DNA of 64,000 bases. Origin: Octopus bimaculoides (lineage: Eukaryota). Shown piece by piece: positions 1-64,000 of this stretch. The translations under genes were made by a program, and so were the position numbers. Where the stretch lies: contig NC_068981.1 in assembly GCF_001194135.2 (NCBI RefSeq), forward strand, positions 20,469,580-20,533,579, written 5' to 3'. Below the pieces are notes generated by a model, which saw nothing but the letters and a program-made list of their open reading frames with translations, was not told where the DNA came from and did no database searches. Positions within the stretch are counted from its first letter, which is position 1, and every line of letters begins with the position of its first letter.

Positions 1-1119
1 ACTCTTCCCCCCCCCCTTAATACTACAACAGCACAGAACAAATATACAAATGCAAACACTATACCATAGATATAGATGGCACGTTAGCTTGTCTCACAAC
101 TCCTATACTGCCTTCACTCACTGACTTTCACCGGGGATTAAACCATGGCTATTGTTACTGATATTGTCACTTCCAGTAGTCACTAATCAAATTACACAAT
201 CTACATTTATTGTGCTACTGTTTTATGAGAATGCTGTCATGTATTGCCTCATCTAGAGCCAATTATATGCTACTGCTGATTTAGAATTTCTGTCTACAAT
301 CACCTTATGCCTTCCAATTCCATTATCTCTGCTATCATATCATGCTGTTTCAAATATATGTACATCATCTGTTTGCATCCAGATGATCCCAGACTGTCTC
401 CTAATTTACCACTGGACCATGGTATAGAAAAAGATAACGTGGTAACTGCTGCTCACGCACACAAACATTATACATACATGCATACATACATACAGATATA
501 TACATGCAAATGAATTAATATTTATCTTTTGTTCTTTTCATTTAACATCTGTTTTTTTATGCTGGCATGATTTAAACAGAAGTAAAGATATATACTTATA
601 TATATAATATATACCTATGGATCACACTCATGACTAAAGAATTCTTGGATACATCCACTATACACAAACACACACATGCATACATACATACATACATACA
701 TACACATGTTTACATTTAGACAAAACATTCATCAGATATAAAAGACATAAAAGGCCAACACTCATATTCTTTATATGAATGATAATGATATACATTGCTG
801 TCTCTTTAAATGTAAACATATTTGGTAAAGTGAATTGGTGCTTAACCATGAATAATTGTTGGTTAATCACCAAAATAACATTTAAATGTAAATACATGCA
901 TACATACATACATATATATATATATGTATAGTTTTATATGTGTATCTATATGTGTGTGTGTAATATATATTTATATGTGTATCTATATATGTGTGTGTAT
1001 ATATGTAATTATATATATACATACACACAAATTCAGAACTCTATGGAACTATATATAGTGCAATACCATCATGGTACCTATGAGGTTTCATGCTAGAGAC
1101 TTTTAAATTGGCCCTTAGC

Positions 1120-1757
1120 CTAGTACTGATATAATGACACATTTAGATAGTTTTCATCTTTATCCTGTTCCCCAACAGTTATGCACCAAAGTCTTAAGTC
1201 ACTGTAGAGCATAAGGTTCTAATTGTGCCTCTTTACAGCTTTCAATTACTATTGAAGTTAAGATGTAGGTCTACAGCAATATGATAATATCATGAAATAC
1301 ATTATTTTCCAATAGTTTTACACACACACACACATATATTTATATATATTATTTCTTTTATGCATTTCAGCCTCATGGCTACAGTCATGCTGGAGCACCA
1401 CTGTGACTATATAACCTTCCCACATCCCTCATATGTGGTTGATTTCTTCTGGGTGGTGAGTTTCATATCACGACCCTTGCATATGCTTTTACCTAGTCGT
1501 TGGCTTATTTGGTGTATGAGGGAGTTTGACACTGCCAACCTTGTCTGTCTCATGCCTGGATGTTGGTTTATCTGGCATTGTGGATAGGGGAATGTCTGGT
1601 TCCTTTTTGAAGACTTCCACATCTACATTGTTTAGGTTTCTTAATTCTTTTAGCAGTGCACTATACATACATGTATATATTTATATATGTGTATGTGTGT
1701 ATGTATATACATGTATAGATACTTTATTTATGTATACATACATTACATATATATATA

Positions 1758-1829
<72 letters not shown>

Positions 1830-1950
1830 ATAGTTTTTGTATATCAACTTGTCTAACTTGCTTATCTTTACATTTACTCCTCTACCTGCTCAAATTTAAA
1901 TCTCTTGAGCACTACGAAGTGTATTCTATATGGAGAATATCTGCCTCATC

Positions 1951-1984
<34 letters not shown>

Positions 1985-2487
1985 ATACATATATACAATA
2001 CATATATACATATGTGTGTGGATATATATATTCACATATGTTACATATATATATATATACACACGTGCACACACACATATATATATGGAAGTCCTAAACT
2101 CATTGAACTCATTGCATAAAGCAAAATTTTCAATCCTGTTTGTTTGCAGATAAATGACAATATCCTAAAATACTGCAGAGAACGGGGTTTTATACTCTCT
2201 TCCCCTTACTGATGTGTGCTACTTTTCTGAAATAACAGGGAGAAATTTTTAGGTCCTGTCTGTCGAGAGGACGTTTCAATGCCTTAACTTTGTGAGATAG
2301 CCATAGAAAGAGTATATGGTATTCAGCTTCTGCAGATACAAACACACTTTACTTACATCTTACAATGTTTCTGTAATCTTTTTTAGTCTCTTTGTTTTTT
2401 AGAATTCCATTGACTTTCACATTTAAAGTTATGGATATTTGTATTTATGTGCACAACACACACAATGTGTGTGTATGTATGTGTATA

Positions 2488-2529
<42 letters not shown>

Positions 2530-2680
2530 CACATATATATTGCACGCTTCTTACAGTATTAAGAGTTTTAGCTCTTATTTCTTACAATTATAGGTGCTTC
2601 GGCAGCCTCAGTCACAATAAGTGACAATAAAACCTTTTCTTTATGGTATTATATTGCACCTAGCTGTTTATAGTAATTTT

Positions 2681-2716
<36 letters not shown>

Positions 2717-4163
2717 TAAGTTCTAAGTATGATGATTCTGGACATTTCGGAACTAACCAAAACAAACACACATGCATATATGTTAAACAGTCTCTTCATA
2801 TCTTCCAAACAGTATGTGTGTATGTGAACCATTTTGTTTCAGTTCTTAAGAAGGTCATCTTAATTATACTGGTTTTTATTTTTTTCAACCTACCCCACAG
2901 CATTAAGTATACAGATATATCACTCTCCCTTGCTACTACTGCTACTACTACTACTACTACCACCCATCATTAACAGTATTTATTGTTCTTTATCATTGAT
3001 AGCATTCAATTTCAGATTAACTGCCCAGTGAACTTGTTGCCAAAGATACTGATGTGTGAGTAGAGTATATAGATATATATACATGTGTGTATGTATATAC
3101 ATATATGTGTGTGTGTACATATGATATAAAGGATTCTGGAGAGGATCGAGTACTTAAATTGTATGCACCAGGTTGGGTTGATTTAATCTGCAAGCACCAC
3201 TTGGATCAATATACTGGGTACTATATACACTAAATATATAGTGACCTATTTAGTTTTGATACTATGTGTATACTGTATGGGCATTGCCAAAGTAGAATAC
3301 ACTTGTATTTGGAAAACATTCCAAGTGAATAAAAGGGACTTTATAGGAGAATGTATTCAACCATTAACCCATCATGTACAACTAGCCAAAATAGTTGATT
3401 GGTCCAGAATGTGTAAATAGCCAAGCTGATCAAACATTAGCCTGAGTTGACCCAGAATCTATCTGTTAAGTAAGCCAATTGGAAGAAGCTGCTCACATTC
3501 ATCTTTTTAGAAATACAATAGGACAAACTAGAGTATAGTTGTTCAAACACGATTGGACAAATATATAATCAAAGGCATTCCAAGTATGACCACTGCCTCT
3601 TTTTTTTTTTTTTTTGATCCAATATAGTTTATCTACAATTACCTTTTTCCATAAGTCTTTTTTGTTCTAAGATAGTAGAGTGATTTGAGAGAGATTTGAT
3701 TTGCTCTTTCTATCAGGTCACCCAATTGCATGGAGGTGTCATTGTTTGCCATCTAGTTAGTGTGTAACCTCTTCATTTGCTACCAACTTGCTTTGTTATT
3801 GCATATAGGCATATTACAATTACAAATATATAAACAAATACTTCATTGTATATAGCAGAAGCAGTTGTTTCCCATAATGAATTTTAGATTTCAGTTGATA
3901 TATACTGTTCATATGCACCCACCCAAAAACTGATGCAGGTTTATATATATACATACATATATATATATTTAAAATACAGAGATGCCTGTAATAGTGGTAT
4001 GTAGTCTTGCTGCTATTTCTAGCGGGTTAGATGTCCTATTACAGGCATCTCTGTATTTTAAATGAATAATACATAGTCTATTGACTGTTTTTTTACCCTC
4101 GCTAGACCACTGGTGGTAAAATAAAAATTTCTAAAATTTTCTTTGCTACCCTGTATTTTATTA

Positions 4164-4198
<35 letters not shown>

Positions 4199-4299
4199 AA
4201 AATCCTACACGATTAGGTGAAAAGCGCTTTATTTAATATGTGACATTAATAAAAATCTGTAAATGTACAAACATCCAGATTTCTGAGTACCTTAATTTT

Positions 4300-4347
<48 letters not shown>

Positions 4348-4509
4348 TACACTCACATACACATGTATATAGGATAGTCTATACAAACTAGAGAAATAGA
4401 TCTCTATAAAAAGTAGTCTTATTTTATATTTATTGCTGAGAAGCTACACCAGTGACTTAAGGGACTAGAGCTACAAGCCAAATCACTTGAAACTCTGTGT
4501 GTGTGGGTG

Positions 4510-4547
<38 letters not shown>

Positions 4548-5489
4548 AACAACTCCAAGATGAAAGTCTCTACTCAACACCAAATGACAATAATTATCTG
4601 CTGTGAATTCCATCTGGAGTTTTCTTTAATATAGGTAGCATACTTTGCATTCGGGGGAAATTCATCAGGTTTTTCCACTTGCAGACTGACTCATTGGATC
4701 TTTTACAACAGCAAACAATAAGTAAATCTGCATAAGGTGAAATTGAATCTACATTTTGTAGTCCACATTCTGTGTGTTCACTAATTGTCAGTAGACAGTA
4801 GGTCAGTGTTCCCTGTGTAACTGTTAGTAGGCAGAACGTTAATGTTCACTGGTCCACCATCATTATCAGTAGACAGGGGGGGTCAGTGTTCATAAGTTCA
4901 CTATGTAAAATTGCCAGTAGACAGTGAGTTAATGTTCACTGGTCAACTGTAATTGTCAGTAGACAGTGGCTTAACACTTACTTGTTCACTATGTAATTGT
5001 CAATAAAAAATGGGTTAAATGTTCACTGGTTCACTACAATAATTGTCAATAGACAGTATGTCAATGTTTACTAGTTCACTGACTAATATACTGTGGAGAC
5101 ATAGTGGTTAGGGTGTTGTACTCATGATCATGAGATTGTGGTTTCAATTCTTGGACTGGGTGATGCGTTGTATTCTTGAGCAAAACACCTCCTTTCACAT
5201 TGCTCCAGTCTGCTCAGCAGGCAAAAATGGGAAATATTGTGATGGACTAGCATCCCGTCCAGTGGGGGGGGGATATATATAGGCCACAGAATCCAGGAAG
5301 CTGGCCTTATGAGCTCATGGCTCAGGAAGGACCTTTCATTCTTTTTTGAACTAATATACTGCAGTGCTTTCTGTAGTTTTTATCTTCTGATATGATATTT
5401 CTTAGGAATTGCAAATACGTGATATACAAAAAAAAAAAAAATACTATGATAGCTTTAACAACAACAATGATGAGGAAGAGGTGTGGTTT

Positions 5490-5520
<31 letters not shown>

Positions 5521-8006
5521 CATGGAGAAGGATGATGAAGATTTTGATGATTTTTTTTTATAACCTTTCCTTTTGTAAAAAGTTCAATTTCCATTTGTTT
5601 TTCAGTCCACAAAGATATACTTTTGTTTTTGTTGTTTTTTTTTCTCTTTCAATATGACTGTATCCAGGAATATCAAAGCTGAGAGTTAATAAAAACATTC
5701 TTTCAATCAAATCTGTTTTCTACTTAATTATTAGCAATCTGATAAACTTGAGAGATTTAGGTTTTATACTAAAACATTTCCCAGAAATGTGTATTGTCAT
5801 CTTGTTCCATGTGTAGTACAGCACACAAATATGACTGCAATACAGTATGAATGTTAAATAAAGCTCAAATGTAGGCAGTAAATTGACAAAGTTGTTTGAG
5901 TATAGGATAGAATGCCTAATAGTATTCATTCCAACTCTCTACATTCTGAGTTCAAATCCTGCCTAGATCAACTTGCCTTTCCTCTTTTTAGGGTCAATAA
6001 AGAAAGTAGCTGTTCAAAGCAGTAGCTTGCTGGAATTGTCTTAGCATTGAATGGAATTCCTTCCACCTCTCTATGCTCTAAATTCAAATCCTACCTATGT
6101 CAACTTTGCCTTTTATCCTTTTGAGGAATGGGGAAGATAAAAAGAAGTATTTGTTCAAAGCAGTGGCTTGTCAGAATTGTTGCAGCATCAGATAGAATAC
6201 TTGTGACATCTGTTCCCGGTGTGTGCATTCTGAGTTCAAAATCCCCCTTTTCTCTGATGAACAAATAATATCAGCAATTTGAAGAACCAATGGAGACATA
6301 CTATCTTTGGTTCAATTATAAGTTTGATTTATAATGGAATGGAAGGTTTATGATACCTGTGGAGTGTCTCCTTCTCCCATTATAATTGTTTTGTAGTTTC
6401 AAGGAGCTGGAACAGGTCACCGATTTGTAATATCCGTGCAAAGCGAGGTAATGAGAATGGCTCCTTAGTACATCTCACGGTCAATACAATAAATATAAAT
6501 AGAACAATGCATATATGTGCCAGAGGGAAATAAGGGACACGACTAGGTAGAATGTTTAAGAGAAGAAGATTTATTGATATGATTGTGTGTGCGTCATATA
6601 TACAGAATAATAGACAGGCCATCATAAGAATAAGATGTAAGCGTATATATGTAAGCATAGACGTATGCTTGTTAAGAACATATAAGGATGGCGATGAAGA
6701 AGAGACAGGGAAAGAGTCTGTAGCCATCGAAGTGATGTGTAAGTTCATAGACACAAGAACGATAAATACCAGTTTGTAGTCAATTGTACACAATAGTTGA
6801 AATATTGTATCAAAAGTTGCAGTGATGATGCAGAGCCGGTTGTGATACGTGTCATATGTGAAGTTGTGGCTGTGATGCTGCTGCCTGGGTCACTTGGTAC
6901 AGGAGTTCTCCCAAGTTGTATATTCGCTGTTGATCCATGGTGAAGTAATTCACGAACAGTGCAGTGTTGTAACCAGTGCGAGTACGTAGAGAAATGTTGA
7001 CATTAAGAAGAATGGTGGCGACGGAGATGGAGGTCGCCAAATGCTGTTGGACGAAGTTGGTGAGTCTCCACGTGGCTGCTGTTGTGTTGTCGTTGGAACT
7101 GGCTGTGTCTTGTGTGGTCACTGGTTAGACCTTAAAAGGTCTGGAACCAAAAGACATTGAGACGATGAGAAGCTAGGGTTTTATAAGGAGTTGTAGGCTC
7201 AAAGCTAGGTGGAAAACAGGCTCACACATGACCTTATTTGAAGGCTGTGATCGGTTGGGTTGCATATTGACGCAAATAGAGCAATAGACAAATTGCGCCA
7301 ATACCAACCAACCAGAGTAGTAGACACAACAGGTTCCAAAATGCAGCCAAAGGCTAGCTGTTATCTACTACATTTGTATGTATGTATGTATATATAATAG
7401 AGAGGAGAGGAATTTCACTCAAGTATACACTACAGGTTGCTACCACCACCAGGTCAAACTTATAAATAATACAGTTGCTGTTGGATAACATGGAAGGGTA
7501 TGGATGTTAAGCCATAGTAAAAAATACCAGTATATTATTCATATCATGAAGAATATTTAAATTATTGAACGCTTCACTTTACCAGTGTAGGAAGCAGATA
7601 TCTTCATTGATCTTTTCAAAAAAACCTCATTTTAAAAATTTGCAATACATGGCATCTTATTTATAGCTTTAAATATCTTTATCTCTGAATATATTTTAAA
7701 AACTTTCCTCAAGACCAAACACAGCATGAAAACTAAAAAAGTTCAGTAAACCAATGTATATTTTATAAGTTTAAAACATAATCTTGTTGTTGAATAAATC
7801 TTCGGCTATACTCCAAGTGTTTGGCAAAACAGCATAAGTAATAGAAAGATATTTATGTCTAAAAACATAAATATTCATGGTTACAATGAATATTTTAGTC
7901 AGTCATGATGTGTTTGACAATTGCTAAAATTCTCTTGTAATTTGTATATCAAGAATATAACTGAGGAAAAGTACCCTGGGAAGTGTTCTGCATACTAAAT
8001 ACCCAT
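1120..8006 (-). CDS. Gene A: spliced orphan gene, predicted secreted Cys-containing protein of ~263 aa
   Basis: Phase-consistent AG/GT-bounded open exons on the minus strand: 8006-8003 (ATG G|gtattt); 7858-7812 ([16 protein letters not shown], signal-peptide-like); 5834-5770 ([22 protein letters not shown]); 5678-5565 ([38 protein letters not shown]); 5400-5360 ([14 protein letters not shown]); 4727-4644 ([28 protein letters not shown]); 2329-2210 ([39 protein letters not shown]); uncertain 1944-1878 (needs an atypical GAG acceptor); 1660-1493 ([25 protein letters not shown]...NKPTT); 1201-1120 ([26 protein letters not shown]). No family recognised. Confidence 0.6.
3967..4063. repeat. Perfect 28-bp inverted repeat (hairpin) with 41-nt spacer
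   Basis: ATTTAAAATACAGAGATGCCTGTAATAG (3967-3994) is the exact reverse complement of 4036-4063. Confidence 0.95.
4765..5082. repeat. Degenerate ~40-43-bp minisatellite, about 7-8 units
   Basis: Recurrent TGTTCACT(GGT)...(T)AATTGTCAGTAGACAG motif. Confidence 0.8.
5095..5325 (+). mobile_element. tRNA-derived SINE-like element (family E)
   Basis: tRNA-like head AGTGGTTAGGGTGTTG...GTTTCAATTC; a related copy lies on the minus strand at ~32990-33225. Confidence 0.65.
6392..7372 (-). mobile_element. Probable solo LTR in an intron of gene A
   Basis: TGTAGT...ACTACA inverted termini. On the minus strand: TATAAAA at 7185-7179 and AATAAA at 6575-6570. Higher GC/CpG than the flanks. No clean 4-6 bp TSD, only TTT on both sides. 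Confidence 0.5.
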
Positions 8007-8629
8007 GCAGTAGAGTCTTACACATCTAATATAGTGAATTGAAAAACTTCAGTCAACCAAGATCATACAAGCAATTATAAGACAAAATCTCCCTCATGGT
8101 GTGCTTAAAATCTTAACAACAAAGGGAGATAACTCTCAAACATTTTTTAACAAAATTTTTGGATAACACACTGCAGATTGGAGTGACTTGCAACTTTGAA
8201 GTCAACTGGTGAAAGCAATAGATATCTTTGGTTTTATCAGACCTCCTCCATAAAGTATGTTTTAGTCAGTTGGTAAAACTACGAAAGGGATGTAAGGACA
8301 ATGGTTATGAACAAAAAATACCTGGGGTGGGTGGGGTCTGCTTACTAAGTACAAATTACTCCAATAAGATCAGATAAGTGAAAGTTTTGGACAGTATGGA
8401 CAAGGCAAATTGGAGTGGACCTGGTCTTTCAATCCAATACTGAAGATAATGGGAATATTTCAGACTTAATAGACTTCTTCAAAAAAGCACATTCTACTCA
8501 GCAAGACTAAAAGTATAAACTGTGGGTTTTGGGGGAATTTTTAAATTTCTTTTTGAGAAAAGGGCAGTGTTAAATGTAAGCTGTCAATGAATAATGGTTC
8601 TATTATATGTCTGTACACTGTATTTTTTA

Positions 8630-9015
8630 CATGTTTCAGTCATTAGACTGTGGCCATGCTGAGGCACCATCTTGAAGGTTTTTAGTCAAAAAGATCAAAC
8701 TCAGTACTTATTTTAAGTCTAGTACTCATTCTGTCAGCTTCTTTTGCTAAACCATTGAGTTACAAGGATGTAAACAAACCAACACTAGTTGTTAAGCAGT
8801 GGAGTGGGGGACAAACATAGACACAAAAGCAAATGTGTGTGTGTGTGTGTGTGTGTGTAAGATGGGTTTGCTCACAGTTTGCAGCCAGCAAATTCACTCA
8901 CAAGGCATTAATTAACCAGAGCTATAGTAGAAGACACTTGCCCAAGGTACCATGGTGTGAAATTGAACCCAAAACCACATAACTACAAAGCAAGCTTCTA
9001 AACCACACAGCCATG
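8630..9015 (-). mobile_element. tRNA-derived SINE (family B)
   Basis: Reverse complement of the family seen at 23975-24372 (GGCTGTGTGGT...CTTGGGCAAGTGTCTTCTACTATAG...TGCTCCAGCATGGCC). Confidence 0.8.
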
Positions 9016-9522
9016 CTTTATTTTATATTCAAGTATTTATCTATTAAGATTCATTCAACAGAATGATGATTCACACACACGCTGTAGAGGTTACTTATTA
9101 TAATCACAGGTAACTGTTATCAAAATTTTCAAATAACCTGCAACACAACCATTATTATCACTATAAAGACAAAAAGAATAACAGTGTTAGCTACAGAGGT
9201 GTGGTAGCTGTATTTTGATAGTAGCAGATGGCAGTTGTATTGGTTACAATAGTGGTAGTATATGTTGATTTTGGAAGTAGGGACTAGGTTAGCTAGTATC
9301 TGTAAATATAGAACTGGAAAAGAGGATAACGAGTATGCTTGTGGTAGATAGGTTAGTTTCGTTGGGTAATAAGGGTGGGGTGAGTATTATGTAGGTGCGG
9401 GTTTCCTAGTTTAATTAAGCACATTTTTTTCGCACGTGTGTATTCCGTTTTACGATTAGTAACATATATATAAGCAATGTTAAATCTCTGAACGAGGTAT
9501 AAACAGTAACTGCACGACAACA

Positions 9523-9894
9523 TGAAGTATATTTGCCACTTAAATGCGGCTAAACCCTAAGGGTGAATGTTACTGTTGCTTTTAGCCCCAGGAGAACATC
9601 TCCTCCAGCTGTCTATTGACACACTTTCTGTGCCCTGTCGGTATTTGCAAAGGGACCCCTTCGCATCGAAGATCGGTGATTGTCGTACGCTGACGAAGAG
9701 TAAATACCCAGAAACTCGAGTCCATGCGTATCATGTCAGATCGACGATGGGAAGGATGACTTCCCTTTGCAAATACTGACAGGGCACAGAAAGTGTGTCA
9801 ATAGCCAGCTGGAGGAGATATTCTCCTGGGGCTAAAAGCAACAGTAACATTCACCCTTAGGGTTTAGCCGCATTTAAGTGGTAAATATACTTCG
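9523..9894. mobile_element. Foldback/MITE with ~130-bp terminal inverted repeats
   Basis: 9524-9655 is the near-perfect reverse complement of 9762-9893. CpG-rich ~106-bp spacer. ACA flanks both ends (9520-9522 and 9895-9897). Confidence 0.85.
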
Positions 9895-9918
9895 ACATAT
9901 ATATAAATATATATATAT

Positions 9919-10148
9919 ACTAGTTTTATAACCCGATTTCATTCGGGTCTACTCAGGCCATATTTTAAAGATGAGGAATTTTGCCCTAGAGACCATGCCT
10001 TTCAATTGAGCAAACTCAGTGTTGCCATGCAAACTCCTCAGCACTTTTAACATAGATGTGCAAATTTTCAGGTCAATCCGACCACATTTACTAACACTTT
10101 TGCCTGCACAACTGCTTGTGAGACGTGCACCCTTTTCACAAATATAAA

Positions 10149-10189
<41 letters not shown>

Positions 10190-11410
10190 CATGTGTAATG
10201 GCGTCTGTCTCTGCGTATTTGGGGTTACTCTAACTCCTCCCACACCGTCCAACCGATTTTAATGATTTTTGACACATTGGTAGATCACATGCCTTGAAGT
10301 TCAAAAAAGGCCGGAATTTTTCGAAAACTCGATAATGCTCAGTTGGCATTGCTTTTTTGTGAGCTCAATCGGGTGCTTGAATTGAGATTCCGATAATGAT
10401 GTTATTTTCACGGCAGCTTTTGCATTTTTTTGTCCAATTTTGATGAAAATCGATGGGTGAGCGAAGCTCATGGCAGTGAGTTGATGTCAGTATATGGTGT
10501 TGACAAAAAATCGATAATTGCGCCTGAGCAGTGGTTTTATAAAACCAATAGGCTTTTTGTGTGCAAATATCCATTGGGGTTTTACTTTTGGCCGTAACTT
10601 TTATATTTTTTATCTGATTTTAATGAAATTTGAGATGTAGGTAAATTTTGTGGTGGGAGAGACGGTAAAGGTGTTTATTTAATTTGAAAGGGCTTGAGAA
10701 GGGCGCAAATGCAAATAAGCATTTTCTTAGAGACATTCTTAACGATTTTTAGAAATTTTACACTGATTACTGTTCATGTCCATTAGTTGATACCAGCATG
10801 AAGAGCTAACAAAAAATCGATAATTGCGCGTGAGCGGGGGATTTTAAGAAATCAATAGGCTTTTTGTATGCAATTACCCATAGGATTAATATTCTATGCT
10901 GTAACTTTTACAGAATTCGTCCGATTTTGATGAAATCTGACATCTAGGTAAAGTTTATGGTCGGAGTCATATAGTAGAATTAAAACTAAACTGGGGAAAG
11001 CAGAAATCGTCAAAATTCACTCACAATAAAATAATGAACCGATTTTGAAGAAAATTGACCCATGAGCAAAATTAAGCACTTCGACATATGAAACGTCGAT
11101 TATTCATTTAATTATTGGGATTTAAAAGTCAATGGGATATTTTCGTGTAAATGGTTACGTAAATTTTATTTTATGACATAACCTTTAACACTTTTCTTCG
11201 GATTTTGCTGAGATTGGACACGCTGATCAATTTCGTACAGAGGGTGACATTAAGGGGAGAGAAATAAACAAACATCACTCTCAACTGGTTGAGGTATACC
11301 TAATAATGGATAATAGTTGGCTCGAGGAACGTAGAAGATTTCAATACAAGGTCAGAGGTGGGCTTAACTTCAACTCGGAAAACACGAGCAACGCCGAGTT
11401 CAACAGCTAG
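9919..11410 (+). mobile_element. Non-autonomous Helitron-like element
   Basis: Starts ACTAG with a small hairpin (ACCCGA/TCGGGT). Ends with hairpin AACTCGG...CCGAGTT, then CAACAGCTAG|T at 11407-11411. Internal CCGATTTTGATGAAA-type subrepeats and a ~306-bp tandem duplication (10505 vs 10811). Confidence 0.6.
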
Positions 11411-11808
11411 TACATACATACATACATATATTATATATATATATATATATNNNNNNNNNNNNNNNNNNNNNNNNNNNNNNNNNNNNNNNNNNNNNNNNNN
11501 NNNNNNNNNNNNNNNNNNNNNNNNNNNNNNNNNNNNNNNNNNNNNNNNNNNNNNNNNNNNNNNNNNNNNNNNNNNNNNNNNNNNNNNNNNNNNNNNNNNN
11601 NNNNNNNNNNNNNNNNNNNNNNNNNNNNNNNNNNNNNNNNNNNNNNNNNNNNNNNNNNNNNNNNNNNNNNNNNNNNNNNNNNNNNNNNNNNNNNNNNNNN
11701 NNNNNNNNNNNNNNNNNNNNNNNNNNNNNNNNNNNNNNNNNNNNNNNNNNNNNNNNNNNNNNNNNNNNNNNNNNNNNNNNNNNNNNNNNNNNNNNNNNNN
11801 NNNNNNNN

Positions 11809-12637
11809 GTATACACTTAAGGAAATCAATATATAGACAGAACTGTATGAACGTTTAACGTATAAAATCTCTGCCAAACCAGAAGAAAATAGCTTGAGTA
11901 AAAAAACTTGAGCCGCTTTGGGATAGCTTTTTCTAACACATGACCACTTAGTGGCATGGTTGAAATTTCATTGGTTAGTAATAAAGGCTTATTGGCTGCA
12001 TGTGGATCAAAGCACGACTGCACGCACAACATTTTTCGATAGAGTGAGAAGTGTAAACAGTCTATTGAAATAGACGGAGTGCAAAATTTTTAAAGTAAGT
12101 GAAGTAATATTGTAGGGAGAATGTACAAATACTGTAAAGACAGATATTATGCACGGCAAAATCGAAATACACTAAAGTCAATTTTTAGGTAGATGTGGCA
12201 AAACTGAATTTAAACACACTGGGTGAACAAAAATTTTAAATAACTAAACTATTTTTCAGGCAGAACGTACAAAGACCGTAGCAAATTAGTTTTTTGTATA
12301 CAACTATTTAAAACACACGGAAGCCAATTTGTAGGCAGAAGTTGGCGTGTTAGACTAAAAGAAAGGAGCTGTTGCGATGGATGAGAGAGAATATCTGTAA
12401 GCAAGAGAAATAGAGAATGAGAGAAGGTAGAGAATCGATTAAAAACTGCAGTTTTTAGAGAAAATCCCGAGTAAAACGCCTTTTTTCCAGGTTCCTCGCT
12501 TTACACGGGAGCTCTGGGCGAAAAATTATAATGCATGACCATCCTTGGCACATAAGTAATGTGTGTATAAAGTTTGGTGAAAATCGAGTGAAAACTGTCG
12601 AACTACATACATACTACACACAGAAACACATCCTTTG

Positions 12638-12650
<13 letters not shown>
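11809..12650 (+). mobile_element. CpG-rich repeat fragment, possibly the 3' part of a second Helitron/DINE-like element
   Basis: Motif TAAAGTTTGGTGAAAATCG...(CATA)/(CA) microsatellite resembles non-autonomous Helitron cores. The start is lost in the N-gap at 11451-11808. Confidence 0.3.
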
Positions 12651-12682
<32 letters not shown>

Positions 12683-12730
12683 CATATAACAAAGGATGTG
12701 TTTCTGTATATATATATATATATATATATA

Positions 12731-13136
12731 CAAAATAATACCAGCATTGCCAGAAACAAGAATGAAAAACAACTCAAAAAGCCACAAAAAGAACTAACTA
12801 GGTTTGAATTGTTAACAGGCCACCTATATTATTTATACTATACACTTCTACCTCTTTGAATTAGCACATGCTTTCAATGGTTTTTCTCATGAGTTGCCAA
12901 AACGAATTATGCTACAACCCTAGGTGCAGTAAAATCCACTGACAAGAGCTAAGATAAAATTCAGAGTTCAAAATCATGTGGAATGGATATATCTGCTACT
13001 TCTTGTGTAATTTTGTCTCACTCTGGTAAAGAGCTTTCTCGCTTCCTCTCTTTCATCAACTTATTGAGTTAGTGCCTTTTGTGGCTTTTTGAGTTGTTTT
13101 CAGCTCTTGTTTCTGGCAATGCTGGAACTATCTTGT
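12731..13136. mobile_element. Foldback/MITE embedded between (TA)n tracts
   Basis: 12741-12799 is the reverse complement of 13067-13125 with a few mismatches; (TA)n on both sides. Confidence 0.7.
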
Positions 13137-13171
13137 ACCCTCGTTTATATATATATATAGAATTAACATTG

Positions 13172-13237
<66 letters not shown>

Positions 13238-13380
13238 AACATATGTACATACACACGTGGGGATATCAAAAGGTTCCCTGACTAATTATAAATTAGTCAG
13301 GGAACTGACTAATTTTTCATATAATTTTTGTAAAGAGAAAGGATAGAAGAGAGAGAAAAAAACGTCTGCTCTTTTGAACG

Positions 13381-14475
13381 TCCGTGCAGGAAAAGAAGGT
13401 CACCGTTGATGTCCCAGCCCTTTTTTTCCAGCTCATCTCATCCCCACGCGCTCCCCTGATTTCAAAGATCACCTCTTCATTTTACTCCATGTCAAAATCT
13501 GCCATCCACTTGGGTGGACACCTCACACGCCGTGATCTCTGTAGGGAGGGAGCCTCATTCTCTTTCTCTCCCCTACTGTCATCAGATGAAAGCAACAATT
13601 CTTATTTCTTTACTGCCCACAAGGGGCTACACACAGAGGGGACAAACAAGGACAGACAAACGGATTAAGTTGATTATATCAACCCCCAGTGTGTAACTGG
13701 TACTTATTTAATCGACCCCGAAAGGATGAAAGGCAAAGTCGACTTCGGTGGAATTTGAACTCAACGTAGCGGCAGACAAAATACCGCTAAGCATTTCGCC
13801 CGGCGTGCTAACGTTTCTGCCAGCTCACCAAAAGCAACAATTCTGTGAACATCCAAGTCATAACGTGACATTCCATCTACAGAAACGTTATTTTGGAATT
13901 AACAGTCATCACTGTTCCTCTGTTCCACTGAGACGGGCAGTGTGCCTTCGGGAGCTTGACCCAGACTTCACCTCCCACTTCCATGATGATAGGCCCTCTC
14001 TCTTCCACAGAGCATTTGGATAGTTTACTCAGATGCCACCATTCATATCTGAATAGCACTGTGTAGCACGGACTCTTTGACATGTCCTGGTCGGGGTAAC
14101 ATATTGCACCAGAATACTGCTTCCATCAGTGAGATGTTCCCCCTCTCCATCATGGCCTTGATCGTTCGATGATGTCTTTCCACGATCCCATTTCCATTCG
14201 GCCTGTATGCTGCTCTGAAGAAGTGGTGCATGTTCCCCTTATCAAGCATCTCCTTCAGTATCTCTGAATAAAATGCAGTGCCGTTGTCCATCAGCAATTC
14301 GTCCACAGGTCCCCACTCCAGGAATATCTCTTTCAGAACATGTGCAATCTTGTCTGCAGAGCCCGTCTTCATTTCCCTCCAAATGGCCACCTGACTTGGC
14401 CCACAGTCGACCATGAAGAGATACGCCCCCCCCCCCTTGCCGCTAATGTGCCACATCCACCACCAATTGTCTCCA
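13381..14475 (-). mobile_element. Gypsy LTR-retrotransposon relic: integrase core, C-terminus, PPT and start of 3' LTR
   Basis: ORF 14456-14043 has rve motifs (FMVDC...LLMDNGTAF...AAYRPNGNGIVERHHRTIK). Then EVWVK...QWNRGTV and LQRSRRVRCPPKWMADFDME* (stop near 13484), a purine tract TCAGGGGAG, and LTR-like sequence from ~13450. Interrupted by a SINE. Confidence 0.85.
13603..13830 (-). mobile_element. SINE (family C) nested in the Gypsy relic
   Basis: Head GAGCTGGCAGAAACGTTAGCACGCCGGGCGAAATGCTTAGCGG on the minus strand. Perfect 14-bp TSD AAAGCAACAATTCT (13589-13602 and 13831-13844). Confidence 0.9.
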
Positions 14476-15281
14476 ATTTGTCAACCCCAAAAATGAAAAG
14501 CAAAGTTGACCTAAGTAGGAAGTGAACTCAGAGTGCTGAGAATTAGAACAAATACCTGGAAGCATTCTGTCAGACATTCTAATGAATATGTCACCTACAC
14601 AAGACAGAGTCATTTGTTATAATAGGGAATGTTATCAAAATTAATGGGTCCAAAATTCTTTATTTAAAATGAATTAATAATTATTCACTTATTTGAATCA
14701 AAATTACAGTTATTATTATTCCTTGTCTTGGGTCTCAAACTCATGGCAGAGTTGTAGGGCTGTTGTCATGACATACAGTGCGTTTGAGGCATTTAAGACC
14801 TGATGGAGCTCATCTCTCTTCAGGTCTTACAACAATTCATTTATTCCAGAAAGAAAGAGAGAGAATGAATGAACCCCAGCACAAAACTGGTACTTTATTT
14901 ATTGACTTCAAAAGTTAACCTCAGAGCACAGACAGTTGGATGGAACCCCATGAGGCAATCCATTCTTTGCTCTCACAATTCAACCAATTCACTGCCTTTA
15001 GCTATTATTAATGTTATTAGTTAACAATCAAAAAAGCTTTGTTCCAAAGTGATCACAATAAATGGTTTCCACTATATGTATATATTTTATGTATTTTTGT
15101 AAATACTTTAGCTTGTATACAGTTCTAACTATACAGATAAAGTAATACTCTAAGTTCATTTTCTATTCAATCACACAATTTTCTTGTTGCTATGACTACA
15201 TCTGTGACATCACAATGTTCCTGAATAATGTCATTAGAGAAACAAAAATTAGAATCTCTACTGAATTACAGTAAGTTTTGA

Positions 15282-16398
15282 ATGGCAGTTTATTTCATTT
15301 TGACTTATTGTGCTGTTTGGAGTATAATACTAAGTGAAACTGCATGCTGGGGATTACAGTCAAGAAATGGATCTAAACAGATAAAAGAGAAGCCCTCAAA
15401 TGTTAAGCATGCAGGTGAGGAATCTTTCCATATGTCTTCTGTCTACTGTCAAACAATATTAAAGAAATGTCTGTATAACAATGGTGAGAGAGAGCTTATA
15501 TATGTGGTGCAATTTGGGTATTCTTTACAATCCCTATACAGTCATGTGCTGTACAATCACACAACACAATATAATGGTGACGTTGTGAATGTAGAACAAG
15601 CAAGGAAAGAGGAAAAACAATTTTAGATTTAAGAAAAAAAAAAAACCAAGAGATTCAGAATTAAGTTTAAGCTATCTTGAGAGAGAATCTGAGAATATTT
15701 TCAAACAGATGGAAGTCATCATACTTGAATGTCCTGGTAGATCAAAACTGTTAAATTCTATGTTTGCATTTGGGATTGAAAAAATAGAGAAGCTTAGAGT
15801 GTTGTTGATAGGAGTTTCTGATGGTCTAATATTTAATTCAAAATTAAGACAGAAGCTAGCTATATGAGTATTTTTTAAATATTACCAATTAGCAGGTTAA
15901 AATTGAATTACTAATTAATAAGGAGGGGCTCCCTATAGATTATATACAAAGGGGTGCTGAAATGTTCCTGGCTTTGAGTAAAAGAAGAGACAGGAGGATT
16001 AGTTATGATTTTATTCAACATATTCCCCTCACAGATTCACACACATATTGCAGTAATCCTTCAGTTTTTCTACGCCATGTAAAAGAACTCGGAAGTTTAG
16101 GCCTCCAATGAGGCCTTTCACAATACCCTTAAAGCCAGGAATTTTACAGCACCCCCTTGTATATCATCATCGTCATTGCTTTTATGTCCACTTTTTCATG
16201 CTTACAAAGGTCAAACAGAATTTGTTGAGGTAAATTTTCTACAGCCCAGTATCCTTCCTTTTGTCAACCATAAGCTGTTTCCAAGCAAAACAATATTTTG
16301 CCATGACAAGACATGTTTTCATGGAAGACTAGAAATTAAGGACTCTGCTTATATGATTGTGATTCTCGTTTACAATTATTGCATAATGTTAAGAAGTA

Positions 16399-16435
<37 letters not shown>

Positions 16436-17472
16436 GCACGCACATAATCTATGCCACATTCCCACTAAAAACTTCACACTAAACATTAAACCCTTCACCC
16501 ATTCCTTTCTCCCTAAACTGAAACTGTCCAGAACTCTTTCCCCACAGAACTTCCTCACATCAATCTTACCAATTTAGGAAGACTTACAAAAATCATATAC
16601 ACTGCTCTAAGTCATCTATTATTTTTTTTTTTAATCCAACTTCTACTTCTATTGTTCCAGGAAAAGCCAACTCAAGAACCCGCTCCACAGCTGTTGAGTT
16701 GCCTAATTCAATCCGTGAATTGATCCTTCATTCTTTAGCTGTGACAATAAACAATGCAAAAGTGAATGAAAGCCAGGCTGCATTACTGCGTTGTAACAAC
16801 AAGATAAGCAAACTTATTTTGAAGAGATTCCCTGATGCTAAGTTCCTGTGGCTACATAATAACAAACATTTACGATTTAATGGTTTTAAATACAGACTGA
16901 AGAATGGGGACTTACTAATAAAACATTTCAAATCTTTAGCTGATAGTGGAGTGTATACCTGCCAAATGGTTTACAAACAAAAATGGAAGGTCACTCTAAC
17001 GATTTATTCACTGACAGTGGCAGCTTCATCTCCCAAAGACTTTCCACAACTGCACTTTACTTCTGGATCTACAGTTAAAATTGATTGTAACAGTGATATA
17101 CTTGGGGATTTGTACACTGGATCAACAAAACAGTGGACTATAAATGGGAAAGTTTTGAAACATGTTGCTAAAACTCGTGCCAATCATGACATATTAGATA
17201 CTGTATCTTCTGTTAGTGAAAACCAGTCTGGAATATGGATCTGTATGGTCCTGAGAAGAGATGATCCAAGAAAATTTTGGATTACTAATAAACTAAATGT
17301 AGTTATTGATCCTCCAAAAACCTTTTGGCAAGCAGTGATGAAATCTCGTTATTTTCCACTTTCCCTGACAAACATTATAGGAGTAATTTTCACTTTCCTG
17401 ACTTTAGTACTTTGTTTAGTTATAATTTCTGTGAATCGTTTTATTATAGCAAAAAACAAAAATAAAATCTAG
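15282..17472 (+). CDS. Gene B: signal peptide + two Ig-like domains + TM + 12-aa tail (~314 aa)
   Basis: Exon 1 15282-15414 (MAVYFILTYCAVWSIILSETACWG...; donor CAG|GTGAGG, phase 1) joins in frame to exon 2 16661-17472 (acceptor TTCTATTGTTCCAG|). Ig1: LLRC...FLWLHN...DSGVYTC. Ig2: VKIDC...KQWTIN...SGIWIC. TM: LTNIIGVIFTFLTLVLCLVIISV. AATAAA at 17560-17565. An alternative donor ACA|GTAAGT just upstream of the ATG could mark a different first exon. Confidence 0.88.
15947..16159. mobile_element. Tc1/mariner-type MITE in the gene B intron
   Basis: ~29-bp imperfect TIRs CAAAGGGGTGCTGAAATGTTCCTGGCTTT / AAAGCCAGGAATTTTACAGCACCCCCTTG with TA on both sides. Confidence 0.8.
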
Positions 17473-18759
17473 ATTCTTGGTTTTTTTAAAACCTTTCTCT
17501 CCCAAACAACTATTTTAATTGAAACTCCGGTGACTCCTTGTTCTTAAGATTCACAATGAAATAAAAGTCTAAAATATACATTTAGAAATTTTTGATAAGA
17601 AAATATAACAAAAGGAAAAGGAGTTAATTTTTATTAAAAATATGGTATTTATTTAATCTAAAATAATTGTTAATTTCACAAAGTTTTATTCAACATTGAT
17701 TTGGTCTGGCAATGTTGGCTAGCTATCATTGTCCGGAAATTTTGACTGGATAGACACAGAATTTAGTTGGTATGTTGTCTGCTATCTATACATAACAGTG
17801 GAGTCATCACTGCATCTTAACAACTTGCCTACTTCTGAAACTATAGCAAATTCCAAGAGTCAGAGTTTTTGAAATTTCAAGAGTCAAACTGGTCTGGGTT
17901 TTATAAAACTAAATTAACCAAGTGAGTCATTTATTGTTCCTTTTATAGCTCATTCACCTTCCTCTTCTCCCTCTTCCAGCCCTCTACTTCATGTACCTAC
18001 ACCTAACTGGATTCCTCTATGTGTCTCATGTTTAATAATATGTCACATTTTTAATGGTGTATCAAATCTACAAAGGAAGTACCGCATGCCTAATGTTGTA
18101 TTTCTTGTTAAATGCACATAGCTATATGAGGGTTGTTGATAAAGAGACTGAATAGGTGCAACATTAGTGAGAGGATGTTAGGAGAAGAGGTGAAAGGAAA
18201 TCTAATCCAAAGAGTGACTGAGGAGAAGGAGAGAGAGAGAGAGATGAGCAGTTATCTGATGGTTGTTGGTAAGGGTATGGAATAGAAACAACATGAGCAA
18301 GATATATTTTTAGTGTGAATATTAAATGTTTATCCCTGTTTTCTATGCACATTCAAAACAAGTGTTTCAGAATCTCCAAAGGTGGTGTGAAACAAGGAAG
18401 AAAAAAAAATGATAGGGAGAGGGAGAAGGAAGAGAAAGGGAGGGAGACAGAAAGAGATAGAGAGAGAAAGACAAAGAGAGGGTGAAAGCAAGAGCAATAG
18501 ATGAGTGTGAAAGATGTCAATGAGAAAGGAGAAAGGAATGTGAAAGAGAAAATAATAGCAGAGAAACAAGGTGATGGAAAAAAAGTGTAAGAAGTAAAAG
18601 AAAGGGGAGTGGGTGAGACAGAGAGTCAGAGAGTAATGGATGTCTGTGAAAAGTGATAGAGACATAATATGAGAGAGAGAGGAAGTCATGGAAAACAATA
18701 AAGATAAGGACTAAAGGAGAGAAGGAGTGATGGATATTTCAGTTTGTAAGCTATTTTTC

Positions 18760-19310
18760 ATGCCACCTCCCCTATTGAGGTTGTCATGCATGGTGGTCAT
18801 CCCCTAGCATGATGGGGATAAGTGGGATTAAACTATAGGAAGTGGGGTCCAGAACAGGTTCTTGTATAATAGATCAGCATGCCTACTCACATTTAGTAGG
18901 AGAAGGGGAGGAAGAGGAAAGAGAAAATAATCAGTAGGATCTGCAAAGAGATAGACAATGGCCATAAGGTGCCCAGGTGACTCCCCAAGACATAAGGTAT
19001 ATAGATGTGGGTGAGTGGATAATATGCAAGATTGTATGGAAAGGAAATGAGGGGATGAGAAGGTAGACTCAGAAAATTGGCAGGGTTGAAGTGACATGGT
19101 TGGGTTGTCTGCAGTAGCTGGGAAAAGGAACTAGAGACAGGTGTAGTGCAGGTGGAAAGTCATTGTAATGTGGGTGGAGAACACAATACATAGCACTTCC
19201 AGAACTCAGTTTCACTGAGTAGTAGAAGAGTTTTAAGGACTTGCATATCACTAGAGCTCCTGATTCTTTGTCATCTCTGCCACCAGGCTCAGAGTCAGCC
19301 TTCACCACTT
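18760..19310 (-). mobile_element. Heavily decayed Penelope-like GIY-YIG fragment
   Basis: Broken minus-strand frame LQPCQF...IQSCILSTHPHLYTLCLGE loosely matches the PLE motif 'FPC..C..IYCI.C..C..LYIGET'. A long GA-rich tract precedes it (18180-18720). Confidence 0.35.
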
Positions 19311-19334
19311 CATGCTATGTCTTCCGGAGTTATG

Positions 19335-19371
<37 letters not shown>

Positions 19372-19381
19372 NNNNNNNNNN

Positions 19382-20503
19382 TTTTTGTCCATTCTTCAGC
19401 TAAAACAGTCTCCAGTTCTTGTAGTGATGATGGTGGAGGATATCGACTCCTTACTTGTTTTTCCCAAATACACCATAAATATTCAACAATATTGAGATCT
19501 GGAGACTGTGGTGGCCAGAAAAGATGTTCAACTTCACTAGAATGCTCCTCGTGTCATTCAGTAACAACTTTAGCTGCGTGAATTGGTGCATTATCATCCT
19601 GAAAGATTGCGTTTCCCTCCAGAAACACTTCTGTAACCATAGGATGAATTTGATCAGATAAAATGCTTAAATAGTCTTGGCTATTAATTCTGCCATAAAG
19701 GGAAACCATTGGGCTGGTGGATTTCCAAGATATAGCTCCCCAGATCATCACAGATCTTCCTCCATGTTTAGCAGTTGGAAGAAGGCAGTCTGAGTCAAAT
19801 ACTTCTTTTGGCTGTCTCCACACGTATACTCAGCCAGTGGTCGGAAATAAGGTAAAGGATGACTTGTCCAAGAAAATAACATTCTTCCACTGCTCTAGGG
19901 ACCAATTCTGTAGGTTTTTACTCCACTCTAAAAGCTTTGAAATGTTTGTTTTTGAAAAGTAGTGGTCTTCTGATTGTAGCCCTCACATTAAATCCAGCTT
20001 TGTGCAGCTCCCAGCGAACAGTTTTTGTGGAAACTGGGTTCTCGAAGTGGTCATTAAGCTCTGCCGTAATTTTGGGAGCTGTACTATTGTGAACCTTTCT
20101 AACAATTCGTGTAAGAGTCTGATGGTCCCTATCTGAAAGTTTTGGTTTTCTTCCGTAATTTTGTTTCAACAAGGAGGTTTTTCCCTCTTTCTCAAAGGCT
20201 GTCATTACTTTCGAGACAGTACTTCTTGATACACCAAACATTTTGGCTGTTTTTGTTATGCTAGCACCTGTCATATGAGCACCAACAATTTGACCTTTTT
20301 GAAAGTCCGATAGATCTGTCATTTTAATGAATTTTAATTACCTTTTGCTGATGATATCTGAAAACAAACATCAATTTTAGCAAAACATATTAAGCAATAC
20401 TAATAATAAATCAAAAAACATAAAAATAAACAAACTTTTGATGGTTTTATAGATATTTCAAAATTATGATGCTAGATGTTTCCATTATTTTGTTCAACTC
20501 CTG
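19382..20503 (-). mobile_element. Defective Tc1/mariner transposon with DD36E triad spacing
   Basis: Paired HTH N-terminus (MTDLSDFQKGQIVGA...GRKPKLSDRD), then IFLDKS / FQDDNAPIH / WPPQSPDLNIVE. One frameshift and in-frame stops. 5' TIR CAGGAGTTGAACAAAATAATGGAAACA at 20503-20477. The other end is lost in the gap at 19372-19381. Confidence 0.92.
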
Positions 20504-20505
20504 TG

Positions 20506-20630
20506 TATATAGTAGAAGACACTTGCCCAAGTTGCCACAAAGTGGGATTGAACTCGGAACCATGTGGTTGATAAGCAAGCTACTTAACACACAGCCACTC
20601 CTGCACCTATAGGGTCTAAATATTTTATAA
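20506..20630 (-). mobile_element. 5' half of a family-B SINE, split by the Tc1 insertion at a TA
   Basis: TATAGTAGAAGACACTTGCCCAAG...AACCATGTGGTT...CACACAGCCACTCCTGCACCTAT directly abuts the Tc1 TIR. Confidence 0.7.
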
Positions 20631-20715
20631 GGAAAATAAGTATAATAAAATTATTAATAATAAAACGGTTAGAATTGGTTTTTCAGTATCTAAAAACTTA
20701 TTTAGAATTATCTCT

Positions 20716-21190
20716 TTGACTAATAACAATAAATTATACATTTTTTATAGTAATAGACATAACAATACTTTAATTATTAACACTAATAATGGACCTAATC
20801 AAAATCATGTAGCTAGAATTTGTGATTGTAGGTTTAAAGATAAATGTTATTTCAATAATTTTTGTATCCAAAGTAACCTTATATACAGATGTAGGGTAGA
20901 ACTGAAGGAAATAATTCTTTTTATATTAGGGGAACCGAAAATTTTATTAAACGATGTATTGCAAACTGAATATACTTTTAGAAACAGAAATAAGTTGTGT
21001 AGCACCAGTTTAAGTGAAATTATATGGAAGTTAAAGGATAATAATAAATTATATAACCTTAAATCACAAATACTTAGTCATACTAAATCTTATGAAATTT
21101 CTGATTGATAACAGATGTAACTTGTGTGAGGAGGAAATATACCAAATTTGAACATCAAAAATGAAACTTCTTAATGACAGACAAGACAGA
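20716..21190 (+). mobile_element. Penelope-like element GIY-YIG endonuclease relic
   Basis: RICDCRFKDKCYFNNFCIQSNLIYRCRV...TFRNRNKLCSTSLSEIIWKLKDNN...QILSHTKSY..*NRCNLCEEE matches the PLE EN pattern 'CNC...CPL.G.C...VVY...STELSK.IW.LK...C.LC'. Confidence 0.85.
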
Positions 21191-21320
21191 CACTCTTCAA
21201 AATATATGTTTAGAAAATATAATTAAGTTCAATTGATTATTTGAAGGATTATTGGATATTAAAGTATAAACTAACTATTTTAGATAATTAAATATTATAT
21301 CATTATATAATCTTTAGAAA

Positions 21321-21352
<32 letters not shown>

Positions 21353-21418
21353 CTGTATATATGTAGATATATGCAAATATATGTATATGTATATATCTAG
21401 CTTTATATTTGTAATTCA

Positions 21419-21570
21419 TATCATCATCATCATCATCATCGTTTAACGTCCGCTTTCCATGCTAGCATGGGTTGGACGATTTGACTGAGGACTGGTGAAA
21501 CCGGATGGCAACACCAGGCTCCAGTCTGATTTGGCAGAGTTTCTACAGCTGGATGCCCTTCCTAACGCCA
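21419..21570 (-). mobile_element. 3' end of RTE-related element with (GAT)n tail (family A)
   Basis: (CAT)n-CGTTTAACGTCCGCTTTCCATGCTAGCATGGGTTGGACG...GGATGCCCTTCCTAACGCCAA. Confidence 0.85.
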
Positions 21571-21886
21571 ATATATACACACACATATTTATTAGTGTAT
21601 TTGTATGTATGTATACTATTATTATTATTATTTAGTAAATTAATTAGAATCATTTATCTATAATCAATATTTTATTAAGTAATATAATACTAAGGTTTTA
21701 TTAATCTAAAAGTATATTGTCAGTAGATTATCTTATAATAATGTCTACTTAAATTCCATTATATTATAATGTAATTCTATATTAGATATAATCATTTTAA
21801 ATAGGTTTTAAATTTGTAATAATTATAATTTTAATTCATCATCACTATCATCACCATTGTTAAACATCCACTTTCCATGCTAGCAT

Positions 21887-21942
<56 letters not shown>

Positions 21943-22539
21943 GTAGATAGATAGATACTGGTGTCATTCAAATGGCATTCATGCCAGTAACATGTAAAAA
22001 CAACCATTACCCTCTCAGAGTGGTTAGTGTTAGGAAGAGCATCCAGTTGTAGAAGACATTCCAAGTCGGTCTGGATCCTGGCACAGCCTTCCAGGATGCC
22101 AGGCCAGTCAAACCATCCAACCCATGGGACAATAGACGTTAAATGATGATGATGCTAATCTAATATAATGAATGTAAATGTCAGTGTGTCACATTTTTTC
22201 AACTTTACTCCTACATGCGCTGGCCTAACATATCTTACCATTTTGGAATCAGGCTGACACCATGAGTAAATTAAAAACATTCTGGGCCGAATCCAGACAC
22301 TCAATCCTGAAATTTTGGATTCCCAAAATTTCATTATGAGCGTACAAAAAGTAAAGAAAAATTAGGGAGAGATAACTAATAAAAGAAGCGAAGGGAAGTA
22401 AGTCAACTTACTTTACCAAAATGAGTTTACATCACACCAAAATTAGTTTAGTTTGGAATTGGAAATCGATTGAAATGTCACATGGAAGACCAGTGGCACT
22501 GCAGTTTATTATACTTGAGTGGAAATCCTCAATCATGAA

Positions 22540-22985
22540 ACAATGTTATAAGAATCATGGAGTATTACTAAATTTGCAGAATCAGGCAACAACATCCTTC
22601 AATGGTTGGCACGGCACCGTTTAATTATGAACAAGTACACCTGTGAATATTGCAATTCACCATGTGACCTCATCACATGTGGTGACATTATTGATGGAAA
22701 CGTTTGGTACTGCAAGCTTTGTAAATTGTGAAAATCAATCCATCACAGGTCATACTTTGACAAAATTCATGTGCCCCTGTATAACAGCCTTTTAATCATT
22801 TATTGTTGATCATGCAATATGTCGCAAAATGATATGATGCATGAATCTTCTATACAAAGTAGAACTATGATTGTCGATTGGAGTAATTTCTATGGAGCAA
22901 TATGTGATGCTTAATTGAAAAAAATTCAATGCAAATCGGTGGCATCGATGCTAATGGGCAACCAGTCATTGTGGAGATAGTTCAA
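22540..22985 (+). mobile_element. Merlin (IS1016/IS1595-like) DNA transposase relic
   Basis: Frame not in the ORF track because of stops: NILQWLARHRLIMNKYTCEYCNSPCDL...DGNVWYCKLCKL*KSIHHRSYF...MIVDWSNFYGAIC, then after a frameshift QIGGIDANGQPVIVEI. This is the Merlin pattern 'C..C...DG..W.C..C...SIR..S.F...TIVDW.NF...IGG.....VEIDE'. Confidence 0.8.
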
Positions 22986-23221
22986 AAGACTTCAGTTTCC
23001 AGTGTGAGTGAGCTATGCACTGTCAATCAATAGGTCCCAAGTACAATCACCTTATCATGTGGCTTTTAAGCTGGTATATATATATATATTTATATGTAAT
23101 CTTAGTATATGTATATATTTACATTGANNNNNNNNNNNNNNNNNNNNNNNNNNNNNNNNNNNNNNNNNNNNNNNNNNNNNNNNNNNNNNNNNNNNNNNNN
23201 NNATATATATGCAAAACATTA

Positions 23222-23481
23222 TATCATCATCATCATCATTGTTTAACATCCGCTTTCCATATTAGCATGGGTTGGACGATTTGACTGAGGACTGGTGAAC
23301 CAGATGGCTGCACCAGGCTCCAATCTGATCTGGCTGAGTTTCTACAACTGGATGCCCTTCCTAACGCCAACCATTCCGAGAGTGTAGCAGGTGCTTTTAC
23401 ATGCCACCGGCACGAGGGCCAGTCAAGCAGTACTGGCAACAGCCATGCTCAAAATGGTGTTTTTTATGTGCCACCTGCACA
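23222..23481 (-). mobile_element. 5'-truncated family-A (RTE-tail) element
   Basis: Same (CAT)n tail and body as 21419. Flanked by a 53-bp direct repeat (23075-23127 and 23484-23536). Confidence 0.85.
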
Positions 23482-23974
23482 GATATATATATATATATTT
23501 ATATGTAATCTTAGTATATGTATATATTTACATTGATATCTGTATATATGCATCTGTTAACTCATTTTTGTTAATTATTTATAATTTTTTTTATATATTT
23601 GGGCAAATGAATACTGATATGTACTATGTATTGTTACGTGCACATACGTATATATATATATATATATATATATGTATGCATTTATCTATGTCTATACGTG
23701 CATAGGTGTGTATATATGTGCATATGTATCTATGTATGTGTGTGTTATAAGCATTACAATATGTTATATTCTTCTAATAAACTATATAATCTTAGTATAG
23801 GATAAGAATAATTATGATAATGATATTGAAGTCCTTAGGAAGTTGAAAAGTGATGTTATTTTATATCGAATGATCTTAAATGTAATTACATTCATTTTAA
23901 TTAAATGTTAAAGTAGACCCTACTCTAAATATATGTTTCTAACATTATATTATTCCTTCATAAGTATGAATGCA

Positions 23975-24372
23975 TGCACAAGAGTGGCTGTGTGGTAAGT
24001 AGCTTGCTTACCAACCACATGGTTTCGCGTTCAGTCCCACTGCATGGTGCCTTGGGCAAGTGTCTTCTACTATAGCCTCGGGCCGACCGAAGCCTTGTGA
24101 GTGGATTTGGTAGATAGAAACTGAAAGAAGCCCATTGTATAGATGTATATGTATATATGTGTGTGTCTGTGTTTGCCCCCCCCCCCTCAACATCGCTTGA
24201 CAACCGATGCTAGTGTGTTTATGTCCCCGTAACCTAGCAATTCGGCAAAAGAGACCGATAGAATAAGTACTAGGCTTACAAAGAATAAGTCCTGGGGTCG
24301 ATTTCCTCGACTAAAGGCGGTGCTCCAGCATGGCCACAGTCAAATGACTGAAACAAGTAAAAGAATAAAGAG
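23975..24372 (+). mobile_element. Full-length tRNA-derived SINE (family B)
   Basis: Head GAGTGGCTGTGTGGTAAGTAGCTTGCTTACCAACCACATGGTT..GTTCAGTCCC, internal (TA/TG)n, A-rich tail. Cephalopod tRNA-derived SINE families are known; the exact family is not assigned. Confidence 0.85.
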
Positions 24373-25142
24373 TATATTTATTTAAAATGAAATATTTCCC
24401 CTGAAAAATAAGAAATTTTTATTTATTTATGTAAAAATTAGTATAGATAAAAATTATTCTAGCATAAATATTTATTGTACACCATATTAAAAACATACTT
24501 TGTAAATTACCTTTGTGCAATTATGTCCCTTCTATTCTGCTGTAAATATAAATGCATATAAACATTATGATGAGATTTTCTCCTCTAAAAACTATGTAAT
24601 TTTAATTTCAATTTTAATTTTAGCAGTATTCTTTTTAGTATGGAAATGAGTAATTATCAAAAGGACATTTATGAAGTCCTTATGATTATTATTTTTTTTT
24701 TTTTTTTGATAACTGGTTAATTCAGCATTTATTTAATTTCTGTAATAATTATGTTACTATTTCGTATGTGTATTTCGTGTACAAGATTCTTGATGTGGAT
24801 ACGTGTGTTGAAAGAAATACAATTAAACCTTGCAATCTCTTCAGTAACTTGTCTCTCGAAGAGATTGCAAGAGTGCAATGAAATAATTTAACAAAAAACT
24901 ATATAAATTAATAAAGGACTGAAGCAGTGTGTGTGTTTATTACCGGCATAATGCCTCTCCCAAGGTTTAATTGTATGTTACTATGATAATATTTTTTAGA
25001 AAGTTTCTTCCTTATATAAACTATGTAATTTTTAATTATTAATCTTTCATATTTAGTAACGATTATTATAAATAATTAATGCAATGTAATTTATATTTGC
25101 TTTTTGATTAGAGATGGTAAAATAATTTGAATATTTTGAATA

Positions 25143-25298
25143 GGTGCAGGCATGGTTGTGTGGTAAGATGCTTACTTCCCAATCACATGGTTCCAGGTTC
25201 AGTTCTACTGCGTGGTACCTTGGCCAAGTGTCTTCTGCTATAGCCTCAGGCTAACCAAAGCATTGTGAGTGGCTTTGGTAGATGGAAACTGAAAGAAG

Positions 25299-25355
<57 letters not shown>

Positions 25356-25570
25356 CTGTGTCTGTCCCTCCACCATCGTTTGAAAACTGATGTTGGTGTC
25401 TTTACATCTGTGTAACATAGTGGTTCAGCAAAAGAGACTGACAGAGTAAGTACTAGGCGTACAAAGAATAAGTCCTGGGATCAATTTGTTTGAATAAAGG
25501 TGGTGCTCCAGCATGACTGCAGTCAAATGACTCAAACAAGAAAAAGAATTGAAGAAAAAAAGAAAAGAAT
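25143..25570 (+). mobile_element. Second, more diverged family-B SINE
   Basis: Colinear with 23975-24372. Confidence 0.8.
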
Positions 25571-26527
25571 ATTATTTTACTATTTACCCATAGATAGATA
25601 GTGTATTGTAATTATAATAACATGTATTTTTTAATAATATGAAAGAATGAAAGGGATATTTCTTATTTCGCCATGGGTTTTTTTTTTAACATTTTTTTTT
25701 TATATTCTTTTAAATATTGCACTTCGTATTTTTTTTTAAATCAATGTGCTAAAATATATTTAGATTAAAATACTTAATAGTATACAAATATATTCTATGG
25801 CTGTTATATTACTTTGTTTTTCATATTTTATTTTTGATCTTTGTTTTTGTTTTTAACTATTGATGCTCGTGCTTGAAAACATGAATATATTTAAATTCGG
25901 TCTTTTCTTGGATCTGTGAATCCTCATATATCAAAAATTACACTGTAGAGATTCTTACTCACACACAATGGATTTTTATAATTTTATTATGGATAAGAAT
26001 CAGCACAATTGTATGTGATTTGTATTTAATATTTATTATATTATATTATAAGAATATAATATAATATTATGTTAATAAATTTTAATTTTTGAATTGATAA
26101 TTGTATATCTCCATTTTCTTTCCATTTTTATAAATTTAATATACAACCATGTGAATTGTAAAGTTTTTCTTTATTAAATTGGGTATTAAATGGTTGAGCC
26201 AGTGAAAGATTAGATCTTTTCATCCCTATTTTCCTCGTATTTAAAATATGTGTGTGTATGTTGTGTGTGTGCATGTCTGTATCTCTTTTATATGTATGTA
26301 TGTGTGTGTGTATTCGTGGATGTTTGTGTGTATATATCTAGGTATATGTCTATATAACTCTATATCTATACATATGACNNNNNNNNNNNNNNNNNNNNNN
26401 NNNNNNNNNNNNNNNNNNNNNNNNNNNNNNNNNNNNNNNNNNNNNNNNNNNNNNNNNNNNNNNNNNNNNNNNNNNNNNNNNNNNNNNNNNNNNNNNNNNN
26501 NNNNNNNNNNNNNNNNNNNNNNNNNNN

Positions 26528-26818
26528 GCCAGTACCGCCTGACTGGCTCCCGTAGGATTTTCGAGCGAGATCGTTGCCAGTGTCCCTAGACTGGCTTGTG
26601 CAGGTGGCACATAAAAGACACCATTTCGAGCGTGGCCGTTTTCGTGCGGGTGACACGTAAAAGCACCCACTACACTCTCTGAGTGGTTGGCGTTAGGAAG
26701 GGCATCCAGCTGTAGAAACTCTGCCAAATTAGATTGGAGCCTGGTGTTGCCATCCGGTTTCACCAGCCCTCAGTCAAATCGTCCAACCCATGCTAGCATG
26801 GAAAGCGGACGTTAAACA

Positions 26819-26849
<31 letters not shown>

Positions 26850-26850
26850 C
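26528..26850 (+). mobile_element. Family-A (RTE-tail) element
   Basis: GCCAGT...GGTGGCAC subrepeats, GGTTGGCGTTAGGAAGGGCATCCAGC core, (GAT)n tail. Confidence 0.85.
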
Positions 26851-27288
26851 TAGGTGTGTGTCAGTCTTATGGCCATCAGTCTTTTGTCCCTGCCAAGGTT
26901 GGGGGTTTTATGTTTGTTGCTCTATGTTATATATATCATCACCCTTTCTTTCATTCCCCTCCCTAATATCTTTTATCAGCACATACACACACACACACAC
27001 ACACACGCACACACACACACACACACGCACACACACACACACAAGTTGGTCACCACTTGTCTTTTTTTTAATCTTTTTTATCTTAAAAAGTCTTAATGAC
27101 CTTAAATGCTGTGGTTTTATTCCTTCCTACTCCCCCACACACACACATCCTTCCTCCTCCTTTCACTAAATTTGTATGTCAATATGTATATGTATGTGTG
27201 TAGTTTATGTCTGTGTGTGTGCGTGTGTCTCTGTCTGTGTATATGTATCTATGTGCATTCCTATGTTTGTGTATCTGTTTATTATTTG

Positions 27289-27360
<72 letters not shown>

Positions 27361-27439
27361 TTTATTTATATATGTATGTGTGTGTGTTTATATATATAGA
27401 TATGTGTGTGTGTGTATATATATGAAGCACAACTTTCGA

Positions 27440-28246
27440 ACATTGGTCCTTACCAAGGCAATGACTAGTGAACAAGACCTTTGGAGATATGCTGTGCTTC
27501 AGAAGGCCTGACAAGCCAAGTAAGACCATGGCCCATGGCCTATGCTAGTGGGTGTAACCAACCCACTTAGGAATACTCCTCATTCATTGGACAATAAACT
27601 TTGCTTGCAAAGACTTATTGAGGCAAGTGAAATCAAAATCAAAATCACTGATGTGGCCGATGACAGTACCACCTGATTGGCACTCATGCCAGTGGAATGT
27701 TAAGAGTACATCTGAACGTAGGTTGTAACCAGCCCACTTATGAGTACTCCTCATTCATTGAACAATGAACTTTGTTTGCAAAGACCTATTGAGGCAAGTG
27801 AAATCAAAATCAAAATTGCTGACGTGACTGATGACAGTACCGCCTGGTTGGCACTTGTACCAGTAGAACGTTACAAGCACATTTGAGCGTGATCATTGCC
27901 ATGACCACGGATATGCTCCCGTACTGGTGGCACATGAAATGCACCATTCGAGTGTAATCGTTGCCAGTGTTGCCTTACCTGCACATGTGCAGGTGGCATG
28001 TGAAAAACAACATTCAACTGTGGTCATTACCAGTTCTGCCGGACTGGCCCCCATGCCAGTGTCACGTAAAAGCATCCACTACACTCTCGGAGTGGTTGGC
28101 ATTAGGAAGGGCATCCAGCTACAGAAACTTTGCAAGATCAGATTGAGCCTGGTGCAGGCTCTGACTCACCAGTCTTCAGTCAAACCGTCCAACCCATGAC
28201 AGCATGGAAAGTGGACGTTAAACGATGATGATGGTGATGATGATGA

Positions 28247-28250
<4 letters not shown>
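27440..28250 (+). mobile_element. Longer family-A element (RTE LINE 3' end and 3' UTR with internal tandem subrepeats)
   Basis: Begins with an RTE C-terminus-like frame (KAMTSEQDLWRYAVLQK). ~180-bp internal duplication (27545 vs 27726). (GAT)n tail. Confidence 0.8.
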
Positions 28251-28281
<31 letters not shown>

Positions 28282-28857
28282 TAAAAATGTAGAGACTCTC
28301 AACACGACCGATCTTTATTCCATTTATTTAATTATTTACCATTCGATGTCAATATGCTATATTGGTAACGATTACAAAATTTACTGGAAAATTATATATA
28401 TATATATATACATATAATTAATATAGACAGCAGTCTGCAATGTTTTACCAGAAAAGTAAAACTGTAACTGTCAGTAGATTGCTAGAAATAAGAGCTATAT
28501 ATATATATATAACAACAGATGGATAATGGTTCATTCACTACAGCTGTTTCCAACGAATTTTTTAATTGATGAACAGAGATATTACATCATATGGAAAAAG
28601 TTTTCATCAAGTGAATATATATGAATTACACATTTAAAATGTACTCTATTGACTTTCTCATTGGTAATACCTTTCCCTATATATTATGCACAAAGTAATT
28701 ATTTTCCCAAATAAATTACACTTCATATTTGAGGCTCTGATGAAACTATAAGGTGTTATTCAGACATTCAACTATGAGTCCACTGCATTTTATAGCAGAA
28801 ACAACTGTAAGCTAATGAAGTTCATAACATATTCGTTTTTTCCTATGTCATCTCATT

Positions 28858-28892
<35 letters not shown>

Positions 28893-28897
<5 letters not shown>

Positions 28898-29090
28898 GTA
28901 AAAATATGTGACACTTATTCGGTAGCCATGATAAAACTCCGAGTTTCAGATGCCGGGGTGGGAGCCCACCCCAACATCTTTTCAGTTGTTGACCATTGAA
29001 AATTCCTGTTGGCGTGGGCTCCCACCCCGGCATCCAAAACTCGGAGTTTTATCATGGCTACCGAATAAGTGTCACATATTTTTACAGATA
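28893..29090. mobile_element. ~200-bp foldback MITE with ~77-bp TIRs at the edge of a (TA)n tract
   Basis: TATCTGTAAAAATATGTGACACTTATTCGGTAGCC...GGGAGCCCAC (28893-28969) is the reverse complement of 29014-29090 with 2 mismatches. TA at both ends. Confidence 0.9.
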
Positions 29091-29379
29091 AATTCCTCTA
29101 TTTACATAATATTGAGGTCTCTTTCTTTCTTTTGTTGTCCTTCCTATTAATATATATATATATATATATATATGAGAGGTATTGGTATCCAGAAGACCCA
29201 AGGTGGCAGGTAACACTATGTAAGTGCTATGGGAGGACCATAGTTAAACTCTTGGTTTGATAGTGATACAAGTGAGGAGTCTAATGCAGGTCTTGTATGA
29301 GCATGTATATGTTAAATAAAATGAGACAACAAAGCCAAGGCTGTGTGGAATTTGTAGGACATTTATAAAGGGAAAGGTA

Positions 29380-29427
29380 GTCTTACAGATGTTTCCGGGA
29401 TATTAGGGATATCCCTTCGTCAGAGAC
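29380..29427 (-). ncRNA. Minimal type-I hammerhead ribozyme motif in a Penelope-like terminal repeat (slightly decayed)
   Basis: Minus strand reads GUCU-CUGACGA-A-GGGAUAU-CCCUA-AUAUCCC-G-GAAA-CAUCUG-UA-AGAC: stem I 4 bp, core CUGANGA, stem II 7 bp, GAAA, near-palindromic stem III (CAGCUG expected), GUA cleavage triplet. Confidence 0.7.
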
Positions 29428-31096
29428 GATGTGAGATGGTTAAATAGAGGGAAATATTAGAGTTCAATATAGGAGTTATTTTGGAAAAGGAAACAAATAG
29501 GGAGTGTATAGGGAAATAGGAGAATGAATGTAGAAATAAAAATGTATAAAGATGTTATATATATTATGTTGTGTCTTATTTCAGTAGCAGCTTACCTACC
29601 TTAGCAGTAGCGGGAATAACAGTAATACCTCTGGAATGAGGGGCATTAACATCTGTAGCCACAATGATGCAAATGCAACACATCTTCCTTTTCTTTGGTT
29701 CTTATACTACTTGAGATGATTTAAATCCTCACTCAAATTCAATTGATCATACTACTTTTATATTATCTAGCAATACCTCTAAGGTTGTGGATTCTAATAC
29801 TGATCTTCAAAGCACTGTTATTCTTCATCTCAATTGCTTTAGCCCTGGAATGAATACTATCTAAAACAACCATTATTGATTAGGTTTATATGTATGTATG
29901 TGTGTGTGTATTCGTGGATGTTTGTGTGTATATATCTAGGTATATGTCTATATAACTCTATATCTATACATATGACTACTGACCGAGACCTTTGGAAATG
30001 TGCTGTGCGTGAGAAGACCCGGCAAGCCAAGTAAGATCGCCTAACTTCCCTTTGACCATCAAATAGTAGAGATACTAACACCTCTATTCCTGCTCCTGGG
30101 ATAAACCATTGTCTTGACCAATATAGGACACAAATAGAGCAAAAGCGCACTCATAGTGGGAATATCTGTAATTATCTCTCAACTCTGTCCATTAAATGGG
30201 TTTTGCTTGTCCTGTAATATGATATATAAATGTTTTGTCACAACTCCATCTTTTCACCAAACTAAGATCTACACAGGGGAAACAATTGACTTAAAGTGAT
30301 ACTATGTTACTCACCTCATCTCCTTCTCAAATAGGATCTTTAAACAATCTATTTCCCTAGCCATCTACATGCATCACCTCAAGTCCCAGAGTATGCCTTA
30401 TACTTTATCATGATTTATAGTTTATGGTGGAACCCCATACACTGCTAACCTTCATGTTTGTAAATTATGTTACTGAGAATCACTCACAATATTATGCCAA
30501 AATCTGACATCTTTATTTAATTAATTTTCTGATGTAATCTTCTCTTCCAGGTACAAATTCTATAACACCTTTGCTCATTATGAACAATTATAATTTCTCC
30601 ATGTCCTTTGTCTTAGCTAAAATGCTATTTTTCATTAACATTTTTTTTTCCTACTACTCCCACTCCCTTACCTCAATGCTTAATTTTCTCGTGCCTCTGT
30701 GTCCATTACCTCTGATGTTCTTAACTGCTTTATTGTCTGAGAACAACTTTGAGCCCCTGTTAGGTTAAGTGACTACACTTTCTTTTGGTCAGCTATTAAC
30801 TATGTCTTCTTTATATCTGGTCTTTGTCAGGTTGTATCTTCATCCTGTCTTGCCTCTTAACTACCTCAACTCTCCCATTATTTCAATCTACTTCCCCCAG
30901 TCATATTCCTTTCTCTTCTCCTTAAGCATTTATATTTGTAAACACTACTAGATAGCTTGCATTTACCGCTCTACTCTTGAAAGGGGTGGTACTTTAACAA
31001 TTTCATCTAGTCTTCTCACTGGAAACACACCTATGACATCATGCACATATATATTAATATAGTTATTATGTACATTAAAGACTCTTGGCTGTTGAG

Positions 31097-32098
31097 ATAA
31101 GACATTACATAAATTTCTTTTACCTTTGTATATATTTTTCTTTTCTGCATTTTGTACTCCATGTAAATATATGTCTCAAACCTGTGTTTATCTACTCTAC
31201 TGCCTCTATATTGATAAGTTATTTTACTACACCTGTTTTCAGATACCATTAATAGAAGCCATTTTGATCATTCTCCCAAAGAACAGATAAATTTTAACAA
31301 AAATATCACAGAACTCAAACCTTTAATGAAAAGACAGAAACGCCATGGTGAAACATTATTTCCTTTACCACCTAGATTGGTTTTGCTGGCAGTGGTCTAT
31401 CTCAAACAGGTTTTCCATCAAATCAATATTAGTGCTTATCATAGTGTAACCCTGTCTTGTGATAATGTTATATCCAGAGCTATCTATGATGAATTCCCAA
31501 TGGCCATCCTGTTCTGGGAATTTAATGACCAACCTTTTAATATTGATCCATCTTCCATGCTTTATAAATCCATATCTAATGAATTGGTCCTCATCTCAGC
31601 ACAACCAAAGAACAGTGGTGTTTATACATGTCAAATGACACAGAATTTCCAGTGGGTTCAAGTGGTGGATGTGTTTGTCCTACAGGTATATTCAGAAGAA
31701 GTAAAAACATATTACAAAGAGAAAACCAAACTGCGTTTGAGCTGCCATGGTGAGGCACTAATGGAAATATTTCCTGGTGTGAAAAGGATATGGTATCGTA
31801 ATAATACTGCGGTATATATTAATGATAATGTTCAATCAGATGTTGTTGATATCCCTTCAGAAAAGGTGAGATACTAATTTTTAATAGGGTTTAACCTCAT
31901 AGCCTCATAGCAAATAACCACCACTGTCATCAGTGATTTCATCATCATCCTAATCATTATCATTTTCTTGATCATCATCACTAACATCTTCAGGTATGCA
32001 TTTCTGTGTATTATATTTGTGTCTATTTTATGTTAACAAGTGTATGCATGTAAGGGCACCTGTGTATGTAAGTGCATGTGTATGCATGTGAAGTGCAC

Positions 32099-32189
<91 letters not shown>

Positions 32190-32494
32190 CTTGTGTATGT
32201 GTCTGTGTAGATGGAATTGTTGCTTCCTCACAATGCTCTTCTTACCATTAATATAGTTTGTACTTCATGTTTCAGTTACATGACTATGATCAATGGCAAT
32301 GTTGTATTGTTCAAGGTCACAGACACTGGATTACAGCAAACTATACACTTTTATTGATGCCATCCATCCCATTTACAATGTCTACAGTCTCCCTAGTAGC
32401 TCTACTACTCTCGTCTGCCATTCTAGTGGCTTTCATCACTTTAACTGTCTGCTTCAGTGTTCGCAAGAGAAAAAAAACTGAAATAAAAGATTGA
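31097..32494 (+). CDS. Gene C: paralogue of gene B, two Ig-like domains + TM + 10-aa basic tail
   Basis: Exon 31243-31865 (acceptor CTGTTTTCAG|, donor AAG|GTGAGA, phase 1->0) has RQKR, Ig1 VTLSC...LFWEFN...NSGVYTC and the first half of Ig2 LRLSC...RIWYRN. Exon 32276-32494 (acceptor TGTTTCAG|, phase 0) has QWQCC...HWIT, TM VSLVALLLSSAILVAFITLTVCFSV and tail RKRKKTEIKD*. A candidate signal-peptide exon ~31097-31162 (KFLLPLYIFFFSAFCTP, phase-1 donor T|GTAAAT) is less certain; the start codon was not located. Confidence 0.85.
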
Positions 32495-32989
32495 AGTATT
32501 TGAAGAATTGGATGTCTTACTGATGGCTTTTGTTCCTGATAATAGTTGATTCAAATTTTAGGCAGATGAGGGAGACACGTGCACACATTCACACACACAC
32601 ACACACACACATACACGCATTCACGCACACATACACACACTTCCATGGTTGTTATACTAATGGCAGGATTGAATCATTTCTTGACTCTTCTAGTGAGCCA
32701 TAGTAAAACTATATTGCATTGATTGGCACCACATCTTGCTCCCATTACTGTAGTAACTGAACCCAGTCATTTCTCAAAAATTCTATCTATATTGCCAGAG
32801 CAATAAGGAAGCAGTTGTAATTGGTAAAGAGGCAGATTGTTTATTTCCATAGTTGAATGCTACACTTTTTTGTGTTCAAACTCTGCTAAAACTTTGTTTT
32901 ATTCTTTTTTTTTTGTTTCTTTGTTTTGTCTTTTTTGTTTTAGTTTTGTCAATTTTGTGTTTGTTGGAGGGTACAGGTAAAAGTAAGAG

Positions 32990-33225
32990 TCAAGTCATAT
33001 AGACTTTTAAGGGTTGGTTTTCTGGTTTCATGGTGTATATATTCCCCACCTGGACAGGACGCTGGTCTGTCACAGAATTACTCATTATTGCCAGCTGAAG
33101 GGACTGGAGCAATGTGAAAAGAAGTGTTTGCTCAAAAACACAACATGGCACCTGGTACAGGAATCGAAACCAAAATCTTACAATCATGAGTCTAACACCC
33201 TGACCACTAAGCCACATGCCTCCAC
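32990..33225 (-). mobile_element. tRNA-derived SINE-like element (family E)
   Basis: Minus-strand head GGCATGTGGCTTAGTGGTCAGGGTGTTAGACTCATGATTG...GGTTTCGATTCC; related to 5095-5325. Confidence 0.65.
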
Positions 33226-34426
33226 AGCAGGGTGCAGGTGGGTCAACAGTTACCAGTTATATATTGTAGTGATATCAGTTGTGCATAGTCAAAAGAACAG
33301 TTAGACCAAACATGACAAGCTCACTACACTGGAACTCCACTTTAGGCAAAACTGATTGAAGTAACTGAACTTTCCCCTGAGAAAAGAACAGCCATGTATG
33401 GTAGTGCTTGCATTTGGAAACTCATATTTATGAGGCTGCATACAGTGATTCAGGCTGCTCCAAACAGCAGTCAAATCTCCCTCTAATTTCCCCCTACCGT
33501 TTTAATAAAGATATGTTGGATAATATAGTTCTAATCAAAGCATGACTGAAAAAAAGAAGGATGGACATGGTTAGAACATCTTTGATCATAGGTCTACTAC
33601 AACCACAAGAAGAATAACAACAACTCTCTACACCCAAATATATTTTAATATACAATGTCATAAAATAATTTTCACACATATATTATTATTATGAAGCCAA
33701 AGATACACCTTAAGGAAATATTTGGATACACTACCAAGTCCCATAATCACTTGATGAGTTAACTCTCTTTTCAAACATACTCTAGTATCTTGTCACAAAC
33801 ACTGAGTACAGAATAGTAAATCTTGTCTATTCTCCTGAAAATATCTAAGTACAGCCAATTCAGTTTTGGCTCTGTTTTTGTTTAACTGAAGTGAAATGCT
33901 TGCAAAAGAGACATACATCTATTACAACTCTTTGGTATATTTCCCTGACAATTAACTTTAATATATATTGAAAACATTCTTATATCAAAGATTCTCATTC
34001 ATATTTATCTTTCAAGAATAGAACCAGTGTGAAATTTTGTAAGATTGCAAGCCTTAACTAACATATATAAATTCTTGATTCCAAACCTGAAAGATTTTCT
34101 TTTAAGGATATTTCAAAAGGATATTTCAAAGATAACAGTAGTAAGATATTAAGATAAATTAATATCACAAAGCTTTATTTAATTCATTTTCTCAAATGCA
34201 TAATAAAAAAAAATGAAAAATAAAAGTAACTGTTTACATCAAAATGCATTTTATTTTTTTTATTTTAATCTTGAAGCGAAAATAGTTTTTAAATCATTAC
34301 AAAATTTACTCTATACATTTAATTAACAAAAAATAGTTATGAAGTGAAATTTTCAGTGGAATAATGTTAAGAGTAAACAATATTTTATTAAGAAAAAAAT
34401 TTTTAAACAATTTCTTTGATTTTTAC

Positions 34427-36005
34427 TTAGAAAAGTTTCTCAAATAGTTCTTCCACATCATCTCCGTTAGGTGTTCCTTCTGTGGTTTGTAATTTCAATG
34501 AAAAGATAAAATGTGAAAGTAATATATATATACACATAGTTAAATTTATAAAGATTAAGTATAGCATATGAATATACTGATGTCTTTCAATAATCAGTAC
34601 CAAATTAAGAAAATGCAGTCATACCATACAGGGTGTCCACAAAGTCTGGGTACATGGGATTAACACATACTTTAAGAAATTATTATTTCTTATATTCAAT
34701 TGTTTATGTTATGATTTTATTTGCTCTCTGTACCCACATGGGGATTAACACATACTTTAAGAAATTATTTCTTATATTTAATTGATTATGTCATAATTTT
34801 ATTTACTCCATGTACCCAGACTTTGTGGACACCCTGTAGTACAGATATTTGAAATACTTTTCTGATAACTTTTGTCATTTGTATATATGATAAATTCATT
34901 CAAGGGGTTCCAGTCAGTTTTATATCATCAAAATATCTGTATTAAATCAGATACTATATTGGAAATAAACTTCAGAAATGTAATTTATACAAAATTTTTA
35001 CATTTTTGTAAGCTAGTCTAAATGAAAAGACAGAGAAAAGAGTGAAGCACATAGACAATGGAAGATTTTGACAGTTAGAAACTGAGTATTAAATGAAAAA
35101 AAGGACTCCTTACATGTGTAAAGTAAAATGATATAAATAATTTTATAGTGATTTTAAGTTATGCTGGTAGTTGACATTATCAGATTACAAAAGTACTCTA
35201 CTCTGCTTATACCATTTATACATTGGAGTTTTTCAATGGCTTGATTTGATATGGGGTAAGCAGTACACATTTGAAATACATGGGTTAGATTTTTAGAAGG
35301 TTGCAAACTACTTTAGTTTGAAATGATGTACATAGTTAAATAGGGGAGAAGGAGGAGGGGGAGAAAATGGTTATTTTAAGGAGATACATAAACTCGTGTG
35401 TGTGTATGCATGTGCATGCACATGCACATATGTCATCTTCATAATTTTAATGTCCACTTTTCCATGCTTGCATGAGTCAGATGGAATTTGCGGAAGCAGA
35501 TATTCTATGGTCACCTGTTTCCACACAAAGTAATATTTTCCCTTGGCCATATTATACTTTTCACAAATGACTGAAAATTAAACAATACCACTTGCATGAC
35601 ATAGATGGTTATTTACAACTATCACATGAAGTCAAGGCAAGGGTACACACACACACGCACATGCTCACACACACATACACACACAATGGGTGGTTGGCCT
35701 GGGGCTATAGTAGAAGACACTTAGCCAAGGTACCACACAAAGGATTGACCCTGAAATTAAATGGTTAGGAAACAAGCTTCTTGACCACATGATAAGCACT
35801 GTTTATTGGGAACATTTTACACTAAAGACAAGCATATGGCAATGCATAACAAGGTACAATAGCATACAGTTTGAGAAAATTCAAATTGTCCATTTGTTGG
35901 ACAAAATCAATTAAAACAACCTGCATGTGTGCATGTATGTGAGTGTGTGTCACTGAAGCCATTCATACATATATACATAAATAAATAAACTGAATGATAA
36001 ATTTC

Positions 36006-36045
<40 letters not shown>

Positions 36046-37231
36046 CTCTCTTTCTTTCTTTCTTTCTCTCTCTCTCTTTCTTTCTTTCTCTCTCTCTCTC
36101 ATATACGCATACACCATCAACATTACTCTCTCTGTCGCGCACACTTCATCAAACATACACACTCACACACACAGACATACGCACACACATCAATTCTCCC
36201 CTCTCACCACAACTTCAAAAGAAGTTCAGTCATAAAACTGTCCATATCTCTTCATTCGACACCCACTTCAAAAGATCGCCTTTCCTTTTCACTTGTCCGG
36301 CCATTGATCGGGAGATAAAACACAATCCAACTCCTGCTAAATGCAAAAATCCCACCAAAAATACACACACACAAACACACAAACGGACATTTCATGTCTT
36401 TCAGCTTCTCTATGATTATACACGTGTTGCAAACAATAGCTCTTACATACATTTTAATCTTCAACAGGTATGTATCAATTTCTATAATATAAATTGTTTT
36501 TCTATAAGCATATAACAATTACTTATTCCATAGTTTACTTAGCTTTTCTCTTCACTTTTCTTAAATTGGATATGTCTGCTATTAATTCTTACATACAATT
36601 TCCCCATTAATTCTTACAGCTTCATTTTCTGTTCAAGCAATTCTTAACGTCAACTTCTTAACATAATACGCAGAATTCTCGCATTAATACAGTAGGGTGT
36701 TTGAGGGAGATTTGGCCACTATTTCCACCAGGTCTACCCACCAAGTCTGAACTTATTTTTCATTCACAGATTTGCATTTCAAACATTTAACATAATCTTT
36801 TCCATAAATCAACTATCGTAAATATTTTCTAACATGACGTCACATGCAATTACCCTTTCTTCTGCCATTAACACCAGCTGCTCACACACCTTACAGTTTC
36901 TCATTCAAACTACATAATACATAGAATTCTCACATTAATACAGTAGAGGTATTTTGAGAGGGATTTGCCTGCTATTTCTACCAGGTCTACCTACCATGTA
37001 GAGGTCTGAACTTCTTTTCCATTTACAGATTTGCATTTCAAACATTTAACATAATTTTTTCCATACATCAACTATCATAAAAATTTTCTACCATGTCCTC
37101 ACATTTTTTATGTAAATCGAAACGAGACACGAAATGATCAGGTTGAGAAACGGTGTTATAGATTATGCCTAACTGAAAACAATCTCACAGCCACATCATC
37201 CAAACAGACTGTGTGAAACCGGGTTTAGCTG

Positions 37232-37266
<35 letters not shown>

Positions 37267-37315
37267 TGTCCAACCCATGCTAGCATGGAAAGCGGACGTT
37301 AAATGATGATGATGA

Positions 37316-37349
<34 letters not shown>

Positions 37350-38103
37350 NNNNNNNNNNNNNNNNNNNNNNNNNNNNNNNNNNNNNNNNNNNNNNNNNNN
37401 NNNNNNNNNNNNNNNNNNNNNNNNNNNNNNNNNNNNNNNNNNNNNNNNNNNNNNNNNNNNNNNNNNNNNNNNNNNNNNNNNNNNNNNNNNNNNNNNNNNN
37501 NNNNNNNNNNNNNNNNNNNNNNNNNNNNNNNNNNNNNNNNNNNNNNNNNNNNNNNNNNNNNNNNNNNNNNNNNNNNNNNNNNNNNNNNNNNNNNNNNNNN
37601 NNNNNNNNNNNNNNNNNNNNNNNNNNNNNNNNNNNNNNNNNNNNNNNNNNNNNNNNNNNNNNNNNNNNNNNNNNNNNNNNNNNNNNNNNNNNNNNNNNNN
37701 NNNNNNNNNNNNNNNNNNNNNNNNNNNNNNNNNNNNNNNNNNNNNNNNNNNNNNNNNNNNNNNNNNNNNNNNNNNNNNNNNNNNNNNNNNNNNNNNNNNN
37801 NNNNNNNNNNNNNNNNNNNNNNNNNNNNNNNNNNNNNNNNNNNNNNNNNNNNNNNNNNNNNNNNNNNNNNNNNNNNNNNNNNNNNNNNNNNNNNNNNNNN
37901 NNNNNNNNNNNNNNNNNNNNNNNNNNNNNNNNNNNNNNNNNNNNNNNNNNNNNNNNNNNNNNNNNNNNNNNNNNNNNNNNNNNNNNNNNNNNNNNNNNNN
38001 NNNNNNNNNNNNNNNNNNNNNNNNNNNNNNNNNGCTCAGACTGACCAAAACCTTGTGAGTGAATTTGGTGAACAGAAAGTAAAAGAAACCCATTGTAAGT
38101 TTC

Positions 38104-38165
<62 letters not shown>

Positions 38166-41100
38166 CACGTGCGCGCGTGCATTTGGCTGTGTTTCTTTAC
38201 ATTCACGCTTCACTGAAAATCACGACCTACAAGCATTGAGATTGTTGTCATTACTCCTGTAAACAAACCATCTACAAGAATTGTGCCTTTCAAGGTGTGC
38301 GAAATAAGAGATCTGTTACTTAGAAAAAGAATAAAGGGATAGCAACAGGAACAGCATTTACCCATAAAACAGTGCTTCAATAATCTACTCATTCTGTTTT
38401 TTGAGGAATGAGTAGATAGAAGGTAATGGGAAATAGAAATAGTTCTAGTAGACTAGGGTAGGATGGTCAAAAGGATGGGATGTAGCATGTGCCTATTCTG
38501 CTCTCAGGTAATTACAGCAAGTAGTACAATAGAAAGAGAAGTGGTGAGTGTTAAGAAGTGTTAGGGGATAGGTTTGGGGTAAGTGCTTGATGGGGCAGAG
38601 AGTACAGGTTGGGCCTTTGTGCATAACCATACCAAGATAGTTGATGTGTCTTCTTGAGCACAGCAAAAAGCCAGCTATCTTGGCCCTTTTTATCATGTCC
38701 TCTTTAAGGCTCAGCATCTTGAGAGATTAACATTTAATACTTCACATTTTACTGGGTCTCCCTTTTCCACAAATTTCATTCACTTTAAGCGATTGGTATT
38801 TATGCAAGTGTCCTCATCCATACACATTACATGACCAAACCAGCACAGTCTTCTCTCTTGCAGATTACATCTAATTCTTCTAATACCAAACTTTTCTCTC
38901 AATACATTTGCACTCTGTTGTACAAGCATACTGACATTGCACATCCGATGGAGCATACTAGTTTCATTCCTCTCTAGTTTCCGCATATCCTCTGCATTCA
39001 GAGCCCTCATCTCATTACCATGTAGCATTGCTGTTCATACACATGCATCATACAATCTNNNNNNNNNNTGTTGCCAACAAAGGTAAAAACTCTCTTAACT
39101 TTCTCCATCCTATTCTTATTCTAGGAACTATACTTTCAGAACATCCTCCTCCACTACTAATTAGGTCACCAAGATAAAAGATTATCCCTTACCTCTAGAG
39201 GTCCTCCAGTGCATTTGAGAAAATCAATTTTCCTATGGCTCCCGCACATCTTCCAATACACTAACACTAATTTTTCCATTAACCTTCCAGTGATTCCACT
39301 GCACCTCTTGTGTGTCCATTGCTGGGTGCACCACATGGAATTCCTACCTACACATTTCCTACATACTGTGCAGGGCCATTTATCTGCAGCGGGAGAGTCT
39401 TGTCTATTTTCTTGCTTACTGGAATTTTGGTCTTTACTAAGTTAACTTTAAGGCCCTTTGATTCCAGGTGTTGCTTCCACTCCTGAAATTTTTTTTCAGC
39501 TCTGAGAAAACAAAGAGTGAGATCATCAGCGCATAGAAGTTCCTAGGGGCAGCTGGTCTTCAATTCCTCTGTTATGACCTGGAGAACAATGATGAATAGG
39601 AGGGGACTGACAAGCGAACCCTAATGAATGCCTACCTATACACTAAATTCACCACTGTACTCATGCCTAACTCTGAAGATGTAAGGGAAAGGAGGCAGAA
39701 AGGAAGCATTAGGCTAGGACAGAAAAGAATCCTGAATACGACACGTCTCTTTATTTCATTACTTTCACATCTGATTTCACCCTAAGCAATAACAAGTTAG
39801 TCTATCAAACCAGAATAGCTGTCTCCACTATACTTTTTTCTCAAATAGCACTCTCTATTCCACCCCTCCCTTTTCTACACAACTTTCTTTGTCTACCAAC
39901 ATCACACCTAATTCTCAGTCACATTACTCTATCTACAAAAAGGAACAACCTGCCACAAACTATACCAAGCCAGAAATAACCACAGTAAACCATTGTCTGA
40001 CAATAAAGAGAACATTAAAAATAATTAAATAAATACATACATACATGCATGCATACGTTGTTGGCACTCCGTCGCTTACGACGTTAAGGGTTCCAGCTGA
40101 TCCGATCAATGGAACAGCCTGCTCGTGAAATTAATGTGCAAGTGGCTGAGCACTCCACAGACACGTGTACCCTTAACGTAGTTCTCAGGGGATATTCAGT
40201 GTGACACAGTGTGACAAGGCTGACCCTTTGAATTACAGGCACAACAGAAACAGGATGTAAGAGTGAGAGAAAGTTGTGGTGGAAGAGTGCAGCAGGGTTG
40301 CCACCATCCCCTGCCGGAGCCTCGTGGAGCTTTAGGTGTTTTCGCTCAATAAACACTCACAACCACCGGTCTGGGAATCGAAACTGCGATCCTATGATCG
40401 CAAGTCCGCTGCCCTAACCACTGGGCCATTGCGCCTCCTACGTACATACGTACATACATACGTACATACATACATACATACATACATACATACATACATA
40501 CATACATACAGATGTGTGTGTTTCTGTTTATTTTTATAGGAAATTATATATAAAAACATTAAAATGAAGGATCACTTAATACTTCTTAGTACGTATTTGA
40601 TTATTTTTAATGTTCTCTTTATTGTCAGACAATGGTTTACTTTGGTACTTTCTGACTCAGTGTAATTTGTGGCAGGTTGTTTTTTTTGATAGATAGAGTA
40701 ATGTGACTGAGAATTAGGTGAAATGTTGGTAGAAAAGAGAAGGGTGGAATAGAGAGTGCAATTTGAGAAGAAAGTATGGTGGAGACAGTTATTCTGGTAT
40801 GGTAGAATAATTTGTTTTTGCGTAGGGTAAAATCAGGGGTGAAAGTAAAGAGACGTGTCATATTCAGGATTCTTTTCTATCCTAGCCTATTGCTTCCTTT
40901 CTGTCCCTTTTCTTTTACTTCTTCAGTCTATGTTGGCCTTTATAATGTATGGGGTTGGTAGAAAAGTTTGTTGCATTTTTTAAGTAAAATTCATTAACAA
41001 TGTTAAGATAGTTGTATGTATGTATGTACGTATGTATTTATAGTAATTTTGTGCTTTGCTTAGAAGTGATGCATGATACCAGAATTTTCATCTTTAGTTA

Positions 41101-41621
41101 AATACAATGAACTACTCCATATTGTTATTAGAGTATCTGCACGGGTGGAATCAGGACAGGCTAATTTGGGCTGGCATGAAATTATATAAACTGCGAGTCA
41201 AATCAAATAATATTTTGAAAGCATTTATTCTGAAATATATTAACCAAGGAAAGTCTTGCATAATGGGGTGTATTTCCTATTACATACCATGCAGATCTGA
41301 AATTTATGTATCAAATGCTTTCTGAATATTATTATTTGGTTTGACGTCATTACATTTGACAATATACCATGTTTGAGAAGACTTGTCTAGCCAAGTGAAA
41401 GTGTAGATGTTGCTGATGCTAGTGTCACATAGCTAATACATAAAAAACACCCATTACACTCTTGGAGTGGTTGACTTTAGGAAGGGCATCCAGCTGTAGC
41501 ATTCTTACCAAAACAGATTGGAACCTGGTGCAGCTCTGCAGCTTACCAGTTTCAGCCAAACCATCTAACCCATGCCAGCATAGAAAGCAGATGCTAAATA
41601 ATGATGATGATAATGATTACA

Positions 41622-41664
<43 letters not shown>

Positions 41665-44600
41665 CGCACATGCATGTGTTAATCTGACCTTATTTTGTCA
41701 ATATTTGTCTAACTTTGCAGTATAAGTGCCTTGGAAATGATCAAATAATAGTACTAGTTATACCATCAGACACCACCTCTCTTCTCTTAATAGATATATG
41801 TTTACTTTCATCCACTGAAATCAAAGATTCACACTTACCTTCATTAGTTTCCAAGCGTTCTTTCACTTCATCAATAAGAGTATCGTCACTTTCATTTGTT
41901 GTATTGTTAGCTAGACCAGTTTTTGATTGTAGAATTTTCAGCATGCTTTCATCATTGTCAGTGTTCTCAACATTATCTCCAGCGTTAGTAACAAGTGGTT
42001 TTAGTGTGCTAACAACATTTAGTTCTGTTGGCTTTGCATTTGATTCTGTCAGGTTAGCAACACTTGATCCTGCTGATAAAGTAGCATTTGATTCTTCCAC
42101 CCCACCAAGATTTGGTTCTTCTGCATTAACAACATTTGATTCTGTTAGGTTAGCAACACTTGATCCTGCTGATAAAGTAGCATTTGATTCTTCCACCCCA
42201 CCAAGATTTGGTTCTTCTACAGGAACAACATTTGATTCTGTCAGGTTAGCAACACTTGGTCCTGCTGGCAAAGTAGCATTTGATTCTTCCACTACACCAA
42301 GATTTGGTTCTTCTGCATTAACAACATTTGATTCTGTCAGGTTAGCAACACTTGATCCTGCTGATAAAGTAGTATTTGATTCTTCCACCCCACCAAGATT
42401 TGGTTCTTCTACAGGAACAACATTTGATTCTGTCAGGTTAGCAACACTTGGTCCTGCTGGCAAAGTAGCATTTGATTCTTCCACCACACCAAGATTTGGT
42501 TCTTCTGCATTAACAACATTTGATTCTGTTAGGTTAGCAACACTTGGTCCTGCTGGCAAAGTAGCATTTGATCCTTCCGTCCNNNNNNNNNNTGATTCTT
42601 CCACCACACCAAGATTTGGTTCTTCTGCATTAACAACATTTGATTCTGTTAGGTTAGCAACACTTGGTCCTGCTGGCAAAGTAGCATTTGATTCTTCCAC
42701 CACACCAAGATTTGGTTCTTCTGCATTAACAACATTTGATTCTGTTAGGTTAGCAACACTTGGTCCTGCTGGCAAAGTAGCATTTGATCCTTCCGTCCCA
42801 CCAAGAATTGGTGCTTCTGCATTAACACCATTTGCTATCGTCGCTTTAGTAACATTTGTTTGTACTGAGCTAGTAACATTTGATTCTGTTAGCCCTTCCA
42901 ATAATTCAACTTCTTTTTCTTCATCTTCAAATTCTTTTACGAATCCATTGAGAAGCAGTACGTTGTTTTTAATTTCACCTACTGTCTTTTTCTCTTTCTC
43001 AAAAATCTCCTCCAGTTTTTCCTGTTTGTCTTCTTCTGAAGTACTTGCATTCTGATTTACACTAGGCATATCAGCTACCTCAGTGTTATTTAATGTCTCG
43101 TTTACTCCAATTCCATTAGCGATCTCACTTTTAGATGCATCCAGGATGGCAGCTGAAATTGTAAAATTATACTTAATTTATTACAAGATCATATATCTGT
43201 TTACGGATGTATGTATGTATTTTTGCATAACTCTACTGAAAGACTGTGAATTTCTACATATAGACTGTGTAATTATACAGACATCAACAAAATAGACTGT
43301 GAATTTCTGTAAATAGATTATGTAGCTTAACAAATAGACTGCATAGTTCTGGAGATAGACTGTTTAACATTACAGTTAGAGCATCTAACTCTACAAATAC
43401 ATTGTGTGAATTTATACAGATAGCAAGCCAGTCACAAGACTCTGGTGATTGGGAAGGAAGGGGGTTTCAGAATATTCTGGGTGGGCATTAATTCATAATA
43501 ATGCTAAAGTGAAGTTTTGGAATAAGTATATCTCCATAAGGGTTTTTTGACAATTTATGTTTAAAGGTTGATTATAAACCAGTGAAAAAATTTTTCAAAA
43601 TTCCTATTTTTTAAGCCCCTCCTCCTATTCATCCTACTCCTCCTTCTCATATGCAACTGGCCATAACTTTTGCATTTTTAACCTTTTATGAATTATTTTA
43701 AACATCAGAGATGTTTAAATGCTTTCAATTTTTGCTTCTTCAACTTACCTCTGTTTCAAAAGTTACATCAAGCTATAACTTGTTAAGATGTATGGCTTAA
43801 GGTTTTAAAATTATGCTTTAGGGTTATGGTATAGGTTCAATGTTAGGCCTAAGATTTGCAGTTAGGGTGTAGGGTTAAATAAAGAAAAAGCGTATTTTTA
43901 CAGCACAATGATTTTACTTGTTTCAGACATAAATATGAGGAAATTGTCAAAACTTAAATAGAATATAAACTCTGTCAATTCTAAAACATTGTAGTGTTTT
44001 CAATTTTTATTATTGCACATTATTTTATGAAATTTAACAATTTTAGTAACATTATTTTAATCAATATATGAGCAAACAATTTATTTGGTCTGGCCTGTAT
44101 TTAAACCAAATATATTACAACTTCTGAAATTTGTGCTGATACTGAAAATTTCTGAAATTGTTGTAAACCAATTTAATCAACTAATTAACACAAATATTAT
44201 AAAATATTTGTAATCTTCTTGAGCTGGAACAGAAAATATTCAAAATACTTCCGTGTTCAGTTTTTTTAATATCTATTCATGAATGCAAGTTAACAAGGTT
44301 GTTTTTTTGTTGATGTGTCATAAAAAGATAATAGGGTGTAAATATATGAGACAATGTATAGAAGATGACTTGCAAGAAGCATTGCAGCAAATGTGAGGAA
44401 TGCAACATACAATTTGTGGATATCTGGAAAAGCTCTAAATGAATATAGTGAAGAACAGATATCTGGCAGTTTCTTAAAAGTAATATTTTCTAAAATGTAA
44501 TGATGTAACATTTACAATACATAATTCATTGTAAAATGAGCTGTCCAAATAGTTTATGCTCATGAGTTTATGCTGAAATGGGAGATAATCTTGAAACTTC

Positions 44601-45531
44601 TAAGAATGCTTCTGATTCAAGAGACAAAGCATTTTTAGCTGCAAAATGAATGCTTCTCATGTTGCATTCATTAAAGCAACTTTGAAGTTCTCTAACACAA
44701 TAATCAAAAACACTGTTGTAATTACAATTAAAAATTATATATTCGTTATCAGAATCTTCATGACCCAGCATTGATATTATTCTGGGGTGTACAAAAATGA
44801 GGACAGCAATGGCAGAAAGCAGCTTTAGACAAAACTGAGAATTCTAACCAAGGTTTGCTATTAAACCATAAATCACAAAAGCCTCATTGTTTTTGTTTTT
44901 TGGGGCTATTTTACCATATTGGTTAGAATGATGCACTGATAATTTTGGTAGACATCGCATCATATCTAATCTGGATAAGATAAATTTGGGAAGTACATCA
45001 AGTTCTGTAGATTGTATAAGATTAGCTGCTAAAAAAATTGACGGATGGTGTAATGTTGCCGATTCAATTGTGATTCATTTCAAATGGAAGAAATCTTCTA
45101 TGTCTCATCATTTTCACAGGTCTTGGAAGTTTTAGAATTTACAACCAAAAACGTATGACAAAAATTAATTTTTGTCATTTCATTGCTTTTCAATTTGAAT
45201 AAAATACAATTCTTTAAGTTCAAGCAAAATATAATAAAATTGCAAATGCAAACTATTAATGGCTATTATTTTGAAAAACAGAATGTTCAAGGTATTTCCT
45301 CATAAATTAACCGAAATGTCTGTTCCAACTCTATATTTTTAAGTTGATGCATGACTTTGATTAGAGATAATCTTATAATTCAAGTTGTGAGGGCAAAATA
45401 CAATTATGGAAAATCCAACGAATTTCTCACTTTTTTCATTGATAATCGAAGAAATTCTATCTCTTTCTTTATATATGTGTGTAAGCATGTTTGTAGGTAT
45501 GTTTGTGTGTACATATAGATAGGTGTGTGTA

Positions 45532-45606
<75 letters not shown>

Positions 45607-47749
45607 ATGTCTGTGTGTGTCCATACATATATATATGGTATCTGTGTGTGTGTGTGTATGTATGTGTGTATGTGTATGTATGCATGTTTGTAGGTATGTG
45701 TGTGTGTATATGTGTATGTGCATATATATGTATGTGTGTATGTGTCCATACATATATATATTGCGTTTGTGTGTGTATATGCATGTTTGTAGGTGTGTGT
45801 GTGTGTGCATGTGTGTATGCATGTGTGTGTGTGTGTGTGTGTGTGCAAAATATTGTTCTTGTTTACAGAACAGTTAAATAGCATCTGGTTCTTTTTCTCT
45901 GCTTAGTTTAATTGGCCAGTATTCTTTCATGAAATTCTAAGGTGGTCAGTATGTGGTCTAACCCCTTTATATATGTGAGTGTGTCTGTGTGTGTGTGTGC
46001 ATGTGTGTGTGTGAAGATGGAATCAGAAGTAGTATTGATAAAATGTAAATGAATGTGTGTAGGGGGAGGTACATATGTATATGTATTCTTCTGAGCATCA
46101 GTAATATATAAACCTACACATCATCAGCTCTGTTTGTAGTTTTATTTTTTATTGTTGTCGTTGATGTTTTTCATTTTTGCTTTTATTCAGTGTCATTTTT
46201 GCCTATATTAATTATTTCCCTGGGGAATTTTTGACCAGTCTCTGCTGTTCACTTTGTTCATGATTTTAAAATTTAATTTTCATTCTGGTTTAAGAAGAAA
46301 AGTTACTCGGGCTTCAAGAAACGTATTGCAGGAACATTTTTGTAAACTGTATTTTCAAAATCTGAGGGTGTACCATTGAATAGTGATGTGGAGAATGCCA
46401 TCCAGTAACCCCTTCCTTAATGACAGGCCCAAACGATAGACTGATTAAGTGAAACTTTACAGATAAAGTGTGAGAAACTAAAATCTCATTGCACATCATT
46501 AAGCTAGTCAACCAATCAAAATTATTTTCTACTTACTGTAATTCTTACAGGAAGATTCCATTTTCTCAGTAATATGTTCCTTTAAAGCCTGGAAATGGCT
46601 AGCCAATGACTCCAACATATTAGACTGCTCCATAAACTTTTCCTGGTTGGGTGGGGCATCTGGAATAGGAAAAAAAGGAGATTTTTATCCCTTCTGTTTC
46701 TAACAAACTCTATTAACTGTTAGTATGTGCATTTTGGTTTCAAACAGAGGAGAAGTGGTAGAATCCATGTTCTTAGAATAACCTTTGAGACTGATAAAGT
46801 CAATGTTGAAGTCAGTGTTCTATGGTTGATGTATTTTGGAAAAGCGTAGACAAAGATGTTGTCCAGGAGAACTGTGGCTGTAGACAAAAAGGATCAGGCT
46901 AACTGTTTAGTACAGTATTTTATGGAACTAGATAGATGAAAGGAGGAGATGTATGTGCATTTGAATGAACTTGGATGCAGTAGGTACACAATTAACTAGT
47001 TTAGTGTATCAGAGGTTATTATACAAGTGATACCAGAGATGGAGAGAAGAAGCAACATCTCTCTATACCAGTGTTTGTTGCATGGCAAAGATTCAATCTT
47101 TGCCATTTAGCTTTGTTTGGATGCAGTTTAGATGTGTATGTGACATCAGAATTATCCTAAATATATATAGAAGAGATTTGCAGTGGGTCAATAAGTTATG
47201 AAGACTGAAGCATTTTTCCACCTTAAAGGGGGAATTTTGTCTTCTATTTGTTTCAGTCATTTGACTGAAGCCATGCTGAAGCACCACCTTAAAGGGTTTT
47301 AGTCGAAAAAATCACCCCCGGGGCTTATTTTTTATAAGCCTAGTACTTATTCTAATGGTCTCTTTTTGCTGCCAAACTATCAATTGTTTAAAATCCTTTG
47401 ACGAATAATATTTATGAAAAAAGGAATAATTACTTGATATCAAAGTTTGTAAGTAGCTGTTTATGAGAAACAAGGAACTCAGGATGCAATCCACATTAGC
47501 TTTCACTTTATAACTTATGGTTCCTCCAGAGAATTTCTGACAGAGCTCAGCCAAAGTTGCATTTTCATATTCTGAAACAAAACAAAATGTACAAATTATA
47601 AATTCTTGTCATAGATTCTTGGCATTCTTACACAACATACCAATAGCTTCAAAATCACAACCATTTTGCCTGAAAAACATTCTACAACAAAAATCTAATA
47701 AATTGAAAGCATACCAATACACAAGAAAGATTAAAACATTTGAGATATC

Positions 47750-47812
<63 letters not shown>

Positions 47813-48591
47813 ATGCACATTTGTGTGCATGCATATGTGTGCATGTACATGCGCGATCATGCATGAATGGGGGGGGTGAGTGCATGGGTGCATGTGTGTG
47901 TATGTGTGTGTATTTGTGTATGTGTGTGTGTGTATGTGTTTGTGTGTGTCGACACAGTTATAGCCAAGTTCATTAACAAAAGGTTTCAGGTTTCATCCCA
48001 AAGCATGGCATTTTGATCATAAACATTTACCATGACCTCAAGTCAATCTAAGTCTTTTGAATGAAAATAGGTAGATGAAAAAAGTGTAGAAGTCCATTGG
48101 ATTGACTATAACCATAATTCAAAGGTCCACCCTTTTCATATTGTGTTATGATGATTGTGCTATGATGATTGTTTGTGCAATATATAACCACTCACATGCT
48201 AGTTCTATGAATAGGTCATTCAGTTGATTGAACAACTGAATACTCATACAACATTCTCAATTGGAGAATCCACCATTATCATGCTTATGTATGTGTATGT
48301 ATTGTGTATGAGTTTTAAACATAATCTTACTATAGACCTAAAAACACAAGGAATAATCTCCAAATTGATAGCACACATGAATATCGATCTGACTAAACAG
48401 TTTTGAACTTTTAAAATTTAATATTAGAGTTTGCTTAACTTACCACTGTGATACTAAGAAGAAACAGATTATAGCTAGATAGAGACCACATCTAAATTCA
48501 CAGAGACTGAGCAAATTCTTGTATTGATGAGAGTTTGGAATTTGTTAAGAAATTTCTAAGGCAGTACATGCCCCACCTCTCTATCTCTCTC

Positions 48592-48666
<75 letters not shown>

Positions 48667-51600
48667 CACACACACACACACACACAATGCAGAATTATAG
48701 ACTAATAGATCCATTTCAGCCAATTTTGCCAATCATGAGAGTTTAAGAAAAAAATCATGTATGGGTACCTATTTGAAGGGTTGGCAGAATCAACTGATAG
48801 GATCTGTAATACTGATTCTCTCCTTCTTAAGGAATGTGATTAACCATGCAGATCCTCTACAAGAATCTGTTCTGACTCCACCCCATCTTCTTCTAGTCCT
48901 GCAAGTTACAGGGTGACCTCAATAATACTGACAGCATGAAGAAAAGCACCCAGTTACACACTGTAAAGTGGTTGATGTTAGGAAGCTACATCCAGCCATA
49001 CATACCATGCTAAAGCAGACACTGGAGCACAATGCAGTCCTTGGAACCATCAGCTCCTGTTACACTGTCCAACCCATGCCAGCATGGAACATGATCTTTA
49101 AATAATGATGATGATATATAATCAAAACAGATAACCTTGTTTGGGGAATAGTCAAGAAATATACTGCAAGCTTTTGAGAACACAGCATGATAATGAAACT
49201 AATTACAGGATTTCAAACTAAGTTCCCATCAAAGTTTGCTTATTTTATTGATGTAACTAACACCAAGAAGTTTATAACTCTTTCTTCTCTGACAAGAACT
49301 TCAAAATTTTGAAAAAGAGAGAGAGTGTGTGTGTGTTGGAACTAATTAGTATTGCACTTTTAATAAATGATTCTTACTGGTCATTATTTGCACTGCATCC
49401 ATGTATATTGAGTCCAGAGTGGTCTTCATGGGATATATATAGGACTGTAGCATGATTGAATAAATTTAAACTGAATTAGTACACTGGCCTATATTGTGTC
49501 TAAACTAGACAGTGCTAAATAAAAAACAATATTTCAAATTAGCACTCATGTCAATTCATTTAGCGAACTGACTAAATTATATTCCATATTATAAAAATTT
49601 AACATATAAAATAAGTCACCAAGTACCATTTGTCCAGCTTCTATTCCAGTTGATTAATCAACAATAAAGTTTTTCTGCATTCATTTCCTTATCAATAATT
49701 TGGTTGACAAGTTGAATTACTCAGCCTGTAGATTAAGCGTTCAAACCTAATTGAAAGTAATAAACATTATTCCACTATCTCAACTAGCAGAAGAATTATC
49801 ACTTCTAATTTGAAAAGTTGCTGTTACAAAAATATATTGCACTAATTCCTCACATCATTATTCCAGACATACATCTAAATTTATAGAATCCAAGAATGGA
49901 TACAGCATTCAGTCTAAAATACTGATTCTAGTCACAAGACCTCAGATGTGTAAGGAATAGGAACGAGACTGTTACTATATTTAGCCCTTCCTAAGGGTAT
50001 GAATGAAGTGAAATAGTAACAAACAAGAATCAAAATTCAGAGTGCACTGAATTAACAAGGAGCCTATGGCCACTGACAATTTGGTGAGGGGATTGGAGTT
50101 ATTCTTTGTTGTTTTTTCGTCAAAAATTGAATAAATTAGAATAAGAAATTATACCTTTTGTTTCCAAACTACAGATTTTCAACTTTGGTAAGTGATCTTC
50201 TGCCATTGCTGAAAGAAAAACAAAATGATGAATATATTAGCATGTTGAAAAAATCTTGTTAACAGAATTGATTTCTAACACTGGCACAAGGCAACAAAAT
50301 CTGAGAGAAGGGTATTGTCAACTTGATGGTGATAATTGGCTCCAGCACATGACTGATGCTACATTTGTGGAATCTGAACTGAGAGTTTAAAGGAATATTA
50401 AGATAACATAAAGCAGTTTGTCTACCATTGTACAGATTCTTATTTCTTTATTGCCCACAAGGGGCTAAATATAAAGGGGACAAACAAGGACAGACAGAGG
50501 GATTACGTCGATTACATCGACCCCAGTGCGTAACTGGCACTTAATTTATCGACCCAGAAAGGATGAAAGGCAAAGTCGACCTCGGCGGAATTTGAACTCA
50601 GAATGTAACGGCAGACAAAATACTGCTCAGCATTTCGCCCAGTGTGCTAACGTTTCTGCCAGCTCGCTGCCTTGTCTACCATTGTACAGATTCTGTCAGT
50701 CCCTCACTCTTCTTGTTAATAATACTGGTTTCCAATTTTGGCGAAATTTGAGGGGAGGGGTGATGTTGATTACATTTGACTGCAGAACTCAACTGATACT
50801 TATTTTATTGACCCCGAAAGAATGAAAGGCAAAGTCAACCTTAGTGGAATTTGAACTCAGAATATATAGACAAATGAACTGTCACTAAGCATTTTACCCA
50901 GTGAGCTAACGATTCTCCCAGCTCACCACTCTCTTCTTATTAATAATATTAACATTGTAACAATGTAATAGACAGTCCAAGTCAAAAGTCTGAATGCACT
51001 GGTGCAAATAAGTTATTATATTGTAGTTGATGGTAATAATGATCATCATCATTGTTTTCACAATCACTTTTATATGCTTGCAGTGGTCAGACAGAATTCA
51101 TTGAGACAGATTTTCTACAGTCAGATGACCTTCTGCTACCAAGCTTCACTTGTTTTCAAGTAAAGTACTATTTTTCCATGACCGCACATGTTTCTGTGGA
51201 AGATTGGAAACAAATGACAGCTTGTATGATGGTGACACTCGTTTACAACTATCACATGATATCTAGACAAGCAGGCACAATCTAACACACACACACACAC
51301 GAAGGTTAATAGAACGAGCTTCTTCTAGTTTCTCTCCTCCAAATTCATTCACAAGGCTTTGGTCAGGCTTGTTCAAGATGTGCATTCAGACTGAACCCAA
51401 AATTATGTGATTGGAAAACAAACTTCTTAACCACACAACCATGCCCAGATGAAGTGGTGAGAAAGGATCTTTGAACGCTGGACCTCACTGAGGAAACGAC
51501 AAGGGATCAGAAGATGTGGCAATTTGCTGTACTTCTCTCTCTCTTCATTCTCTCTCTCTTCTTCTCACTCTCTCACTCTCTTCCTCTTCCTTTTCCTCTC

Positions 51601-52021
51601 TCTCTCTTGCCAGGTAATCATGTACTTCCTCTATATCAAGACACCTGTTTCTGCCTCTCTGTCTCTCTGTCACACTCTAGCCTTTTATCATCTGACATAA
51701 GGTCCCCTCCTTCAATGACCCTGTCCCTTTCAAAATTCCTTGTCTTGCAAGATACTTGGTGACCCTGCTGGTGCTGGTGCTGGTACTGGTGACACATGAA
51801 AAGCATCTGGTCCACACTGTAAAGTGGTTGGCATTTGGAAGGCTAGTGCCACATAAAAAAAGCACTGAGTCCACTCTGCAGAGTGGTTGGTATTAGGAAG
51901 GGCATCCAGCCATAAAAACCCTGCCAAAACAGACACAGTATCTTGGGGTAGTCTTCTACATGGCCAGCTCCTGTCAACCGTTCAACCCATGCATCAAGAC
52001 AGATGTTAAACGATGATGATG

Positions 52022-52054
<33 letters not shown>

Positions 52055-55000
52055 CACATGTAGAAAGATAGATTGTTTGATGCCTGTGTGCAAACAGCTA
52101 TACTGCATGACAGTGAAACATGGGCTATGACAGCTGAGGACATGCACAGGCTTGAAAGAAATGAAGCCAGTATGCTTCACTGGATGTGTAATGCCAGTGT
52201 GCATGTTCGATAGAGTGTAAGCATCTTGAGAGAAAAGTTAGGCATTAGAGGAATCAGATGTGGTGTGCAAGAGAGACGACTGCATTGGTGTGATCATGTG
52301 ATGCATATGAACGAGGACAGTTGTGTAAAGAAGTGCCGATCTCTAACTGTGAAGGGAACCTCTGGTAGAGGTAGACCCAGGAAGACATGGGACAAGGTGG
52401 TGAAGCATGATCTTCAAACTTTAGTGAGGCAAAGTGACTGAGTTCCTTTCAAGCATTGGGCCTGATGGAGGCAAAGTGGCTGAGTTCTTTTTGAGTGTTG
52501 GGCCTCATGGAGGCAAGGTGGCTGAGTTCCTTACTTCATCTTCTGTGGAAGAGCATAGGATCGAAATGTTAAAGACTTTCTCACTTCCTGAGCGTTAAGC
52601 TAATACATCTGTTTGTTGTCTACACCACCTGTCTTTGTCTTTTGTTTTTTTGTAAATTCTCCCTATAAATATGTGTGTGTGTGTGTATCATCATCATCAT
52701 CATTTAACATCTGCTTTCCATGCTGGCATGGGCTGGATGGTTTGACAAAGAACTATTATAATTTTTTACTAAATCACAAACTACACAATGAAAATACAGA
52801 AAAACATATAAAGCAAAAAAATTCAACTCGTGAAATTTAATTTGTATCCATCAGGTTGGCCATCACTGGGGCTTCTTGAGCGCATGTCAGTTCCATTTAT
52901 TGAGTTTCTTCTTGTTTTGATGTTTGGTTCATATTAGTTTTCTTCATTAAAAATTATCTAAAGTTGTTTTTTGAGATTTCTTCTTCATTTCACAATAGAT
53001 TTCATGATAACAAGCATGACCACTCATTAAATTTGCAGCAACAGTTGAGCTTCTTTGAAAATCGGTATCTTACTGTTCAAAGATTTCAATTACTTTTTTA
53101 ATGTGAGGAAATGCTTCATTTAGCTTTTTTGTAGAGAAGCATCTTTCAGGTGATTCTTCATTTTCTTCTTCTTCTTCACATTCAAACTTTTCCATTTCTA
53201 GCAATTTGTGATTTGATCACTGTCAGCATAAAGAGCTTCTTTAACATCTTCAGGTGAAATTTTGAAGTTCAATTCCTTTGCAATGTTTATGATTGAGTCA
53301 GTTTCCTTTTGAAGACTTTCATGAAGATTATCAAATCCTTCAAAATTGTCAATTAATTTGGAGCAGAGATTTTTTTTCAAATTCCTTTCATGTTCTTTAT
53401 GGTAATTTTATCCCATGCTTTCTTTATCAATTTTATTGCATCAAGGATGTCAAAACTCTTCCAAAATTCTTCAATCATAGAACCATTTTCTTTTTCAGTT
53501 ACTTCAATGAGTCTTTCAAAGATGAAACAGAGAGAGTAAGTTTTGAATGATGAAATGGCTCCTTGATCCATAGGTTGTAATAAAGATCTTGTATTGGGAG
53601 GTAAAAAAAACAACATGGTGATGCTTTCAGCATGAGTGGGGGCATTACTCATTATCAAAAGAATTTTGAAAGGAATTTTTTTATCCTTACAATATTTTTC
53701 TACTTCAGGAACAAAGTGATTAGAAAACCAATCTTCAAATAGAGTTCCTGTCATCCAAGCTTTTATTGTTACGCTTCCAGATTACAGGAAGTTTTACCTT
53801 ATCAATTCTTTTTAAAGCACGGGGGTTTTCAGATTGATGAATAACCATGGACTTGAGTTTGCAGTCCCCTTCAAAATTTCCTCCCAGAAGCAATGCTATC
53901 CTATCTTTTGCAGCTTTCACTCCTGGCATTGAAGATTCTTCTCTCACAATAAAAGTTTTTGAGGGCATTCATTTCCAAAGTAGGCCCATCTCATCCACAG
54001 TAAATATTTGAGATGGTATAAAGCCTTCTTCTTCAATCAAATCTAATTGGCGAGGAAAAGTTTCTGCAGCTTTTTGATCTGCACTAGACAATTCTCCTTG
54101 GATCTTCACATTGTGTAGATCTGCTCACTTTCTGAAACGATCAACCCAACCATTGCTCACTACAAACGTTTCATTTGATGTATCTGATTTATCTATAAGC
54201 GAATTAAAAAGGGAAATTGCTTTACTGCAAAATATAGCCTAAGTGACATATGAAGTCTACAAATTTCATTGTTAATCCAAGCTGTCAAAAGTTTTCAGTG
54301 CATGAAATTAAAGTTTCATTATCTTTTCTTCATAACCAATTTAAAGAGTGTCTTCTTTAGCTTTATTTAAATAATCTTCCTTTTGCTTCAAGATGGTACA
54401 AACAGATGAAGGAGCCATATCATATTTTTTTTGATAAATCTTTAACAGTTGCACCTTTTTCATGTTTAATCAATTCATATTTTATTTCTAAAGTAATTGC
54501 TTTATGTTTCTTCTTATCCTTTCTTTGCATCTCAGAATTCTTTCTATTTGAAGATATCACAAGGGTGTTCAAAAAAATAAAAATGCACAAAAATTTTTTA
54601 AAAAGATGGATGGAATGAAGGAAGATAAAATGTAGGCTAGCATGAAGGAAGTCAGACAGGCACTGACACACTTCAGTGGTCATAGGATTGCAGTTTCGAT
54701 TCCCAGACCAGACGTTGTGTGTGTTTATTGAGCGGAAACAGCTAAAGCTCCATGAGGTTCCGGCAGGGGGTGGTGGTGAACCCTGCTGTACTCTTTCGAC
54801 ACAACTTTCTCTCACTCTCTCTTCCTGTTTCTGTTGTACCTGTATTTCAAAGGGCCAGCCTTGTCACACGTTGTGTCACACTGAATCTCCCTGAGAACTA
54901 CATTAAGGGTACATATATCTGTGGAGTGCTCAGCCACTTGTTCATTAATTTCACGAGCAGGATGTTCCATTGATCTGATCAACTGAAACCCATGTTGTCA

Positions 55001-58000
55001 TAACCGACAGAGTGCCATGATGTATATATGTATGTGTGTAAGTATGTATGTATGTATGCATGCATGCATGCATGCATGCATGCATGTATGTATGTATGTA
55101 TGTATGTATGTATGTATGTATGATTGCATGTATGTATGTATTATGCATATGTATGTGTCTATGTTTTCCCTTTGTCTTACTTCTTTTAATATATGGTTAT
55201 GTCAAAGCAGCGAGCTGGCAGAAATGTTAGCATGCTGGGCAAAATGCTTAGCAGTATTTCATCTGTCTTTACATTCTGAGTTCAAATTCTGCCGAGGTCG
55301 ACTTTGCCTGTCATATTTTGGGGGGTCGATAAATTGGGTACCAGTTGCGTACTGGGGTTAATCTAATCGACTGGCCTCCTCCCCAAAAATATCAGGCCTT
55401 GTGCCTAGAGTAGAAAAGAATACATGGCTATGTTTTTAGCAAAAAATATGAGAAATATTATTATTTGTTATACAAAATATGAAAATTTGCAGCCATTTAC
55501 ATGCACATGTAGTCTAACAGTTTGTTCAAATTTTAGCTCATTAGCTGAATATAATTTTCTTCAGACCATTCATATATGCTCTCCCAGCACTGTGATGTGT
55601 GTATTGTCAACTTGTAGATAATTGCTCAAATTTTAAATTGTTAAATGAATGGGCTCCCAGTCATTCATATACATTTAATTCATTCATAGTCTGCTCACTG
55701 CCATACCATATTTGTACCTAATACATTACATTCTTACTATGAAATGTAAATAATACTCACAATAGTTTAGAATGCTTACTCGCATTTCTTCCAGAATATC
55801 AGCAGAACTTCGGAGCAAATGATGATGTGTCTTATTGCCTTAAGGGAAGAAAATAAAAGAAATAAACATTGCTATATCATTATCACAGTTATAATATCTG
55901 TAAATGTTTTAAGTATATTAGTAGAGTTAATGTTAAATTATAATAATTGATCAATGTTTAGTTTTAGTCTCAAGTTTTAAGATTTTCCAAAGATATATTG
56001 AATCACAGCAAATATCCTCAAATCTATCTGAGGAAAATTTTTTAAATAATGTAATTCAAAGGAGAATATATTGGAACGGTTTCTTTTTGCCTTACCTAGA
56101 TCTGAATTCAGAATAGCCAGATAAGCAAGCATTCATCAATTATAAGTGTCCTTTCATGTTACAACAGGATAAGTAAATTTGGTTATCAAAACTATTCTTT
56201 GTTGGTGATACAATATATTGCTGGTGGTTGAATATCAATTATCAAACTTTCAATTAATTAATATTACTGCATTTTATATGTTGAAATAACTGTAGGTTTT
56301 TAGTAGCCTCAGGGCTCAGAAAGGCTTTAGAGCCAATTGTGATATATTTGCATTCAAAAACTGTTTAAAAAAATATACATATTTACCGTTTTGTAAATCT
56401 AAATTAAACTGAGATATGACTAAGACAAAATTTGCTTCATTAAAAATTATCTGAGCAAATTAATCAAAGTTGCTACTTAAAAGAAAAGAGTTAGCAATGG
56501 AATTTTGTTTGCACCAGCAAAGCCAAAATCAAAACAAGAGCTTAGGAAATAGGAATGGATTAAAAAAAACATTTTCAGATTTAATTGTAGATTTTAAAAG
56601 CTTTAACATGACTGTGAGTATTGTCAGAGGTGTTAAGGCATTGTAGGAAATATTATCTAAAGTTTCTTCTACAACAGTGACAACTTCTTATTTAAACAAC
56701 CACAACAAAGATGTGTTGCATAATGCTTTGTCAGGAATGTCTTTCCCCCATTAGGTTTAGTTGGTCTTCAATTTCATGTAAGCATATATCTGATGTCCCA
56801 TTAAATGCAGGTGTGTTGGTGTTGTTTGATACCAGGTTAACTTTGATCCTGAAAATGTATGATCAAAGTCATTCCAGTGATGACCATTCCATCTTTCATT
56901 TAGATATAGTACATTCCTTTTTCAAAATGGTAGATGCAAGCTAAAAGAAATTTGCCTGTTGTTTCAAGCAGGTCATACAGTCCTGAGCCTACATTAGAAA
57001 TTATGTTTTTAGACAAGCCACTTTATTTTCTACATGACTCAGTTCACTTATCAGTTGGCAATAACGATCTGATTACCTGAGAAAAAATACTTTGTGTACT
57101 TCCTCATTCAAGCACTATCCTTTAACTCTTTAGCATTTAGTCCAGTCATATCCAGCCTAAATATTCTACCTGTTTTATGTTCAAAATTACTAGATCCAAC
57201 TTCTTGCACCTACCCTACAATGTCATTGTAAAAATATACAAATACACCATTGAAATCTTGAAGCTACAAGATAAAGTATGACTAATTCAAAACAATGTGA
57301 ATATATAAGCAATTCATTTGACAAAGAAATCTGAATGCCAAAGGGTTAAAATATCTGTTTTGTTATTTAAGAGTCATTTATTTTCATTTAACAATGAGAC
57401 TATAATATTCACTACTTCAGTAAAATCCATACATTTAAACAAATAGATTTTTGAAATAAAATATATTGATTTTTGTCTTAGTTTCCAGAAATATTCTGCC
57501 ATGTTTCCAGTGTGAAAATTGTGAAAGAAAGAAGGGATTAGAATAATGAACAAACTTTGGCTATGATATTTTTCAGGTACTTACCTGGAACTGACTTATG
57601 ATCAAGGTTTTTTAGAAGTTCTTTAAGTTCTGAAAATGAACCATCCAAAACATTTTCAATGTCTTGATGTGTTTCTTCTGTAATATAAAAAAATACCTTT
57701 TATATCATCTTAATATTTATATTAGCTTATCATCATTACTAACCTTCTTGTTACTTATAACTATGCACATGCATTTTTATATAGATAATCCTATCAACCC
57801 AAACTAGTATAAAATATGGATGCTAAATGATGATGATGATGATGATGATGATGTTATCCTCCATTCTCCATTCGTCTTCCACAAACATCTCCCAAAGTTA
57901 ACAAAAATTTCTTCAGCAGTACCAGAGCACCACATGTATCAATGAAAACTCAGTTCCAAATGCCAGGCCCCATAATTTCTAATAATCTCACATGGTAACC

Positions 58001-59722
58001 TAACATATATAACCTTGTCAAAGCTGCATTCTGAAAAAGAAGCTGATTCTAGAAACTGGCACTCTTTCCAGGGGTAGAAAAATGCTTGTTGAGGGTTAAC
58101 TTCGTCCCCGAATCAGTTGCTGACTCTGAACAAGACTCAGGTAAACATATGAGACTGAGCTGTTGCTGCTATGTGCACAAACATTCTAGGGCACATCTCA
58201 AAACAGCTGTCTAGTTGATTGACAATAATTCATTTACCAACACACCAACTATAGATTCACAGACACACTATTTTCTCTTTCTCTCTTTCTCTCTCTCTCT
58301 CCCTCTCTTTCTCTCATAATAATAGATTTTGTTCTTCTGAACTAGAAAACTGCATACCACCTCCCCCAATATACCCAAATAACCAACAAGACAATCTGCT
58401 ACAAGCCACAGATCTGATCCATCGATGAAGTATGATTCTAGCTACATGAAATTATCGCAGTAGATAGCGATATAGCAGATGTGAGAGAGGCTCAGAGAAA
58501 CTGAAGGAAGTGGGAAGAAAGGAACAATATCAGGTAGCTTAGAAAAGTTAAGTGTCAGGTATGCATAGTAAGACGGGATGATTGTCACCAGCGTTGCCTT
58601 ACTGGCACTTGTGCCGGTGGCACGTTAGAAAATTATTTGAGCGAGGTCATTGCCAGTGTCGCTGAACTGGCTCCTGTGCAGGTGGCATGTAAAAAACACC
58701 ATTTTGAGTGTGGCCATTGCCAGTACCGCCTGACTGGCCCTCGTACCGGTGGCACGTAAAAGCACACACTACACTCTCGGAGTGGTTGGCGTTAGGAAGG
58801 GCATCCAGCTGTAGAAACTCTACCAGATCAGATTGGAGCCTGGTGCTGCCATCCGGTTCACCAGTCCTCAGTCAAATTGTCCAATCTGTACTAGCATGGA
58901 AAGCAGACGTTAAACGATGATGATGGGGAAAGTTCAGGGGAAAATTCCCTCTGCTAGCAGGTTTTATAATGGTTTGTATGAAAGGTGGTACAAACATTGA
59001 ATGAGTAGGATGTGTGAAGAGTAGAGAAAAAATGAGGCAACAATGCACTGCTGGATGCATAATGTTAATATGCATGAATGACAGAACACAGGTGAGCTGA
59101 GAAGAAAACTGGCTGTAAGAGAAATCATGTATAGTGTGCTAGAGAGAAGACTGAGCTAGCACAGATATGTGATGTGAATGATGAATGACAGTTGGGTAAA
59201 GATTTAACAAGCAATCCAAGTGAAAGAAACCTGTAGTAGAGGACGACTGTGGAAGATATAGGAAGAGGTAGTGAAAGCTCATCACACAATACTGAACTTC
59301 TCGAAGGAGATGACAAGAGAAAGCAATAGTAGTGTTCAACCCATACAGGCCTAAAGTGACATTAACAATGATGATAACAGTGATGATGGTGGCAATGATG
59401 ACAATGGTGGTGTTGATAAGGATGATGACAACAACAATGACGACAACAATGATGACAACAATGGCAAATATGACAATGATCAAAATGAGGACAATGATGA
59501 TGATGAAGAATTTGATAAAAAGGATATCTGTTAGAAACATTCCACAAATGTGATTCAAATCCCATCACCGCCACACCAAAATAATATCAAAGAAAGTGTA
59601 ACACCAACCAGCAACTTCTGTCTTGTTACTTTCCTGAAATAGAACAAAAAGAAATAAAAGTAAGTAACATGTTTAAAGTAGGGAAAATACTTGATTGCTT
59701 ACGTGTGGAGGTGTTTAAGCAT
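34427..59722 (-). CDS. Gene D: multi-exon secreted protein with helical/Cys-rich N-region, 32-aa glyco-repeat domain and short acidic C-tail
   Basis: Candidate exons, nearly all with phase-1 junctions: 59722-59703 (MLKHLH-T); 59633-59569 ([21 protein letters not shown]); 57677-57585 ([30 protein letters not shown]; strong sites); 55838-55761 ([25 protein letters not shown]); 50208-50155 ([17 protein letters not shown]); 48255/48235-48196 (..[13 protein letters not shown]; junction unresolved); 47694-47641 ([17 protein letters not shown]); 47571-47434 ([16 protein letters not shown]...LQTLIS); 46659-46549 ([11 protein letters not shown]...KMESS); 43152-41764 (repeat exon); 41296-41288 (9-nt micro-exon, tentative); 34479-34427 ([16 protein letters not shown]). 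The gap at 37350-38033 may hide exons. Confidence 0.6.
34629..34836. mobile_element. Tc1/mariner-type MITE with internal tandem duplication
   Basis: Perfect 29-bp TIRs CAGGGTGTCCACAAAGTCTGGGTACATGG, TA at 34627-28 and 34837-38. The interior is two diverged ~85-bp direct copies. Confidence 0.9.
36659..37104. repeat. Local tandem duplication, two ~190-bp copies at ~250-bp period
   Basis: ACATAATAC...AGAATTCTC.CATTAATACAGTAG...ACAGATTTGCATTTCAAACATTTAACATAAT...CAACTATC at 36659-36845 and 36910-37104. Confidence 0.85.
37350..38033. other. Assembly gap (largest of several; others at 11451, 19372, 23128, 26379, 39059, 42583)
   Basis: Run of N. Several of the gaps (11451, 19372, 37350) directly abut (TA)n tracts. 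Confidence 1.
38750..39500 (-). mobile_element. RTE-clade LINE ORF2 C-terminal fragment
   Basis: [43 protein letters not shown] / MLHGNE...[13 protein letters not shown]...[22 protein letters not shown]. Confidence 0.85.
39696..40903. repeat. Long inverted repeat pair (~310-340-bp arms) around a SINE-containing ~555-bp loop
   Basis: 39696-40036 is the reverse complement of 40592-40903. The inner ends are nearly identical (GTAAACCATTGTCTGACAATAAAGAGAACATTAAAAATAAT). Confidence 0.85.
40060..40436 (-). mobile_element. tRNA-derived SINE (family D)
   Basis: Head GGCGCAATGGCCCAGTGGTTAGGGCAGCGGAC...GTTTCGATTCCCAGACCGG; second copy at ~54640-55020 (+). Confidence 0.85.
41764..43152 (-). CDS. Large repeat-encoding exon of gene D
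   Basis: Open frame over ~1.39 kb, apart from a 10-N gap. Acceptor ATAATTTTACAATTTCAG| at 43152, donor GAT G|GTATAA at 41764, both phase 1. Glu-rich coiled-coil-like start, 32-aa repeats, ends [12 protein letters not shown]. Confidence 0.9.
42040..42900. repeat. Coding minisatellite: 96-bp unit, 8 copies plus a degenerate one
   Basis: Period measured 42089->42185 = 96 bp. Unit SNATL(P/S)AG(P/S)[11 protein letters not shown](NA/PV)EEPNLG(V/G)VEE. Confidence 0.95.
43240..43420. repeat. Degenerate ~21-bp minisatellite just outside the repeat-exon acceptor
   Basis: Recurrent ATAGACTGTGAATTTCT-like units. Confidence 0.65.
50441..50671 (-). mobile_element. SINE (family C) with 23-bp TSD
   Basis: TTGTCTACCATTGTACAGATTCT at 50418-50440 and 50672-50694. 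Confidence 0.9.
51740..52020 (+). mobile_element. Diverged family-A (RTE-tail) element
   Basis: GTGGTTGGTATTAGGAAGGGCATCCAGC core duplicated; GTTAAACGATGATGAT tail. Confidence 0.7.
52080..52440 (+). mobile_element. RTE LINE ORF2 C-terminal fragment
   Basis: [13 protein letters not shown]...[37 protein letters not shown]...[13 protein letters not shown]. Confidence 0.85.
52843..54540 (-). mobile_element. Tigger/pogo (DDE_1) transposase relic
   Basis: [15 protein letters not shown] (HTH), [71 protein letters not shown]. Several frameshifts and stops; TIRs not identified. Confidence 0.9.
54640..55020 (+). mobile_element. tRNA-derived SINE (family D)
   Basis: Colinear with the reverse complement of 40060-40436. 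Confidence 0.8.
55203..55420 (+). mobile_element. Family-C-related SINE with degenerate 15-bp TSD
   Basis: GCGAGCTGGCAGAAATGTTAGC head. AATATATGGTTATGT (55188) vs AATACATGGCTATGT (55419). Confidence 0.75.
58570..58925 (+). mobile_element. Family-A (RTE-tail) element
   Basis: Three GCCAG..GCC..ACTGGC..GTG subrepeats, core and (GAT)n tail. Confidence 0.85.
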
Positions 59723-61499
59723 GCTAGAGAACTAGATTTAGGAGAAGTTTTACTTTAATCATTGTTAGTTTCACAGATAATAAACAGTAAACTATCAGGT
59801 GTTATTTCTACACATGTCAACCAATATCTTACAATCTATTCTTAAAACAATAACAAAATTGGGAAAACTAAATGTGTTCTCATTCCTGATTGAAGTCAGC
59901 TGTTGCAACTTTCTGACTGAATCAGTGCATTATTTCCTGCAAAAGATTGATCTGAAACCCAAACAATCAAAAAAAAGCCACCGAGGAGACAGGTATGGCA
60001 GCTGAAACCAATTCAAGACAGCTATGGCTAACTTCAGGTGGAACCTCTCCATAGATGAAGACTTATTCAGTCCTCATTACCCTACTCAGGCAAAGCATAT
60101 AGCTTAAGGGGAGAAAACAGTTGCAACCCTGGGATACCTGCTGATATGGAAGGGTTTCTGATGGTGCAATGGATTCAGAAGGGCTTGCAAAACCTCTGAG
60201 TAGCTCCTGTGGGGGTAATGCATCTTAGATGTTTATTTAACCAGTATATTCAAAGAAGTATACCTGTTATTGTTCTTAACAACAGCACTTTTCCTGTGTC
60301 AATATAGTGTTAATGTATTACTTTATATTTATTAGCCTTTTCTCCTTTTTTTTTTGGTGGGGGGAGTTTAGTCAGAAGAGAAGATAGTAACCATGACTCA
60401 TTACAGGGACGATAGGAGGAAGATATTCTCAAACCAGAAACTGGTCGAAGTGCTTGACATAAAGTGAACTCTGCTAAAAGCATCCAGAGTGCCAAGTGAT
60501 AATGTTAAATTGTGTAATAGGTTAAGTCTATCACCCAAGACATTAATTTCTTTAGGGGTTTATTTTTGTTAATTATAAAAAACTGTAGATGGCTTATGAA
60601 CTGGGAAAACATACAATGAGAGATCCAAGCAGAGCAACACAGATGGAAGAAGTGAGATGTGGACCACAAACAGGATTATGTTGAAACATATACCTCCTTT
60701 GGTTACATTCCATGACAGTATCTTGGTCATCGTATGAACTTTTCAGACAACCCTCATATGTTGACAGTTAAAGCAAGTATTAATTAATTCTGTGGAGGAG
60801 TGTATCAACTGCAGGACTATATTAACTATAAAGGGAATGATAACTGAGATAAACTTTTACACACACACACATACATACATACATACATACATACATACAT
60901 ACATACATGCATACACACACACACATACATACATACATACATACATACATACATACACGCATACACACACACATACATACATACATACATACATACATAC
61001 AAGAATACCCTATTGCTGATGCTAAAAGGAGCCTTGGATTTAGGTTAGAAACCAGCTCTTTCTCTATTGGCAAGAAATCTTGAAATAAAACTGAATTATG
61101 ACATACATACATACATATATACATGCATATATACATTCATACATACATATGGTTGTGTGGTTAAGACATTTGCAGCCTAGCCAAATGATTTTGGTGTTCA
61201 GTTCCACTGTGTAACATCTTGGGTAAGTGTCTTCTACCTTTTAGTGTAGCCCTGGACTAATCAAGGTTTTGTGAGTAAACTTGATAGATGAAAGAAGAAA
61301 CCTTTCTTATGTGTGTGTGAGTGTACATGGATGTGTGTCTCCTTGTCATGACATCATATGATATTTGTAAATGAACATCACCATTATACAAGCAGTGTTC
61401 TTCTTGGAAAACATGTTCAACCATGTATAAATATTACTTTTTGGAAGCAGGTGAGGTTTCATGACAGGAGGGGCACTTGTTTTATTTATTCTAATTTGA

Positions 61500-61840
61500 T
61501 TGTTACCAGTGTCGCCTTACTGGCACTTGTGCCGGTGGCATGTGAACAAAACATTCAAGTGAGGCCGTTGCCAGTGCCGCTGGACTGATTCCTGTGCAGG
61601 TGGCACGTAAAAACACCATTTGAACATGGCTGTTGCCAGTATCGCCAGACTGGCCCTCATGCCGGTGGCACGTAAAAGCACCCACTACACTCTCGGAGTG
61701 GTTGGTGTTAGGCAGGGCATCCAGCTGTAGAAACTCTGCCAGATCAGATTGGAGCCTGGTGCAGCCATCTGGCTCACTAGTCCTCAGTCAAATCGTCTAA
61801 CCCATGCTAGCATGGAAAGCGGACGTTAAATGATGATGAT
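61500..61840 (+). mobile_element. Family-A (RTE-tail) element
   Basis: Same structure as 58570-58925. Confidence 0.85.
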
Positions 61841-63871
61841 ATTCTTTATTCTTTGAGAAGGAACCTAACTTCAAACTACTTTTTACAGATCACTTTTTAC
61901 ACATTGTTTTCTAAACCTGAGAATAGTAAGTAGAGGAGCAAATTTTGATTTTATACTCCCCCAAAATTCTAGGAGGTGCACTTGCATCTCCCACACACTC
62001 TGTTCCTGGGGATATGATCTGCAAGATTTGAACTCAGCACATAAAGAGCCAGAGGAGATGCCACTAAACATTTTGTCCAACATACTAACAATTCTGCTAA
62101 ATGACTTGCCTTAAGAAAGACATGATCATAGAAAATTAGTGTCAATCAATTCTACCTGGCTCATGAAAGCATGGAAAAGCAAACATTAAAGATACAATGA
62201 TGATGGCAATTATGATAATGATATGTATATGTGCGTGTGTGCGTTTGTGTAAAAAATGTGTATATATGTGTGTGTTTCTAATATACATGCATATTCATGT
62301 TTTTATGTGTATGTACAAACACACACTCACATGCAAGTGTATTCATAAGCAGACACATATATTTAACCTGATGTTGTACGTGGGCTTTATATCACCAGTA
62401 ATACAATAGTGTCCTCTGTCAATTGTGAGATTAAACAGAACAACTCAGCACATATTTATTCTACGTGAACAGTGACAATTCTTGTGCAGACAGGCAGCAC
62501 CAACACCTTGGCAACATATTTTAAAAAGATAAATAGAATAATAATCTTTCCCAACAAAACATAAAATTTCAGACACCATTCATTTTTAAAAGTTGAATTT
62601 AAAAAATCTCTAACCAGTTTGACTAAATGAGAACAGTGTAAACCAGTAAACGTGGTATGCATGACTGCTCTGCAAAAAAATAGGAGTAGGAGGTTGCAAA
62701 TAATTGAGTTGTTTGTTCAGTTAAGGCTAATGGTTGCCAGTGTAAGAAATATGTATAGTTATTAGTATGAGCAGTACAGTGTAAGGGAATGTCAGGTATT
62801 ATTCACATACAAAACTGTGGCAACTAACTATTGAAATGCTGTTCTCAATATGGTATCTAAGAACAGGTTTGTCAGGTTTCTTGAGGTGAGTGCCTTTATA
62901 GAACTATTTAAATAATGGGACATGTCAACCTGAACTAAAATTATTAATGGTGGTAGAAGCAGAAAGAAACTACGGCTGTGAAAAGTAGTGCAAAAGAAAT
63001 GACCAAACTAGGAAATTTATATTTAGTGTAGACTCTCTAAGATATCTCATGTAGATCCATACATGTTCTATTTTTAAACTATAATATTCACAGATCCACA
63101 TATACCATAGGTCTATATCTACATCTGCATACCTTAATACTATATCTGTGATATGCATACCTTAATACTGTGCCTATGATATTCACAGTACACATCTGGG
63201 ACACACACTGTTCCAGATATGAGAACAGTACTCAATCATAGGTCTAAGAAAAGGATCATTAACTTCTTTCTATAATGACCTACTCTGGTTATTCTTATGT
63301 TTGCCCATGGCCCATAGATATTTCATATTGTCATATGCTAGACATAGAATAACCCTGCATTACTCTCCTTTCCCTCATTAGCAATGCATACTGATGTAAA
63401 AATTAAAGAAATTGTGATACAAAGGACCATCTAAAAAACATCAACTGTTCAATGGCTCACAAGTACATTAAATTAGTCCAACCCATGCTAGCATGGAAGT
63501 GGACATTGAATAATAATGATGATAATGGTAGTCTACATGCAGACTAATGTGGATTTAGATTGTTTGCAGGTATAGTAGCAGCTCAGTCTCAGACATGGGA
63601 GCTGTATTGTTGTATGGATATAAGATGTAAGTTTAGAAGCACTGTCTTAGATATGTCAGTAGTGTTCTAATATGAATCTAGGATGTTTCAGTATGTAATA
63701 ATAGAACAGTCCTGGAGATATGAACACAACCCTAATGAAGGTCTAAGATGTTTATATGGGTGCTTTGTAACAGCATTACTCCAGATATGTGAGCAATATT
63801 ATAATGTAGGTCTAAAATATTTGTATCGGTGTGTGTATTTGGGTATCGTAGTTGTTAGCAGTAGTCTAGGT

Positions 63872-64000
63872 CAGGGGTTTTCAAACTTTTTGACTTGCGG
63901 ACCCCTTTATATTTCAGGCTTTACCTTATAAACGCTTATGAAATTTATACATAAATATTTGCTTAAAATAACATATATTTTTGCATTTATTTATTTAACA
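63872..64000 (+). mobile_element. Left end of a probable hAT (Charlie-like) element running off the window
   Basis: CAGGGGTTTTCAAACTTTTT terminus preceded by GTCTAGGT, close to the NTCTAGAN Charlie target consensus. Confidence 0.5.

Follow-up and report, generated by a model that had tools for sequence, protein, structure and literature searches.

The window analysed here is a stretch of 64,000 nucleotides of the Octopus bimaculoides genome. It holds two paralogous coding bodies, B and C, both on the + strand, each encoding an N-terminal helix, two immunoglobulin (Ig) domains, a transmembrane (TM) helix and a 12-aa basic tail. B occupies 16661-17472, and C is made up of 31243-31865 and 32276-32494. 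Exactly two bodies and one leader exon lie within the window; tblastn, a motif regular expression and a six-frame scan with the family HMM found no third body and no second leader in it. The features of the locus are listed below.

15282..15414, + strand: coding part of the shared leader exon, with which RefSeq isoforms X1 and X2 begin identically in O. bimaculoides and O. sinensis
16661..17472, + strand: body B, a single exon, equal to XP_014788245.1 (family HMM E 5e-76; AlphaFold2 pLDDT 87; dN/dS 0.51)
16705-16743, + strand: N-helix of B
16750-17022, + strand: Ig1 of B
17047-17310, + strand: Ig2 of B
17359-17433, + strand: TM segment of B, LSLTNIIGVIFTFLTLVLCLVIISV
17473..31242, + strand: spacer, which holds the B 3'UTR and for isoform C is the rest of the long intron
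17560..17565, + strand: AATAAA, candidate proximal poly(A) signal 88 nt past the B stop (consensus match only)
19372-19381, 23128-23202 and 26379-26527, no strand: three assembly gaps in the spacer (nominally 10, 75 and 149 nt)
19554-20322, minus strand: Tc1/mariner remnant in the spacer (Pfam HTH_Tnp_Tc3_2 and DDE_3)
31243..31865, + strand: first exon of body C, 100% identical to XP_052821562.1 (family HMM E 2e-52; dN/dS 0.49)
31332..31343, + strand: RQKR, a furin-type proprotein-convertase site of C (75-78 in the numbering of isoform X1) that three octopus species share
31866..32275, + strand: phase-0 intron within Ig2 of C, with splice consensus and (TA)n and (TG)n microsatellites
32276..32494, + strand: last coding exon of body C (family HMM E 2e-11)
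33504..33509, + strand: first AATAAA past the C stop, candidate distal poly(A) signal about 1 kb downstream (consensus match only)

The leader exon, which codes for the signal peptide MAVYFILTYCAVWSIILSETACWG and for some 20 aa of an N-terminal pro-region, has no second copy or paralogue elsewhere in the window. Its phase-1 donor (CAG/GTGAGG) matches the acceptors of B (ttgttccag/G) and C (ttttcag/AT), both of which are also phase 1. Spliced to B, it gives exactly XP_014788245.1 (RefSeq isoform X2 of LOC106882169), a model of 314 aa with 94% identity to the O. sinensis protein. Spliced to C, it gives XP_052821562.1 (isoform X1), which is also UniProt A0A0L8I8X7. LOC118764145 of O. sinensis has the same layout, with 44 N-terminal residues common to its isoforms X1 and X2, and the shared-exon model is present in the 2015 UniProt and current RefSeq annotations alike. 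At the level of gene models, one signal-peptide exon is therefore joined in two species to alternative bodies that have their own stops. The initial annotation had described a tandem pair of genes and assigned the leader ORF at 15282 to B alone; the two coding sequences are real, but the annotations splice this sole leader exon to both of them. The LOC106882169 models are already in RefSeq as isoforms of an 'uncharacterized protein', and no literature on this locus or its Ig family was found under the accession, the locus name or terms for the architecture.

B and C can indeed be aligned across the entire ectodomain (BLASTP 21% identity over 261 columns, E 2e-16), and both exceed the gathering cutoff of 27 for Pfam Ig_2 (B 34.9 bits, C 28.6 bits), which places them in the immunoglobulin superfamily (IgSF). 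The unusual Ig motif noted earlier (FP.A...W..N ... D/NSGVYTCQ; C..L..W..N..W.C.V...W.T) recurs in 86 family sequences. The family signature is C..P..W..N..R..D.G.Y.C for Ig1 and C..L..W..N..G.W.C..W.T..PP for Ig2, and in the 86-sequence alignment its residues are found in B and C except for two substitutions in B and three in C. This signature defines an uncharacterised protostome family with an N-helix, two Ig domains and a TM. The family had been proposed to be cephalopod-only, but relatives with the full module (both Ig domains, stalk and TM spanned by one HMM match) occur in gastropods, bivalves, an annelid, insects and spiders. A profile search gave many full-module matches, in proteins of about 220-700 aa, and some members have N-terminal TSP1 repeats. 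A protein search with the family alignment was dominated by generic Ig proteins (PTK7, contactin) and added nothing. B and C are each nearer to bivalve or gastropod proteins (E 7e-31 and 3.5e-27) than to one another (E 1.6e-16), and to judge from these sequence comparisons they are old, anciently diverged paralogues.

AlphaFold2 run on a 45-sequence alignment gave a pLDDT of 87.4; a 6-sequence, octopus-only alignment gave a pLDDT of 48 and was discarded. The model has one 13-residue N-terminal helix followed by two beta-sandwich Ig domains. The helix is conserved family-wide and packs on Ig1, with a pLDDT of about 96 in B. The helical insert predicted to separate the B-strand Cys from the C-strand Trp is present in both Ig domains of the model: at residues 92-100 in Ig1, where the Cys and Trp are C89 and W108, and at residues 190-195 in Ig2, where they are C187 and W203. 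Both tails are 12 aa long (NRFIIAKNKNKI in B, with the stop at 17470-17472, and SVRKRKKTEIKD in C) and, as read from the sequence, have no PDZ-type C-terminus; they contain no Tyr, so ITIM and ITAM motifs are excluded, as the initial annotation had it. The evidence supports the B and C products being type-I IgSF proteins with short, signal-less tails. Because the tails lack signalling motifs, it is reasonable to suppose that B and C most likely serve in surface recognition or adhesion, or as accessory subunits that would signal via partners.

The short basic tails and Ig ectodomains had also suggested that B and C are a cephalopod-specific adhesion/recognition gene pair akin to IZUMO1, SPACA6, TMEM81 and SPE-45, with a reproductive role. 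IZUMO1, SPACA6 and TMEM81, and also basigin, embigin and neuroplastin, are like B and C single-pass IgSF proteins, some of them short-tailed. The elevated dN/dS of about 0.5 (see below) also speaks for such a role, as do weak, sub-threshold Pfam matches to Izumo-Ig (2 of 45 members, best E 6.5e-4) and Sp38 (19.2 bits against a cutoff of 23.1). However, these matches lie beneath stronger generic Ig ones, and ZPBP/Sp38 is secreted and has no TM, whereas both octopus proteins have one and do not fit Sp38. IZUMO1, SPACA6 and TMEM81 consist of a four-helix bundle, a hinge and a single Ig domain, in contrast to the one helix and two Ig domains of the octopus proteins, and the TM glutamate conserved in basigin, embigin and neuroplastin is missing, as first noted, from LSLTNIIGVIFTFLTLVLCLVIISV of B and MSTVSLVALLLSSAILVAFITLTVCF of C. 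Kinship with IZUMO1, SPACA6, TMEM81 or basigin is not borne out by structural and sequence-profile searches either: none of these four, and neither embigin nor neuroplastin, is in the best 50 of Foldseek or the best 60 of the PDB profile. Both searches gave only generic tandem-Ig matches, the best of them neural or immune proteins. The best of both searches (Foldseek E about 1e-10) are contactins, IgLON/NEGR1, MuSK Ig1-2, IL1RAPL1 and DCC, with TM-scores of 0.2-0.27 and rmsd of 10-17 Å over about 210 columns. Generic tandem I-set/C2 Ig proteins share the canonical core Cys...Trp...D-x-G-x-Y-x-C with the octopus family, which has in addition the N-terminal helix, the B-C loop helices, the Ig2 G-strand W-x-T, the PP stalk and the furin pro-region. 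For a family that is protostome-wide and built in this way, a fertilisation-factor identity is highly improbable.

Both bodies are under purifying selection. dN/dS is 0.51 for B and 0.49 for C (the latter against a third octopus species), and dN is below dS for the two combined (Fisher p = 0.002). Body C has codon-position counts of 15, 12 and 20 at positions 1, 2 and 3, and the exons of the two bodies have 0 and 3 indel columns versus 20-30 in the flanking introns. A dN/dS of about 0.5 is elevated and does not show positive selection. It is high for a conserved receptor, and Ig2 of C alone reaches 0.85 on few sites, as might be seen if one of the bodies were a decaying duplicate, a pseudo-exon whose function is lost. 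Such decay is hardly credible given that the ORFs of B and C are intact in 3-4 species with the signature Cys, Trp and Gly all retained, that the exons are free of most of the indels seen in the introns, and that dN is below dS.

The first exon of C carries the codons of a pro-region containing an NIT sequon and those of the RQKR site, the N-helix, Ig1 and strands A-E of Ig2, and ends at a phase-0 donor (AAG/GTGAGA). The last exon encodes strands F and G of Ig2 (W.C...HWIT), the TM, the tail and the stop. The position of the intron between them is conserved, with read-through at the same point in relatives P0003 and P0024; body B has no intron where C has this one. C does not start at the ATG at 31326; its exon begins at 31243, with an in-frame TAA immediately upstream of the acceptor. 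The 27 codons from the acceptor to this ATG are open in three octopus species, and in the third of these the Met is replaced by Arg while the NIT sequon is kept, so C needs an upstream start. Translation of C from its own ATG and an internal promoter, with MKRQKRHGETLFPLPPRLVLLAVVYL as signal peptide or signal anchor, is thus very unlikely. O. bimaculoides and O. sinensis do have this ATG, and a basic n-region and a hydrophobic core of 9 residues, LVLLAVVYL, come after it, but in the alignment this core coincides with the N-terminal helix that is conserved throughout the family and packs on Ig1. The N-terminus of P0003 (MCLSTLL...) was rejected as a signal peptide for C: it results from a 1-nt indel that another species has in its polypyrimidine tract, and in the DNA alignment O. 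bimaculoides has an in-frame TAA at that place.

The spacer at 17473-31242 has no family HMM match, and a leader-exon scan that recovers the true exon at 15282-15414 found no candidate between 17473 and 31242. All three assembly gaps fall after the B stop (17472) and before the C acceptor (31243), in non-coding DNA rich in TA/CA microsatellites. No reading frame crosses an N, and frame continuity is therefore not at issue. Both the order of B and C and the distance between them depend on scaffolding across the gaps; the order is supported by the independent O. sinensis assembly, which puts both bodies in one gene model.

B and C could instead be independent tandem genes, the leader of C being hidden in a gap or non-consensus and the isoform that joins exon 1 to C being an artefact or a rare 'conjoined gene' read-through. 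The gaps are of uncertain length and could hide a C-specific leader exon, but they are nominally small (10, 75 and 149 nt) and lie in microsatellites, while the 13.7 kb of spacer that was read holds no leader-exon candidate and the window no exon 1 paralogue. The candidate poly(A) signal of B is right past the stop, so most transcripts might terminate there, and an ancient divergence of B and C is as expected of separate genes. In addition, exon 1 is absent from the C model of O. vulgaris (CAI9715875.1, 281 aa). Set against these points are the matching splice phases and a shared-exon model that appears in two species, in 2015 UniProt as well as current RefSeq, and separate genes seem rather unlikely. 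LOC106882169 is probably one transcription unit with one leader exon and two mutually exclusive 3'-terminal bodies that are old paralogues, because the annotations of two species agree, the splice phases match and there is no second leader exon. The gene models behind this reading are all computational, and that of O. sinensis was perhaps guided by the O. bimaculoides protein.

In a single unit of this kind, the leader exon, carrying the signal peptide and the start of the pro-region, would be joined to either of two alternative 3'-terminal bodies. The proximal one would be B, whose single exon includes a stop, with a candidate poly(A) signal 88 nt past it, and the distal one C, with two exons 14 kb further on. 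The choice may be made by competition of the proximal 3' splice site and poly(A) site with read-through to the distal acceptor.

The RQKR site of C lies about 40 aa ahead of the B-strand Cys of Ig1. It had been noted as a furin site before Ig1, and this holds, since it is within the annotated coding exon and is kept in O. bimaculoides, O. sinensis and the third species. R-x-[KR]-R is found at the equivalent place in 14 of the 32 family members with enough N-terminal sequence, and is thus frequent and not universal. The B-like relative P0010 carries RWKR at this position; octopus B lacks a furin-type site (SRTRS at the equivalent place). Family members would usually be made as pro-proteins with a furin-type site ahead of the N-helix, which C retains. 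Furin cleavage of C is predicted from the motif, and a cut at RQKR would cost mature C every residue that it shares with the B isoform. Mature C would then have no residue in common with mature B, and B, having lost the site, would retain the shared stretch of about 20 aa at its N-terminus.

Several known loci resemble this layout. CALCA (calcitonin/CGRP) has common signal/pro-region exons and a choice of terminal exons, each with a poly(A) site, giving distantly related products from which convertase cleavage strips the shared N-terminal part. CALCA encodes vertebrate peptide hormones, with a demonstrated competition between splicing and polyadenylation, whereas LOC106882169 encodes IgSF membrane proteins and the competition is proposed. 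In the clustered protocadherins and UGT1A, the variable units are numerous 5' exons, which have separate promoters and are joined to a common set of constant 3' exons. They are like LOC106882169 in that one locus yields alternative paralogous ectodomains by combining a variable and a shared unit. LOC106882169 is their mirror image, with one shared 5' leader, two alternative 3' bodies and only the leader in common. Within molluscs, the FMRFamide gene of Lymnaea stagnalis and Haliotis joins a signal-peptide exon 1 to alternative bodies (E1+E2 or E1+E3-5), and its transcripts, which have nothing but the 5' exon in common, occur in different cells (PMC4208409). The likeness extends to basic sites, at which the FMRFamide-gene products are cut. 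These products are neuropeptide precursors, whereas the bodies of LOC106882169 are full two-Ig ectodomains with their own TM and tail.

A broader reading is possible, though doubtful: an ancient protostome IgSF family would be represented in Octopus by one locus as far as searched, where paralogues older than the split of cephalopods from gastropods and bivalves use one promoter and one signal exon to give cell-specific, mutually exclusive bodies. Different cells would then show entirely different mature surface proteins, because furin would strip from C the only residues shared. The literature searches run turned up no description of such a 'one leader, alternative receptors' identity switch among IgSF membrane proteins. 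If transcripts confirm it, one promoter and one signal peptide would serve two anciently diverged receptor bodies, with the choice between splicing and polyadenylation as a switch of cell-surface identity. This would bear on how tandem paralogues fuse into one unit and on how genome annotators count such genes. On present evidence, LOC106882169 reveals neither a new fold nor a new mechanism.

In another species, a B-like gene (L006) has no C-like body or recognisable leader exon in its 10-kb flanks, a reach that is too short, and at the locus of a Physella relative (L007) neither a neighbouring family member nor a clear leader exon was seen. Several of the gastropod gene models nearest to C likewise lack any signal peptide, and for this reason leader exons that are remote or shared might be a trait of the protostome Ig family more widely. 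This widespread, unnamed family is now defined, with a signature by which it can be recognised, a pro-peptide and relatives that carry TSP1, and the alignment made here would allow a family-specific profile.

Bodies B and C, two members of an uncharacterised protostome family with an N-terminal helix (N-helix), two Ig domains and a transmembrane (TM) segment, probably belong to one gene, in which a single leader exon is joined to alternative bodies. This reading draws on computational gene models and the window sequence. In RefSeq LOC106882169, isoform X1 (also UniProt A0A0L8I8X7) takes 44 residues from the exon at 15282 and continues straight into body C; in isoform X2 that exon is followed by body B instead. 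LOC118764145 of O. sinensis has the same two isoforms and the same N-terminus in common. All of the gene models that back the shared leader are computational. Octopus bimaculoides XP_052821562.1 matches the C coding sequence at 100% identity, and the spliced B model equals XP_014788245.1 exactly. The exons lie in animal DNA rich in AT and in microsatellites, along with assembly gaps and transposon remnants:

15282-15414, plus strand: leader exon, donor CAG/GTGAGG, phase 1
16661-17472, plus strand: body B, one exon, acceptor phase 1, product 314 aa
31243-31865, plus strand: body C exon 1, acceptor ttttcag/AT, phase 1
31866-32275, plus strand: body C intron, phase 0, filled with (TA)n and (TG)n
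32276-32494, plus strand: body C last exon
19372-19381, 23128-23202 and 26379-26527: assembly gaps (N runs), all downstream of the B stop (17472) and upstream of the first C acceptor (31243)
14043-14456, minus strand: retroelement integrase core (rve) remnant, just upstream of the leader exon
19554-20322, minus strand: Tc1/mariner transposase remnant (HTH_Tnp_Tc3_2, DDE_3), adjoining the first gap
53377-53754, minus strand: pogo/Tigger-type DDE_1 remnant, further downstream

The initial annotation had treated B and C as a tandem pair of genes. This is probably wrong, since the RefSeq and O. sinensis isoforms share one leader, tblastn finds a single copy of that leader in the window, and the acceptors of both bodies are in phase 1, the phase of the leader donor. 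Searching the window with a regex for the motif, and all six frames of it with the family HMM, recovers exactly two bodies and nothing else (E values of 5e-76 for B, and of 2e-52 and 2e-11 for the C exons). Scanning 17473-31242 for an ATG, a hydrophobic core and a phase-1 G/GTRAG gave no candidate leader, and the same scan recovered the true leader exon. A start of C at its own first ATG (31326) cannot hold for every species, since this codon encodes Arg in a third octopus species, where the 27 codons from the C acceptor to 31326 stay open and an N-glycosylation sequon is kept. The apparent N-terminal signal peptide of P0003, a C-body sequence from another species, is artefactual: it arises from a 1-nt indel within the polypyrimidine tract, and the reading frame of O. 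bimaculoides is closed there by a TAA. Use of a second in-frame donor, also in phase 1 (ATG/GTGAGA after 15483), would lengthen the leader by 23 codons (15415-15483); the annotated isoforms leave it unused.

The three N runs between the bodies fall within or next to TA/CA microsatellites and the remains of transposons. Every coding exon of B and C is free of N, so no frame needs to be carried over a gap. These spacer gaps do bear on how B and C are ordered and spaced, and a small exon could possibly be hidden inside one of them. The order is supported by the independent O. sinensis assembly, which has both bodies in one gene model. In a typical IgSF gene, each exon encodes a single Ig domain and the introns are in phase 1. 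Body B holds both Ig domains, the TM segment and the tail within one exon, an unusual layout among such genes, and the sole intron of C is in phase 0 and lies inside Ig2, not between domains.

From the gene anatomy, homology and constraint demonstrated here, together with the shared-exon models, a mechanism may be proposed. Transcription would start upstream of 15282, and the leader donor would be joined either to the proximal acceptor (16661), in which case the transcript would end at a nearby candidate poly(A) signal, or, after read-through, to the distal acceptor at 31243. An AATAAA lies 88 nt past the B stop, and the first AATAAA downstream of C is ~1 kb away. The signal peptide would then be cleaved off. 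A furin-type convertase may cut isoform C after R78 to give the mature N-terminus HGETLF..., so that mature C would have no residue in common with B, which would retain the shared N-terminal stretch of ~20 residues. Both would be membrane proteins whose tails are too short to signal, and their ectodomains may act in recognition or adhesion, or as partner subunits. CALCA is the vertebrate textbook analogue of such shared-leader, alternative-body logic. The closest documented precedent, also molluscan, is the Lymnaea FMRFamide gene, in which the signal-peptide exon E1 joins E2 or E3-5 and only E1 is in both transcripts; the Haliotis FMRFamide gene has a similar layout (PMC4208409). In the octopus the architecture would serve whole receptor bodies, and these belong to an uncharacterised yet widespread Ig family.

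The RQKR of C (31332-31343) is within the coding exon and is kept in O. bimaculoides, O. sinensis and the third octopus species, in agreement with the furin-type site first described ahead of Ig1. Among the 32 family members with enough N-terminal sequence, 14 have R-x-[KR]-R 36-76 residues N-terminal to the Ig1 Cys, against a chance rate roughly estimated at ~2% per sequence. This suggests that a pro-region with a furin-type site, and its putative cleavage, is a common trait of the family. The site is lost in octopus B (SRTRS), and the B-like relative P0010 retains RWKR.

B and C are both functional coding sequence. Measured against genomic contigs L001 and L005 of the third octopus species, the C exon has a dN/dS of 0.49 and B one of 0.51, with dN below dS in each (Fisher p of 0.023 for C and 0.042 for B, combined 0.002). 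Indel columns number 3 and 0 in the exons, and 20 and 30 in the adjoining intron segments. These ratios (~0.5) give no evidence of positive selection on B and C; such moderate constraint would fit a fast-evolving surface protein. The Logan contigs L001-L005 (runs SRR11869384-94) carry both bodies, with a DNA identity to the window of about 88-89%.

B and C are old paralogues and not recent tandem duplicates, judging from their closer relatives elsewhere, a tree and an intron difference. B resembles P0010 (37%) and a protein from Pinctada (31%, E 7e-31), and C resembles the related protein P0024 (38%) and a protein from Physella (30%, E 3.5e-27), more closely than B and C resemble each other (21%, E 1.6e-16 in the same comparison). 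The two are also apart in a crude NJ tree that carries no support values. The Ig2 intron of C is at a position common to P0003 and P0024, and B lacks an intron there.

As initially claimed, B and C align over the entire ectodomain (21% identity, E 2e-16), and both pass Pfam Ig_2. The description of short basic tails without signalling motifs also holds: NRFIIAKNKNKI and SVRKRKKTEIKD are each 12 aa, basic and Tyr-free, which excludes ITIM and ITAM motifs, and neither has a PDZ-type end. Neither TM segment contains Glu, so the basigin-type glutamate is missing, as noted before. Body B was modelled with AlphaFold2 from an alignment of 45 family sequences, and the model has a mean pLDDT of 87.4 (95-98 in the ectodomain) and a pTM of 0.73. 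It includes a TM helix and the following elements, with a predicted helical insert in both Ig domains as had been proposed:

residues 60-72: N-terminal helix
residues 75-165: Ig1, with helix 92-100 between C89 and W108
residues 174-261: Ig2, with helix 190-195 between C187 and W203

A PDB profile search matched contactins, CEA, DCC, Robo, NCAM and similar proteins, and Foldseek matched contactin-1, IL1RAPL1, NEGR1, DCC and MuSK (E ~1e-10, TM 0.2-0.27, rmsd 10-17 Å). The modelled likeness is thus to tandem Ig domains in general, and the two-domain module itself lacks a close neighbour. The suggested likeness to the fertilisation proteins IZUMO1, SPACA6 and TMEM81 found no support: none of them, nor basigin, is among the best 50 Foldseek or best 60 PDB-profile matches, and the B model lacks the four-helix bundle of IZUMO1-type proteins. 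Pfam Sp38 and Izumo-Ig are sub-threshold, beneath generic Ig matches. The suggestion of a reproductive role gains no specific support.

An exhaustive HMMER profile search retrieved 320 proteins at E <= 1e-3, many of them ~220-700 aa with one continuous match over both Ig domains, stalk and TM. They include gastropod (Gigantopelta, Haliotis, Physella, Batillaria), bivalve (Pinctada, Crassostrea, Ylistrum), annelid (Paralvinella), insect (Popillia, Bacillus rossius, Rhynocoris) and spider (Oedothorax, Stegodyphus) members, so the proposal of a cephalopod family is probably wrong. All of these named members are annotated as uncharacterized, bar automatic labels ('CEACAM1-like' and 'Thrombospondin type 1 domain' among them). 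The shared Ig signature is real and recurs across 86 sequences (Ig1, C89..P102..W108xxN111..R121..D139xG141xY143xC145..V164; Ig2 and stalk, C187..L192..W203xxN206..G235xW237xC239..W251xT253..PP), but it marks a protostome-wide family and is not a cephalopod hallmark. The tails of most relatives are long and acidic or Lys-rich, whereas those of the octopus proteins and P0010 are short.

Pfam TSP_1 detects N-terminal TSP1 repeats in 5 of 45 members. Many relatives, insect and spider included, have 1-3 TSP1 repeats directly before the N-helix, Ig domains and TM (P0037, P0039, P0047, P0050, P0051, P0062, P0088, P0094, P0113, P0123 and others), and some insect members (P0121, P0057) have a further large N-terminal domain. 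We know of no described family with a TSP1-Ig-Ig-TM architecture. Gastropod models closest to C (P0018, P0025, P0030, P0031, P0036, P0102, P0119) start just ahead of the N-helix and have no signal peptide despite a large ectodomain and TM. Annotation may have missed their leader exons, which could lie far away or be shared as in Octopus. At the Physella locus, no obvious leader lies in the 3 kb upstream.

Elsewhere in the window, 42037-42884 is a tandem array of ~8 copies of a 96-bp (32-codon) unit with 92-95% identity, broken by a gap at 42583-42592. The array is open on both strands (ORFs 41715-43055, plus, and 41741-43069, minus). The minus-strand reading gives a 442-aa acidic repeat protein with many N-x-T/S sequons and no meaningful Pfam match. 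The array may represent an exon from a mucin-like gene, or be no more than a minisatellite.
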